From positions 2,400,001 through 2,464,000 of the forward strand of contig OY970223.1 of the NCBI GenBank assembly GCA_963714015.1: a DNA stretch of 64,000 nucleotides, in the 5' to 3' direction. This DNA is from Vulcanimicrobiota bacterium (lineage in GTDB: Bacteria > Vulcanimicrobiota > Vulcanimicrobiia > Vulcanimicrobiales > Vulcanimicrobiaceae). A program made the position numbers and the translations under genes. Below, piece after piece: positions 1 to 64,000 of the stretch; position 1 is the first letter of the stretch, and each line of letters starts with the position of its first letter. Below the pieces are notes generated by a model. The model searched no databases. It had not been told where the DNA came from and worked only from the letters and a program-made list of their open reading frames with translations.

Positions 1-229
1 GCCCTTGCGTACGTGCGGTCTCAGCCAGCGCGAGCATTCCGGTTAAGAAGAGATACACGTCCAGGCCGCTTTGCAATGCCAGCGCAGCCTGATGGACGGG
101 AAGCAATCCGGAGATGACGAGCGCAGCGGCGCCGAGCAGCGACCAGCACCATTCCGGAATTCGAAACGGCCGTGCGGCGACTGCGGCCAACGTCAAACCG
201 CACAGTGTCCAAATCCAGACGGCGCTCAT
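1..229 (-). CDS. ArsB/NhaD-family membrane transporter, N-terminal part (runs off window)
   Basis: Own translation from ATG at 229: MSAVWIWTLCGLTLAAVAARPFRIPEWCWSLLGAAALVISGLLP...GLDVYLFLTGMLALAETAR, resembling the N-terminus of arsenical-pump-type proteins. Not in the ORF track. Confidence 0.7.
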   Translation of the reverse strand, partial: MSAVWIWTLCGLTLAAVAARPFRIPEWCWSLLGAAALVISGLLPVHQAALALQSGLDVYLFLTGMLALAETARTQG

Positions 230-244
230 CTGCGCGGCTTACCC

Positions 245-277
245 AAAAAGAAGAAGGGGCGCCGAAACGCCCCTTCT
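245..277 (-). terminator. Rho-independent terminator
   Basis: AGAAGGGGCG-ccgaaa-CGCCCCTTCT hairpin followed on the minus strand by TCTTTTT, just after the stop of the 304-1319 gene. Confidence 0.8.
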
Positions 278-303
278 ACGGTTACGCCGAAGCGTAGATT
301 GGT

Positions 304-1319
304 TTAGAGGTTCGCGTTGTACGAGGCGCCGATCAGCGTACCGCCGCTGATTCCCGGAGCCAGCTTGCGCGCGACCTTGCCCGCAAGCGTGTACGCCACG
401 CCTTCGTCCAGACCGGCATCGGCCGTCAGGATCTGCGTGTAGGCCTTGTTGACACTGAAGGTCACCGGATCGCTCGCGCCGCTCAGCGTGATCGTGCTGC
501 TGCTCGTCGTGAACGGTGAGGGCCAAACGGAGATGTCGTGGCCGTTTTGGTCGTCAATCCACATGTTCTTGTGGATAATTTGCAGTCCGCCGGGGAACGA
601 GACGGCGGCGGCAACTTTGGGAACTCAATGACTTTGCCTTTGCCGAGCGCCCACTCGTTGACGATGGTGGCACCGCTGCTGTTGCGGCCGTCGGTGAAGA
701 GGTTACCGCTGGGGTCGCAGCCGTCGAAGTATTCTTCGAGCGCACTCGAATCTTTCAGGTGCGAGACCTTGCCGTTGCGAACGATCGCAACGTTGCCGGC
801 GCCGCCGCTCGTCGATTCGATGTTCGTCACTGCGATGTAGCCTTTGCACAGCGCAACGTCAGTCGGGTAGAAGTTGGGATCCGCGATCGTCTTGATCGGG
901 GAGCCCGTGTACGGAGGCGCATATTCCAGGACATTTGACGCGCCCGTATTGGCAACGTAGAGATCGCCCTTGGCGTCGACCGTCAATCCTTGCGGATTGC
1001 TAAGGCCCGTGATCGATCCGCACATCTTTCCGGCGGAGTAAATGTAGACTTCGTTTTCGGTAAAGTCGGAAATGAACATGAGCGAGCTGCCGCAAGCGCC
1101 GTCGATCTTTGTCGCCGGCGTGAAGTATGCGGGCGCCGCCGCCTCAGATACACGATAGCTCATTTGCCGGTGCGTCGACATCATGTTGACCGGTTGAGAG
1201 ATCGTGTGTTGCAGCAATCCTGATCCCGTTGTCGGAATCTGCGATCCGCCGCCCGAGCACGCTGCGAGTGCGAGCGAGGCGACGATGGCGAGTGAACCCA
1301 ATCGCGTGGTTAAACGCAT
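304..1319 (-). CDS. Secreted lipoprotein with NHL/beta-propeller repeats (frameshift near 590)
   Basis: Signal peptide with lipobox LAAC; NHL-like GLSNPQGLTVDAKGDLYVAN; continues in ORF 304..564. Confidence 0.7.
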
Positions 1320-1580
1320 GTAAATGTTCTCCAATAGAAGAGTAACAGTAATCGGTTCCAAGTGAATACGCCGGTGCCCGAACGGCAGCGACGGTTGCCG
1401 GATGCTACCAAAGTATGACGTCCTCGTACGCTTACCTTTTGCGCGGTTTAGGAATTTTGTACTTTCAAAAAGGCGTTCATGCGTCAACGAATGACGCTAT
1501 TCGAACTTTGCTGCGAGCTGACTAATGCGGCATAGTCCGCTTGCCGTTTGGGAGTAGTACAAAAGGCACAAATTGGACCC

Positions 1581-2480
1581 TCAATCCTTCATGCGGTCGC
1601 GGGGATGAGCCGCGTCGTACTGACGCTGTTTGTGCGTCATCGAGATTTTCAGATAGACGCCGGTCGTGGCGAGACTCTCGTGCCCGAGCAGTTCCCGCAC
1701 GGTTTCGAGGTCGACCCCGTTCTCCACCAAGTGCGTCGCAAAGGAATGGCGCAGGGTGTGGGGGCTGGCATGATACGTAATGCCGCTCACGTTATATATG
1801 TCGCGAAAGATCCGCCACACGTGCTTTGGCGTCAAACGCTTTTTCCCGCGTCCCAAAAACAGCGCCGCATCCGTCGTCGCGGGGCGGATGCGCAGATACG
1901 CTTCGATCGCGCGCGCCGCGCTGGTATTGATCAAAACGATCCGCTCTTTGCTGCCCTTGCCGTGCACGTGAATGGTGCGCCGGCGCAGGTTCACGTCTTT
2001 GAGGTCGATGCGCGCGACCTCGGCACGGCGCACACCGCTGGCGTACAGCAGTTCCATGATCGCAGTATCGCGCAGGCGCTGCCATGCGGGTCTGCCGGCA
2101 AGTGACGTCGAGAGCAACTTCCCGACGTCGGGAACGTCCAGATGCTCGGGCGTTTTCTTTTCGATTCGCGGTCCGGGGACGCCGGACGCCGGATCGTCCG
2201 CCCGCTGTCCGTAAAGACGCAAATACTTGTAGAGCGCTTTGATCGACGAAAGCTTTCGCCGCACGGTGCGGCTATCGTAACCGCGATCACCCGCCAGATG
2301 CATGATGTACCGGCGGACGTCCGACGTAGTCGCATCGCGCAGCGGCGCCTTATTCAGGAAGGCAGCGAACTCACGGAGATCCTGCGCGTAGGCCTCGACC
2401 GTCAGCTGGCTGCGGTTGCGCTCCAGGCGGAGGTAGGCCGTGAGCTCCTGGATGAGCGGGTCGACCGGCGGTCTCTCCAC
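1581..2480 (-). CDS. XerC/XerD-type tyrosine recombinase
   Basis: SAM-like N-domain (TVEAYAQDL); ELLYASGVRRAE, HGKGSKER, HTLRHSFATHL, LLGHESLATTGVY give the full R-K-H-R-H-Y catalytic set; 299 aa. Confidence 0.93.
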   Translation of the reverse strand: MERPPVDPLIQELTAYLRLERNRSQLTVEAYAQDLREFAAFLNKAPLRDATTSDVRRYIMHLAGDRGYDSRTVRRKLSSIKALYKYLRLYGQRADDPASGVPGPRIEKKTPEHLDVPDVGKLLSTSLAGRPAWQRLRDTAIMELLYASGVRRAEVARIDLKDVNLRRRTIHVHGKGSKERIVLINTSAARAIEAYLRIRPATTDAALFLGRGKKRLTPKHVWRIFRDIYNVSGITYHASPHTLRHSFATHLVENGVDLETVRELLGHESLATTGVYLKISMTHKQRQYDAAHPRDRMKD

Positions 2481-2503
2481 AGAGTTCTCCTCACGCCTCG
2501 GCT

Positions 2504-2535
2504 GAATGCGACATAATAACAGTTTTATCGCATTC
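2504..2535. other. dif-like recombination site (11-6-11 inverted repeat)
   Basis: GA-ATGCGACATAA-TAACAG-TTTTATCGCAT-TC; the minus strand reads ...CTGTTA-TTATGTCGCAT, with the TTATGT core of dif arms; ~25 bp upstream of the recombinase start. Confidence 0.65.
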
Positions 2536-2611
2536 GAGAAGAGGCCGCTCGGCCCTTTGTGGGCAGGCGGTGGGTGGGAATCGGGGCTTCCGCCGGAATC
2601 TATTGTGTGGG

Positions 2612-2734
2612 GTGCAAGCTGTGCCGAGGACCGTCGTTCGAACCGTATTGATCGGCGTTTTCACGCTGATCGCGATGTTATCCGGATGCGACTTCGCGAC
2701 GCCGCGGCAGTTCGTCGAGTTTTGCTTGGCCTGA
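2612..2734 (+). pseudogene. Short or truncated lipoprotein ORF (40 aa)
   Basis: VQAVPRTVVRTVLIGVFTLIAMLSGCDFATPRQFVEFCLA*: hydrophobic stretch and LSGC lipobox, then an early stop at the island edge. Confidence 0.35.
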
Positions 2735-2808
2735 GATTCCGGTTTGGGTGGCAGTCGAAACCAACCGAGACACGTTGACCTCGCCGAGATCATCCGGTAT
2801 CTGTGGAT

Positions 2809-4300
2809 TCACGGAACGGGAGATGGCCCGGGAACTGTCGCCTTCGGCAAATGCGGAGCAACTGACGCGGCTCCCGGTTCGACTATGTGAGGGGTGATTA
2901 TGATATAAAGGTTCCTTTGCGTTTCAGTGTCGTGACGCGCGCGAAACAGACCTCCGATGATAGACAAAATCACCAAGGCGGGGTACCTTTGAGAAGTTTC
3001 GAATTTCTTCGTCTTCCAATAAGCCGCCCACGACGAAAGGCTGACCCTCCGCGACAGTAGCGCTCGTGCTGACCTGTCGGAGGCTAATCTGAGGAACATT
3101 CCCTTGCTGCGTCGGAACGAACGCCGTCACACTTGAAACCTCCGCAAATAGGTGCGAGGTGACAAAGCGGTCATTCGTAACTCGAGGCTCTATTTGCAAG
3201 TTCAGACCAACCGCAATGTAGTTCACGTTTTGCTGCGTAATTGTAAGGGATCCAGAATAGATTGTAGTTGACGCAATTGGTATTGCGTCGCCGGTCAAAA
3301 TCTGCGCGGATATGCCGTTTTGTGCGACAATTCTTGGGTTCGCCAAGATTCGCCCGCCGCCTCGAGCGATTGTCGCAAAAAGGCTTCCCTGAAAATGGGC
3401 TCGGGATGCGGCACCGAGCCCGTTGTTAATGTTGGAGATCCAGCGGCAACCGGAGTTCCCGCCCCACTAGTTAGATCCAGCCCTAAGTCGCGTGCAGTCT
3501 GTCTGACTAAGTTCGACGACTTCGCACTCCAGCATGACATTTGGTAATGGCTGATCGATCGCTTCAATTTCAGACTTACGGCGCCCGATCTGCTCTGGCA
3601 GTTCCAGAAAGAATCATCGCATTGAGTCTCCGATCCACCGCATGGTGGCGTTGGTGCGTCGCCCGACGCTCTCGATTCTGCTTGAGGCAGCGGCGCAGGT
3701 TGGTAAGGCTGTACTTGGCTCACGCCGGGCGACGTCGGAAGAATAAAACTTGACCGCTGAAACGTGTCGTTGGGAGCGATGCTGTGTCCCTCCACGCGGA
3801 CGCCAACCACTTCACTGATGTCAGCATATTTCAGGTACACTACATCATACGCCGGCGGCGCAGTAGACCGAACACCTTGCCCTAGAGAAAGCGACCGTGT
3901 TGCGCTTGATGCGACGGCGCGGCAACTTCAACGGAAAGAATGTTTGACGATTCGGCCGTGAAGATCGGCGTTGGACTTAACAATTTCATGAGCAGTTGCA
4001 CTTCGCCCGGTACGAGGTTAATGCGAAGAAATTGCAGTAGGCTCATTCCGCTGTACGACAACTGCCGTATGCTTGGAGAAAGCGTCGTCAAGGGAAGCAC
4101 TACGGTAGCATTTTCAGATCCCATCCCATCAACCCGCCAGCCCGCCGGGACGCCACCCGAAAAGGTTAGTGTTAGCACAGCGTTACCGTCTAGCGCCGAC
4201 TGGATGCGAACACGTGTTAGTTGCGAAGTTGCGTGCGCACTTGCAAGGGACATTTTTCTGATGGCACGAAGCAATCCAAAGAAAGCACGCGGCGATCGCC
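2809..4300 (-). pseudogene. Secretin (GspD/PilQ family), multiply frameshifted
   Basis: Fragments NPRIVAQNGISAQILTGDAIP, VGLNLQIEPRV, TSATVAEGQPFVVGGLL, SKVPRLGD, IGGLFR...RNLYIIITPHIV; N-domain YLKYADISEV; spread over at least 4 ORFs; start uncertain. Confidence 0.8.
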
Positions 4301-4347
4301 CCCGGGGCAGCGTTGCTGCATGACTGGGAGAGTCACATCTGGCAGCG

Positions 4348-4995
4348 ATGCAGAAGGTAAAAAACATAGGCCGGCTTCGCGTTCTCGTAATGCTTTTGGG
4401 CACGACTTCCCTTATTGCGATGAACTACTGGCGTTTGGGATGGTTAGAATCGACTACGTACTCGGTTTTGTTCACTTTCTTGTCATACGTTGGGTTGCGT
4501 TGGCCCAGCATAAGAACGGTCTTAGCGGGAAACGCGCCCGACGACCATCTGTCATGGAGCGGTGCCTTCACGGGATCGGTCGTCTCGTGCACCCTAATCT
4601 TTATCTTCAGCCGATCCGCGGCCGGGGCACTTTTCATCCGCGATGCTCTCCTTGTGTTGGCTGGATATTACGCTATTGGAAGGTTGACGTGTGCATCTCT
4701 TGGGTGTTGCAATTTTAAGGACGAGCGTACCAAAAGCATCGTACCGCTTCCGCTCCCGCTCATAGAAGCCGCTTTACTAATAGTGCTTATGAGCTCTGTG
4801 ATGGTTACGCCATTTGCGCCAGGCGTTACGACCGGGTTTGCTTTCGCAGGCTTCGCTGCAGTGAGAGTAATGTCACGACTTTGTCGAGGCCAGGTCATTG
4901 GCTCGGAGTGGACAACATTGTGCTGCCCTGATGCGCTACCAAGCTTCTTCGGAGGCATAGCCTTTGCGTTTGTAGTCCAAGCGTCGGTTCGATAA
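4348..4995 (+). CDS. Divergent prolipoprotein diacylglyceryl transferase (Lgt)-fold membrane protein
   Basis: Multi-TM; Lgt-like motifs in order: HLSWSGAFTG, D...YAIGRLTCASLGCC, PLPLIEA, FAAVRVMSRLCR. Confidence 0.6.
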   Translation: MQKVKNIGRLRVLVMLLGTTSLIAMNYWRLGWLESTTYSVLFTFLSYVGLRWPSIRTVLAGNAPDDHLSWSGAFTGSVVSCTLIFIFSRSAAGALFIRDALLVLAGYYAIGRLTCASLGCCNFKDERTKSIVPLPLPLIEAALLIVLMSSVMVTPFAPGVTTGFAFAGFAAVRVMSRLCRGQVIGSEWTTLCCPDALPSFFGGIAFAFVVQASVR

Positions 4996-6477
4996 GGCAC
5001 TAAATAGGAACAGCACCAGGAGCGATCCCGTGAGCAGTGAACTTCCAAAGCGGCCATAAGGCGTTTCAATGGATACCGGTACATCGACGGTCGCCTCTCC
5101 GATATTCCCAATGCTAAGAACGGGATGCCAGAAGCCTCGACTGTCTATTATACCTGAAGGGCCGGTCGTTCCATCCACGACGATTGGATGTCCCGTCTCG
5201 GCCGCTCGCATCCGCATTCCATCGATTTGTTGAAGGGGCCCCGAGACATCGTGAAACCAACTGTCGTCGGTAGACACTACAACGATTTCATTGCGCTGAA
5301 GCGATTTAACGAACGTTGGGAACATCCCCTCATAGCAAAGCAATGGTCTTATTGTCAACGGCGAGCCCGCTACGGTAAAATCGCGGGTAGCCTGCCCGCG
5401 TTGTAGGTCATGAAGCTGAGTCAGAATAGGGAAAATGCGCTCAAAAGCAGCACGATATGGCACGAACTCTGCGAATGGTACGAGCTGCTGCTTCACATAA
5501 ATGTCATTTGAACCGTCGGGATGTACCTCAACGAGCCTGTTTGAAAAAGTCAGTCCAGTACTCGGCGAGGAAACACCGATCAACAAGGTGAGATTCTCGC
5601 GATGTGCCAGGACGCGCGCCCGTTGCAAACTAACCTCGGCCACTGAAGGGTCGTGGGTGTAGATCGCGTCTTCAGGCCACACGATTAGCGCTGGCTTATG
5701 AAGCGCCGCGCTTTCGGTCAGATGTAGGAGCGTCTTCGTCACGCGAGCTTGTACCAGAGCCACTCGCATAGCACGACCGCCGCTTTGCCGAGTGACCGGA
5801 ACGTGGATCGCAGTCGGGGCGATTAGGAGCGATACGGCAGCCGCCGCTATTACCCAGCGGCGATTTGTAATCGAGAGGTTAAGCATGCAACTTATGCCAA
5901 CCGTGAACGCCGATAGGCCGAGGCTGCCGAATATCGGGAGAAGCAGCTGGGCCATCAGACCATCAACCTGTGACAAGGAGACGGCTCCAAAAGGGAAACC
6001 GTTTGGTCCTGCCATTTGCACCCATTCGGCGCATGCAAACAGTCCAGCTGTGGCAGTCGGCCAAGTTCGAGGAAAGCGGGCCCAAACGACGCACGAAAGC
6101 CCTCCCGCTATGGCGTACGGTGACGCTTTCATGCAAGCCGAAACCAGTGCGATTGCGTAATATGACAGCCCCATGATGCCAGCCGCCGACGCGTATATCC
6201 AATGGCACGAGCTGAGTATGACCGTTACAAAGAATACGTACGCGCAAATGGAGGCCCCCACAGGTGTCAACCGCCGAATTGCTAACAGCGGCGCTTGGAG
6301 CGCGAGTGGCATGAGAAACGAAACGCTAGAAGGAGCGAAGGAAAGCCCGGCAACAGCTCCTGCGCAAATGCTCAGCGCGACGGCCGATCGTGCATCAGAA
6401 GCGAATTTCACGAGACTCGTCTCTACGCGGTGAATTTGCGATGCCGCAATATTGACGGATATCCGTGCGTGTACCAA
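4936..6477 (-). CDS. lnt: Apolipoprotein N-acyltransferase (true start probably ~6410)
   Basis: TM region plus nitrilase domain with E-K-C triad: IVWPEDA, YVKQQLVPFAEFVP, LLCYEGMFP; also STDDSWF, RAAETG, GPSGIID. Confidence 0.9.
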   Translation of the reverse strand: MVHARISVNIAASQIHRVETSLVKFASDARSAVALSICAGAVAGLSFAPSSVSFLMPLALQAPLLAIRRLTPVGASICAYVFFVTVILSSCHWIYASAAGIMGLSYYAIALVSACMKASPYAIAGGLSCVVWARFPRTWPTATAGLFACAEWVQMAGPNGFPFGAVSLSQVDGLMAQLLLPIFGSLGLSAFTVGISCMLNLSITNRRWVIAAAAVSLLIAPTAIHVPVTRQSGGRAMRVALVQARVTKTLLHLTESAALHKPALIVWPEDAIYTHDPSVAEVSLQRARVLAHRENLTLLIGVSSPSTGLTFSNRLVEVHPDGSNDIYVKQQLVPFAEFVPYRAAFERIFPILTQLHDLQRGQATRDFTVAGSPLTIRPLLCYEGMFPTFVKSLQRNEIVVVSTDDSWFHDVSGPLQQIDGMRMRAAETGHPIVVDGTTGPSGIIDSRGFWHPVLSIGNIGEATVDVPVSIETPYGRFGSSLLTGSLLVLFLFSALSNRRLDYKRKGYASEEAW

Positions 6478-7079
6478 TTGCGTCCATTAAACGGCCAGTG
6501 GATCGCTTTTGCATTAATTCCGGTGACTGGGCCAGCCCAAACGGGAATCCTTCGATCATCGGTTGCCGAGACCGGGGCCATGGCAGTGCCGCTGAGCTTT
6601 ACGGGAATACGTGTCTGAAAAGGCTGCGCCCATTGATCGAACATTATTTTGTAGCGGAACGAAACTATTGAAACGCCCCCATAGCCGGCATTGTGCGTTG
6701 CCACAACAGCTGTCGGTTCGATACTCCCATAGCAAACGTAACCTGCGGAAGGTACGTCGCGTAAATAGCGAAGCACGTCTCTATGTTTGGGATTAACATT
6801 GTATGTAAACAGTACGCTATGGTCCCGAACGGTCCGCCCGACTCGTTGGAAGATACCCAGCGAGACCAATGCGTCCTCGAAGTTTTTCCGCGCGTCGTCT
6901 TCGCGGACTGTGTCGGGTAGGGCGATCACATCCGTACAAAGCCGGCCGTGCCACAGCGACTGGTTTTGGATTGCGCTTAGGGTTGGCGAACCGGCCGAGC
7001 AGCCGGTAAGCACTGCCCAAACAAGCAATAATACCGAACCGCGTGAGTCCGAGGGCCAGCCACCACGTCTAATCGTCAC
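6423..7079 (-). CDS. Hypothetical lipoprotein
   Basis: VLLLVWAVLTGC lipobox; start overlaps the stop of the upstream protease gene. Confidence 0.6.
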   Translation of the reverse strand: MTIRRGGWPSDSRGSVLLLVWAVLTGCSAGSPTLSAIQNQSLWHGRLCTDVIALPDTVREDDARKNFEDALVSLGIFQRVGRTVRDHSVLFTYNVNPKHRDVLRYLRDVPSAGYVCYGSIEPTAVVATHNAGYGGVSIVSFRYKIMFDQWAQPFQTRIPVKLSGTAMAPVSATDDRRIPVWAGPVTGINAKAIHWPFNGRNWYTHGYPSILRHRKFTA

Positions 7080-8743
7080 TTGTGATTTTGCGGCCGCGCA
7101 TCAAATGAAAGCGCCCACCGCGCAATAGTATTCGGTGCGACCTGCATTTGAGCTCGGTACTGGCTGATTTGGGAAAATTGCGAGACGCCTCGACTGCGCA
7201 GCAAGGCTTGCAGCAAAGATGATTCGCTGCGTTGGAAGGCCGGCAATCTCGCCACATCAAGAGGCACCGTGTTACCTAGCACGTGCCGCTCGAATTCTGC
7301 AACCGAATGCGCGTTTAACTCAGCCGCAATGCGTGAATTGGTCGAACCGGCCACGTACATCCGGCCGGCGGCGTCGATTCCGATTTTGCTCACATGGGGC
7401 AACACGGGAACATGAAGATTACCAAATGCTGCGAGTTTGCCACGGCCCTGCATGCGGGTAAGGAACACGATGAGATTACTGCCCTCATCGAGCGGTGGAT
7501 CGTCGAGAAATACCCCCGTATCGGCCGGCTGTTGATCTACAACCTGTATTACGTCGCCGGGTTTGCACAGTGAGTCGGGACCAAAGAGATGACGGTAAAT
7601 ATGTAGCACCCGCGCTCTACGAATCGCTGTTCTGAAGGGTCCCTCTCGCACATAGGTTGACCCGGGCAATATCTCCACCCGAGCTACGAGGCTCGACATG
7701 AGATACATCGATTGAATACTGGCGTATGCTGAACCACTATGATCGTCAAGGTGGACCGAGCCGCTTCCGTTGCGTGAATCGCGCCCAAGCCGTGTGGGCG
7801 TACCGAAGGCATCGCCTGTTCCCTGGTAACCTTGTGCGAACGCCCAAGAGGCTGGATAGCGCTTTGGCGCCAGAGGCGGAACAGGGTGCGCAAACTCGGG
7901 CGGTGGACAGTGCGCGTTTCCAGGACACTTGAACGGAGGAGGCGTGAACTTGACAAAATAGGGATCGTATAGGGACTCGAGGTAGGGAGTGTCCCATGAT
8001 GGCAACGGCTGCGCCTCCGTTGTAATGCAGACCGGTACCTTGGGAAACATGATTGAACTCTCGTACTGGTTATGGCTCAAGCCTAGGCTGTGTCCGACCT
8101 CGTGCGCCATCACAGCGTAGACGGTATCAGCACTCTGAAGCGCACTCGCGGAATCAAAAACGATTTTAGCACTCTGGAGAAAGGTTTGATTTAGAGGCTT
8201 GTTAAGCGGGATGTTGCCGAAAGTCTCAACCCCTAAAGTACCATCTTCATTTCCGCCGCCGGTTAAGTCCTCGTCGTAGATCTGTACTTGGCTACCGGTG
8301 GGGTTATTTGTATATGTAAGCCCCAGTTCGAGCGTGCCCGTGGCATTTTGAGCAAGGTCCTTGTCCCAGGCTTCTATTGCGTCCTCTACCGGCGTATAGT
8401 AGCCACTCGCGCTGCTATCAATATAGTAAACGATGGTATAGTTCTCATCCTCCGCTCCCTTTGGCCAATAGATCCCCTGGCTTAGCGTGGAACCATCGCT
8501 CATGTGGATTGTCCATCCGTCCTGCAACGGGCTTGTAGATGGCGCTGTAGAGCATCCGTTGTAATACAACGTCGAGCTCGCTTGGATGGGGTCCGGGTTT
8601 TGTGTCGCAGAGTTTACCGTCGCCGGACCCGCGTTGTAGCCGTTGTTGTTCCCAATTGTACAGCCGTTCGCGTTGCAATCACATGAGTTGCCCATGCAAA
8701 GCAGAACGGGAAGCAAGGCCCCGAGTCGTTTTAAGAACAGCAT
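7076..8743 (-). CDS. Matrixin (M10-like, metzincin) metalloprotease with an extra C-terminal domain
   Basis: HEVGHSLGLSH zinc motif, Met-turn SSIMFP, AIEAWD helix; N-terminal signal; Pro-rich linker then a ~230-aa domain. Confidence 0.85.
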   Translation of the reverse strand: MLFLKRLGALLPVLLCMGNSCDCNANGCTIGNNNGYNAGPATVNSATQNPDPIQASSTLYYNGCSTAPSTSPLQDGWTIHMSDGSTLSQGIYWPKGAEDENYTIVYYIDSSASGYYTPVEDAIEAWDKDLAQNATGTLELGLTYTNNPTGSQVQIYDEDLTGGGNEDGTLGVETFGNIPLNKPLNQTFLQSAKIVFDSASALQSADTVYAVMAHEVGHSLGLSHNQYESSIMFPKVPVCITTEAQPLPSWDTPYLESLYDPYFVKFTPPPFKCPGNAHCPPPEFAHPVPPLAPKRYPASWAFAQGYQGTGDAFGTPTRLGRDSRNGSGSVHLDDHSGSAYASIQSMYLMSSLVARVEILPGSTYVREGPFRTAIRRARVLHIYRHLFGPDSLCKPGDVIQVVDQQPADTGVFLDDPPLDEGSNLIVFLTRMQGRGKLAAFGNLHVPVLPHVSKIGIDAAGRMYVAGSTNSRIAAELNAHSVAEFERHVLGNTVPLDVARLPAFQRSESSLLQALLRSRGVSQFSQISQYRAQMQVAPNTIARWALSFDARPQNHK

Positions 8744-9599
8744 ACTTACCCCCGCTATGAAGCTGGCTCGTTCTCAAGCCATACTAACGACCAAGCTCTC
8801 CCTCCGTCAACTCTCAGAGGTGACAGGAATGAGGCCAGGGCCCTGGGTCGGTATCGACGGGGCAGACCGCGCGGGAAAACGCTCACGTTCAAGCGCAGCC
8901 GTCGCCGAGGTTCAGCGGCGAATTGACGCCGACCGGAAAAAGCGCAAGTCGCTCGGCGTTGTACTCGCCAGGCGTTGGTGGCATATCTTCGAAAGAGTGC
9001 GATTCTGCTGCCGTAGCCTTCCGGTGGGGGCTGGACCCCTTTGCGCAGGCCATTAGTCGACTAAGACAAACGTATCTACTAGGCGATGACCGTATTACTG
9101 AAGCAACGGCAATTCGGGTTTGAGCAAAATGGTCGAATCGTGTTCGAGCATCAGCTACGCGAAACTGTCGTGGCCGCAGCCTCGCACCCCGCGATGAGAG
9201 GCACTCCGCGCCCTCGCCGATTTTTAACACGCAGTTCATCCATCTGTTCACCGTTCACGGTGCGACGGCACAAACGCGAAGCCCAAATGCGGAAACGGCC
9301 CAGACAAGCCCTTTTATACGCATGTGTCAGACCGGTAAACCTACTTTCATACCAAAGTTATCAATGTTGGAGTTAGTGATCGGAGGTACACGCGCTGGAC
9401 GGCTTGCTCTATCCCGAATCGGATCCGCGCGTTGAAGAGCACTATACGGATATCGCCCCCGGTTTACCGACCAACTCTTCTCGCTATAATGATTCTGCTC
9501 GACTTCCGCTTTGCACGGCGCACACGTGACCTCACTCAGAGCCATCTTTACACCACCATCCTCGATATTAATATATTGAATTTCCACAGGTATCACGGC

Positions 9600-10112
9600 G
9601 TCAAGTATCTTAAGGTCGAGGTTGTGGACCAGATCGAATCTCAAGCAATGGGCGCGCGAACGGCCGGACGTCGACACGGAGGCTACGGCCTTGGTCGGCC
9701 GTATTCGGCGCATCGCGCAGATTCTTCGACCGCGGCTGGATGCCATTCACGAACGGTTCGTCTTTTAGGTGAATCGTTCGACGTGCGCGCCTCGCTGCGG
9801 CGTTCGGGTACGCCGGACGCATTGACGCCAACTGATCTCTATATCGTGAAATGATGCTATCGTCGGGCGCGATGACCAACCGGAATCGACCGGCTGGAAC
9901 AGCAAGAACTGGTGGAGCGCCAGCCCGAACCGGCGGACAGCCGCGGAACGCTCGTCAAGTTGACGGTGAAGGGAAAGCATGTCATCGACAAAGCGCGCCT
10001 GGAGCATCTGGCAAACGGAAGGCGCCTGCCGAAAACGCTCTCCGAAACCAGCCACGCACGCCTCTGCGCCCTGTTGCGTAAGTTGCTCCTGAGCCTCGAG
10101 ACTCCACGGTGA
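9600..10112 (+). pseudogene. MarR-family regulator (TamR/UrtR-like), several frameshifts
   Basis: Pieces across frames: QWARERPDVD, FDVRASLRRSGTPDALTPTDL, MLSSGAMTNR, DRLEQQELVERQPEPADSRGTLVKLT. Confidence 0.75.
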
Positions 10113-10810
10113 AGCGCGCTCTTCTGCTTCTCCTGCTGGCCTTGACGGCGTGCGCACCGGCCCTCCCCGATCGGGACATCCACGGATTCATGCCCTTGGG
10201 AGGAACGATCGTCGTTCGGAACCTCAAAGGCGATGTCAATGCATACGCGCCGGCCCGCAATCAGCCGTCGGACGAGTACACCGTCGACGTCTACGGCGAC
10301 GCCGCAAAGCGCGCGCTCATTCGCGTCCGCCCGTTGCTCGTAACGGCGCGGGCGAGTGCTCCCGGCGTCCGTTTTCTGATTCGCGCGCCGAAAGGCGGCT
10401 CGCTCGATCTCAGTACGGGGACCGGTTCCATCAACGTTGCGGACTTCGAAGGCGTCGTCAACGCGCATACCGATCGCGGAGACGTCAAAATGCTGATCCC
10501 GCAGTACGGCAGTGCCTCAGTCGGAACCGGGAACGTCAGCGTCATTTTCGCCTCAACCGATTGGCCGGGAACGCTGCACTTTTCGGTTCGAGACGGGAAC
10601 GTGGAGTTATACGTGAACGAACATGCAAAAGCGCACGTACGGATGCACACGGATAAGGGAACCATTTACAGTGACTTTCCATTGAAGGGTACGTCCGTAG
10701 GATGGAACGAGACGATAGACAGCACGATCAACGGAGGCGGCCCAAGATCGATCGACGTCGAGGTTCGCAGCGGTTCCATCCGCATGATGCAGCTCAAACC
10801 GCAAATCTAG
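10109..10810 (+). CDS. DUF4097-like beta-strand-repeat lipoprotein
   Basis: LTAC lipobox; repeated T-G-[SD]-[IV] strands (TGTGSIN, TDRGDVK, TDKGTIY, VRSGSIR). Confidence 0.7.
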   Translation: MKRALLLLLLALTACAPALPDRDIHGFMPLGGTIVVRNLKGDVNAYAPARNQPSDEYTVDVYGDAAKRALIRVRPLLVTARASAPGVRFLIRAPKGGSLDLSTGTGSINVADFEGVVNAHTDRGDVKMLIPQYGSASVGTGNVSVIFASTDWPGTLHFSVRDGNVELYVNEHAKAHVRMHTDKGTIYSDFPLKGTSVGWNETIDSTINGGGPRSIDVEVRSGSIRMMQLKPQI

Positions 10811-10880
10811 TCGGTGGGGGAGCACTGCCTCTTTAAGATTGCTGCGAAATCCGGTTCTGCGGTTTTCGCTGCGCCTGGGT

Positions 10881-11324
10881 CTAAGGGCCCTCACACTGCT
10901 GAGGAGATAGGGTCATATTTTCGCCGCCTCGTGAGTCGGACACCGATACCGTCGTTATGCCGGCGTTGTAGGCATGCGGATGGAGTCGCAGGAACGTTTT
11001 CGCGTAAGCGTCACGGAGTTGATCCGTCAGTTCGCCCGCACGCTCATCACCCTTTGAAAGACTGTCAGTCCGATCAACAATGGTTATTTCGTGACCGTGC
11101 ACCGCGACAATTCGGAATTCCCTTAGGTCCGGATTCGCTGAAAGTACGCGCTGAAAAGCAGCGATATCCGCTTTCCCCTCGCCCGGCTCGTCCTTAGTCG
11201 GTCCGCACCCATACGCGCATCCGGTGAGCCCGAATACGACCGCGACTGCAACTCCAAGAAGTCCAGAGCGCCTGGAACTACGTTCAGGATTGTATGAAGC
11301 ATGCTGCGATCGTGCCAATTTCAT
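10881..11324 (-). CDS. Hypothetical exported protein or lipoprotein
   Basis: Hydrophobic GVAVAVVFGLTGC; fills the intergenic gap. Confidence 0.5.
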   Translation of the reverse strand: MKLARSQHASYNPERSSRRSGLLGVAVAVVFGLTGCAYGCGPTKDEPGEGKADIAAFQRVLSANPDLREFRIVAVHGHEITIVDRTDSLSKGDERAGELTDQLRDAYAKTFLRLHPHAYNAGITTVSVSDSRGGENMTLSPQQCEGP

Positions 11325-11458
11325 CTACCGATATTCCGAGCTGCGTGAGCCGTCGGATGGCCGAGTTTTCTGCTTCGCACGATTGCGTCCAAGGTCACTG
11401 CAAATCAGGTTGGAAGGAAAGGCTCTCCCCCTTGCGGCCTACTGCGACAAGCGTACGT

Positions 11459-11464
11459 TATAAT
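11459..11464 (+). promoter_or_regulatory. -10 box, probable leaderless promoter
   Basis: TATAAT 7 nt before the ATG at 11472; no Shine-Dalgarno. Confidence 0.55.
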
Positions 11465-11471
11465 CCGTTCT

Positions 11472-12026
11472 ATGAGGCGACCCTTTACTACGATCGGACA
11501 TGGTACGGCGAGCGCCGATGAATTAGCCGCACTTCTGCGCAGCGCCGGAGTTGCTTCGCTGGTCGACGTGCGGACGGTTCCCAAGAGCCGCCGGCACCCG
11601 CACTTCTGGCGTGAAGAACTCGAAGTGTGGATACCGCAGCTCGCGGGCTGCTCGTATACGTGGGCGCCCGCACTAGGCGGATTCCGCAAAGCGCACCCCG
11701 ACAGTCGGAACTTCGCGCTGCGCCATCCGGCTTTCCGCGGTTACGCCGACTATATGGAGACTCCGCCGTTTCGTGAAGCCTTGCGTGACGTGCTCGAGCA
11801 GGCCGCCGGCGTTCAAACCGCGGTCATGTGCTCGGAGAGCCTCTGGTGGCGCTGTCACCGCCGCCTGATCGCGGACGCGGCGCAGTTGCTTCACGGTGTC
11901 GAGGTCTTGCATTTGATGCACGACGGTAAACTGCGTCCGCACGTCCCGACGCCGGGTGCACGCGTCGATGCATCCGGCGTTCTGCGGTACGACGACCTTA
12001 CTGCCGCGGATTCAGGAAAGAGTTGA
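11472..12026 (+). CDS. DUF488-family protein
   Basis: TIGHGT, LVDVRTVPKSRRHPHF, LGGFR, FRGYADYM, MCSESLWWRCHRRLIAD. Confidence 0.88.
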   Translation: MRRPFTTIGHGTASADELAALLRSAGVASLVDVRTVPKSRRHPHFWREELEVWIPQLAGCSYTWAPALGGFRKAHPDSRNFALRHPAFRGYADYMETPPFREALRDVLEQAAGVQTAVMCSESLWWRCHRRLIADAAQLLHGVEVLHLMHDGKLRPHVPTPGARVDASGVLRYDDLTAADSGKS

Positions 12027-12892
12027 CGATGTTTCCGATGTTGCTCGATCCGCCGGCCTGCTGCGCGCCTTCGGCCGCCGGCTCGTGGTACGTCATCGAC
12101 TGTATGCCGACGCGCCCGGGTCCGTAAAAGCGGTTCAGCATGAGCGCAGCGCCGCCCACGAAGGCGCCGAGCGCGCCCATCAATCCGCCGCCGCCTCCGG
12201 ACTTCAAAACCGAGACCGTGTCCATGCGCACGTTCGCGTCTTTCCAAAGCCAGCCGCCGGGTTCGACGTCGAGCATCTCACCGGGCGCGAGCGTCTTTTC
12301 GAACACGTTGCCGTAACCGTGAATCAGCACGAATCCTTCGGACGGCCCTGCCGTGAAACGATCGATGAATAATCCCGTGCGCGAGAATAGCACGTTTGCC
12401 AAGCCTTGCTGCCAATAGAAGTTGTAGTCCACGCTGCTGGTAGCGAGGAGGAACTGGTGCTCGCGCACGTCGACCGACTGTCCGGGCCCAAGCCGCAGCG
12501 CGACGATTTGTCCGGGCGCCTCACGTGAAAATGCAATGTTCCCGGGACCCTGCGCCGTTGAAATGAAGATCTGCAAGCCGGAGAAAAAACGCTTCGCGGC
12601 GTTTTGAATACTCATGAACCCAAGCGTGACGTTGGGCTGCTTCCAAAGCAAGATATGGTGTTCGAAGTACACCGTCTGCTGCCGTCCCAACTCGACGTCG
12701 ACCACCGGAACCAGCTCGCCTTCGACGCGAATGGTCATGTCGCCGAGCGAGATCGGCGTCTTCGGGTTGTCCATCTCGGGCTGCGGCTCGGAGTACGAAC
12801 CGACGGTGGTCGTCTGTGGAATGGGCGCGCCGCAATTGGGGCAGAAACTTGGAACTATCGGGAACCGCTGCTTGGCACGACGGACAATTCAT
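11998..12892 (-). CDS. AIM24-family protein with N-terminal zinc ribbon (frameshift ~12845)
   Basis: MNCPSCQ...KF(C)PNCGAP; EGELVPVVDVEL, GPGNIAFS, LIHGYGNVFEKTL, GPGRVGIQSM. Confidence 0.8.
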
Positions 12893-12959
12893 GATGCGTC
12901 CCTCTCCGCCGGCAGAACGTGCGCTCGGCCTGCGTTGCTTCTGCCCGCCGGGCGCGCGA

Positions 12960-13893
12960 TCATGCGCGCGTCCTCGCCAGCCCTTCCTTTGCCTTGATGA
13001 GCCGCAGCATTGCGTCGTTGTACGGAGTGCCCACTCCAGTGCGCCGTCCCGCCGCGCAGACGGCGCCGTTGATGTGATCGATCTCGCTCGGATGTCCCGT
13101 CTCCAGATCGAACGCCATCGAGCTCTTGCTGTCGGCGCCCACGGCGATCACTTCGGTCACGTAGGTCCATGGATTCGCAAACGGCAGATTGATCTTCAGC
13201 GCCGCTGCTACGGCCGCCGCCTCTTCGGCAAGCGCTTCGGCAAGGCGGGCGGCATTCGGCTCGCGCAAGATCTCGCCGGCGTCGCAATCGAGCAACGCGC
13301 TGAGCGCATTGATTGCCGCGTTAGCGACGAGCTTTCCCCAGAGGTGCGGACGGATGTCGTAAACTACGGACGCGCGCATTCCGCTCACTGTAAGAAGTTC
13401 GGCGACGCTCCGTGAGGTTGCAGGGGACGCGCCGCCCGATCCGACGATGGTGTTGCCTTCCTCCGAACTGCGGACGCGTCCCGGAGAGACCGTCAGCTGA
13501 GGATTCGGTCGTGATTCCGAGCACGACCGGCACCGCCCCGCCGAGCGCGGTTTTGATCGCATCTTCGTTTCCGACGCCGTTTTGCAGCGAGACGATCGGC
13601 GTCGATGGACTGAGCTCGCCCGCAAACGGACGCAACGCGCGCAGCGTGTCCACAGCCTTGACGAACAAGAACACGACGTTCGAACCGAAGAGATCGCGCC
13701 AGTGCCGGCCGATCCGCACCGGACGGACGGACTCTTCGTTGACGCTCAGACCGCCGGCTCGCTCGATCTCGCCGAGTACGGCCGGATTGCTGTCGAGCAT
13801 CGTCACTTCGCAGCGCGAGGCCAAGTGGAATCCGAAAAGCGTTCCCATCGCTCCCGATCCGATGATGCCGACGCGCTGGCGGTTCTGCTCCAT
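12960..13893 (-). CDS. panE: 2-dehydropantoate 2-reductase (frameshift ~13500)
   Basis: GIIGSGAMG, LFVKA, SLQNGVG, WGKLVANAAINAL, KSSMAFD, EIDHINGAV. Confidence 0.88.
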
Positions 13894-14602
13894 CAGCGGC
13901 GACTTCGCGGCCGCGAATCGCGGCTCCCGTTTTCCGAAGAGATTGCGCAAAGCCCTGAACGATTGCGCCGCACGTGAAACCGCCGATGTGCGCGAAGTAC
14001 GCAACGCCGCCTTGGTTGGCACTCGGGTCGAACGTGTCGAAGCCTAAAAAGAATTGCAACGCCGCCCAAATTCCGATTACCGCGACGGCGGGCAAGCGCA
14101 GGAATAGCGGAAAGCAGCCGATCGGGGTAACGGTGTCGATCGTCGAGCGCGGAAAGGTCACGATGTACGCGCCCATGACTCCGGCGATCGCACCCGACGC
14201 ACCAATCTCCGGAACGTGGCTGTCCAGGCGCCACCAGCGTCTGGGCTACTCCTCCGGCGATGCCGCACAGCAGATAGAATCCCACAAACGCCAAGTGGCC
14301 TTGAAAGCGCTCGATTCGGGGGCCGAAGACCACGAGAAAGAGCATGTTGAAGAAAATGTGCGGATATACCGCCGTGCAGGAACATTGAGGTGACGATCGT
14401 CAGCACATAGGGATGCGGCGAGGGCGGCGGGCAGCTGGATATGATGCGTGACGTCGTACGGAACGAGCGCGAACTCGTTGATGACGCGCGGCGGGTACGC
14501 GGCCGTAAGTTCGCGATAGAAAAAGTACACGTTCGCCGCGACGACGGCCCACACGGCGATCGCGAAGATCTGCGGACTCCGCTCGTCGCGGTACGGAATC
14601 AC
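13893..14602 (-). CDS. Rhomboid intramembrane serine protease (frameshifted)
   Basis: MIPYRDE, TSMFLHGG, FYLLCGIAGG, IGASGAIAGVMGAY, GVAYFAHIGGF. Confidence 0.85.
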
Positions 14603-14615
14603 GGTAGCGACGCTT

Positions 14616-16170
14616 TTAGAAGTTCAACTGCAAGCCGTAGACCGTGCGGCGATCCGATCGGGTCGTGTCTCGTTCGCCGAAGAACACCTGCGCCCACTGC
14701 GCCAGATTCAAATTACCGTATATGTCGAACGTGGGATGGCGCAGATCGTAGATCCGGGTTTCCGCGCCGAGGCGCGTGCCGTTGCAGGATGCCAGCACGC
14801 CGATTTGCGAGTACAGGACGCCGCCGCCCGCGCGCAGGCAGCCCATGTTCTTCAACCCGGCGAGGTTCCAAGTCGTCTTGCCGCCGACATCATTGGCGCC
14901 GATCATCCGCTCGTGCTGTCCGTGCGGCAAGACGATCGCGTTGACGTCGGCTTGCGGTCCGCGATCGGAGGTAAGCAGCGGACTGGGACCGTTCACCGAC
15001 TGCGCGCTCAAGTAGCCGAACCGCGCCTGAACTTCAAAGAGATTGCTCGCGATGTGCGAGAGCGCGGTTTTGCAGATTCGCGGCGCCGGCGCCATTGGGC
15101 GGCGGCGTCTCGGTGCCCGGCGGCGGCAAGCTGTTCGGGCCGTGCGGGATAGGATACGGCGTGGCGCCCGCATCGATGCCGTAGACGCGGCTTCGGCCGC
15201 CGAGCGATCCCAAGAAGTGAGTCCGCCTTCTGCATCGTGGCATCCAGATTCGCGACGGTGTCGCGCAGCTGCGCCTGCGTCTGCGGATTACCGGAGATCG
15301 TCCGCAGATCGTTCGTCATGCCGGCGATGTTCGCGGTCAAATCGCGGATATTGGCGGTCGTGTCGATAAGGTTGCCTTTGAGCCGCGGATCCTGCGCAAG
15401 TGACTGCAGCTGATCCATCGATTTATTCAAAGCCACCGCCGTAGCGTCCAGCGACGTGAGGAGAGAGTCGACATGGTACTGGTTGCGCGACAACGTCGAG
15501 TTCATCGTCGAAGTCATGCCGACGATGTTGCCTCCGGCCGTACGCATCGTCGTTTCCATCGTGCCCGACAGGTCGGCGACGGTGCCTTTGAACTCCGTCG
15601 TTATCGCATCCATGTTCGTAAGGGCGGTATCGAGCGTGCCGAGCAGTTTGGGCTCTCGCTCCTCAGCAGCGAGAGCATCTCGTCGAGCCGCCGCACTTCA
15701 CCCTGACCCTGCTGCATCAGATCGGCGATGGACGCAACCGGCGTTCCGACCGGTTGTTGATCGACGGGCAGAATCTCCTTCGGCAGCGTTTGCACTTCGG
15801 GCGGCGGCGTCGACGGATATCCCGGCGGCGCTTTGTGGGGGACAGGGGGCAGAATGACCATGTTCGGCGTGCCCGTCAACGGCGCTTGAATCATGAAACG
15901 CGAGTCTCGCGGAATGTTTATTCCGTTCTGAATCGCCAGGATGACGTCGACCGTATTGTCTGCCAGCAGTTCCACTTGGTCGACGGTGCCGACCGTGACG
16001 CCGCTGAAGAAAACCTGCGCTCCCGTCGGCAAGCCGGCGGCATTAGCGAAGTGCACGCCGATGCGGTATCCGCTGTGGCGGGTTCCGAAATCGGTGATCA
16101 CGTAAAAGATCCCGAACAGCAGGGCCAGTGCGATCACCGCGAAGAGTCCCAGTTGCGCTTGTCTGGACAT
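14616..16170 (-). CDS. mlaD: Long MlaD/MCE protein (frameshifts ~15650 and ~15210)
   Basis: N-terminal TM, FANAAGLPTGAQVFFSGVTVGTV MCE motif, helical region, beta-rich C-terminus ending YGLQLNF. Confidence 0.85.
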
Positions 16171-16239
16171 CAGCTTGCCATATTTCCTGAGTGCATCCCT
16201 TTGGTTTTCCTGCCGCGCCGGCAGAACTCGTGAACGCGG

Positions 16240-16998
16240 TCATAGCGGTATCGGCCCCACTTCGGACCCCTGAAGGAACTGCTGGACGATGGGGTTCATC
16301 GAGTTGCGCACGTCCTCGACCGTTCCGTATTCAATGATCGCGCCTTCGAAGAGCATCGCCACGTAGTCGGCCATCATGTAGATCGATTCCAAGTCGTGAG
16401 AGATCACCACGGCCGTCGCGGAGAGCTGCTGCCGAAGCCGTTTGATGGTGTCCGTAAGCAGATGGGTCACGATGGGATCTAAACCCGTAGTGGGCTCGTC
16501 GTACAACACCAAGTCGGGATTCGTTACGACCGCGCGCGCAAAACCGGCGCGTTTGAGCATCCCGCCGGAAAGTTCGCTCGGCATATTATCCATGGTATGC
16601 GCCAGTCCCACACTATCGAGCGTGTGGACGACGATGTCCTGAATCTCCTTCTCGCTGAGCGCCGTGTGCTCGCGCAGCGGCAATGCGATGTTGTCGCCCA
16701 CCGTCATACTGTCGAAGAGTGCGGCGAATTGAAACGAGAAGCCGATCTTCGTCCGCATCTCGATCAGTTCGCTCTCGCGCATGTGGCAGATGTCGTGGCC
16801 GCGGACGTAGACGTGCCCGTCATCGGGCTTGCGCAGTCCGTCGAGCAGCCGCAGGATCGTCGACTTGCCTGCGCCCGACATGCCGATGATGCACGTAATT
16901 GCCCCTTCCGCAATATCCAGGCTGCAGTTCTGGAGCACGACGCGTTCGCCGTATCGCAGGGTCACGTCATCCAGCCTCGCGATGACCCTCGAGCTCAC
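16240..16998 (-). CDS. mlaF: MlaF-type ABC ATPase
   Basis: GMSGAGKS, FQFAALFDSMTV, LSGGMLKR, LYDEPTTGLDP. Confidence 0.92.
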   Translation of the reverse strand: MSSRVIARLDDVTLRYGERVVLQNCSLDIAEGAITCIIGMSGAGKSTILRLLDGLRKPDDGHVYVRGHDICHMRESELIEMRTKIGFSFQFAALFDSMTVGDNIALPLREHTALSEKEIQDIVVHTLDSVGLAHTMDNMPSELSGGMLKRAGFARAVVTNPDLVLYDEPTTGLDPIVTHLLTDTIKRLRQQLSATAVVISHDLESIYMMADYVAMLFEGAIIEYGTVEDVRNSMNPIVQQFLQGSEVGPIPL

Positions 16999-17007
16999 GT
17001 CTGACCA

Positions 17008-17845
17008 TCAGCCTCCACCGTAGAGGAAATACGACATGCCGAAGTTCATGATGAAGATCAAAATGATGCAGATGACGACCGCGCTGGTCGTCGATTTGCC
17101 GACGCCTGCGGCGCCGCCCGTTGTCGTCAAGCCCTGATACGAGCCGACCAGCGCGATGATGATGCCGAAGATCACCGATTTGAAAAGGCCTTTAACGACG
17201 TCTTCGAAGCCTATCGTTTGGCGGGCCGACGACATGAAATCGTTGTACGCGATGTGCGCCTGAGCGTTGGCGATCCACTCTCCGCCCAGCACGCCGATGA
17301 CGTCCGCGAAGACGGTGAGCAAGCGGCAGCATGATCATCAGCGCTATCACGCGCGGCACGACTAAAAAACGCACCGGCGCCAGCCCCAGGGACTGCAGCG
17401 CCTCGATTTGCTCGGTAACGACCATCGAGCCCAGTTCGGCGGCAATCGCGGCGCAGACGCGGCCCGCGACGACGACGGCCGTGAGCATCGGCCCGAGTTC
17501 GCGCACGTTCGTGTACGAAACGATGCCGCCGACGAAGCTGCCGAATCCGTACTGTACCGCTTGAACCGCGGATTCCAGCGAGAACACCATACCGGTGAAC
17601 AGCGAGGTCAGCAGCACGATGATCAGCGACTGATAGCCCAGCAAAAAGCACTGGTTCACCGTTTCGGAGAAACGAATACGCAGCCGGAATATCGTGACGG
17701 CCGCCTCGGTGCCGAGCGCCGTAACGCCGCCGATATACTCGAAAAACGAATTGATCTGCCCGCCGACACCCTCCAGAGCGCCGACGCCGGCTCGCTCGAC
17801 CAACTCGGCGGTCGACTCGGAATCATCGAGCGTCTGCGACACCAT
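17008..17845 (-). CDS. mlaE: MlaE permease (frameshift ~17320)
   Basis: RELGPMLTAVVVAGR, AAELGSMVVTEQIEAL, GGAAGVGKSTT. Confidence 0.92.
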
Positions 17846-18161
17846 CCAACTCCTGCAGCACCGCTTGCGTCGCCTCTATCCGCCGGACGGCGACGCCGCG
17901 CTCGGCCGTCAAATTGAAGTGCACTTGGTTCACGTGCTCCAACCGCTTGTCCACGTCGCGCAGATGCGAGCGCGCTTCGCGCTCGAATCCGGTGAAATAC
18001 CGGCGCACCGCTGCAAGGTACTCATCGCGTTCCCTCGTGGTCGCTTCTCCCGCCGCAAGCGCGGCTTCCATCTTCCGTTGGGCCTGCTTCATCGCTTTGT
18101 CCGTGAGGTAGAACTCCCCCACGCGCGCGACCAGCGAAGGAAGGTCGAAGGTTTCAGGCAT
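17823..18161 (-). CDS. Hypothetical helical protein
   Basis: 112-aa ORF overlapping rph and mlaE in the operon. Confidence 0.65.
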
Positions 18162-18879
18162 AGACCTCGAGCGCCGAATGCTGCGCCGTCAGCAATTGAC
18201 GGATGCCGCTCTCCGCCAGCTCCAGGAGCGTTCCCAGCTCCTCGCGGCTGAAAGGCGTCGCTTCGGCAGTTCCCTGGAGTTCGGTAAAGCGGCCGTTACC
18301 CGTCATGAACACGTTCATATCTACCTCTGCGCGGCTATCCTCATCGTAAGCAAGGTCCAGGAGCGGCGAGCCCGCGACTATGCCGACGCTGGTGGCCGCA
18401 ATCTGCTGTTCCAAAGGCCATTTCGTTTTGTTCTTGGCGTCGAACGCCGTCGAAAGCGCCAGTGCCAAGGCGACCCACGCACCCGTCACGGCCGCAGTGC
18501 GCGTACCGCCGTCGGCCTGGAGCACGTCGCAATCGAGCCAGACCGTTCGTTCGCCGAGCTTCGCAAGGTCGGTGACGGCGCGCAGCGCTCGTCCGATGAT
18601 GCGCTGAATCTCGTGCGTGCGGCCGCCGAGTCTGCCCTTGGCCGCTTCGCGCTGCGTGCGCTCTTGCGTTGCGCGCGGCAGCATCGAATACTCGGCAGTG
18701 ACCCACCCCGTGCCCCGCCCTTTCATCCAGTGCGGGACGCGATCTTCCAGCGTGGCGGCGCAGACCACGCGCGTGTGCCCAACCGAGATCAGCACGCTGC
18801 CCTCGGCGAATTTCAGGTAGTTCGGCTCGATCTTTACCGGCCGCAGCTCGTTGGCTTTGCGACCGTCGCTTCTGGTCAT
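18154..18879 (-). CDS. rph: Ribonuclease PH
   Basis: [42 protein letters not shown]. Confidence 0.97.
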
Positions 18880-18940
18880 CGTTGGGCGAGTTAGCCAGGT
18901 GCGTTACACCGCCCTGTGGTAGCCCACGGCAATCGCGTCT

Positions 18941-19517
18941 TTGGAGGTTGTACGAACGCGCGTTTTCGTTGTTTCGCTTCTGGCCTCGTTTTTCGTCCTA
19001 TCCGCGGCGGCTCTGGCCGATCCCACAAGCGATTTGGTCGCCATGCAGCAGTCCTTTTAATGCAGTCAAATCAGTGCACGCCGATATGACGACCGCCAAA
19101 GGCCAGCACGTCGGCTTAGACATGGTGCCGCCCGACAAATTCCGGGAGACCCTGCCCGGAGGGATGCAGGCAGTGATCATCGGCCCGGACGCTTGGATGT
19201 ACTTGAATGGAGGTTGGATGAAAATGCCGGGCGCGATGCCGGCGAACCGCATGGCGGCGATGAACAGCGTCCGTACCGCCGGCTTCGGCGCAACCCAGCC
19301 GAAGGATTACACGATCACCGACGCCGGAGCCGCTGTCCTCGGCTCGACGCCCGCCGAAAAATATCACCTCGTCAACACGAAGACCAACGACACCATCGAT
19401 CTTTGGGTCGGTAAGGATTACCTTCCGCTGCAGGCGTCTGTCCCAACAAAAGACGGAACGACGACGATCGTCTATTCGCAGTACAACAGTGTTCCGGACA
19501 TAACGCCGCCGCAATAA
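18941..19517 (+). CDS. Exported protein, possibly LolA-like fold (frameshift ~19055)
   Basis: Signal VFVVSLLASFFVLSAAALA joins the frame NAVKSVHADM...DLWVGKDYLP...YSQYNSVPDITPP. Confidence 0.6.
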
Positions 19518-19526
19518 GAAAGATCC

Positions 19527-19829
19527 TTAGTCCTCCGCTTTGCGGATCGGACCGTACTCCGCTTCGTAGTACGTATCGCGCAGATTGCCGAGCTGCATGT
19601 CGCGCGCGACCGGCGAACCGTCGCCGCGCAGCACGGTGACGCCTTTGAGCAGCAGGCGATAGGGCTCCAAGCGCGCGTTTTTCCATTCCGAGATATGCCA
19701 GCGCTGCGGCGCCATCACTTTCCAGTCGTATGCCGGAAGCGCCGGCCGTTTGCCTTCGAACGGTTCCAGCGCGACCCGGAACCCTTCGCGTTCGAAAATG
19801 CGCTCTTCGATCTGCTTTAGACTTGCCAC
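19527..19829 (-). CDS. Hypothetical protein
   Basis: 100-aa ORF directly after glmS on the same strand. Confidence 0.65.
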   Translation of the reverse strand: MASLKQIEERIFEREGFRVALEPFEGKRPALPAYDWKVMAPQRWHISEWKNARLEPYRLLLKGVTVLRGDGSPVARDMQLGNLRDTYYEAEYGPIRKAED

Positions 19830-19841
19830 GGCAACGGCGAA

Positions 19842-21680
<1,839 letters not shown>

Positions 21681-21713
21681 GGTTGAGACTCCCCTACAGA
21701 AACGACTGCCCGG

Positions 21714-21932
21714 TTACTTTATTCCTTCCCGCGTCCGGTGATATTGAATCTTGCCACCGGCGACCTCGTTGAACGCGGTCGAGACGGGCTTGTTTGGGTT
21801 GACCCGTTCGGTAAGCGGGGGGGCGCCGTTGTTGAGTTGCTTGGCTCGTTTCGTAACGACGTTTACCAAGCTGAATTTCGAATCCACGTGGTCGAGCAAT
21901 CTGTCCAGATCGCCGAAAACCGAGTCGCTCAT
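21714..21932 (-). CDS. rpoZ: RNA polymerase omega subunit
   Basis: SKFSLVNVVTKRAKQL, KPVSTAFNE; follows gmk. Confidence 0.92.
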   Translation of the reverse strand: MSDSVFGDLDRLLDHVDSKFSLVNVVTKRAKQLNNGAPPLTERVNPNKPVSTAFNEVAGGKIQYHRTREGIK

Positions 21933-22549
21933 TATGAATGTTCCAGTTCCTTTATCGAATCGTCGCCATATCTATGGATCCGGAAGTGTTCGGCCTGCAC
22001 GATGGCCTGCAAATCCAGAACCGCTTCGTCCGAGCGCGACTCCTCGTTGATGACGATGTAATCGAAGTCGCGAACGAATTTGAATTCCTGATGCGCGATC
22101 TCCAAGCGGCGCGCGATCTCTTCGTTCGTCTCGGTGCGCCTGGCCAAGAGCCGGGCGCGCAGATGCGAGAATTTATCGGGCGCCAAGAAGATCAGAACCG
22201 CATCCGGAAAGGCCTTCTTGATTGCCAGCGCCCCGTTGACCTCGGGCTTCATTACCAAGTCGTAGCCCTGCAGCAGCGTACGCTCCACGAAATCCCTCGG
22301 CGTTCCGTAGAGATTGTCGTTGTACTCGTAGCACTCCAAGAATCCGCCGGCTTCGCGCCGCCGTTCGAATTCTTCCCGCGTCAGGAAAAAATAATGTTCG
22401 CCCTCGATTTCACCCGGCCGCGGCGCGCGAGTCGTCGCGGAAACCGAGTAGCGTAGACGCTGCAAACGCGCCCGAAGCGCGTCCACCAAGGTATCTTTTC
22501 CGGCTCCGGAAGGCCCGGATACGACAAAAAGCAGGCCCGGTCCGAACAT
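21932..22549 (-). CDS. gmk: Guanylate kinase
   Basis: SGPSGAGKDT, SATTRAPRPGE, YGTP. Confidence 0.96.
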   Translation of the reverse strand: MFGPGLLFVVSGPSGAGKDTLVDALRARLQRLRYSVSATTRAPRPGEIEGEHYFFLTREEFERRREAGGFLECYEYNDNLYGTPRDFVERTLLQGYDLVMKPEVNGALAIKKAFPDAVLIFLAPDKFSHLRARLLARRTETNEEIARRLEIAHQEFKFVRDFDYIVINEESRSDEAVLDLQAIVQAEHFRIHRYGDDSIKELEHS

Positions 22550-22633
22550 CTTCCCCTATTTAGGCAAAGCCCGATATGTTCACACCCGGCGGCTTGCAGC
22601 CCTTTGTTTCGCCCGGAGCGAAATCGAGGCGCG

Positions 22634-24127
22634 ATGTACACGGATTGGCTGCTCATCCGGCGGTTGGCTATCGAGATCGAGGAGCGTTTTCGCACCGCCC
22701 GCGTCCGTGACGCCGGCCGCCTAGAGGACGGGCGCTTCGCCTTGGCTTTGTGGCTGCGCGGGAGCACCTCGCTCCTTTGTATCGACATTTTCGCGCCAAC
22801 GCCCACAATCACGGCCGAAGCGGGCGAACTCCCGATTGCCGAAGAGCCTGGTTTTGTCCGTTCCGCCGGCGCTGCGCTGCGCGGCATGACTCTGCTAGCG
22901 GTAAAATCCCGCCGCGGCGACCGGCTTATCCGGCTCGACTTCGGCACGCGGTCGCGGTTCGGAGTCCAAGACGGCTACTCGCTGATCTGCGAATTGGTCC
23001 CGCGTTTCGGCAACATCGTGCTGCTCAAAGGTGAGACCGTCGTTGCCGCGGCTAAGGAGTTCGCGCCCGCGCAGAATGCCGCGCGCACGACGCAGGCCGG
23101 CGATCTGTACGAGCCGCCCCCGCTCAGGCCGGGAGCGATTACGCCGCTCTTACCAGACGAGGCGGCCGCTCCACTGGCCGAACGCATACCCTTGGACGAC
23201 CTCTACGTCTACCGGCGCGAGGGCGCACTGATCGGGGCACATCTCGTGCCGATTCCCAAATACGAGGAAATCCGCCCGGAACGGGCCCCCTCGCTGCTCG
23301 ATCTGCTTGTGGAACTGCGCGCCGGCAATGCTCACGCCGCCCAGAGCGACCGCGTGCAAAAGCGGCGTCGCAGCCTCGCCAGAACGCTGCGCGAGCGGGA
23401 ACGCCGGGTCCGGGCCGAGCTCGACGGCGTCGAGGCGCGCATCGCCAAGGCGCAAAATCGCGAGCAGATGCGCGCAGAGGGCGATAATATCTACGCACGT
23501 TTGCATGAGTTGCCGCCCGAAGAACGCGACGAAGCCAAAGAACGCGCCGCGAAACTTTTCGCCTCCTACAAGAAAGCCGCGGCAGCCATGGAGCATCTCG
23601 CGCGGCGGCGCAGCGAGCTCGCGGGTTCGCTTGAGGATTTGGCGCAGTTGCAATGGGATCTGGAGCGCGCGGGTGATGACGAGCTCGACGACGTTGCGCA
23701 AGCGATCGAAGCGCTGGAGCGGCGACCAGCAGAGAACCGGCGCGCGACGGCGCGGAAACGCAAGCCGCTGCAGTACGCGCTTCCGAGCGGATCGCGCATT
23801 TTCGTGGGACGCACACCGCTGGAGAATGCGGAGCTGACTTTTCGCACGGCGCGCCCGGGCGATCTGTGGTTTCACGTGCAAAACCAGCCCGGTGCGCACG
23901 TCATTCTGCAGCGCGACGATCGCGCGGAGCCGCCCGAGAGCGACGTGCTCGCCGCCGCTTCACTTGCCGCGTTGCACTCCAAAGCAAAAAACAGCCCCAA
24001 AGTCACCGTCGACTACACTCAGCGCAAGTATGTGCGCAAGCGGCCTTCGGCGGCTCCGGGGCTGGTTTTTTACACCAACCCGAAGTCGCTTTACGTTAGC
24101 CCGGCTGAACCGACGGAACGGCCGTGA
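22634..24127 (+). CDS. Rqc2/RqcH (NFACT) ribosome quality-control protein
   Basis: NFACT-N (DRLIRLDF, ELVPRFGNIVL), coiled coil, NFACT-R (IFVGRTPLEN, DLWFHVQNQPGAHVIL, VDYTQRKYVRK). Confidence 0.88.
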   Translation: MYTDWLLIRRLAIEIEERFRTARVRDAGRLEDGRFALALWLRGSTSLLCIDIFAPTPTITAEAGELPIAEEPGFVRSAGAALRGMTLLAVKSRRGDRLIRLDFGTRSRFGVQDGYSLICELVPRFGNIVLLKGETVVAAAKEFAPAQNAARTTQAGDLYEPPPLRPGAITPLLPDEAAAPLAERIPLDDLYVYRREGALIGAHLVPIPKYEEIRPERAPSLLDLLVELRAGNAHAAQSDRVQKRRRSLARTLRERERRVRAELDGVEARIAKAQNREQMRAEGDNIYARLHELPPEERDEAKERAAKLFASYKKAAAAMEHLARRRSELAGSLEDLAQLQWDLERAGDDELDDVAQAIEALERRPAENRRATARKRKPLQYALPSGSRIFVGRTPLENAELTFRTARPGDLWFHVQNQPGAHVILQRDDRAEPPESDVLAAASLAALHSKAKNSPKVTVDYTQRKYVRKRPSAAPGLVFYTNPKSLYVSPAEPTERP

Positions 24128-24518
24128 AGCGGTATTGCGCGCCCGTTTGATCCGAGGCGTATCCCACGATCCGGCCGCCCTGGAGCGTCCCGGTGACGTG
24201 CGTGGTGCGGTGCCCGTTCCCGATGTCGAACCACACGCTTGCACCGTTGCGTCCGCCGATCACGTCGACGAACGCGACCGTGCCCGGCGGCGTGTAGTAG
24301 CCGTTTACGTATCCGTCTTTGGTGAGGGTCAGCCGAAGCGTCCCGCCGGTAAACGGAACCGAAGGGCCGTAGTCCTTGACGAACGTCGTTTGATACGTTC
24401 GAGTAATCGTTTGCTGCAGCTGCGCAGTCGCTGCGGGAGCCGCAGCGGGCAGCACGAGCGGCACGAGCGCCGCGCCGATTACCGCTGCCCGCAAAAAATT
24501 GACGAAAAACTGTTTCAC
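24096..24518 (-). CDS. Hypothetical secreted protein
   Basis: Ala-rich signal peptide; beta-rich mature part. Confidence 0.65.
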   Translation of the reverse strand: MKQFFVNFLRAAVIGAALVPLVLPAAAPAATAQLQQTITRTYQTTFVKDYGPSVPFTGGTLRLTLTKDGYVNGYYTPPGTVAFVDVIGGRNGASVWFDIGNGHRTTHVTGTLQGGRIVGYASDQTGAQYRFTAVPSVQPG

Positions 24519-24576
24519 ATACTCTATAACGCAGTTTCCCGGTACAAGGGTTCGCTACGCGACGTATCCAGAGACA

Positions 24577-25200
24577 TTAACGATTGCTGAGAGCGGGCTC
24601 CGCGCGGCGTGCTTGGGCCAGGCGGCTTTCGCATACTTTCCAGTCAAGGTTGGAAAAGAAAGCTTCAATGTACTTGGAGCGCTCGGCCGGCTTGTAGTCT
24701 TTGATGAACGCATGCTCCCAGCAATCCATCACGACGATGGGAATGAACCCGGCGATATTGCCGTTCTGATGCTGTTCGATCCAGTGATTGCTGACGTGTC
24801 CGGCAGCCGGGTCGAAAAACGCGATGGCCCAGCCGACGCCGCGCATCCCTCCTACGGCGAAAAAATCCTTACGCCACGTCTCGAAATCGCCGTAGCTCTC
24901 CCCCAAGAGATCGTAAAGCGATCCGGACGAAAGATCTGCGGCGTTTTTCGTTAGATTGTCGAAGTAATATTCGTGCAGCCGCATGCCGTTGAACTCCCAG
25001 CCCATGCGCCGGACGAGCTCGGCATAACGCGGATCGCTTCCGGCAGCGTTTCCGGAGCGGCGTGCTTCGGTCGTGAGATCGATCAACTTGTTGGTGTTCG
25101 TGACGTAGCCTTCGTATAAGCCGAAATGCATCTCCAGCGTTGCGTCCGATATGCCTTGCAGGCCGGAAAGATCCCATTTCTTCGGCGAGTACGTCTTCAT
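24577..25200 (-). CDS. Fe/Mn superoxide dismutase family
   Basis: LEMHFGLYEGY, NGMRLHEYYF, GVGWA, DCWEHAF. Confidence 0.9.
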   Translation of the reverse strand: MKTYSPKKWDLSGLQGISDATLEMHFGLYEGYVTNTNKLIDLTTEARRSGNAAGSDPRYAELVRRMGWEFNGMRLHEYYFDNLTKNAADLSSGSLYDLLGESYGDFETWRKDFFAVGGMRGVGWAIAFFDPAAGHVSNHWIEQHQNGNIAGFIPIVVMDCWEHAFIKDYKPAERSKYIEAFFSNLDWKVCESRLAQARRAEPALSNR

Positions 25201-25348
25201 GAAATATCCTTGGCTCCTCAAATCTGAATAGATGATATTCGGGTTTTACCCGAACGGGCCAAAACCCGCGCGCCGGGTTCGCAGCCCAGAGGAAGGGACC
25301 TCCGCAGGCCTAAACAACCCTGCAACAGCTTACTCGAGGAGGACAGTC

Positions 25349-25468
25349 GTGAAGAACCCGTTGGACTCCCTTTTGGGGACGGTGATCTCGGGTTTGGTGA
25401 TTACCGTCATTCTTTATTTCATTGCGAACTTGCTCATGGCGCACACGATGGCCGGAGGAGCAACCTAA
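25349..25468 (+). CDS. 39-aa single-TM small protein
   Basis: GAGGAGG RBS, GTG start, MKNPLDSLLGTVISGLVITVILYFIANLLMAHTMAGGAT; TAATG overlap with the next gene. Confidence 0.7.
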   Translation: MKNPLDSLLGTVISGLVITVILYFIANLLMAHTMAGGAT

Positions 25469-25995
25469 TGGGCTGGAGCGATGCAATTCTGCGCTGGCTG
25501 CATTTCTTTGCCGGCATCATGTGGATCGGCATGCTGTACTACTTCAATTTCGTCAACGTCGAGGCGGTGAAGCAAGCCGCGGCGGCGGGCGAAGGTGCGC
25601 CGATTTCCAAGTACGTCGTCCCGCGCGCGCTTCTCTACTTCCGCTGGGGCGCCGTTTTCACGTGGATCTTCGGCGCCGGTCTGCTGAGCACGCTGCCCAC
25701 TTCAGGCAGCGGAGGCGGTTTCGTCGGCGCTTTTCTTCTACAGGGAAATCTCGTTCCGATTGGTTTTGGCGCGTGGCTCGGAACGATAATGCTTTTCAAC
25801 GTTTGGGTGTTGATTTGGCCCAATCAAAAGAAACTCTTGGGCATGGTTCCCGCCACGGACGAAGAGAAGGCCAAGGTGCGCCGCGTCGCGTTTCTCGCAT
25901 CGCGCGTCAACACGATGCTCTCGATTCCGATGCTCTTTTTCATGGCGACCGGTTTTCATCACCAGGACGGAATCTACAACCTATTTTCCCACTGA
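25468..25995 (+). CDS. PuuD/urate-hydroxylase-like membrane protein
   Basis: RWLHFFAGIMWIGMLYYFNFV, FRWGA, GTIMLFNVWVLIWPNQKK, SRVNTMLSIPMLFFM. Confidence 0.8.
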   Translation: MGWSDAILRWLHFFAGIMWIGMLYYFNFVNVEAVKQAAAAGEGAPISKYVVPRALLYFRWGAVFTWIFGAGLLSTLPTSGSGGGFVGAFLLQGNLVPIGFGAWLGTIMLFNVWVLIWPNQKKLLGMVPATDEEKAKVRRVAFLASRVNTMLSIPMLFFMATGFHHQDGIYNLFSH

Positions 25996-28629
25996 CGGCC
26001 GTTCGCGGGCAATGAAGGCGGCAAGCTCGGAGCGGTTGCGCACCCCGAGCTTGCCGAAAATCGACGTCAAATGCTTTTCTACCGTTCGCTGATTGACCGC
26101 TAGCGATTCGGCTATTTTGCGGTTGGCGGCGCCGGTCGCGACGAGCGATGCGATCTCACGTTCGCGCTGCGAGAGCACCGGCGCCGCGCTCGAACGCACC
26201 GTGCCGCCGGCGCGCAATCGGCGAAATTCGGCCGCGGCACGGCGCGAATCGCCCGAGAGTTCCAAGCACTTGGCTTCGTGCGTGACCCACCCCATGTCGA
26301 GGTAGAGCGCTACGGCTTCACGCGCATGCTGCGCGGCGGCGTTGCGCTCGTTCTCGTTCTTCGCTCGCAGAGCGCGCAGGTGATGAGCGGTCGCGGCATA
26401 GAGCTGCACCTGCGGCGTTGCCTCGAGCCGATCGATAAAGCCGAACGCCGCGCGGCTCGCTGCGGGACCGCCCAGCTCGGCCGCAGTCAGAATGGTTTCG
26501 GTTGCGCCGAAAGGCGCGGCAAGTTGCTTCATTGCGCGCTCCAAAATCGCTTGCGCGCCGCTCGTATCACCGTTCGCATGCAGCCAGCGAGCATACGGCC
26601 CTGCCAGCCGCCCCAGCGTGGAGTTGATGCGGCTGGAAAACGCGGCTTCGACAATTGCATCCGAACAGAGGCGCGCAATCAGTTCTTCGTCCCAAAGATC
26701 GAAGCCGACGGTCAGTGCCGCCGCCGCAAGCGCGATCGGACCGGTCGTCGTGGATTCAGGTGCCGAAGCGGCGCGTTCTACCAGCTCTCTGGCGTGCAGC
26801 GATTGGCCGTTACGGGCGCATATCAAAGCGGCATTAGCGTACGCCAAGACCTCGAGCGAGGCCAGACGCAGCTCCTGAAGCTTCGGCAGCATTTCGCCGA
26901 ATCGCGCAAGCGCTTCTCGATCGAAGCCCAGAATCGTCAATCCAAAGAACTCGTTGAACTTGGCGCGCTGCATTGCGTACTCGCCGAGCTGCGCGGAAAG
27001 CTCCTTGCCGCCGTCGAGCTGCGATCGAAAGGCGCGCACGTCGCCGCGAACCAGAGCACTGTACTGCAGGACGTTGTGATACGAATACGTATCGGCGCCG
27101 CGCGCTTGCGCGATCAGATCGCCGGCCTCTTCGACCTCGCAGCGGTCGAGGCGCATGTACGCAAGGTTCAGAAGGAGCGCCGCGCGATCCGCCGTCTGAG
27201 AGTCCGGCACGACTTCAAGCGCCTGCTCCAGTATGCGCATCCCGCGTTCGTTGTCGCCGGCTATGCGAGCTTGCGCACTCATCGCCTGGTAAATACCGGC
27301 GAGCTCTGCGGAGCAACCGGCGGATTCATAAGCAGCGGCCGCATCGGCGAAAATCTCTACTGCCTGCGCCGCTCTGCCGTCTTTACCGCAACAGGCGGCG
27401 GCTTTGGCTAAAAGCCGTCCGCGCTCGGCGGCTTGGGTTGCACCCTCCAAAGCGCGCATGTAACAGCGAATCGCCTCGGCATAAGCGTGCATCTTATCCG
27501 ACTCGTCCGCGGCCTGCTCGTTATACCGCAGACATTTCCCCGCGTCGTGCGACGCCCATGCGTGGTAACCCATGTCCTCGGCGTTCGAACCCGGGTGCTG
27601 CTCGAGCGCCCGCAAAATCTGCGCATGCAGCGGGCGGGCCTGCGCCGCCAAAAGCTGTTCGTAGACCGCTTCTCGGGTCAGCGCGTGCCGGAACGTGTAT
27701 CCGGAAGTCTCGCCCGCAATTTCGTCGACCAGCTGAAGGCGGCGCAATTCTCCCAAATGCGCCAGCACTTCCGGCGTCTCCATGCCGCAGATTTCCGCAA
27801 TGAATTCGGCCGTAAAGCGCCGTCCGACCACAGAAGCGTGCGTGAGCACTTCCCGCGCGCGATCGTCCATTCCGCGGACGCGCTCCAGCAGCGCGCCCCG
27901 GACAGTCAGCGGAAGCTGGCGCGCGCCCTCGAGCGCATTTTTCAACAGTTCTTCAGCGAAAAACGGATTGCCGTCGGAGCGTTCGACGATCTCTTCCAAC
28001 TGCGCCTGAGCAAGGCGCCGGCTTTGACCGGCTGCGAGTTTGACTAACCGCCGCAGCTCGGACGGCGATAAGGGCCCAAGAAGGATGCGATGCGTTGCGC
28101 GATCGCGCACGAGCCGAGCTAAATGCGGCTCCAACTGCTGCAGGCGGCATGCTTCGTCCGCCCGGTACGTCGCCACGATCAGCAAGCGCAGCGAGGTAAT
28201 CGACGAGAGAATGTGCTGAAGAAAATGCAGCGTTCCGTCGTCGGCCCACTGCAGATCTTCGATTAACAGCACCACGCACCGGCGCCGGCAAACTGCAGCC
28301 GTTTGTTCCGCAAACTCGGCCAGTTGCTCCGGGCGCGTCGCGGCGGTCGAGAACGGTCCGGAGACACCGGCGCCGCGCAATGCTTCGATAAGCGGGCCGT
28401 ACGGCGAATTTCCGTACTCCCGGCAAAGGCCGACGCCCAGAGAAGCGCGCCCTCCGCGCAGAGTCTTGCGGAACGAAACGAGGAGACGGCTTTTTCCGAT
28501 GCCCGCATCGCCCGAGATCAGCATGAGCGCGCCGTGAGCGCGTGCTGAAGCCAGCCGGCGTTCTACCAGCTGCTGCAGTTCGTTGTCCCGGCCCACCAAG
28601 GTCGGGCAGACCAAGGCGCGCGTCAGCAT
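25981..28629 (-). CDS. AAA-ATPase/TPR/LuxR transcriptional regulator
   Basis: GDAGIGKSRL, IEDLQWAD, SDGNPFFAEE, C-terminal LSQREREIA...TVEKHLTSIFGKLG. Confidence 0.92.
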   Translation of the reverse strand: MLTRALVCPTLVGRDNELQQLVERRLASARAHGALMLISGDAGIGKSRLLVSFRKTLRGGRASLGVGLCREYGNSPYGPLIEALRGAGVSGPFSTAATRPEQLAEFAEQTAAVCRRRCVVLLIEDLQWADDGTLHFLQHILSSITSLRLLIVATYRADEACRLQQLEPHLARLVRDRATHRILLGPLSPSELRRLVKLAAGQSRRLAQAQLEEIVERSDGNPFFAEELLKNALEGARQLPLTVRGALLERVRGMDDRAREVLTHASVVGRRFTAEFIAEICGMETPEVLAHLGELRRLQLVDEIAGETSGYTFRHALTREAVYEQLLAAQARPLHAQILRALEQHPGSNAEDMGYHAWASHDAGKCLRYNEQAADESDKMHAYAEAIRCYMRALEGATQAAERGRLLAKAAACCGKDGRAAQAVEIFADAAAAYESAGCSAELAGIYQAMSAQARIAGDNERGMRILEQALEVVPDSQTADRAALLLNLAYMRLDRCEVEEAGDLIAQARGADTYSYHNVLQYSALVRGDVRAFRSQLDGGKELSAQLGEYAMQRAKFNEFFGLTILGFDREALARFGEMLPKLQELRLASLEVLAYANAALICARNGQSLHARELVERAASAPESTTTGPIALAAAALTVGFDLWDEELIARLCSDAIVEAAFSSRINSTLGRLAGPYARWLHANGDTSGAQAILERAMKQLAAPFGATETILTAAELGGPAASRAAFGFIDRLEATPQVQLYAATAHHLRALRAKNENERNAAAQHAREAVALYLDMGWVTHEAKCLELSGDSRRAAAEFRRLRAGGTVRSSAAPVLSQREREIASLVATGAANRKIAESLAVNQRTVEKHLTSIFGKLGVRNRSELAAFIARERPSVGK

Positions 28630-28665
28630 ACGGAAACGTTCGCCGCCCAGACCCGCCCACCCGGG

Positions 28666-29649
28666 TCAAAAGGTTAGGACGATTTTGCCTATATGCTGCG
28701 AGGACTCCATGCGCCGGTGCGCCTGCGCGGCCTCTTCGATCGGAAAAGTTGAATCGATCGCGGGGCGGATCGTATTCCGTGCCGGCAGCAGCGGCCAAAC
28801 GTGCTCGCGCAGCAAGTCTCGAATTACCGTTTTTTGCTCCACCGTCCGAGCCCTGAGCGATGAAGCCAGGATGCTCGCGCGCTTATAGAGCATCCGGCCC
28901 AGGTCCAACTGCACGGCGGAGCCCCGCGCCGTAGCCAGGCACACGACTCGCCCGTCGAAGGAGAGCGCGTCGACGTCGCGCGCAATATAATCGCCGCCCA
29001 CGACGTCCAGAACGACGTTCACGCCGGCATTCTTCGTCGCGCGAAGTACTTCGGCCACGAAATCTTCGTTCTTATAGTTGACGGCCAGCTCTGCTCCAAG
29101 GTCGCGGCACGCCGCGCATTTCTCATCGCTTCCGGCCGTGCACGCGACAAAGCGCGCGCCGAACGCTTTTGCCAGCATGATCGCAGTCGTTCCGATGCCG
29201 CTCGTTCCGCCGTGCACCAAAACGCTTTCACCCGCGCGCAGCCGCCCGCGGATAAAGAGGTTGTCGTAGACGGTGAACATGTTCTCCGGCAGGGATGCGC
29301 CTTCAACGAAATTCCAGTTGGCCGGCAGACGTAAGACTTGCCCGGCCGGTACCGCGACGTATTCCGCGTAGCCGCCGCCCGTGAGCAATGCGCAGACCTC
29401 ATCGCCCGATCTGAGCTCCGCCTGGCCGTCGCCGATCTCCTCAACGATTCCGGAAACCTCCAACCCCAGGATGTCCGAAGCACCGGGCGGCGGCGGATAC
29501 TTGCCTTCGCGCTGCATCACGTCGGCGCGCGAGACTCCCGCCGCTTTGACTGCGATCAAAACTTCGCCGGCGCCGGCGCGCGGTTTGGGCCGCTCGCCGA
29601 TGCGCAGGACCTGCGGGCCGCCCGGCTGGGTGACCTCTACGAACCGCAC
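28666..29649 (-). CDS. NAD(P)H-quinone oxidoreductase (PIG3/zeta-crystallin type)
   Basis: GKYPPPPGASDILGLEVSG, LVHGGTSGIG, HIGKIVL. Confidence 0.92.
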   Translation of the reverse strand: MRFVEVTQPGGPQVLRIGERPKPRAGAGEVLIAVKAAGVSRADVMQREGKYPPPPGASDILGLEVSGIVEEIGDGQAELRSGDEVCALLTGGGYAEYVAVPAGQVLRLPANWNFVEGASLPENMFTVYDNLFIRGRLRAGESVLVHGGTSGIGTTAIMLAKAFGARFVACTAGSDEKCAACRDLGAELAVNYKNEDFVAEVLRATKNAGVNVVLDVVGGDYIARDVDALSFDGRVVCLATARGSAVQLDLGRMLYKRASILASSLRARTVEQKTVIRDLLREHVWPLLPARNTIRPAIDSTFPIEEAAQAHRRMESSQHIGKIVLTF

Positions 29650-30072
29650 GCGTTCATCAAGGCGTCGTCGGCTTCTATCAAGTCGAAGATGAACTTGTAG
29701 CGCTCGCGCAATTCCTGCGGGTACGCGGACTCGAACGCCGCCTGCCACGCTTCCGGTATACGCGCGGTAACCATGCCTTCCAGCTTGGTGTTGATCCGTT
29801 CTTTATCGAGGCCGGCGGTGCGATCGGCGATCCATGACGCGACCTCGTCCTCGGACTGCGCCGACTCGACGACCGAGCGCAGCTGCGCGAGGTCGATGTT
29901 CGTGTAGCGCGCCCAGGCGGCGCTCATTCCGATGTCGGTGAAATAGCCGTTCAGGACTCCGCCCGGCAAAGACGCCCGAAGCTTATCGACCACGCGCGCC
30001 GAGAAGACGATACCCGCCAGATGCTCGTGCGGCGATCGGGGCCGCTGCTACGCGAAGGTCCAAAGGTTCCAT
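29637..30072 (-). CDS. DUF5069-like protein (frameshift ~30050)
   Basis: MEPLDLR...PRSPHEHLAGIVFSARVVDKLRASLPGG...FDLIEADD. Confidence 0.7.
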
Positions 30073-30074
30073 AC

Positions 30075-31125
30075 CTAATTCCCTTTCGCCGGTTCGATGA
30101 ACATCGCATCTCCGAACGAAAAAAACCGGTACCGGCGATCGATGGCTTCACGGTACGCCGCCAAGATTTGTTCCCGACCGGCAAATGCACAAACGAGCAC
30201 CAAGAGCGTCGAGCGGGGCAAATGAAAGTTCGTGATCAGTGCGTCGACAATTTTGAATCGAAAGCCGGGCTTGATGAACAAGTCGGTGGACTCTTCCGCG
30301 GCGATCACTTTACCGTGCGCTGCCGCGCATCCCTCCAGCGCGCGCATCACGGTCGTTCCGGCTGCAACGATCCGGCGCCCGTCGTTTTTCGCGCGCGCTA
30401 TCGCCGCGGCGGCTTGCTCGGGTATAGCATACGTTTCCGAATGCATGACGTGTTGTTCGACACGCTCCGTCTGCATGGGGCGGAACGTTCCTAAGCCCAC
30501 GTCCAGCACGATCTTCGCTATCTCCACGCCCTTCGCGGCGACTTCGTCGAGCACGCGCTGCGTAAAGTGCAGCGACGCAGTGGGCGCGGCGACACTGCCG
30601 GGTTCCCGCGCAAATATCGTCTGATACGCTTGCTGCGACCGCACGGAGTCCTCGTGAATGTAAGGCGGCAGCGGCAATTTGCCGGCGCGCTCCAAAAAAG
30701 ACTCGAACGGTACGCGCAGGTTGAAAGCAATCTCGCGCACGCCCCCGTCGAGCACCTCCGCTACGGTTGCCTCACCAAGGTCTCCGAAGATGATCCGGCT
30801 GCCCGCCGTCAACCGGCGTGCGGGTTTTACCAGTGCCTGCCAGCGGTTTGCGCGCGGATCGTAACGGGGGACATGCGCCGGCCGCAGCAGCAGCACTTCC
30901 ACCCGGCCTCCGGACGGCCGTGCGCCGAAGATTCGCGCGGCAATGACGCGGGTCTCGTTCAAAACGAGCAGATCGCCGGACCGCAAGAACTCCGGCAGAT
31001 CGGCAAAGACGCGGTGTTCGATCGATCCCGCCGCCAGCACCAAAAGACGCGACGAGTCGCGCGGAGAAGCTGCCGACTGCGCGATCAGCTCTTTCGGCAG
31101 CTCGTAGTCGTAAGCGGCGGCTAAC
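30075..31125 (-). CDS. queA: S-adenosylmethionine:tRNA ribosyltransferase-isomerase (start uncertain)
   Basis: YDYELPKELIAQ, LPLPPYI, GSVAAPTA, TNFHLPRSTL, YRFFSFGDAM. Confidence 0.96.
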
Positions 31126-31489
31126 CGGGGGTCGAGAGCCGGCTGCGTTCCATCGCCAGGAAGCTGCTGAGCCGTTTTTGATCCTCTTCGGTCACGTCGA
31201 TGAAAAGCACGCCGGTTTGGAAACTCTCACGCTCCCACTGACGAATCCACCGGACTTCGGCGCGCAGGACCAGATTCGGCGGCCGCTTCATCGTGAAGAT
31301 GTACTTCGTTCCTTTGGGCAGATATTGATCGACGATCACGCGCATCCCCATTTCGGAGATGTCCGCGATGGCACCGCGAAAAAGCATCGACGAAAGGCGG
31401 TCCTCGACGACGACGTCGATATATTTGCGCAGGCGTACGCCGGTGGTCCGTTTTTCGTCGCGATCGCCGCTGGAAGGTGCGTCAGTCAT
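31121..31489 (-). CDS. PilZ-domain protein
   Basis: KRTTGVRLR...ADISEMGMRV (DxSxxG), AEVRW, GVLF. Confidence 0.8.
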   Translation of the reverse strand: MTDAPSSGDRDEKRTTGVRLRKYIDVVVEDRLSSMLFRGAIADISEMGMRVIVDQYLPKGTKYIFTMKRPPNLVLRAEVRWIRQWERESFQTGVLFIDVTEEDQKRLSSFLAMERSRLSTPG

Positions 31490-32486
31490 TCCCCGTTCCG
31501 GTGCCGGGATAGTAGTAAGACAGAATTGCTCGAACGGAGGCCCCGGTGAGCGCCATTCCGCGCGCGCCCCATTGACAGAGTCCCACTCCGTGGCCGAGGC
31601 CTCCCCCTTCGATGGTCAGCGCCGTTGACGCCTGCGCAGCATCAGCGCGCACGATCACGCGCCGTACCAAAAGACTGGGAAGCGTTCGCGTTCCGAGCAG
31701 CCGGCGCACGTCTTTGGCTTTGATCTGAACGGCCCCGCCGGTTCCCACGAAGGTCCACGTCAATGGTCTTCCGCTCGAGTCCGGTGCGTCCAGCGTTACG
31801 GATTGGAGATTGCCGGCTGCGTCGATTTCCCGGAGCTGTGCCGAGGCCTGAGTGAGCGCTACAGTCTTGGTCCACGAGTACCACGGCGATTGCGTGCAGT
31901 ATGTGCATGTGACTCCGGAGAGATACTCGAGCAGTTTGCCGCCCCATGCATTCGCATTCGACTCCGTATGTCCGCCGCAACACGAAGAATACAGAACCTC
32001 CGCAAAGCCGTTGCCGAAGCGCAGCGCCTGCCCCGCTGTTATATCGACGGCATCGCTGGTCTCCGGATGCTCGGCATCCAGTCCGGTGTAGACCTGATCT
32101 GCTTCGGAGGGAACGAGATCGTACTCTCGCACCGGATTGCTGCGCTGCAGCACATACGTTCGCGCGAGAATTGCTTGAGCTTGCAGCGCAGCCGCAGGCC
32201 AGGAGTGCGGCATCTCGCGCGGCACGACGCTGTAGAGATACTGCTCGAGCGGGACGAGATTGACGATCTGCCCATCCGAGGTGCTCGAATAACTTCCGCG
32301 GTAACGCCGCCCTTCGAATAGGATTGTCGAAGCGTCCAAGGTCCGAGCGCTGCCCCTTCCCAGAAGGACGCGCAGCGACTGCGCCTGCGAGACGGTCGCG
32401 GGATCGTCCTGATCGGGCGCGTTTCGCAGTCCGTGCGGCACAATTCCGGCCGCAGCAATCGCTCTTACGAATTCGCTGCGGTTCAC
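31482..32486 (-). CDS. SpoIID/LytB-domain protein
   Basis: [50 protein letters not shown]. Confidence 0.92.
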
Positions 32487-33572
32487 AGCAGCCGTTCCTG
32501 TGCGGGCGGCGGTGCCGCGGTTGCTTTCAAATGACTATATGCACGCGGTGTCGCTTTTCGTCCGCTCGCCGTTCGAACGACGAAGCCTTGCTTGAGCAGA
32601 TACGGCTCCACGACGTCTTCCAGCGTCTCCCCGTCTTCCGTCAACGTTGCCGCAATCGCGCCTATTCCGACCGGGCCGCCGCGGTATTGCTCGACGATCG
32701 TGCGCAAAAACGCGCGATCGAGCCGGTCCAGTCCGAGTTCGTCCACGCCCTTCGCGACGCAGTGCCTCGTCCGCAACTTCGCGCGTGATCCGCCCCTCCG
32801 CGCGCACCTCTGCAAAGTCGCGCACCCGGCGGAGCAGCCTATTGGCGATTCGCGGCGTTCCGCGGCTGCGCGCAGCGATGGTGTGCGCGCCTTCCGCTTC
32901 AATCGGAACGTTCAGCACGCTGCACGAGCGGCCGACGATCTGCTCCAATTCTTCCACGCTGTAGTAGTCCAAGTGATGCATGATTCCGAAGCGCTCGCGC
33001 AGCGGCGCGGAAAGCATTCCCGCGCGCGTCGTGGCGCCTACGAGCGTGAAACGTTTCAGCGGCAACTTGATCGTCTTCGCGTAAGCGCCCCGGTCGACGA
33101 CGAAGTCGATCTGAAAATCCTCCATCGCGGGATAGAGGAACTCTTCGACCACGCGGCCCAAGCGGTGAATCTCATCGATGAAGAGTACGTCGCCCTCTTC
33201 CAGAGACGTGAGGATTCCGACGAGATCTTTGGGTTTCTCCAGCGTCGGGCCGCTCGTCGGGCGAAGCGCTCTGCCCATGTCGCGCGCGATCAGCGCTGCG
33301 AGCGTCGTCTTGCCCAAGCCCGGCGGCCCGTAAAATAGCACGTGTTCGAGCGGTTCGTCCCGTCTGCGCGCCGCGTCGATGGCAATCTTCAGATTCTCGA
33401 CGACGGTCGTTTGACCGACGTATTCGTCGAACGAACGGGGACGCAGGCTTGCGCCGTAGACTTCGTCTTCCAGCGTGTCGTCGGGAGAGACCAAACCGCG
33501 CAGCGCGCTCTCGGAATCGAACGGCTGCACATCCTCGGGCCCGAGCAGGCGCCGCCGCGCGTCGTCGCTCAT
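32483..33572 (-). CDS. ruvB: Holliday junction helicase RuvB (frameshift ~32750)
   Basis: [49 protein letters not shown]. Confidence 0.96.
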
Positions 33573-34192
33573 TTTGCCGCGAGAGCCTTCTGCCGGTAAA
33601 TCTCGGCGAGCAACGTTTCGGAATCGTCGATTCGCGGCGCCGCCTCGAGCGTAGCGCGAATCATCTGCTCCGCTTCAGGCCGTTTGTATTCGAGCTGGAG
33701 CAGTACCGCGAGCGCTTCGTCCGCAAAATCGGGCATCTGCGCCTGCGGCGCCGGCTGCGCCTCTTGAATCAGTAAGAACTTAGCCACTTTTCCCTGGAGC
33801 TTCGCCACGATGTCCCGGGCTTTCTGCTGGCCGATACCCGGAAGACTCTTCAAGTACGTATGGTCGCCCCGGTCGATTGCGCCCGCGATGTGAGACATCG
33901 GACGCGAAAACGCGCGCGCCGCCGAACGAGGACCGATGCTGGCGACGCTTATCAGGGCCTCGAAAAACTCGCGCTCGATGGGATTGCCGAAACCGTAGAA
34001 CGTGTAGTGACCGGCGTTTCCTTCGATATTGAGCACCGCGTAGATCTCGAGCGCCACTTCGGTGCCGATTTGCGCATCGATCTTCTCGGCGACGCATGCA
34101 GGCAGAAATATTTCGTACGCGAGTCCTTGTACGTCGAGGACGACGCTGCAGTCGCCGCGTTCGACCAATTTGCCGCGGATTCGCGAGAACAT
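33569..34192 (-). CDS. ruvA: RuvA
   Basis: [12 protein letters not shown], HhH motifs VASIGPRSA and LPGIGQQKA. Confidence 0.93.
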
Positions 34193-34695
34193 CAGCGGCC
34201 GTTCCGGCTTGCGTACGCGAGCGCCAGCGCCAGCGCGTCGGAGACGTCGTTGGGCTGCGGGCGTTTGCGAAGACCCAGCAGCTGCGTCACCATGCGATTG
34301 ACCTGTTCTTTTCGCGCCGCGCCGGACCCGACGAGCGCGCGCTTCACCAGCGAATGTGCCAGTGTATGAACGGCAACGCCGTGCTGCGCGCCGGCTAAAC
34401 AGAGAACGCCGCGCGCGTGCCCCATCATAATTGCGGTGCGCGGGTTCTTGTACGTCGTGTAGAGTTCTTCCACGACCATGATCGCGGGACGGTGTGCCGT
34501 CACGACCGCCGTCAGGCCCGAATGGAGTTCGCGCAGCCGTTCTTCCAGCGTCCCGCGGGTGCGCGGAGCAATGATTCCCGCTTCAACGAGCCGCGCTCGA
34601 CCCGCCTGGAGTTCGACGACGCCGTAACCGGTGACGCGTAGGCCGGGATCGACTCCAAGGATTCTGCCGTTTTGTGCTTTTCCGTTCGCCGTCAC
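34192..34695 (-). CDS. ruvC: RuvC resolvase
   Basis: ILGVDPGLRVTGYG, VVEE, GHARGV, DVSDALALA. Confidence 0.95.
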   Translation of the reverse strand: MTANGKAQNGRILGVDPGLRVTGYGVVELQAGRARLVEAGIIAPRTRGTLEERLRELHSGLTAVVTAHRPAIMVVEELYTTYKNPRTAIMMGHARGVLCLAGAQHGVAVHTLAHSLVKRALVGSGAARKEQVNRMVTQLLGLRKRPQPNDVSDALALALAYASRNGR

Positions 34696-36761
34696 GGTTG
34701 CGCCGGCTGCGAGCTCGGACTGTTGTAGTAAATGTTGACCGGCGTTCCGAGCCGCGCTTCGGTTCCGACGTCCGGTTCCGTGCGAACGACGTTGCCGTCC
34801 GCGCCTTCGGCCGTCGGCACGAGATTGCCGATGGTGTAGCCGTGATTCAGCAGCACCTTCTTCGCGTCGTCGATCGACAGGCCGTTCGTATCGGGAATGG
34901 CGTTGTAGACGGAGTAGACGAGCTTGACGGTCGCGCCTTTTTCGGCCGGCGTATCGGCCGGAGGCGATTCGCTGATCACTTGCCCGCTGTCATTCGCCGA
35001 CGCTTGCGGATTGACGGCATACTCGGTATCGACGGTAAAACCGGCCTGCTGCAGCGCTTGCGTAGCCGTTACGAAATCGTCGCCGATGATATTCGGTACT
35101 TGTGCCAAGCCGCCGCCTGCACTGACCACCACGTTGACGACCCCCGATGCGGGAATGGTCCGGCCGGGCTGCGGATCTTGGGTCGCGATAACGTCCGGCG
35201 GAACGTTGCTCATGGTCGCCTTGGTTTGCGCAATCGTGAACCCTTCGCGACCGGCAATCGCCGTGGCGTCCTCCAGGGTCTTGCCGACAAGATTCGGGAC
35301 TTGAATCGGCGCCGGCCCGTTAGAGACAACGAGCGTGACGCTCGATCCTTCCCGTACTTTGGAGCCGGGAGCGGGCGACTCGCTCACCACGGTGTCTTTG
35401 GGCGATCGATCGTACCTGCGCGTTACCTTGACCTGCAGGTGCTGAGCGCTCAGATCTCGCTGCGCATCCCCCAGCGTGTAGCTGGTAAAATCGTTGAGCT
35501 CGAGGCTCGGCAATCCGGTGCTTACGTCGAGTACGACCGTGCCGCCCTTTTCGAGCCGGCTGCCGGGAGGCGGATTCTGTTGCGCGACGCGATTGTCGGG
35601 CACGGTCGAACTGGCGCCGCGGACGATTTTGTAGTTCAGTCCGGCGTTCACTATTGTTTCCTGCGCCTGTGCGTCGGTCATACCTACGTAATTGTCCAAG
35701 GTGATCCGAGGCTGTGAAGGCGGCCGCGTCGCAAAGTACCCCGCCGCCGCCGCAATGATCGCGGCGATCACCAGCAGCACGAAGATCGGTCCCATCGATC
35801 GCTGCGGCCGCTCTTCTTCGTCGACGATCGCCGTGGGGGTATCCGGCATGCGCGAGGGACGGGGCGGCGGAGCCGGTATTGCCTGCATCGTCTGCGTCGC
35901 CGAATCGTCTTGTTGCGCGTAAGCCGCCACGGTCGGGCGCTCGCGCGCTTCGCGCAGCGCCGAAGCCACTTCACTGGCCGAGTGAAACCGATGTTCCGGC
36001 TGCTTTTGCAGTAGACGGTTCACGATTGCGGCAAGCGCCGGACTCACGCCGCTCTCGGCCGGATCCATCACGGGAACCGGATCGGAGACGTGCTTGAGCG
36101 CGACGGTTACGGGCGACTCTCCGGTGTACGGCAACCTTCCGGCCAGCATTTGGTACAGCACGACGCCGATGCTGTACAGATCGGACGTTTCGTGAAGTTC
36201 CAGGCCCTGCGCTTGCTCGGGCGAGAGGTAGTAGACGCTGCCCATTACAAGACCCGGGCGCGTCATCGCCATCGTCTGCTGCGACATCGCCCGCGCGATG
36301 CCGAAATCGGAGAGCTTGACTACGTCGTCCTTGGTTATCAGAATGTTGGCCGGCTTGATATCGCGGTGCAGCAGTCCTTGCCGGTGCGCGTACGCCAAAC
36401 CGTTGCAGATTTGCGCGGCGTAGTCGATCGCTACCGGTTCGGGGAGCTTGCCGTCTGCGGCGATGATCTCGGCGAGCGATGGGCCGTCCACCAGTTCCAT
36501 GACGATGTAGTACGTTTCACCCTCCCGTCCCACGTCGTACGTGTTGACGATGTTGGGATGGGAGAGCCGGGCGGCGGACTCCGCTTCCTGATAGAAGCGC
36601 CGAACGAACTCTTCGTCCGAGGCGTATTGCGCGCGCAGCACCTTGATCGCGACGCGCCGGCGCAGCAGCGTATCGGTTCCGCAATACACCGTCGCCATAC
36701 CGCCCTCGCCAAGCTTGTTATCGAGCCGGTAGCGGTTGTTGAAAATATGCTGCTCGATCAT
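34692..36761 (-). CDS. pknB: Ser/Thr kinase with PASTA repeats (PknB/Stk1)
   Basis: GEGGMATVY, HRDIKPANIL, DFGIA, TM helix, several PASTA repeats. Confidence 0.94.
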   Translation of the reverse strand: MIEQHIFNNRYRLDNKLGEGGMATVYCGTDTLLRRRVAIKVLRAQYASDEEFVRRFYQEAESAARLSHPNIVNTYDVGREGETYYIVMELVDGPSLAEIIAADGKLPEPVAIDYAAQICNGLAYAHRQGLLHRDIKPANILITKDDVVKLSDFGIARAMSQQTMAMTRPGLVMGSVYYLSPEQAQGLELHETSDLYSIGVVLYQMLAGRLPYTGESPVTVALKHVSDPVPVMDPAESGVSPALAAIVNRLLQKQPEHRFHSASEVASALREARERPTVAAYAQQDDSATQTMQAIPAPPPRPSRMPDTPTAIVDEEERPQRSMGPIFVLLVIAAIIAAAAGYFATRPPSQPRITLDNYVGMTDAQAQETIVNAGLNYKIVRGASSTVPDNRVAQQNPPPGSRLEKGGTVVLDVSTGLPSLELNDFTSYTLGDAQRDLSAQHLQVKVTRRYDRSPKDTVVSESPAPGSKVREGSSVTLVVSNGPAPIQVPNLVGKTLEDATAIAGREGFTIAQTKATMSNVPPDVIATQDPQPGRTIPASGVVNVVVSAGGGLAQVPNIIGDDFVTATQALQQAGFTVDTEYAVNPQASANDSGQVISESPPADTPAEKGATVKLVYSVYNAIPDTNGLSIDDAKKVLLNHGYTIGNLVPTAEGADGNVVRTEPDVGTEARLGTPVNIYYNSPSSQPAQP

Positions 36762-37148
36762 TTGAAAAGGCGCTCCGGCCTAGCCTGCGCGCCCCCCAAC
36801 TGCGTTGGGGCCCCCACGACTTCATGGCGCGTAATGCCGGTCGCAAACGATCGCCTCCCCGAGGGCGCCGCCAAAATTTCGGTCATCCGTTTGAAAAGGC
36901 GCTCCGGCCTAGCCTGCGCGCCCCCCAACTGCGTTGGGGCCCCCACGACTTCATGGCGCGTAATGCCGGTCGCAAACGATCGCCTCCCCGAGGGCGCCGC
37001 CAAAATTTCGTCATCCTTTTGAAAAGGCGCTCCGGCCTAGCCTGCGCGCCCCCCAACTGCGTTGGGGCCCCCACGACCTCATGGCGCGTAATGCCGGTCG
37101 CAAACGATCGCCTCCCCGAGGGCGCCGCCAAAATTTCGCTCATCCTTT
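36761..37148. repeat. Three tandem ~129-bp palindromic units
   Basis: Units start TTTGAAAAGGCGCTCCGG at 36761, 36890 and 37018; near-identical; internal hairpin CCCCAAC-tgc-GTTGGGG. Confidence 0.97.
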
Positions 37149-38546
37149 TACGTCTTCCAAGGCCGTCCTTAGCACGTCTTTGGCGATCGGAAGGGCAACG
37201 GCGGCGCCGTAACCGGCGTTTTCGACGACGACCGCAACCGCGACCCGAGGATGCTCCGCGGGCGCAAAGCAAACGAACCAGGAATGGGCGGCGCCAAGCG
37301 GATTGGTAGCCGTTCCCGTTTTTCCCGCCACCGTTATGCCGGGCAATCGCGCGCCCGTTCCGGTGCCGTATTGCACCACTGCAATCATCATCTTCTTCAC
37401 GTTCTCGGCCGTATCCGCCGACGCGGGATTCGCAAGCTCGCTTGCCCCGTAGCTGCTGGAAGCGCCGCCCGGCCAAACCACTTTGCGAACTACGTACGGA
37501 CGCGGCTCGGTTCCGTCATCGGCGATAGTCGAGGCGATCAGCGCCATCTGCAGCGGGGTCATCAAGAGCGCCCCTTGTCCAAAACCCATTTGGGCAAGCT
37601 CGCCCGGTACGATAGAAGATTGGGCAGGGACACGATCCCGTGAGGCAGGCAACTGGAAATCGAGGGATTGACCGATGCCCCAGCGATCCATGTACCGGTA
37701 AAACGTGTCCGTGCCCATCTTCAGCGCGATCTGTCCGAAATCGACATTGCTCGAGAGGGCAAAAGCCCCCGTAATATCCTGCGTTCCGGTCGCCTCGCTC
37801 TCGTCATCGTGCAGCGTAAAGTCCCCGATGACGTAATACCCGGGGTCGTACCACGTAGAATCCATGCTGACCGCGCCCGAGTCGAGCGCCGCCGTTGCCG
37901 TGAAGATCTTGAACGTCGATCCGGGCGGATAGAGTCCGTTGATGCTGCGGTTGAGCAGCGGACTGCTTTGATTTTGCGTGAGCGAGGGAAACTCCGCGAC
38001 CAGATCGTTGGGGTCGAAGCTCGGCACACTGGCCATGGCCAGGACTTCGCCGCTGCGCGGATCCAGCACGACGCCGGCGCCGCGCGCGTGCTCCGACAGA
38101 TCGGAGAACAGCTCGTTTTGAATTGCCGGGTCGATGGTCGTTACCACGTCGGCGCCTTGCGCGACGGAGCTTTTCCCCGAAAATGCCTCCACTATCTGAC
38201 TGAGCTGCGCGATCAGGCTGCCGGTTGTGTCCGGCGGCGTGAGCGCACTGTCATAAGCGTCTTCCAGGCCGCTCGTGCCGTAGCGCGCCGAAACGTAACC
38301 GACGGTTTGCGCGAGCGCCGGTCCGAGCGGGTACTCCCGTCGATCGCCGACCGTTTGCGCGAGAACCGTACCGTCACTTGCGAGAATTCGGCCGCGATGC
38401 GCGCTCATCAACGCGTGACGCGGATTATAGGGCTTGGCCGCAATGGATGGACCTTCGATCACCTGCACGTAAAACTGACGCACGCACAAAATCGCGAAGA
38501 GCACCGCAAAAAGGATCTTCAAATGTTCCGCGGTTCGGGAGCTCAT
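37140..38546 (-). CDS. Class B penicillin-binding transpeptidase (PbpA-like)
   Basis: PGSTFK (SxxK), SSN (SxN), KTGTA; N-terminal TM. Confidence 0.93.
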   Translation of the reverse strand: MSSRTAEHLKILFAVLFAILCVRQFYVQVIEGPSIAAKPYNPRHALMSAHRGRILASDGTVLAQTVGDRREYPLGPALAQTVGYVSARYGTSGLEDAYDSALTPPDTTGSLIAQLSQIVEAFSGKSSVAQGADVVTTIDPAIQNELFSDLSEHARGAGVVLDPRSGEVLAMASVPSFDPNDLVAEFPSLTQNQSSPLLNRSINGLYPPGSTFKIFTATAALDSGAVSMDSTWYDPGYYVIGDFTLHDDESEATGTQDITGAFALSSNVDFGQIALKMGTDTFYRYMDRWGIGQSLDFQLPASRDRVPAQSSIVPGELAQMGFGQGALLMTPLQMALIASTIADDGTEPRPYVVRKVVWPGGASSSYGASELANPASADTAENVKKMMIAVVQYGTGTGARLPGITVAGKTGTATNPLGAAHSWFVCFAPAEHPRVAVAVVVENAGYGAAVALPIAKDVLRTALEDVKG

Positions 38547-39229
38547 TTTTCACGCAGGAGCGTGTAACCATCGGCGGTCTTGACCGCAAGGTACGCTCGT
38601 TCGGGCTCGGCGCGCAATATGACGTTGAGCGCATCTCGCGCGACGTCTTCCTTGACGCCGCCGATAACGAGAACCGCGTCCACGCCGGCTTCGTCTAAAA
38701 GAGGCAACGCGACGTACGCAGCCGCCGGGAGTGTATCAAAGTGCCGGTCCTCATACGGTCCGGCGTGCCAGGGCCCCCGCTTGCCGAAGACTTGCTTGTG
38801 ATAATCCCACGCGCACAGCTGACGCTCTTTCCACACGAAGTGATCGCGAACGCAAAGCCGGCGGCACGCACCGCACTGCACGAGAACCTCCGGCGGGTGC
38901 GCGAGCGCCTCGGCGATCTCTTCGGGCAAATCTTCGACGTTCAGTACGCTTGCGTCGTCTAAACTCTCAGGCGGCTCGACGTGCCAGTTGATTCGCGCAA
39001 GCAACTCGACGTCGCGGGCGGGCGCAACGAAGGCCCGCTCGTCGTCGAACGGAAACGTCGCGTCGATCCATTCCAGCAAGTTTGCAAGCGCGACGGTTAC
39101 GTTTTGCCGGCCGCTTCCGGCGACCGTTCCGATCGGCGTCTGAGCGAGCGGAACCAGGTGCGCCGTTACGCTTTCGGCGTCGGAGCGAAGGCTCGTGATG
39201 AAGGCTAGCGTGCTGGCGTTGCCGCCCAA
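38543..39229 (-). CDS. Hypothetical protein with a Cys cluster
   Basis: QCGACRRLC...LCAWDYH; in operon between carB and the PBP gene; TTG start assumed. Confidence 0.65.
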   Translation of the reverse strand: MGGNASTLAFITSLRSDAESVTAHLVPLAQTPIGTVAGSGRQNVTVALANLLEWIDATFPFDDERAFVAPARDVELLARINWHVEPPESLDDASVLNVEDLPEEIAEALAHPPEVLVQCGACRRLCVRDHFVWKERQLCAWDYHKQVFGKRGPWHAGPYEDRHFDTLPAAAYVALPLLDEAGVDAVLVIGGVKEDVARDALNVILRAEPERAYLAVKTADGYTLLREK

Positions 39230-39249
39230 AACGAAAGCGCGCGGAGCGC

Positions 39250-42200
39250 CTAAGTCCTGGCTTGCGCGCATCGGTACTCTTGCAGGGTCCGCGGAGGGCC
39301 GGCCTCCACTTCCAACGCTTCCGCCAGAGCGCGGGCGGTGTCCAGACTGGTCAAACACGCGATATTCGCTTCGACTGCCGCCCGCCGAATCTTGTAGTTG
39401 TCGGAGATCTCGCGCGGGCCTTGCGCGTCATTGACGACCAAGTCGACGGCGCGCTGCGCAATCAAATCGAGCACGTGCGGCGAACCGGCGGCGATTTTAT
39501 TGATGCGTTCGCACGGAATGCCCGCGGACCGCAGCACCTCCTGCGTACCGGACGTGGCTGTCAAGCGATGGCCGAGGCCGACGTAGCGGCGCAACACCGG
39601 GATCGCTGCCTGCTTCTCTTCATCTGCGATCGAAACCAGGATCCGGCCGCCGCTGCTGGGCAGCCGGACGCCGGCGCCGATGAAACCTTTGCGCAGAGCG
39701 CCGCCGAACGTTTCATCGATGCCGAGGACTTCGCCGGTGGACTTCATCTCGGGTCCCAAGATCGTTTCAACGCCGCGCATCTTCGCAAAAGAGAATACGG
39801 GGATCTTCACGACGACGAACGGCGCGCGCGGCGTAAGGCCCGTGCCGTACTGCATCTGAGCGAGTTTTTCACCGAGCGCAATGCGGGTGGCCGCGGCAAC
39901 CAGATTGACCCCCGTGGCTTTTTGAATGATCGGTACCGTGCGGCTCGCGCGCGGGTTTGCCTCGATGATGTAGAGCCGGCCTTCGTGGATCACAAATTGA
40001 ATGTTGATCAGGCCGCGAATGTTCAGCTCGCGCGCAATCGAAGTGGTGACCTCGACGATCCGCTGCTCCATCTCAGGCGCGACGGTCTGGGTCGGATAGA
40101 CGCTGATCGAGTCTCCCGAATGAATCCCCGCGCGCTCGATGTGCTCGAACACGCCGGGAATCAGAATATCGGTTCCGTCGAACGCCGCGTCGACTTCAAC
40201 TTCCAAACCCCGCAAATATTTGTCGACCAGCAGCGGCGCGTCCGGCAGAATCGGCGGGGCGGATTCGGCATACGAGGCCAGCTGGCCCTCGTTGTAAACG
40301 ATTTCCATGCCGCGACCGCCGAGAACGTATGACGGCCTAACCAGCACGGGGAACCCGAGCTCGCGCGCGATAACGCGCGCCTCACGAAACGATCGGGCTG
40401 CTTTTCCCTGTGGACGCGCAACTCCCAGCCGATGAAGCGCCGCGTCGAATTTTTCCCGGTCCTCCGCCATGTCGAGACTGCGCCGGTCGCTTCCGACGAT
40501 GCGCACGTCGCGCCGCGCAAGCTCGTCAGCCAGATTGATCGCGGTTTGGCCGCCGAACGCGAGCATCACGCCGCGCGCCTGCGTCGCCCGGTACGCCGCT
40601 TCCACTTCGTCTGCACCCGGGGGCTCGAAGACCAGCACGTCCGAAATATCGAAGTCCGTCGAGACCGTTTCAGGATTGTTATTGACGACGACCGGCGAGC
40701 AACCCGCCTCGCGAAGCGCCCAGGCGGCGTGCACGCACGAATAATCGAACTCGATGCCCTGGCCGATGCGGATGGGCCCGCTGCCCACGACGACGACGGC
40801 TTCCTTCGACGGCCGGCGCATCTCGTTGCTCTCGTTGCGCGCGATATAGTAGTAGGGCGATTTGGCTGGGAACTCGGCCGCAGCGGTGTCTACCATTCGA
40901 AACGCCACGCCGTTGTGCGCATGGGCGCGTCCCGCGACGCCGGCCGAATACCCGTTCTCTAGGGCTTGCAGCGTGTCGGCGTTCGAGGCGCCGGCGCGAA
41001 TGCGTTCTTCCAGGCTTACGAGTTCTTGAACTCGTAGAGCCAGAAAGGATCGATTGCCGAAAGCTCCACGATCCGCTGGATCGGAATGCCCCTGCGCAGC
41101 CCTTCCGCTACCGCAAAAAGCCGCTCGTGATTGGGTCTTGCAATGACGGCTTCCAATTCCGCGTCGCTCCACTCGGCAAGCGCGCTTCCCGTCAGCGTTT
41201 CGCGTTTGAGATCCAGGCCGCGTACCGCTTTCATCAACGCAGCGCCAAAGGTGCGGCCGATGCCCATGGCCTCGCCCGTAGACTTCATCTGCGTTCCGAG
41301 CGTGGTGTCGGCAAGCGGAAATTTGTCGAACGGCCATCGCGGAATCTTGACGACGACGTAGTCCAGCGTCGGTTCGTAGGCGGCTTTCGTCACGCCCGTA
41401 ACGGGATTCGGAATTTCGTCCAGCGTCTGCCCGAGTGCGATTCGCGTGCTGATTTTGGCGATCGGATAACCGGTGGCTTTGCTTGCCAGCGCGGAACTGC
41501 GAGAGACGCGGGGGTTCACTTCGATGATCCGGTATTCGCTTCGCTCCGGATGCAGCGCGAACTGGATGTTGCAGCCGCCTTCGACGCGCAGCGCGCGAAT
41601 AACGTTCAAACTCGAACTGCGCAGCATCTGGTATTCCAAATCCGAGAGCGTCTGCGATGGCGCTACGACGATCGAATCTCCGGTGTGAACGCCGACGGGA
41701 TCGATGTTCTCCATGTTGCAGACGATGATGCAGTTGTTCGCCGCATCGCGCAGCACTTCGTACTCGATCTCTTTCCAGCCTAAAAGGGAAGTTTCCAACA
41801 GGACTTGATGAATGAGACTCGCCGCGAGTCCCGTTTCCAGCGTTTGAAGCAGTTCCCGCTCGTCATAGACGATGCCGCCGCCTGTTCCACCTAAAGTGTA
41901 CGCGGGGCGGACGACGAGCGGATAGCCGTGATCGGCGGCAAAAGCCAGACCTTCGTCGCTTCGCGTAACGATTGCGCTTTGCGGAACCGGCTCGCCGATC
42001 TCGATCATCTTAGCCTTGAAGCGCTCGCGGTCTTCAGCGAGCTTGATCGTCTCGACCGGAGTCCCCAGCAGCTGCACGCCGTAACGCTCGAGGATGCCCG
42101 CCTCGTGCAACTCGACCGCTAAATTGAGTCCGGTCTGGCCGCCGAGCGTCGGCAGCAGCGCGTCGGGCCGCTCCCGCTCGATGATGCCCTCGAGCGAAGC

Positions 42201-42401
42201 CGTCGTCAGCGGCTCCAGATACACGGCCTCCGCGATCTCGGGATCCGTCATGATCGTCGCCGGGTTCGAGTTGACAAGGATGACGCGGTGACCTTCCTCC
42301 CGCAAGGCACGGCACGCTTGCACGCCGGCATAATCAAATTCTGCGGCTTGGCCTATGACGATGGGGCCCGAGCCGATGACCAGTACGTTGCGGGGGGGCA
42401 T
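39250..42401 (-). CDS. carB: Carbamoyl-phosphate synthase large subunit (frameshift ~41020)
   Basis: [30 protein letters not shown], two ATP-grasp domains, MGS tail. Confidence 0.97.
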
Positions 42402-42619
42402 TCTAGGCCACGTACGTTCCCGGATTCGTCACCTGTAGCCTGTCGAAGACTGCCCGGCATCTAGCCCCGCGGCGGATGATGCCGGGTCACGGGGATATCC
42501 GATATTTTTCGCCCAGCCAGGATGGCTGTTTTACAACTCGTTCTGCGGAAAATGCAGTGAAGCAGCGATTTGACACGACGTCAAATCGCGAGCGGCCCTC
42601 GTGACCCGGCGGTCAACCG

Positions 42620-43595
42620 TTAAGAACGGATCGCCGGTGCCGCGCCGTTCGGAACCGCGATGCTGCGGTACCACTCCACGGTGATGCGCAGGCCGTCTTC
42701 CAAACTGACGATCGGCTCGTACCCGAATGCCTCGCGGGCGGCGGTGATGTCTGCGAGCGAGTCGCGGACGTCGCCGAGGCGATCGCGATCGTAGTGCGGC
42801 GTTCCGGTGAAGCCCGTGATCGGCTTGAGCATTTCGAATAGTTCGTTCAGACTGCGCCGCTCGCCCATAGCCACGTTGAACGTGCGGCCCGCGACTTTTT
42901 CGGACGGTGCCGCAACCGCTTTGAGATTTGCGCTGACGACGTTGTCGACGTACGTGAAATCGCGGCTCTGCTCGCCATCGCCGAAGATAGTCGGCGCCTG
43001 ACCGGCGATCATACCGGTAATGAACTTCGAGAGCACGCCGGAGTATTGACTGCTCGCATCCTGACGCGGGCCGAAGACGTTGAAATAGCGCAGCGAAACC
43101 GTTTCCAATCCGTACACGCAATGAAACGACGCCGCGTAAAGCTCGCCCGTCAACTTCTGAACGGCGTAGGGCGAGAGCGGATTGGCTTTCATCTCTTCCC
43201 GCTTCGGCAGCGTCGCGCGTGTTTCCGTACGCTGAGGAAGACGCCGCATAGATCACGCGGCGAACGCCGGCTTCGCGCGCCGCCAAAAAGACGTTCAACG
43301 TTCCATCGATGTTGGCGCGGTGACTCGTCAGCGGATCGACGACGGACTTCGGCACGGACGGAATCGCCGCCTGATGCAGCACGTAGTCCACGTTCCGGAA
43401 GGCGCGGATCAGCGCGTCGAGATCTTTCAAATCGATCTCTTCGAAGGCGATCGCGTCCCAGTAACCGTCGAGATTCTCGCGCTTGCCGGTCTTGAAATTA
43501 TCGATCGCGCGAACGTCCTCATTGCGCTCGAGCAGGGCGCGGACCAGCGCCGATCCGATGAAGCCGGCCGCGCCGGTCACGAGGTACGTAGCCAT
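42620..43595 (-). CDS. NAD-dependent nucleotide-sugar epimerase (frameshift ~43225)
   Basis: VTGAAGFIG, YAASSSAYG, SPYAVQK, LRYFNVFGPRQ, GDGEQSRDF. Confidence 0.92.
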
Positions 43596-43721
43596 TCTGT
43601 GGAGCGATTGTACCGGCGCTGCCCCGAGGGACTAAAGTGCCGGCCAGGCCCGGGACGCGGGGCCTTGAGGTCCCTGGCTCTTCTCCGCGGCGGTGTCCAG
43701 GCCGGAAACGGGCCGGCCGCG

Positions 43722-44363
43722 TTAAGGCTGGAGGCGGCGCACGCTCCAGCCGCCGCGGGCACGCCGGAACTCGAGCCGGTCGTGCATACGGTTCGGCCGT
43801 CCTTGCCAGAATTCGATCATCTGCGGGCGCAAACGGTAGCCGCCCCACGAATGCGGCCTGGGTATCTCTTCGTCGCCGAACCGCTCCGTGAAGTCGAGCA
43901 TGCGCTGGTCCAGAATCGCGCGGCTCTCCACCGGTTCGCTCTGTTCGGATGCCCACGCGCCCAGTTGATGTCCGCGCGGACGGCCCGCGAAATACGCGTC
44001 CGATTCTTCCTCGGGCAACTTTTGCACGTCGCCTTCGATGCGTACTTGACGCTCGAGCTGCGGCCAAAAAAATACGGCGGCCGCGCGCGGCAAGCGCTCC
44101 AAATTGCGCCCTTTCCGGCTGAAGTAGCTCGTAAAAAACACCAGTCCCTGCTCGTCCAGTCCGCGAAGCAGGACGATTCGTCCGGCGGGATATTCCTCGC
44201 CCATCGTGCACAAACACATCGCGTTCGGTTCGTGCGAACCGGCGTCGTGCGCTTCATGCACCCAAGCCCGCAACTGCTCCGTCGGATTGGCGGAGACGTC
44301 TTCTTCGCGCAGCTCGGTTCGCTCGTAGACGCGGCGCATCGTCGCAATGTCGACGTCGCTCAC
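43722..44363 (-). CDS. pdxH: Pyridoxamine 5'-phosphate oxidase
   Basis: EPNAMCL, RIVLLRG, SRKG, RQVRIEG, EFWQGRPNRMHDR. Confidence 0.95.
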   Translation of the reverse strand: MSDVDIATMRRVYERTELREEDVSANPTEQLRAWVHEAHDAGSHEPNAMCLCTMGEEYPAGRIVLLRGLDEQGLVFFTSYFSRKGRNLERLPRAAAVFFWPQLERQVRIEGDVQKLPEEESDAYFAGRPRGHQLGAWASEQSEPVESRAILDQRMLDFTERFGDEEIPRPHSWGGYRLRPQMIEFWQGRPNRMHDRLEFRRARGGWSVRRLQP

Positions 44364-45281
44364 GGAAAGCGCCCCGCTCCGATGCCGATGAAGATTGCGC
44401 ACGCAAGCGCCGCGGCGCCGGCGAGCGCCGAAATCAGCGAAATATCGACGTTGCGCCGTTCGAACAGCGTCGTCCGTCCGAGCTGCGCCAGTGCTTCCCG
44501 CAACTCCGTCGCGTCACCGGCGCGGCTATAAGCGCCCCCTGTGGCCGCCGCATAACTGCGCAACGCGTCTTCGTTGATGCCGGCAGTCTCGAGCGTTCCC
44601 GGAATCAGCGCGCCGCTATTGGTTCCGATGCCCACGGTATAGAGCGTTATGTGCGCGGCGCCGAGCGCCTGCGCCGCCTGCAGGGGATCGGTTCCCGAAT
44701 TGTTCTCGCCGTCGGTAATCAGCACGACGACGCGGCGATGCGCGCGGGGCAGAATGCGCTGCGCAAGCGACAATGCATCGCCGATTGCCGTAGCGCCGTT
44801 CGGCGCGGGAATCTCGTCGAGCGCGGAGCTCGAGCGCATCCCGGTCGCGTGTGGGCTGCACGATTGCCTGCGCGTCCCCGGCGAACGACACGATCCCAAT
44901 GGCGGTCCCCGCCGGCGTAGCGCCAATGAATGCGCGCATTGCCGAAAGAGCCGCCTGCGCGCGCGTCGGCTCCACGTCGGTCGCATTCATCGAGCCCGAC
45001 GTGTCGATGCAAAGCACTACGGCACCGTCGCGAACCGGAACTGCGGCATCGACGTGCGGTCCGCTGAGCGAAAAGAGCGCAAGCGCAACCGCCCCGACGA
45101 TGATTCCGTTCAGCGCGCGCGCCGGCCAGCGCGGCGCCGCGACGGCCGACACTAAAAACGTCAGGTTCGAGTACTTGATTTGCTGCTGCGAGCGCCGCCG
45201 GTCCGCATAGCGATACGCCGCAAAGAACGCCCACGTTCCCAGGACGGCGGCCGCGATCCACCACGGATGCGCGAACGTCAT
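44360..45281 (-). CDS. vWA-domain membrane protein (BatA-like; frameshift ~44835)
   Basis: MTFAHPWW, MIDAS DTSGSM, TAIGDAL, LITDGENN. Confidence 0.9.
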
Positions 45282-46051
45282 CGCAGTCCGAACGCGCGCA
45301 GTAATGCGCCTGCGCCGTCTTCATGCCACTCGAGCGCTTCCACGCGCCAATTGGCCGAGCGCAGCGTTTCCATCAAGTGCGCTTCCCGATCGCGCGTGGC
45401 TTGCGCGTAGCGTTCTCGCTCGGCCGGTCCGATGTACAGTTGCGCCGAGATGCTGGTCTCCGCATCGCGGACGCGAACGAAACCGGAGAGCGGGAGGCCG
45501 TCGAACCAGGGATCGCGCGCGACCAGTGCCGTGCAGTCGAACCGGCGCCCGAGAAAAGCGAACAACTCGTCGCCGGGCGCATCCCAGAAATCGCTGATGA
45601 CCAGCAACGCCGTTCCGCGCGGCAGCACTGCGGCGGCAACGTTCAGCGCGTCCTCCAAAATGAAAGCAGCCGAACTCTCGAGCGGAAATTCGTACACGTC
45701 GTCGCTGAAAACGCGCAGCCGGCGATCCTCCCGATTGGCCGCGCTCTCCCAAAGCGCCAGTGCCTCAGCGGCGCCGGCGGAAAGCGCGCGCGTCCGGCCG
45801 GCCTGCATCGAATCGGAAGTGTCGACGAGAGCCGCCAGCGTGAGCGCCACGTCTTCCAGCACGACGCGTGTCTGCAGGGAACCCGAGCGCGCCGTCGCCG
45901 CCCAATCGATGCGCCGAACGTCGTCGCCGGGCGAGTACTGCCGCAGTTCAACGAACTCATATCCGTCGCCCCGGTAAAGCGTCGGCGAGCCGGAACCGCT
46001 GACGCGCGGGCGGCGGCGACCCAGCAGCAGCGCCTCGCGAAGCGCGTTCAC
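45278..46051 (-). CDS. DUF58-family protein
   Basis: EFVELRQYSPGDDVRRIDWAATAR, VDTSDSM, VISDF. Confidence 0.92.
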   Translation of the reverse strand: MNALREALLLGRRRPRVSGSGSPTLYRGDGYEFVELRQYSPGDDVRRIDWAATARSGSLQTRVVLEDVALTLAALVDTSDSMQAGRTRALSAGAAEALALWESAANREDRRLRVFSDDVYEFPLESSAAFILEDALNVAAAVLPRGTALLVISDFWDAPGDELFAFLGRRFDCTALVARDPWFDGLPLSGFVRVRDAETSISAQLYIGPAERERYAQATRDREAHLMETLRSANWRVEALEWHEDGAGALLRAFGLR

Positions 46052-46974
46052 GGCGCGGGAACGTCCGCAATGATTTGACCGACGACCTGTTCGGGATCCG
46101 CCCGCTCGATCAGCAGTTTGTGCGTGAAGCCGATGCGATGGCGCAGCACGGATGGCGCAATGCTTCGCACGTCGTCCGGAATGACGAAGTCGCGGCCGGA
46201 GATCAGCGCCTTGGCCCGAGCCACAAACACCATGGCGAGCGTCGCGCGCGGGCTAGCGCCGCGGTCGACGTACGGATTGCCGGCTCGCGTCGCCTGCACT
46301 AAGTCGACGATGTAGCGCTTGATCTTCTCGTCAACGTGGACCTCGTGGGCTTGCGCGCGCCAGGCTAAAACGTCGGCGAGTAAGGCCGCGCCCCGCACGA
46401 GCGCGGTACTATCGATTGCGAATCGATCCATGATCGCGCGCTCTTCTTCCCGCGAAGGAAAATCGAGTTTGACTTTCAGTAGGAACCGATCGAGCTGCGC
46501 AAGCGGCAGCGCGTACGTTCCGTCGGCGTCCAGCGGATTCATCGTCGCAAGAACGATGAACGGGTCCGGCAGGGGATGCGTCTGCGGACCGATCGTCACT
46601 TGCCGCTCCTGCATCGCTTCCAGAAGCGCCGACTGAACTTTTGCGGGCGCGCGATTGATCTCGTCCGCCAAGACGACGTTTGCGAAAATCGGACCGAGCA
46701 CGGTCGTGAAAACGCTCTCGCGCTGATCGAAGATGCGCGTGCCGACGATGTCTGCCGGAAGCAAATCGGGCGTGAATTGGACGCGCTTGAATTCGCCGTT
46801 CAGCGCAGCGGCGAGCGCACGGCACGAAAGCGTCTTCGCAAGACCCGGCGGCCCCTCCAACAGCACGTGCCCGTCCGCGATCAGGCCCAGCACGAGCGAT
46901 TCGACGACTTGGCGCTGACCGACGATCGTTTTGGTAAGCGCGTCCACTAAGGAGCGCGGCTGCGAGGCAATCAC
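46048..46974 (-). CDS. MoxR-family AAA+ ATPase
   Basis: LEGPPGLAKT, QFTPDLLPAD, DEINRAPAKVQSALLEAMQE, GASPRA. Confidence 0.95.
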   Translation of the reverse strand: MIASQPRSLVDALTKTIVGQRQVVESLVLGLIADGHVLLEGPPGLAKTLSCRALAAALNGEFKRVQFTPDLLPADIVGTRIFDQRESVFTTVLGPIFANVVLADEINRAPAKVQSALLEAMQERQVTIGPQTHPLPDPFIVLATMNPLDADGTYALPLAQLDRFLLKVKLDFPSREEERAIMDRFAIDSTALVRGAALLADVLAWRAQAHEVHVDEKIKRYIVDLVQATRAGNPYVDRGASPRATLAMVFVARAKALISGRDFVIPDDVRSIAPSVLRHRIGFTHKLLIERADPEQVVGQIIADVPAP

Positions 46975-47777
46975 GCGATCGCGTTCTCGCCCAAATGCGC
47001 GAGCAGCTCGTCGATTGCGCCGGCCAATCGCCCGTCGTCCACGAATGCGGCGCGCTCGGCCGCAACGAGCGTCTGCCGAAACGACTCCGGCGCTCCGCGC
47101 GATCGCAAAAGGACGTCGCCAAGCGTCTCTCCCGAGCCGGCCCCGATCATCTGCCGGAGCGCGGCTCTCACCGCCAGAGCATTGGCGCGATTCCGGTGAG
47201 AACGAAGGTGCTCGACCGTCGTTCCCAACGTCTCGTGCGGTGGAGGCTCAGGCGGCGGCTGCGGCGCAACGGGCGCAGGCTGCGTCTGCGGCACAATTTT
47301 CGTCTGCAAACTGCCGCGAACGATGCGCACGCCGGCAAAGAACGCGATGCAGACAATTGCGAGCGTGAGGATCGCGCCGAGCACCATCCGCACCGGCGCC
47401 CAAAAATCCCCGACCGGTCCGCCTTCGACATACAGACGGAGCGCGTTCGTGAAAAAGCGTTTCGGCTTACCGTCGCGGGCGTCGATCGTGTCCATGTATC
47501 CCGGCGTAATGGTGAGCGGCCCGCGCGAGTGGGCTTCAAGCGTCAACGTTTCGCGGTAGAGCGTGCCCGCCGGCCCCTGCTGAACGCTGCGAACGTCGCC
47601 CAGCTCTTCCGGGCCGAAAAACGTGGGCAGATAGACGTCTTGGAGTTGGGCAACCTTCTCCCTGACACGAATTGAGACGGTGACGTTGAACGGAACGTCG
47701 AGCTGCGGGTGCTGCGTATCGGTGGTGAGCGTCATGCTGCGGACGTGCAGCGTCATCAAAGCAAGGGCTGCAACCAC
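46971..47777 (-). CDS. BatD-like membrane-anchored protein
   Basis: Ig-like N-part, TM, Pro-rich linker; precedes MoxR. Confidence 0.55.
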   Translation of the reverse strand: MVAALALMTLHVRSMTLTTDTQHPQLDVPFNVTVSIRVREKVAQLQDVYLPTFFGPEELGDVRSVQQGPAGTLYRETLTLEAHSRGPLTITPGYMDTIDARDGKPKRFFTNALRLYVEGGPVGDFWAPVRMVLGAILTLAIVCIAFFAGVRIVRGSLQTKIVPQTQPAPVAPQPPPEPPPHETLGTTVEHLRSHRNRANALAVRAALRQMIGAGSGETLGDVLLRSRGAPESFRQTLVAAERAAFVDDGRLAGAIDELLAHLGENAIA

Positions 47778-48829
47778 TGCGCAAAAAGCCTTCGGGCGTC
47801 AAAGGGACCGGGCGAGGCCTCCGGGTGGAACTGCACCGCGGCGATCGGTAGACTGCGATGGCGAAAACCTTCGTTCGTGCCGTCGTTGAGATTCACCATG
47901 GTTTGCTCGAGGATTTCCGGCATCGATTTTGCTTCGACGGCGTAGCCGTGATTATGTGCGGTAACGATGACGTCTCCGTGCTGCAGATCCTTCACCGGCT
48001 GATTTCCGCCGCGATGCCCGTACGGAAGTTTGAATGTCTGCGCGCCGCAAGCCAGCGCCAGCAACTGATGTCCCAAGCAGACACCGTACATCGGCCGCTT
48101 GCCGAGCAGCGCTCGCAGCGTCTCGATGGTCTGCGGCAAATCGGTTGGGTCGCCGGGCCCGGGCGAGATGAAGACGGCCTGGGCCTCGTGCTGCATGATC
48201 TCTTCGGCCGTCGCGTCATACGGCAATACCGTGACGTTCGCGCCCAAACTCGTCAGTTCACGGATGATCGCCTTCTTCACGCCGCAGTCCAGCAGCACGA
48301 TGCGCGGTCCGTCCGGATCTCCCGCCACGTGCTCCACGCGGGTTGCGACGCTGGGAACAAGATGCTTGGTGGTTGCGGTCCGAACGAATTGCGTCAGTTC
48401 GGATTCGGCCCGCGCCAAAGCTTGATCACCCACCGCAAGTGCAGCCCAGATCGTTCCGTGCTCGCGCAGCGCGATCGTAATCGAACGCGTGTCGGCATCG
48501 ACGAGCGTGGGAACTTCTTGGTCGTCGAGCCAGGACGGGAGGTCGATGCGAGCGGCATGATGCGAAGGATGGCGCGCAATGCGCTTGATCACCGCCCCGG
48601 CGACGCAGGCGCGCGGATACTGCGCGACCTCGCCGGAGATTCCGTAGTTGCCGATCATCGGAAACGTGAACGTCAGGATCTGCCCGGCGTATGACGGGTC
48701 CGTCAACGCTTCTTCGTAACCGGTCATCCCGGTGTAGAACACCGCTTCGCCCAACGCGAGGCCTTGGTAATTTAGTCCGGCACCGTCGAACTGCGTGCCG
48801 TCGGCCAAAAAGAGCGCCGCTTTATGCAC
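47756..48829 (-). CDS. carA: Carbamoyl-phosphate synthase small subunit
   Basis: TGYEEALTDPSY, SPGPGDP, GVCLGHQ, QFHPEASPGP. Confidence 0.97.
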   Translation of the reverse strand: MHKAALFLADGTQFDGAGLNYQGLALGEAVFYTGMTGYEEALTDPSYAGQILTFTFPMIGNYGISGEVAQYPRACVAGAVIKRIARHPSHHAARIDLPSWLDDQEVPTLVDADTRSITIALREHGTIWAALAVGDQALARAESELTQFVRTATTKHLVPSVATRVEHVAGDPDGPRIVLLDCGVKKAIIRELTSLGANVTVLPYDATAEEIMQHEAQAVFISPGPGDPTDLPQTIETLRALLGKRPMYGVCLGHQLLALACGAQTFKLPYGHRGGNQPVKDLQHGDVIVTAHNHGYAVEAKSMPEILEQTMVNLNDGTNEGFRHRSLPIAAVQFHPEASPGPFDARRLFAQWLQPLL

Positions 48830-50079
48830 GTTCGTAAACCACTTCTCCGTCGACGATCGTGACGAGCACTTGGCGCGGCAGCGTCATCCCGGCAAAGGGC
48901 GTCGACTTGCCTTTCGATCGGAAGGCTTCCGGACGCACGGTCCATTCGCGGTCGGCAAAGATGGTGACGTCGGCGCGCGATCCCGGACGCAGCGAGCCGC
49001 CGGGCACGCCCAATATCCGCGCCGGATTAACGGAGAGCATCTCGACGAATCGCTTCACCGGAAGCTCCGGCAGCGCATACGCATAGGCCCCGACCGCAAT
49101 CTCCAGGCCGCTGAATCCGACCGCACCGCATTCCAGCGGCGCATGCTTTTCGCTTTCCGTATGAGGTGCGTGGTCGGTGGCAAAGACGTCGATCTCTCCA
49201 TCGCGCACCGCCTTGCGCAGCGCTTCGACGTCGTCGCGAGTGCGCAGCGGCGGATTGACTTTCGCGCACGAGCCCACGTTCTTCGATCTTTTCCTCCGTG
49301 AACGTCAGATGGTGCGGCGTCACTTCGCACGTTACGTTCACGCCGCGCTCTCGAGCCGCCGACACCATCCCGGCGGATTTTTTCGTGGACACGTGCGCGA
49401 TATGCCACGCCTTTCGCGTATCCGCGGCCAGCAAAAGATCGCGTGCGACGATCGCGTCTTCGGCAACTGCGGGACTGCCGCGCAGCCCCATGCGCGCTGC
49501 GGTAGGCCCTTCGCTCATGACAGCATCGCCTTTGAGCAGCTCATCCTCACAGTGAACGATGAAGCAGCCGCGAACTTCTCCCGCAGCGAGTGCAGCATCG
49601 CGCATCACCCGCGCATTCATTACCGTGCTGCCGTCATCGCTGAATGCCACGGCTCCGCTTCGTGCAAGCTCCGTGAAATCCACCGGGTCAACGCCTTGGC
49701 GGCCAACGGTGATAGCCGCTATTGGGTAGACGCGGCAAGCCGCGCCCTCGGCCCGCGCAACGTATGCAACCAGTTCGGCCGTGTCGATTGCAGGATTCGT
49801 ATTCGGCATTGCCGCGACCGCGGTGAATCCGCCGGTGACAGCCGCTGCCGTTCCGCTTGCCATCGTCTCCTTTTCCGGGTTCCCGGGATCGCGAAGATGA
49901 ACGTGCATGTCGATGAATCCCGGTGCTACGTAAGCGCCCTGCGCATTCAGCACGCGTTCGCCGGGTTCGGCTTGGAGATCCCGGCCGATCTCCACGACAG
50001 TCCCGGAGCGCACGCGCAGATCCCCGATCGTGTCCAGGTTTGCGGCCGGATCGATGATACGTCCCCCCTTAACCAGCAT
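48822..50079 (-). CDS. pyrC: Dihydroorotase (frameshift ~49280)
   Basis: DMHVHLRDPG, MPNTNP, HIAHVST, EVTPHHL, KVNPPLR, TDHAPH. Confidence 0.95.
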
Positions 50080-50082
50080 CCG

Positions 50083-51000
50083 CTACGCTGAAGCCAGCGT
50101 TCGCGCGCCGTTGACGAGAAAGTCCAACACGGCCATACGAACGCCGACGCCGTGCATGACTTGCCGCGCGTAACGCCAGCCCGCAAACTCCAGGACGGAA
50201 TCGTCGAGCTCCATTCCGCGATTGTACGGTCCCGGATGCATCACGATCGTATCCTCGCGCAAGCGGGCCAGGCGTCCGGAGTCCAGGCGGTACTTTTCGA
50301 CATATTCCCGATCCGAAAGCGGCATGGTCCGGAAACGTTCGCGTTGGATCCGCAGGAGAACAAGGGCATCCGCTTCGCCGAGAACCGCGTCCAGTTCGCG
50401 TTCGACGCGAACGCGCGGGCCCATGAAGTTGTCCGGCAAGAAACCCTCCGGCCCCACCAGGATCACTTCGGCGCCTAAATTCAGCAAGCCGGCGATACTC
50501 GAGTGCGCGACGCGGCTGTGCAGGATGTCGCCGATCAGCACGATCTTTCGCCCTCGGAGATCGCCAAATTCCTCGCGCAAGGTGTAGATGTCGAGCAGCG
50601 CTTGCGTGGGATGCGCATGTCCGCCATCCCCCGCGTTGACGACGTGGCCGTCGAACACCAGCGCGACGCGACGCGGAAACCCCGGTTCCGGATGACGGAT
50701 GACGAGCACGTTCACGCCCATTGCGGCGAGCGTGATCGCCGTGTCTTCCATCGTCTCTCCCTTGCTCAAGCTCGACATCGTCGGCCAAATCGTGATGACG
50801 TCGGCGCCCAAGCGCTGCTCGGCGAGCGTGAACGAGGTCATCGTGCGCGTGCTGTGCTCGAAGAACATATTCACGCACGCAATGCCGTCCAACGTCCGTT
50901 CGGGCCGCGCCGTTTCGAATTGCCGCGTGCGCTCGAAGACGTACTCGATCTCCTCGCCCTTTAGGTCGTCGAGGTCGATAAGACTACGCCTGGTCCGCAA
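50083..51000 (-). CDS. pyrB: Aspartate carbamoyltransferase
   Basis: FFEHSTRT, NAGDGGHAHPTQALLD, LRIQRER, MHPGP. Confidence 0.96.
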   Translation of the reverse strand: MRTRRSLIDLDDLKGEEIEYVFERTRQFETARPERTLDGIACVNMFFEHSTRTMTSFTLAEQRLGADVITIWPTMSSLSKGETMEDTAITLAAMGVNVLVIRHPEPGFPRRVALVFDGHVVNAGDGGHAHPTQALLDIYTLREEFGDLRGRKIVLIGDILHSRVAHSSIAGLLNLGAEVILVGPEGFLPDNFMGPRVRVERELDAVLGEADALVLLRIQRERFRTMPLSDREYVEKYRLDSGRLARLREDTIVMHPGPYNRGMELDDSVLEFAGWRYARQVMHGVGVRMAVLDFLVNGARTLASA

Positions 51001-51529
51001 CGATCGCGACCTCGTCGGAGTCGGCAGGCGCCGAGCGCACGCTCACCGCCACCCGTTCTCGCCGGCTGGTCGGAATGAATCGCCCAACATAGTCAGCCTG
51101 AATCGGCAGCTCGCGCAAACCGCGATCGACCAGCACGCAAAGGCGAATTGCGGATGGACGGCCCAGATCGGTAACGGCATCGAGCGCCGAGCGGATGGTT
51201 CTTCCCGTGTACAGCACGTCGTCCACGATCACGACCATCTTGCCCGTGAGGTCGCCCGGAATCTGTGATTCCGGAAGCTCGTGCGAGATCGCGTCGTCGC
51301 GATAGAGATTGATGTTCAGGAATCCCAGCGCCGGCCTTCGGCGGCTGATCCGTTCGATGTGGTCCGCCAGCCGTTGCGCCACCGCTTCGCCGCCGCGGCG
51401 AATCCCGATGATGAACAGGCCTTCCTGCGCGTCCTCGGGTTCGAGGACTTGATGGGCGAGCCGGGCGAGAATGCGGTCGATCTCGGCATGTTCTACCAGA
51501 ACTCGCCGCTTTACGGCCGATGCCGTCAT
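50984..51529 (-). CDS. pyrR: PyrR regulator/UPRTase
   Basis: LYRDD, VDDVLYTGRTIRSA, DRGLRELPIQADYVG. Confidence 0.94.
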   Translation of the reverse strand: MTASAVKRRVLVEHAEIDRILARLAHQVLEPEDAQEGLFIIGIRRGGEAVAQRLADHIERISRRRPALGFLNINLYRDDAISHELPESQIPGDLTGKMVVIVDDVLYTGRTIRSALDAVTDLGRPSAIRLCVLVDRGLRELPIQADYVGRFIPTSRRERVAVSVRSAPADSDEVAIVADQA

Positions 51530-54133
51530 CCCGTTTCTCCCATTTCCTCGAGTGCCGCCATAACTCGGGCGAGCTCGCTGCGATAGCCTTCCAACTTTGC
51601 CCGTTCCTTCGCCACGACGTCCTGCTTCGCTTTCGCCACGAATCGCTCGTCGGCAAGCTTGGCTTCTCCCCGTTCGACCTCGGCACGAAGGTGCTGTGCT
51701 TCCTTCTTATAGCGCGCGATCAGCACGGCGGCGGGTGCCGCGGCTCGGACGTCCGCCAGCGCTTGCTCCAAGGTTTGAGCCTCGCCGTCGACCCGCGTCA
51801 CCGTTCCCCATGCGTACATAGCGAGTAACGAGGCGAGCGAGTCCGGGACGGTTCGCGGCACGTGAAGCTCGAGCAACTCCCCGTTACGAAGGCCCATCTC
51901 GACGCGCAGATTTCGAATACGCTCTACGGTGCGCTGAAGCGCTTTGAACGTCTGGGCCGCCTCCCGATCGACGGGGATCTCGGCAAGATCGGGCCAGCTC
52001 GCGGTCATGATAGTCTGTCCGTCGTGCGGAAGCGTCAGCCAGACTTCTTCGGTAATGAACGGCTCGATAGGATGCAGCAGCCGCATGGCGTTGTTCAGCA
52101 CGAACGAGAGAACCGCCGCGCGCGTCGCCTGCGAATCGGGAACCTTCGTCGCTTCCACGTACCAATCGCAGAACTCGAGCCAGATAAAGCGCCAGAGCGC
52201 CTCCGAGGCTTTCTCGAAGTCGTAGCCCTCGAGCGCACCGCTCGCCCTCGCCGCCGTATCGTGCAACCGCGTCAGGATCCATTTGTCGGCGAGCGTCAGG
52301 GAACCGGCGGGCAGGGCCATTGCGGGAGGCAGACCTTCCGGCAGCGCCACCGTGTAGCGCAGCGCGTTCCAGATTTTGTTGTGAAACTTCGCCGCCTCTT
52401 CGCATCGCGATTCGTTGAACCGCACCTCCTGCGCGTCGACGTGCAGTTGGCGCATCATGCCCATCCGAAAGGCGTCGGCGCCGTACTTTTCGACGATGTC
52501 CATCGGATCTATCGCATTACCGAGCGACTTGCTCATCTTGCGGCCTTCCGCATCGAAGACGAGCGGCGTGATCAGCACCTCGCGGAACGGCACCTCACCC
52601 ATGAATTTCAAGCCGAGCATTACCATGCGCGCGACCCACAGAAAGATGATTTCGCCGCCGGTGACCATCACTTGCGAAGGATACCAATGCTCCAGTTCCG
52701 GCGTTTGCTGCGGCCAGCCCAGGATCGAGAACGGCCACAGACCGCTCGAGAACCAGGTGTCGAGCGTGTCCGGATCGCGGGTAAGCTCCGTCGTGCCATG
52801 CTGCTCTCGCGCGGTAGCCAGCGCTTCGTCCTGCGTTTCCGCGACCACGATCTCGCCTGAAGGCGTGTACCAAACCGGAAGTCTGATGACCCCACCAGAC
52901 TTGGCGCGAGACGTTCCAGTCCCGAATATTCGTCAGCCATTGCTCGTAGGTGCGGCCGGCGCGTTCGGGAGTGAAGCGGAGCCGTCCGTCCCGATAGGCC
53001 TCGAGTGCGGGCTGCGCGAGCGGCTGCATCGAGACGAACCATTGTAACGAGAGCAGCGGTTCGATTACCTCGCCCGTGCGCTCGCTGACGGCGACCGCAT
53101 GCCGGTACGGCTGCTCCTCCACGAGCAATTCCAGCGCTCGCAAATCCGCGATAATCTGCTTGCGCGCCTCGTAGCGATCGAGCCCTTCGTATTTACCCAC
53201 CGCAACGTCGGCAGCCGTTATGCAAGCATCGAGATCCAGCACCGAAGGCATCGGCAGATCATGCCGTCCGCCGATCTCGTAGTCGGTCGCATCGTGTGCG
53301 GGCGTCACTTTCACGGCGCCGGTGCCGAATTCGTGATCGACTGCCGCGTCCGCGACGATCGGAATCTCGCGCTCGAGCAGCGGCGGAAGGAGGACCGTTT
53401 TCCCGATCAGGTGCTTGTAACGTGCGTCGTCCGGGTGAACCGCGATTGCAACGTCGCCGAGCATCGTTTCGGGGCGAGTCGTCGCGACTTCGATTCCGTC
53501 CTTGGAATCGCGGGTGAACGGATAACGCACGCGCCAGAGAAACGCATCGCGTTCCTCGTGCTCGACCTCCGCATCGGAGATCGTGGTCTTCGCTTTAGGA
53601 TCCCAATTGATCAGCCGCTTACCGCGATAGATCAATCCGTCGCGATAGAGCTGTACGAAGACCTTGCGCACCGCAGCCGAGAGACCGTCGTCCATCGTGA
53701 AGCGGCTGCGCCGCCAATCGGGTCCGAAACCTAGGGCCCGAAACTGTTTGTCGATCGTGCCGCCGGTCTCGATCGACCATTTCCAAGCAAGTTCGAGATA
53801 TTTTTCTCGGCCGAGCGACTCACGTGATTTGCCTTCGGCGGCAAGTTGCCGCACGAGCACCGCTTCGGTCGCTATCGCCGCGTGGTCGGTGCCCGGTAAC
53901 CAGTCCGCGTTATCGCCGAGCATGCGCCGGTAGCGCGTAAGAATATCCATCGGCGTGAACGTCGAGCCGTGGCCGATGTGCGCCCGCGCCGTCACGTTCG
54001 GCGGCGGCATGCAAATGATGAACGGAGGCCTGGCGGGGTCCGGCTCCTCGTGAAAATAGCCGGCGCTCTCCCAGCGCGCATAGAGACGCGGCTCCACGCT
54101 CTTGGGCTCGAAGTGTTTGGGCAGTTCGCTCAC
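51526..54133 (-). CDS. valS: Valyl-tRNA synthetase (frameshift ~52880)
   Basis: PPPNVT, HIGH, ATTRPET, LDTWFSSGLWP, KMSKS, C-terminal coiled coil. Confidence 0.97.
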
Positions 54134-54237
54134 GGTGCCCGTTCTTTTGACGGCTTGCGCCCGTAGCCTTCGCGCCCCGCTCCGGCGGACTTCAGTCGAG
54201 GGCAGGCTCTTCTGCCGCTAGCCTGCCGCGAACGACT

Positions 54238-54654
54238 CTATGTCACGTTGCGCAGGCGAACGTCCGTAAAGGCGCCGGTGTCGATCATCTCGCGCAAACC
54301 GGCGACGACTTCGTCTTTGTCCGCAGCTTTCGTCAGCACGGCATTCGCGCCCGAGAAATGACAGGCTTTGGCCCACTCCGAGCTGCGCATACTGGTGTAG
54401 ACGGCGATCAGCGCTTTGGGCAATAGTGTCCGCAGCAACGTGATGAACTTGAGCGGCTCCTGCGCGGAGAAGTCCACGTCGATAAACACCAGATCCGGCG
54501 GATCTTCCAGCAGCTGCCGGAAGTTCGCTTCAGCGGAGAACCGATCCACAGCCATTCCGAGGCCTTCGAAGACCTCGGTTAGGCTGGAAACAAAGAGCTC
54601 TTGCGGCTCGATGACGTGTACTCTCACGCGCGTTAATCGTTGCTCAATCGTCAC
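54238..54654 (-). CDS. Stand-alone receiver-domain protein
   Basis: PDLVFID, VYTS, GANAVLTK; no output domain. Confidence 0.8.
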   Translation of the reverse strand: MTIEQRLTRVRVHVIEPQELFVSSLTEVFEGLGMAVDRFSAEANFRQLLEDPPDLVFIDVDFSAQEPLKFITLLRTLLPKALIAVYTSMRSSEWAKACHFSGANAVLTKAADKDEVVAGLREMIDTGAFTDVRLRNVT

Positions 54655-54670
54655 GTTATGTTTTCAACAT

Positions 54671-56819
54671 CTAAGCCGTTATCATCGGCTCTTCTTCAGC
54701 CGCGGATTCACCCGGGCCGAGCTCGTACGCGCCGTAGTCGGAGCGCCGCGGAACCACTCGGTTCAGGACGAAGCCCAGGACGTTCTTCACGCCGACCTGC
54801 TGTAGCCGGCGCAACGCTCCTTTGGCTTCGCGCAGATCCGTCTGGCCGGCGGAGAGGACGACCACCGTTCCATCAACTTTACGTGAGACGACTGCCGCAT
54901 CCAGATTCACGCTGAGCGCCGCCGTGTCGACGATAATGCAGCGGTAATGTTCGGAAGCCTCGCGCAGCAATTCATCCATCCGCTGCGATTCGAGCAGTTT
55001 GATCGGGTTCGGCGTCGGCGTTCCGCTCGTCAAGATATCGAGACCCGGATATTTCGTGCGTTGCGAGACCTCCGTAAGACGCGCGCGTCCGACCAGAACG
55101 TCGGAAAGCCCACGCTCGTTCTTCATATGAAGTCTTCGTGTGAATCGAAGCTCGCCGCAGGTCTCCGTCGATCAACAGCACGCGCGGCTCCAACTCGGCC
55201 ATGGCAAGCGCAACGTTCACCGAGATCGTGGATTTGCCGTCGCCTTGAGACGGGCTCGTTATCACGAGCGTCTCGAGCTTCGAATCGCTTGCGTACTTGA
55301 TCGACGTTACGAGTTGCAGGAACGACTCCACGGTGAGCGTGCGAACCCAAGGAAGCGCGGCGACGCCGTTCCGCATCCGTACCAGCGGTATCTGCGCCAG
55401 CGCAGGCAGCGCCAGCTCCTCTTCGACCTCGCGCTCGTCCTTGATGCTTCCGTCAAGGTAGTCCAGGATGAACGCGCCGACAATCGCCAGGGTAAGGCCC
55501 AGCAACGCGCCCAGCAGCACATTCAGCATCAGGTTCGGTGACACGCGGGCGCTGTTGGGCGTAGCCGGTTGGGTGACCGTTACATCGCTCAGGGCGGTGT
55601 CGCGCGCGATGTTCGCGTTATTGAATTTCTGCTGCAACGCCGTGTAGACGTCTTGCGCCGACTGTGAGTTACGCTGCAGGTCCGCCAACACCGCCGCTTG
55701 CCCGGGCAGCCGCTGCAGCGTCGGATTCATGTCGTCGCGCTGGTGCCTGAAGGCGCCGATTGCCGCCGTGTCCGACGCTACCTGCGCCTGATACTGGGCC
55801 TGCTGCTGCTGCAGTTGCTGGTACAGCGGGTTCGGCACCGTATTGGTGCTCGCCGTAACGGTCGCTTGTTGTCTTGCGATCTCGTTCTGCAGTTGCGTCA
55901 CTTGCTGCTTGAGAGCAATTACGGTTGGATGTTGATCGGTGTACTGCTGCTCCGCGGTCTTCAGTTGCACTTGGACCTGCGAGAGCTGCGTTTCCAAATT
56001 TTGCAGCACCGGATTGGCCGCGACGGTCGTACCTCCGGTTATCGTCGCCGGCGTGTGGGACAGCTGTGAGGACACGCTGGCAAGTTGGGCGCGCGACTGC
56101 TCTTCATCCGCTTGAGTCTTCCCGATGTTGCCGTCGAGGGTGGCCAGAGCGGCGATATCGGACTGCGTTTGTGCGCTAATGTCCGTGATATGGTGGCTCG
56201 CTTCGAACGCGGCGAGTTTCATTTGCGCATTGTGCATCGTGCGCTGCGCCGACGGAAGCTGCGTCTTCAAGAAGTCGATGGCTTGCTCCGCCTGCGCGGA
56301 GACCAGTTGGCGCTGGCGATCGATAACGACGGAGCCGAACTCGTTTGCGACGAGCGCAGACGTCTTCGGGTTCGACCACGTAACGGACAGGTCGATGATC
56401 GACGTGTTCGTAATGGGCTTGACCGCCACATGCGTGAGCAGTGAGTGCGGCGACACCCCGAGCCCGAGGTTTTGCGAGACTTGCTGAGCGACGGGCGTTT
56501 CTTGGAACAGTTCGACGTACGTCTCGGCGCTCTGCACGCCGCCGGCTTCCAGCAGCGCATTCAGCACGGGCAGCTGACTGTTCAAGTCGCTGTTGTCGGA
56601 CGATGGCGCGGCGCTCGAGTTGCCGACGATCAATTTTACGTCCGTCGTGTAGCTTTTCGGTACGAGCAGCGAGAATACGATCACAAGCGCGATAAAGCCG
56701 AGGAAGATTCCGATCATCGGACGGATCCGCCGCTGCAGCGTGCGCACGATCCCGTGCAACTGCTGGGGCGTTTCGGCCGCAGTGGTCGACGCTGGTTGCC
56801 CAGCAGGAAGCGAATACAT
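54671..56819 (-). CDS. Wzc-type polysaccharide co-polymerase/tyrosine autokinase (frameshift ~55130)
   Basis: Two TMs, periplasmic coiled coil, YTDQHP, SPSQGDGKST, IDGDLRR, IIVDT, C-terminal DYGAY. Confidence 0.9.
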
Positions 56820-56839
56820 AAGGGTGAGTTCCTCCAGCT

Positions 56840-57754
56840 TTACGGGATGAATCGCGATAGGATGTAGAGCAGTCCCGTCACGACGGAATCACTGTGACGC
56901 GGGGCCGACTGCGGTACGTAGATCGTGTCGCCCTTCTCGAGCGCCACGTTCGCCGCGGGATCGTTGCCCTGAAGCGCCTTATAAAGGTCTATCTCTTCGG
57001 TCGACTGCTTTCCCGACGAGTCCGCGCGCATGAGCCGGACGTGATTTAGATCGGCTTGAGCGTTTGCGCTGTTTCCGGCCTTCGCGATCGCGATGGCCAA
57101 CGTGTCACCCTGGTTAACCTGAATCGCACCCGGATGGTCGACGGCACCCGTCACGTTCACGTAGAATTGCGTCGGCCCCGGAACGTAGACGACATCGCCT
57201 TCAGCGAGCCGTTCGTCCAGTTGCGTGTCGCCCCCGCGCAGCAGTTTTTGCAGCGAAACATTTTGGACGTGACCGGCCGAATCGGAGACCCGGGCGTTCG
57301 GATATGCACCGTCGATGTCGGGCAGCCCGCCCGCCGCAGCTATCGCGTCGGAGAGTTTCGCGTCGGAGGGCAGCTGATATTTGCCCGGATTCTTGACGTC
57401 GCCGAGCACCATGACGTTCGGCTGAGCGAGCTGGCTAATTGCAACCGTAACGACGGGGTGCCGCACGTATTGCAGAAGCCGCGACTTTAGCGTCTCTGCC
57501 GCTTGCGCCGGGGTCTTGCCGGCAACCGGAACTTGGCCGATGAGCGGGTAAGCGATCGTACCGTCGTTGAGCACCGTGACGTTCTGGGTGAGGCTCTGGT
57601 CGCCGTAGACTTGGACGCTCAGTTGATCGCCCGGATGGATCGTCGTTCCCGTACTCTGCGCAAAAACGAGCCCTTGTCCCAGGCAGGACGCGAGGAGCGT
57701 CATGACTACGAGTGCGAGCAAGCGATGAGTTTGTCGTAACACGGGGTTCCCCAC
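56840..57754 (-). CDS. Polysaccharide export protein (Wza-like, SLBB domains)
   Basis: IHPGDQLSVQV, DGTIAYPLIG, LGDVKNPGKY, GDVVYVP repeats. Confidence 0.9.
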   Translation of the reverse strand: MGNPVLRQTHRLLALVVMTLLASCLGQGLVFAQSTGTTIHPGDQLSVQVYGDQSLTQNVTVLNDGTIAYPLIGQVPVAGKTPAQAAETLKSRLLQYVRHPVVTVAISQLAQPNVMVLGDVKNPGKYQLPSDAKLSDAIAAAGGLPDIDGAYPNARVSDSAGHVQNVSLQKLLRGGDTQLDERLAEGDVVYVPGPTQFYVNVTGAVDHPGAIQVNQGDTLAIAIAKAGNSANAQADLNHVRLMRADSSGKQSTEEIDLYKALQGNDPAANVALEKGDTIYVPQSAPRHSDSVVTGLLYILSRFIP

Positions 57755-57929
57755 TTTCCAGTCGGCTCTGCTAATGGTACGCGCCGCTGAACTCTGCTCG
57801 TCAGATGGTATCGTCCCGCCCTGTTGAGCAAAAGGTCGTCCTCGGGGCGTCCGGTTAGTGCAGGAGGCCCAACGAGGTTTGCTCGCTTGGGTCTCGGCAC
57901 GCGGCCACGCTTTCTGTTAGAACGGGAAC

Positions 57930-58449
57930 ATGCGCATGGGCAACCCGTGGAAGGCGGCCGCAGTTGTGCTGCTGCTGGTGCTGGCAGCAGCAGCCCTACG
58001 GCATCACTACGCCCACCAGCGCGCGCTCGGGGTAGGCGACCGCCTCGTCCCGCTTTCATTTGACTCGCTGACCGGCGGCACGGTGACCATTGCGCCCTCG
58101 GGCCGGCCGCAGGTTATCAACGTCTTTGCGACGTGGTGCGGGCCGTGCCGGTTCGAGACGCCGCGGTTCGCGCACCTTGCCGATGAGTTGCTGGCGCGCG
58201 GGGTCAGCGTCATCGGCCTCGATCAACAGGAACCGCCCGCGGCGGTCGAGCGATTTCGCGCCGAGTTTTCGCTGCGGTATCCGGTGTACATCGACAACGG
58301 CGACGTCACGCATGCAGTTTTGGGCGCGCGCATGATTCCGGAAACCCTCTACGTCGACGCAGGCGGCACCATCCGCTGGATCCGGGAAGGGCCGCTGAGC
58401 GCGGCCGAGATTCGAAACTATCCGCGAGACCGCCGGGGCAGCCGTATGA
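57930..58449 (+). CDS. TlpA/ResA-like thiol-disulfide oxidoreductase (3' frameshift)
   Basis: N-terminal TM, INVFATWCGPC, IPETLYVD. Confidence 0.85.
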
Positions 58450-60310
58450 AGCGCGCGGTCGTCGTCGGCTTCGATTACTTCGCAAAGTTCTTGGCGGACC
58501 TTGATCAACGAGCATTCGTCTTCGTGGCGCCTCACCGCATTCGACAGTTCGCGCGTCGGGACGATGCGCGCGCTCTTTGCACTGCATCGAGCCGACGCGT
58601 CTGATTTGTTTCGGCGGTCCCGTCGCCGAACAGCGCATTGACCGAAGCGGCGCGCCGGCGAAACGTTCCCGTTTTCGTCATCTGGGCGGGCAGCGACGTA
58701 ATCAAAGCGCAAGAGGACCCGTTCGATTTAGAGATCATCAAGCAAGAAGGGTTCATTCATCTTGCCGTCGCGCATTGGCTCACCGACGAGCTGCGCGAAC
58801 TTGGCGTCGATTCGGAGTACATTCCGGCGAGCGCCGTACGCGACGATCCCGTCCTACCGCTCCCGCGCGAGTTTCGCGTGTTGACGTATCTGCCGGAACC
58901 GCGCCGCGATTTCTACGGCGCGCCGCTCGTTTATGACGTCGCTCGCGCCATGCCGGGCGTGCGATTCACGGTCGTCGGAAAAGGCGCACGCCCTCCGGAA
59001 GCTCCGGACAACGTCGAGTTTCTCGGGCACGTCACGGAAATGACCCGGACGATCGACGCATGCACGGTGCTGCTGCGCCAGCCGGAGCACGACGGCAAAT
59101 CGATGCTCGTGCTCGAAACGCTTGCGCGCGGCCGCCACGTCGTTTGGAATTACGAATTGCCCGGTGTCCATACCGCCCGCGGATTGGATGCCGTGCTCGG
59201 CCAGTTGCAGGAGCTTCGCCGGCTTCACGACGCCGGCGTCCTGCAAATCAACACGTTCGGCCGTGAGTACGTCATTGCAAATTTTAGGCGCAAAACGGTT
59301 GCCGACCGCCTCGAAGCGCGGCTCGACCGCGGCATTCGCGACAGCCGAAGCGCCAGCCGCGCGGCGCGCCGCGTTGCAATATCCGGTTTAGGGCTCTTCT
59401 GTGCCGAGATGGCGCAGGAACGTGAAGCAGTTTTGCCCGGAATGGGAACCGCGCGTCATGCGTACGGGTTCGCGCCTTGAAGTCCTAACGGCGATCAATG
59501 CGATACTGCTGGTGCGACGTCTGGTACTCGATCGGAAGCCCGATAACGGATCGCTGGGTGCATTTGCGCGGCACTCTCTCTGAGAAAACCGCACGTCGTG
59601 CATTGGGTCGGGTCGGATATCGCGTTTTTGAGCGAGTATCCGGGCATCCGCACCGCGCTTACGTCTCCCACTTACGTCGCACTTGGCCGAAGTCGAATGG
59701 ACGGCGGCGCAGCTCCGCGATCAAGGTTTTCAGGCGCGCATCGCACCGCTCCCTCCGCGACACAAGCCCGGCGGGACGCGCCCGCTTCCGGAGCAGTTTA
59801 CCGTAATGCTCTACGTGCCGCGCACGCGAGCCGATTTCTACGGACGACAATCCTTCAAGTTGCTGATGCGGCGCTTGGCCGACAAATCGATTCGCTATGT
59901 CGTCGTCGGCGGAGGCGACATCGATGCTCCCGCGGGAATATCGGTCGAGAACTTAGGCTGGCGCGACAATCTGCACAGCGTCTACGAAAACGCCACCGTG
60001 CTGATCCGCAATACGCCGCGCGACGGCCTCTCGTTGATGGTGCTCGAAGCGCTCTCGTACGGCCGGTACGTTCTGTGGACGCAAGATTTTCCGCACACGC
60101 GTGAGATTCACAGTTACAGTGACATGGAACGGGAGATTCGTGCACTCTATGCCGAGCACGAACGCGGCATCTTGCAGCCTCAAGCGGCGGCAGCGGAGAT
60201 GATCGCTGCACGCTACGGCGCCCGAGCGCTGCACCAAATCGATCGCGCAGGCGTGGACGGACGCGATTGCAGCCGGAGTCAAGACAAGCCTGGTGATGGA
60301 AACCCCATGA
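58446..60310 (+). CDS. Putative glycosyltransferase with two GT-B-like modules (several frameshifts)
   Basis: Modules WAGSDV...DFYG...DGKSMLVLETLARGR and WVGSDI...DFYG...DGLSLMVLEALSYGR. Confidence 0.65.
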
Positions 60311-61293
60311 TCGAACGCATCACCCTCGAGGAATGGCTGGCCTTCGACGCCGCGCATCCCGCGCCGACGTTTTTTGCGCGGCCGGCCTGGGCCAGGGCGC
60401 TTGCAAAATCGTACGGCAATATGGCTCCGGCGCCGCTGCGCGTGCGCGTCGGCGAAAAGTCTTTTATCCTGCCCCTTGTTCAGTTACATGGCGGAAGGCT
60501 ACGGTGGCGTGATTTTTGCGGATTTCCGCTCGGCGGCTACACGTGCTGCACGCGCGACGACGGCGCGCCGGCAACGACGGACGAATGGGATTCCGTACTG
60601 CAGCAGCTCGCGCGCTTTTGCGACACGTCAAGTTTCATCCCCTGGCCGCTGGCCGCGGGGCCGCGAGCCGGCATTGGAACGCCGCACGAAACCGGAGTCG
60701 TCGATCTCTCGCAGGGCATCGACGCTGCGCTTTCCGGAGTAGAGGGGATATTTCGCCGCATGGCCGGACAAGCGCAGCGCCGGGGCGTGATCTGTGCGCC
60801 ATCGCGCAGTCCGGACGCGGCCGACGTCTACTATGGTTTACTCGAGGCATCGGCAAAGCGCTGGGGATTGGACCGTCCGACGGTACCGAAGACGCTCATC
60901 GAGGCGATCGTCGAATACGGGGGAAACGACGTCGAGATCTGGTTTGCCCGGGCGGATGAGCGCGAGATTGCCGGCGGCGTGGTCTTTTACGGCGGGAAAG
61001 AGTTCTTTTTCTGGAGCGCGGCAATGCTCGCCGAATTCGGCCGTCTCCGGCCCAGCAACGCGCTGAATTTTGCGTTGATGCGCGCGGCCGCGGATCGCGG
61101 CATGCTTTGGTACAACTTGGGCTCGAGCGAAGGCCTTCCCGGCGTCGCGAGGTTCAAGCAAGAGATGGGCGCGCAAACCGTTGCCTATCGCGAGGTCCGT
61201 CTCACCGGCGTACGTTTCAATCTGTACACGCAACGTCCGGCGAATGCTCCGGGCTCCGGTCAGCGCTTAGACACTGGGAGGTTATCGAAATGA
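60307..61293 (+). CDS. GNAT/FemAB-like acyltransferase
   Basis: MIERITL start with ATGA overlap; RRMAGQAQRRGV, RPSNALNF, YNLGSS, GVARFKQEMGA. Confidence 0.8.
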   Translation: MIERITLEEWLAFDAAHPAPTFFARPAWARALAKSYGNMAPAPLRVRVGEKSFILPLVQLHGGRLRWRDFCGFPLGGYTCCTRDDGAPATTDEWDSVLQQLARFCDTSSFIPWPLAAGPRAGIGTPHETGVVDLSQGIDAALSGVEGIFRRMAGQAQRRGVICAPSRSPDAADVYYGLLEASAKRWGLDRPTVPKTLIEAIVEYGGNDVEIWFARADEREIAGGVVFYGGKEFFFWSAAMLAEFGRLRPSNALNFALMRAAADRGMLWYNLGSSEGLPGVARFKQEMGAQTVAYREVRLTGVRFNLYTQRPANAPGSGQRLDTGRLSK

Positions 61294-62347
61294 TCGCGCA
61301 AGCTCATCAAACCATCTCGGCCGGCGTGCAAAGACGCGCATGCCGTCTTCCGGAACGGCTGGGGCGGCAATGGCGCACGCTGCTGTTATGCGGAGACGTC
61401 GCCGTCGTGCTCTTCGTATCGACGGTGGTGCTGGACGGAGACGGCAATCGTTTTGCCGCCGCCGTTCTTGCCTGCGCCATCATCGTCGGCATCTTTTGGT
61501 GCTGCCGTCTCTACCGCCGTTCGTTTGCCGTAACGCCCATGGACGAGGCATACTACGCGTGCGCCGGCATGGCGCTCGCGGCGATCCCGGTTGCGCTTCT
61601 GCTGGCGGTGCTCGGAAGCTTTACGCTGCTGTCGATCGCGCTTACGCTGGTTTTCTGCACAGTGGGAACGTCCGCACTGCGCGTCCGGCTGCACCTCGAA
61701 CGCCGCTCGAGCATCACCGTACGCAGGATTGGATTCCATTACGCCGGGTGCCTGGCACGACCGCGAATCGGCATCGTTCCGCGTCGGAAAGCGAACGTTC
61801 GACGTCATCGTTGCGCTTCTGGCGACGATCGTCTTCATGCCGGTTATGCTCGTGGCCGCGGCCGCCATCACCATTGAATCCGGTTCGCCCGTGCTGTTCC
61901 GGCAGGAGCGCATGGGAGAAAACGGCAGGCCATTCTGGATTCTGAAGTTCCGAACGATGCGCCACAACGCCGGCGCGCAATGGGCAAAGCCGGGCGACGA
62001 TCGGATAACGCGCGTGGGCGCGCTGCTGCGGCGTACCAGCTTGGACGAACTGCCGCAACTCTTCAACGTTCTGCGCGGCGAGATGTCGATCGTGGGGCCG
62101 CGCCCGGAGATGGTAACCTTTGCGGCGTCGTTTTCACGCAACGTTCCGAACTACGAGCAGCGTCACGTCGTTCCGCCGGGTATCACCGGCTGGGCGCAGT
62201 TGTATCTTCGCCGTAACCTCGATCCCTCGGAGATCCCCGGCGTTCTTCCTTACGATCTCTTTTACGTGGAGCACGCGTCACGTGCTGCTCGATTGCGCTT
62301 TGCTGTTCAAGACGGCCGTCGAAGTGGCGTTTCATCGGGCGGTTTGA
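61290..62347 (+). CDS. Priming sugar-phosphate transferase (WcaJ-like; frameshifts)
   Basis: KRTFDV, LKFRTM, DDRITRVG, SLDELPQLFNV, GPRPE, PGITGWAQ. Confidence 0.92.
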
Positions 62348-63676
62348 TGTCGCTTACCAACCGGGTGCTTTACGACGGTCTCTTTACGTTTGGTCTGCGC
62401 GTTGTGAACATCGTCTGCGCGATGGGCCTGGGAATCTTGACCGCACGCATGCTTGGGCCCGCCGGAAAAGGTCTGTATGCGCTGCCCAGCGTGGAAGCCG
62501 GTTTGATCGTTTCCGGATTCGCTGGTCTCGGCAGCGCGATGACGTATTTTCTGCTGCATCGCAAAACCGGTCCCGGAATCTTGCGGCCGGCTTTGCTCGC
62601 CGGCGCGCTTTTCGTCATCGCCGGAGCGGCGGCCATCGTGCCGCTCGCGTTTTTCTCCGGTCAGCGCTGGGCTGCGCTGCCCGCGATTCTCTCCCTGCCG
62701 TCGGGAGTTGCAATATGCCTGGCAACCGGCTACGCGATCGGCGTCAAGCGGGTTCGGTACGCCACCTCGCTGACCGCTGCAGTAACGGTCACGACGTTCG
62801 CCCTGATGCTCTGCGGCTTCTTCCTGATCGCGCGCACGCCCGGGATCGCCATTGCCGCCTGGATAGCCGGAAACACCGCTGTTGCGATTCTAGCGATTGC
62901 CGCAATAGCGATTCACGCTCGCAAACTGGAAGGCAGCGATATCCCTAGTTTAGGAGAGTTCACGAAGTTCAGCGTCAAGGTGGGACTCGTGCAACTCGTT
63001 TCGCTGCTGAACTATCGCGCCGATCTCTATTTAGTTGCGATTATGACGACCCCGGCGGCACTGGGCGTCTACACCGTCGCCGTATCCGCTGCGGAGAGCT
63101 TACTGCTTCCCACGCAAGTTGCGTCTCTGGTGACGTCGCCGCATATCGGCTCGTTCGAACGCGAGCCGGCGGCTGCCCTGGCCGCGCGCTGCGTTCGCAA
63201 CAATCTTCTCGTCGCACTCGTCGTCTGCGCCGCCATCTTCGTGTGCTGTTCGCCCATCGTCAAGCTGCTCTACGGCCCGGCTTTCATGCCCGTCATTCCG
63301 GCCTTACGAATCCTCCTGGCTGGAGTCTTTGCGCTCTCGCTGGCGAGCCCGATATCAAGCTATTTCACCCTAAAGCTGGGTCGGCCCTGAAGTTGCCCTC
63401 TGGTTGGCGGCAGGAGCGGCGATTATCTGCATAGCGGTTACGGTGACCCTGCTCCCGCGCTTAGGAATCATTGGAGCCGCCACCGGCTCCACGGTCGCAT
63501 ACGTGACTGGACAAATTGCCGCAATTTTATACTTTGCGCGTGCGACGAAGATCTCGCTGCGGACGATCCTGCTTCCGACCAAAGAGGATATTCAGGTCTA
63601 TACGGCCTTTGCTTTACGCGTATTCCAAGATGGACATCGACTGCTGCGCAGGGAGGCGGTCGCCCGCCGCGGTTAG
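62347..63676 (+). CDS. Wzx-type flippase (frameshift ~63390)
   Basis: ARMLGPAGKGLYA, NYRADLYL, LGVYTVAV, GIIGAATGS; multi-TM. Confidence 0.85.
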
Positions 63677-63747
63677 GCCGACGTACCCAGCGTCCGTGCC
63701 CCTTGACCACTCACGCCGGTGGCGCAGTCCTTCGTACAATAATCCCG

Positions 63748-64000
63748 ATGGCCGTTAACATCAAATCGTGGGATCCGCAACAGCGGGCCACCGCGGTCGG
63801 CGTGGCTGTGATTGCCGTCTTGGGCATACTGGCCGCCTACGCCGAAGCCGCTTTCGGACACACGAAAACCGGCGTGGCACTTGCGCTCATTTTGACGATC
63901 GGGCCGCCGCTGCTGTACGCCGCGATCGTTCGGCCCGTCGTGTTTCCCTTTGCGCTGTATGCGATATTGACGCCGTTCGATACCCTGCTGGTATTTTCGC
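63748..64000 (+). CDS. Membrane protein, probable O-antigen ligase/Wzy family (partial)
   Basis: MAVNIKSWDP...LLYAAIVRPVVFPFALYAILTPFD; EPS context; TACAAT 7 nt upstream. Confidence 0.5.
   Translation, partial: MAVNIKSWDPQQRATAVGVAVIAVLGILAAYAEAAFGHTKTGVALALILTIGPPLLYAAIVRPVVFPFALYAILTPFDTLLVFS

Follow-up and report, generated by a model that had tools for sequence, protein, structure and literature searches.

An accessory lipoprotein-acylation cassette that travels together with its client proteins, on an acquired and partly decayed island, is on balance the probable explanation for the genes described here. A system that both lipidates and exports its cargo, as the earlier note on this DNA had envisaged, is unlikely.

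The island and its surroundings

The source is a soil bacterium of the phylum Vulcanimicrobiota (Eremiobacterota), and the island measures about 7 kb. The window, that is the whole stretch of 64,000 nucleotides that was analysed, contains the following features.

1581–2480, minus strand: Xer-type tyrosine recombinase gene (xer), a host gene (PF00589, 1e-40; GC3 0.78)
2506–2533, minus strand: dif-like site (11-nt arm, 6-nt centre, 11-nt arm), 25 nt upstream of xer
2574–9600, no strand: acquired island, borders approximate
2812–4274, minus strand: secretin gene (Secretin_N and Secretin), full length, with 7 frameshifts
4348–4995, plus strand: 'mini-Lgt', polytopic membrane protein of 215 aa, predicted Lgt-core fold, no head domain
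4936–6477, minus strand: apolipoprotein N-acyltransferase (Lnt; TIGR00546), likely start GTG at 6411
6423–7079, minus strand: lipoprotein, with lipobox LTGC (Cys27) in the translation
7076–8743, minus strand: M10 (matrixin-like) zinc metalloprotease, 555 aa (PF00413, 37.6 bits; cut-off 24)
8781–8810, minus strand: promoter-like site ahead of the protease gene (TTGACG and TAGTAT, 18-nt spacer); weak evidence
9130–9551, plus strand: Tn3-family transposase relic (blastn, protein alignment), truncated on both sides and decayed
10109–10810, plus strand: DUF4097 'toastrack' lipoprotein (PF13349), conserved right-hand host flank

The block is a compositionally foreign, horizontally acquired and partly decayed island. 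GC content is 0.548 at 2481–9600 versus 0.624 at 12001–64000, and 500-nt windows stay at 0.52–0.58 from ~2500 to ~9750, with 0.60–0.65 on both flanks. Thirty host ORFs have a GC3 of 0.739 ± 0.031, from which the island genes deviate at z about −5 to −6: GC3 is 0.565 for the Lgt-like gene, 0.566 for lnt, 0.571 for the lipoprotein, 0.588 for the protease and 0.524 for the frame-corrected secretin. These GC and GC3 values confirm the AT-richer block that had been described earlier. Its left border lies within 2574–2811 and its right border within 9551–9875; neither defining inverted repeats nor a second dif-like site were found at the ends.

That the block is foreign is borne out by composition together with its absence from the syntenic locus in all 73 related loci, none of which has a tblastn match (E ≤ 1e-5) to the secretin pieces, mini-Lgt, Lnt, the lipoprotein or the protease. 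The gene order GlmS-RNasePH-MlaEFD-ApbA-DUF4097-[gap]-xer is kept in 45–52 of the 73, and DUF4097 adjoins xer in 61; the xer–DUF4097 interval is 7628 bp here compared to a median of 1410 bp (range 27–4255) in those 61 loci. On the left, conservation with relatives is confined to 2481–2573. The interval is a variable spot because its length and gene content (GH114, phosphoesterase and other genes) differ among relatives. This variability, with unrelated secreted enzymes in relatives, favours an alternative in which the interval beside dif gathers unrelated genes that are linked only within the protease–lipoprotein–lnt operon; Lnt would then be a general enzyme, possibly the only one of the cell, and mini-Lgt would be unrelated to lipoproteins. 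We consider this a serious alternative, albeit an unlikely one, against which the uniform GC3 over all island genes suggests a single origin.

Position near the terminus and mode of arrival

The island lies near the replication terminus, beside the dif-like site and xer; cumulative GC skew has its maximum at ~7–9 kb of the window. The dif-like site (ATGCGATAAAA CTGTTA TTATGTCGCAT; arm symmetry 8/11) occurs once in the window at ≤3 mismatches, with 0 expected, and all 69 Vulcanimicrobiota loci whose sequence extends upstream of xer have a site with at least 22 of 28 matches immediately ahead of this gene. It may serve in recombination. The recombinase scores 278 bits against TIGR02224, under the cut-off of 335, and has orthologues with 59–71% identity in 70 Vulcanimicrobiota loci. 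With its host GC3 and these orthologues, it is a host gene and not the island's own integrase.

A Tn3-family relic lies at the other end, with blastn matches to tnpA in 62 plasmid records. Its best alignment covers residues 689–785 of a 989-aa TnpA, with identity at 57 of 95 positions, four frameshifts and one stop (score 234 versus 70–89 for five shuffles); the similarity continues more weakly to ~9130 (score 72 versus 38–56). Both the relic and the dif-like site are features that the earlier note had missed. Given this relic and the location next to dif, a mobile element probably brought the island in.

Arrival could also have been of a more specific kind, in which an integrative element exploiting Xer (IMEX-like) entered at the dif-like site through host Xer, and the Tn3 relic represents a later or passenger insertion. 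The island starts ~40–280 nt from a site that is conserved next to xer, in an interval that varies among relatives, and dif is a documented integration site of IMEXs (PMC5357621). Against this, the window contains no second dif-like site (the best other candidate, with 19 of 28 matches, is at background level), phage and plasmid replication genes are absent, and the phage collection gave no match. Terminus regions gather foreign DNA for other reasons too, and we regard entry by this route as rather unlikely.

The protease–lipoprotein–lnt operon

Protease, lipoprotein and lnt form one tightly packed operon. The protease gene ends and the lipoprotein gene begins within the same four letters, GTGA. 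Lipoprotein and lnt overlap by 55 nt if lnt starts at the TTG at 6477, or are separated by 11 nt if it starts at the GTG at 6411, which is a better fit to the E. coli Lnt N-terminus. The overlap described for these co-oriented genes therefore stands for the first pair and depends on the start codon for the second. For the promoter-like site ahead of the operon, a consensus scan of the region gives 9 sites versus 4.8 expected.

Identification of the protease as matrixin-like rests on PF00413 and on a HEVGHSLGLSH motif followed by SIMFP, both of which align with MMP-13 and karilysin; PDB matches are MMP-13, MMP-8 and karilysin. Its N-terminus has a signal-like segment with a Cys-rich end (VLLCMGNSCDC), no propeptide was identified, and a C-terminal region of ~290 aa has no family assignment. 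The lipoprotein was recognized correctly in the earlier note, with its LTGC lipobox visible in the translation. It has no Pfam or NCBIfam match, its Atlas neighbours are unnamed lipoprotein clusters (0.93), and its AF2 model (pLDDT 30) is unusable.

Lnt is intact and highly divergent, with a complete catalytic triad. It scores 184 bits against TIGR00546 (cut-off 132.9), and in the alignment E269, K329 and C381 fall on the Glu267-Lys335-Cys387 triad of E. coli, which upholds the earlier call of an intact lnt; identity is 25% to E. coli Lnt and only 32% to the closest relative found. Island lnt could be the genome's only lnt, because none of the 27 matches in a word-seeded, weak Lnt search is apparently a second Lnt of the same genome. 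This favours the alternative of unrelated genes, in which Lnt would act generally.

An Lgt-like membrane protein without a head domain

Judged by its relatives, the mini-Lgt gene is real and belongs to a conserved family, with 11 relatives at E ≤ 1e-3 (best 1.4e-26) among 1.84 billion representatives searched and the shared motifs GLRWP, LSWSG, YYxxG[RK]xxCxxxGCC, LPxxE and RxxSRxxR. No close relative turned up when 185,579 species genomes were scanned by pattern. The Lgt-like fold is predicted from an AF2 model (pLDDT 86), for which the top Foldseek match is E. coli Lgt (5azb; E 6.6e-3, TM 0.58, probability 1.0) and the next matches have TM ~0.25; the nearest named Atlas neighbours are LGT clusters (0.85 and 0.83). 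The Lgt-fold gene convergent with lnt thus exists as noted earlier by fold only, since the protein matches no sequence model tested and fails PF01790 and every Lgt sequence test.

Mapping by motif order apparently places Ser, Cys and Phe at the positions of His103, Asn146 and Tyr235, residues that E. coli Lgt requires according to PMC8689077. A canonical Lgt identity was rejected on the basis of these apparent losses and the PF01790 result. Judging from these residues, mini-Lgt may not lipidate proteins at all, and the missing catalytic residues count in favour of the unrelated-gene alternative. However, an Lgt fold and an Lnt are rare, divergent and assigned to successive steps, and their genes overlap tail to tail by 60 nt, which would be unlikely if they were unrelated.

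A frame-broken secretin and uneven decay

The secretin lies divergent from the Lgt-like gene at ~4274–2812 (minus strand), as the earlier note had it, although it is not an open gene. Relative to four full-length homologues, frameshifts fall at about 3914, 3687, 3649, 3599, 3499, 3408 and 2968, and the PF00263 match is split over two frames. A frameshift-aware alignment with P0040 has 298 of 480 residues identical and no in-frame stop. There are 105 longer homologues, with up to 77% identity to the C-terminal piece; homologues carry the names Baltobacteraceae/Eremiobacteraeota, and two paralogues are apparently in the same genome (~60% overall identity to one of them). By these relationships, the secretin is a member of the host phylum's own multi-copy family of ~500 aa, rather than of a foreign set.

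These results bear on the proposal of an export module, in which the protease cargo is lipidated by mini-Lgt and then Lnt and is exported or displayed through the module's own secretin. In its favour, the five genes share one block of even composition, three of them in one operon, and the secretin might really be intact because the assembly makes indel errors elsewhere. Such errors affect essential genes and number 7 in about 12.3 kb of host genes; with these errors, no nonsense codon in the frame-corrected gene and 83 of 88 family-conserved positions kept, the breaks could partly or wholly be assembly artefacts. Nevertheless, 7 frameshifts in 1.46 kb exceed the host rate of 0.57 per kb (P(≥7) = 3e-5; 0.026 at the worst local host rate), and a family member whose paralogues the same genome apparently carries looks like a redundant copy rather than a foreign partner. 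A lone secretin cannot export, and a Pfam scan of the 64 ORFs in the window found no Lsp, as the earlier note had said, and no T2SS/T4P inner-membrane or ATPase genes. The gene combination is also absent from the 73 related loci. The export half of the proposed module is therefore not borne out by this frameshifted secretin of a host-phylum family with no partner secretion genes nearby, and the module as a whole is very doubtful.

Decay is uneven across the island. Breaks number 7 over the 1.46 kb of the secretin and 5 over 0.3 kb of the tnpA relic; lnt and mini-Lgt, aligned to their homologues, have none in 2.1 kb, where the secretin's rate would give 10.2 (P(0) = 4e-5); this argues for selection. 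That two of seven island features are decayed agrees with a chance gathering of unrelated genes, whereas the unbroken state of mini-Lgt and lnt among decaying neighbours does not.

A possible acylation route

In the favoured acylation-cassette reading, Sec would export the lipoprotein of the operon, and possibly also the protease by way of its Cys-rich signal end. Host Lgt or mini-Lgt would S-lipidate the exported client, host Lsp, invoked because the island encodes none, would cleave it, and island Lnt would N-acylate it. With its own Lnt for its clients, the island would therefore bring the acylation state that they need. The secretin would be a frame-broken copy of the phylum's family, outside any working export route. 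We infer both the client relationship and every enzymatic activity of the island proteins.

Comparison with known systems

Island enzymes resemble characterized proteins to different degrees. Karilysin (PDB 2XS3), a bacterial matrixin-like M10 protease, shares HExxHxxGxxH, the Met-turn and ~140 aligned residues with the island protease, which differs in its additional ~290-aa C-terminal region and Cys-rich N-terminal end. E. coli Lnt has the same LNT_N and CN_hydrolase architecture, triad and surrounding motifs. Unlike it, island Lnt lacks ~14 residues around the conserved QGN(I/V)PQSLKW stretch, and its gene is island-borne and probably co-transcribed with protease and lipoprotein. E. coli Lgt (PDB 5AZB, PF01790) is the best and only convincing match to the predicted mini-Lgt fold, with four short motifs in the same order and equivalents of Arg143, Glu202, Arg239 and Arg246 kept. 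It has 291 aa rather than 215, a periplasmic head that mini-Lgt lacks and 59 rather than 28 residues between the Arg and Glu motifs; mini-Lgt also has an invariant C-x3-G-C-C motif.

Archaeal AliA/AliB (arCOG02177/02178), as described in PMC12462473, are also Lgt-derived and nearly invisible to sequence search (HHpred 29%), and were recognized by model architecture and two conserved arginines. Unlike mini-Lgt, they are archaeal proteins that retain both the arm and the head subdomain, and their genes belong to the core set passed on vertically. Genetic evidence shows that they lipidate lipoproteins, with substrate selectivity, so they set a precedent that proteins this remote from Lgt can be true lipidation enzymes (PMC12462473).

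Xer systems with a site linked to the recombinase gene (XerS/difSL and XerH/difH) and IMEX elements (PMC5357621) are the nearest parallels for the 28-nt 11+6+11 dyad that directly precedes xer in all 69 loci and adjoins a variable interval. A difference is that no second dif-like site flanks the island.

The earlier view that this combination of genes is undescribed is half right, because a mobile element that combines lit2 with an additional lgt has been published. This Firmicutes copper-resistance element (Armbruster et al. 2019, as summarised in PMC8689077) combines Lit, an intramolecular transacylase, with a canonical lgt, whereas the island pairs an Lnt with an Lgt-fold protein that has no head and no PF01790 match. 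Its cargo is copper resistance in monoderm hosts, compared to an M10 protease and a lipoprotein in a diderm host here. Its hosts already have the housekeeping pathway (PMC8689077), and the likeness lies in the overall plan: a mobile unit that joins an enzyme of the S-diacylglyceryl step, an enzyme that sets the N-terminal acyl state, and cargo.

Composition and gene content of the island

GC content is ~0.62 window-wide and falls to 0.52–0.58 across a block at ~2.5–9.7 kb (0.548 for 2481–9600, compared with 0.624 for 12001–64000). Third-position GC is 0.52–0.59 in block genes and 0.739 ± 0.031 in 30 host ORFs. The AT-richer block recognized in an earlier note is thus borne out, and the genes listed for it are present.

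Genes of the AT-richer block (coordinates, strand, gene, basis of assignment)
7076–8743, (−), M10 protease, PF00413
6423–7079, (−), lipoprotein with an LTGC lipobox, family-less
4936–6477, (−), lnt (apolipoprotein N-acyltransferase), TIGR00546
4348–4995, (+), 215-aa ORF encoding mini-Lgt, assigned by fold
~4274–2812, (−), secretin-like sequence, PF00263

The note read these genes as a dedicated module that lipidates a protease and exports or displays it through its own secretin, and remarked on missing Lsp and T2SS/T4P inner-membrane genes. A Pfam scan of the 64 ORFs of the 64-kb window agrees with the latter point: neither Lsp nor any T2SS/T4P inner-membrane platform, ATPase or pseudopilin gene was found among them. 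The window contains no tRNA, positions 1–13000 have zero Rfam matches at E ≤ 0.1, and 19 of the 20 stop-to-stop pieces of 8700–10150 lack a Pfam domain.

Insertion into a variable interval

The island lies between two host genes, xer and a gene for a DUF4097 lipoprotein. When the adjacent Xer protein served as query against a single genome of each species, 73 loci were retrieved, 70 of which are from Vulcanimicrobiota/Eremiobacterota MAGs with Xer proteins 59–71% identical. The DUF4097 lipoprotein gene adjoins xer in 61 of the 73 loci, and the full GlmS-RNasePH-MlaE-MlaF-MlaD-ApbA-DUF4097 series is retained in 45–52. None of the 73 loci has a match to the secretin pieces, mini-Lgt, Lnt, the lipoprotein or the protease (tblastn, E ≤ 1e-5). 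The xer-DUF4097 interval spans 7628 bp here and a median of 1410 bp (range 27–4255) in the 61 loci. Its contents in relatives are varying combinations of a GH114 glycoside hydrolase, one or two phosphoesterase-family (PF04185) genes and unnamed ORFs. Judged from these gene contents, the interval is a variable locus of secreted enzymes beside dif. Because the island genes are absent from these related loci and the interval content is variable, the block is an insertion into a variable spot.

The surroundings also differ between lineages. DUF4097 lies downstream of xer in 9 of the 61 loci (L003, L005, L006, L007, L009, L010, L028, L051 and L070), and in six of the nine the inversion also takes in the complete GlmS...ApbA series. 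Some lineages have therefore undergone an inversion of the xer-dif module or of its flank. A second lineage-specific segment lies between DUF4097 and apbA (10881–12774), where relatives have a spacing of ~0.5 kb. It encodes a small LTGC lipoprotein and a DUF488 protein, with 0 matches in the 73 loci, and an AIM24 protein, with one match (L028, 89% over 93 aa).

Two further features bear on the position and origin of the island.

Recombination-related features (coordinates, strand, description)
2506–2533, (−), dif-like site of 28 nt (11+6+11, arms 8/11 symmetric), 25 nt upstream of xer
~9130–9551, (+), Tn3-family transposase relic, a DNA match to plasmid tnpA, decayed

The 93 nt directly upstream of xer are conserved in relatives. 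With at least 22/28 matches, the dif-like site precedes xer in 69 of 69 Vulcanimicrobiota loci with upstream sequence (median distance to the xer match 44 nt), and cumulative GC skew peaks at ~7–9 kb, near the site. Together, a conserved dyad site before xer and the skew peak identify a dif-like site that lies at the terminus of replication and is genetically linked to its recombinase. A recombination site linked in the same way to the recombinase gene is described for the XerS and XerH systems (excerpted from PMC5357621). Conservation of the site suggests a recombinase-linked dif site throughout the phylum, and possibly a single-recombinase Xer system.

IMEX-type elements, which are integrative and exploit Xer, insert at dif and are flanked by dif and a dif-like site. 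The island adjoins the dif-like site, and a second one was not found, the best other match being 19/28. The transposase relic was missed by Pfam and found only by DNA search against plasmids, which returned Tn3-family transposase genes in 62 records. It is identical at 57 of 95 positions to residues 689–785 of a 989-aa TnpA, with four frameshifts and one stop; including a weaker extension, it covers TnpA residues ~620–785, so that ~0.3–0.4 kb remain. An intact Tn3-family transposon was rejected: TnpA has decayed to a relic, and neither an inverted-repeat pair nor a resolvase domain was found. Terminal inverted repeats of the Tn3 family are about 38 bp long and usually have the form GGGG...TAAG. 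A stretch of 39–40 nt at 9026–9065 (+), with a GGGG(G) start and a TAAG end, lies ~70–100 nt left of the relic, but such candidates number 5 window-wide, as expected by chance (5.04), and this one has no inverted partner. No inverted repeats were found around the reference tnpA (L076), the island is not bordered by any convincing repeats, direct or inverted, and the phage collection gave no match.

A probably inactivated secretin in an assembly with indel errors

The secretin assignment held for the domain but not for an uninterrupted reading frame, and assembly error is a possible cause. The PF00263 match is split over two frames (positions 5–139, 94 bits; positions 124–169, 33 bits). There are 105 longer homologues, at most 77% identical to the C-terminal piece and several of them named Baltobacteraceae or Eremiobacteraeota; secretin homologues carry PF03958 together with PF00263. 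Frameshift-aware alignment with a purpose-written script, which places frameshifts to about ±10 nt, recovers a full-length secretin that is 298/480 identical to the homologue P0040, with seven frameshifts and zero in-frame stops. The break count depends slightly on the reference (7 against P0040 and P0044, 8 against P0039 and P0041). P0040 (494 aa) and P0043 (404 aa), which are encoded outside the window, belong to the same secretin family, with 71–72% identity to the C-terminal piece. Both lie on a contig of 3,562,638 bp, equal in length to the one that carries the Lnt of the window; very probably, then, they are paralogues from one and the same genome, in which three or more copies of this family are probably present.

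Frameshifts are not confined to the secretin.

Other frameshifted genes of the window (coordinates or break positions, gene, defect)
9600–10109, marR, frameshift-split
~13494, apbA/panE, 1 break relative to relatives
~15663, ~15214 and ~15063, mlaD-like gene, 3 breaks relative to relatives
~17323, mlaE, 1 break relative to relatives
39250–42401, carB, frameshift-split into two overlapping ORFs
51526–54133, valS, frameshift-split into two overlapping ORFs

Checked host genes have 7 breaks in about 12.3 kb, with zero breaks relative to relatives in mlaF, rph and glmS. Because the essential gene valS is broken, indel errors are evidently present in the assembly, and read-level support is therefore needed before any gene of the window is called a pseudogene. 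The secretin has 4.8 breaks per kb, far above the host level (P(≥7) = 3e-5, or 0.026 at the worst local host rate), and the adjoining 2.1 kb with lnt and mini-Lgt align break-free to homologues. Once frame-corrected, it has no nonsense codon and is mismatched at 5 of 88 family-conserved positions, which ranks it 7th of 88 sequences, with the other 87 averaging 1.9%. The secretin is probably a recently inactivated, redundant copy and, as its sequence stands, would not be part of any working export route of the kind the earlier note proposed.

The protease-lipoprotein-lnt operon

The protease matches PF00413 with 37.6 bits (cut-off 24) over profile positions 97–158 of 159. It has the zinc site HEVGHSLGLSH (HExxHxxGxxH), followed by an SIMFP Met-turn, and is alignable with MMP-13, MMP-8 and karilysin; its final ~290 residues are without any match. 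Judged by eye, its N-terminus resembles a signal peptide that is Cys-rich at its end and has no canonical lipobox. The GTG at which the lipoprotein gene begins runs into the protease stop codon, the shared sequence being GTGA. The lipoprotein has no family match in Pfam or NCBIfam, the language-model clusters closest to it are lipoprotein clusters without a name, and its single-sequence AF2 model (pLDDT 30) is unusable; it might conceivably be LolB-like. For lnt, the start options are TTG at 6477, with a 55-nt overlap, or GTG at 6411, which is 11 nt past the lipoprotein stop; the latter is more likely because it is alignable with the E. coli Lnt N-terminus.

Lnt exceeds the curated TIGR00546 cut-off (184 bits vs 132.9) and contains PF20154 (LNT_N; 54.7 vs 27.1) and PF00795 (CN_hydrolase; 45.3 vs 23.2). 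Residues E269, K329 and C381 are invariant columns in an alignment of eight Lnt sequences that includes E. coli Lnt, whose catalytic triad is Glu267-Lys335-Cys387 (excerpted from PMC8689077). The lnt gene is therefore intact, as the earlier note stated, with the Glu-Lys-Cys triad kept, and its product is predicted to N-acylate diacylated lipoproteins. It is a very isolated Lnt: the best of 27 matches, among 5.8 billion clusters, is 32% identical, and a second Lnt from a contig of this genome's length was not found among these 27 matches of a word-seeded, weak search. Its close packing in one operon would tie Lnt to the lipoprotein and the secreted protease.

A small membrane protein with the Lgt fold

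Exhaustive search found 11 relatives of mini-Lgt (best E 1.4e-26, 34% identity over 174 residues), and its gene can be regarded as real. A word-seeded homologue search was blank even for mini-Lgt itself, so the gene is probably unannotated in the source record; neither protein collection has an identical or near-identical entry. One putative relative, P0034, is a 1581-aa PKD-repeat protein that was judged spurious, and it was left out of the family alignment along with the 97-aa fragment P0033. Invariant positions in this alignment are G49, A73, Y108, G111, C115, G119, C120, L136 and P137. A pattern scan of genomes with a four-sequence version of the alignment, which distant members would escape, found no relatives, and there was no match in plasmids.

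The AlphaFold (AF2) model built from the family alignment is an all-helical membrane protein (pLDDT 86.1, pTM 0.80). Foldseek ranks E. coli Lgt (5azb) first, with E 6.6e-3, probability 1.00 and TMq 0.58, and the next matches have TM ~0.25. E. coli Lgt is the sole good PDB match, and the predicted structure has the Lgt transmembrane fold. The nearest named language-model clusters are likewise LGT clusters (0.85 and 0.83). The Lgt-fold gene of the earlier note thus stands as a fold assignment, but it has no match to the PF01790 (LGT) sequence model. Mini-Lgt has zero matches in Pfam at E ≤ 10, PF01790 included, and in NCBIfam; neither its sequence nor its family profile has a match among PDB sequences, and hhalign against E. 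coli Lgt gives a probability of 0.66%. These failures rule it out as a sequence-defined Lgt. One of ten family members does match PF01790 (E 0.0079).

Four short motifs are shared with E. coli Lgt in the same order, with no statistically significant residue-level alignment. On this motif-order mapping, R112, E140, R173 and R180 would correspond to Arg143, Glu202, Arg239 and Arg246, and S71, C115 and F169 would replace His103, Asn146 and Tyr235. Activity of E. coli Lgt needs the His103-Gly-Gly-Leu motif, Asn146 and Tyr235 (excerpted from PMC8689077). Because the mapping is inferred from motif order, the name mini-Lgt is used by fold and the protein is kept outside the Lgt family. The periplasmic head subdomain is missing (215 aa vs 291), and the Arg-to-Glu motif spacing is 28 residues compared with 59. 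The mini-Lgt gene and lnt overlap tail to tail by 60 nt.

A proposed acquired cassette for lipoprotein acylation

Foreign composition, uniqueness among relatives, position in a variable terminus-proximal interval and the transposase relic are why we read the block as a horizontally acquired island in decay. Secretin and tnpA are degenerate, whereas four genes are open, with lnt and mini-Lgt verified as break-free against homologues; this contrast suggests that the open genes are kept by selection. We consider it somewhat probable that the island is an accessory lipoprotein-acylation cassette that travels with its clients. With activities predicted from sequence and fold, the host would supply Sec and Lsp, and perhaps Lgt, and the island Lnt would serve the lipoprotein and the secreted protease of its operon. 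Vulcanimicrobium alpinus, a relative that has been cultivated, shows the usual diderm make-up, with type IV pili and an outer membrane that bears LPS (excerpted from PMC9758169), so triacylation and native secretins are sensible in this phylum.

A more far-reaching reading, which we regard as unlikely, is that mini-Lgt and the divergent Lnt together make up an autonomous mobile acylation pair that has a substrate specificity of its own. Mini-Lgt, head-less and with its Cys motif, would lipidate clients that host Lgt refuses, one example being the protease, whose signal end (VLLC/GNSC) is non-canonical. Triacylation of these clients by Lnt would follow, and insertion beside xer-linked dif sites would let the cassette pass from one soil bacterium to another. 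If true, mini-Lgt would represent a new bacterial family of protein-lipidating enzymes, parallel to archaeal AliA/AliB.

Lgt, Lsp and Lnt are usually seen as fixed housekeeping enzymes and antibiotic targets. Highly divergent island-borne copies, as in the accessory cassette, suggest that the acyl state of particular lipoproteins may be horizontally acquirable and tunable in environmental diderms too; in Firmicutes, lit2 with lgt is the main case documented so far. Members of the 215-aa family have the Lgt fold in minimal form and conserve a different set of residues. If this protein is an enzyme, it would show how much of Lgt can be dispensed with, and a new class of substrates may come to light. 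By-products of the analysis are a dif-like site, xer-linked and conserved, for an entire phylum with hardly any cultivated members, and a warning that this assembly has frameshifts even in valS and carB.

Comparison with known systems

Judged from titles and the opening parts of abstracts, no paper among those listed describes this gene combination. The novelty lies in the combination itself: an Lgt-fold family that lacks the head and has a C-x3-G-C-C motif, a highly divergent Lnt and an operon with an M10 protease, all present in a diderm from a phylum that has hardly been studied. Individual elements have parallels. Paralogous Lgt and Lnt enzymes occur in Streptomyces, and the lipoprotein pullulanase of Klebsiella is exported by way of a T2SS secretin. 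The nearest precedent in the excerpted literature is a copper-resistance mobile element of Firmicutes that carries lit2 and a second lgt; in Myxococcus, lspA paralogues lie inside an antibiotic gene cluster (both PMC8689077). For mini-Lgt itself the parallel is archaeal AliA/AliB, which are Lgt-derived and nearly invisible to sequence searches, yet are true substrate-selective lipidation enzymes (excerpted from PMC12462473).
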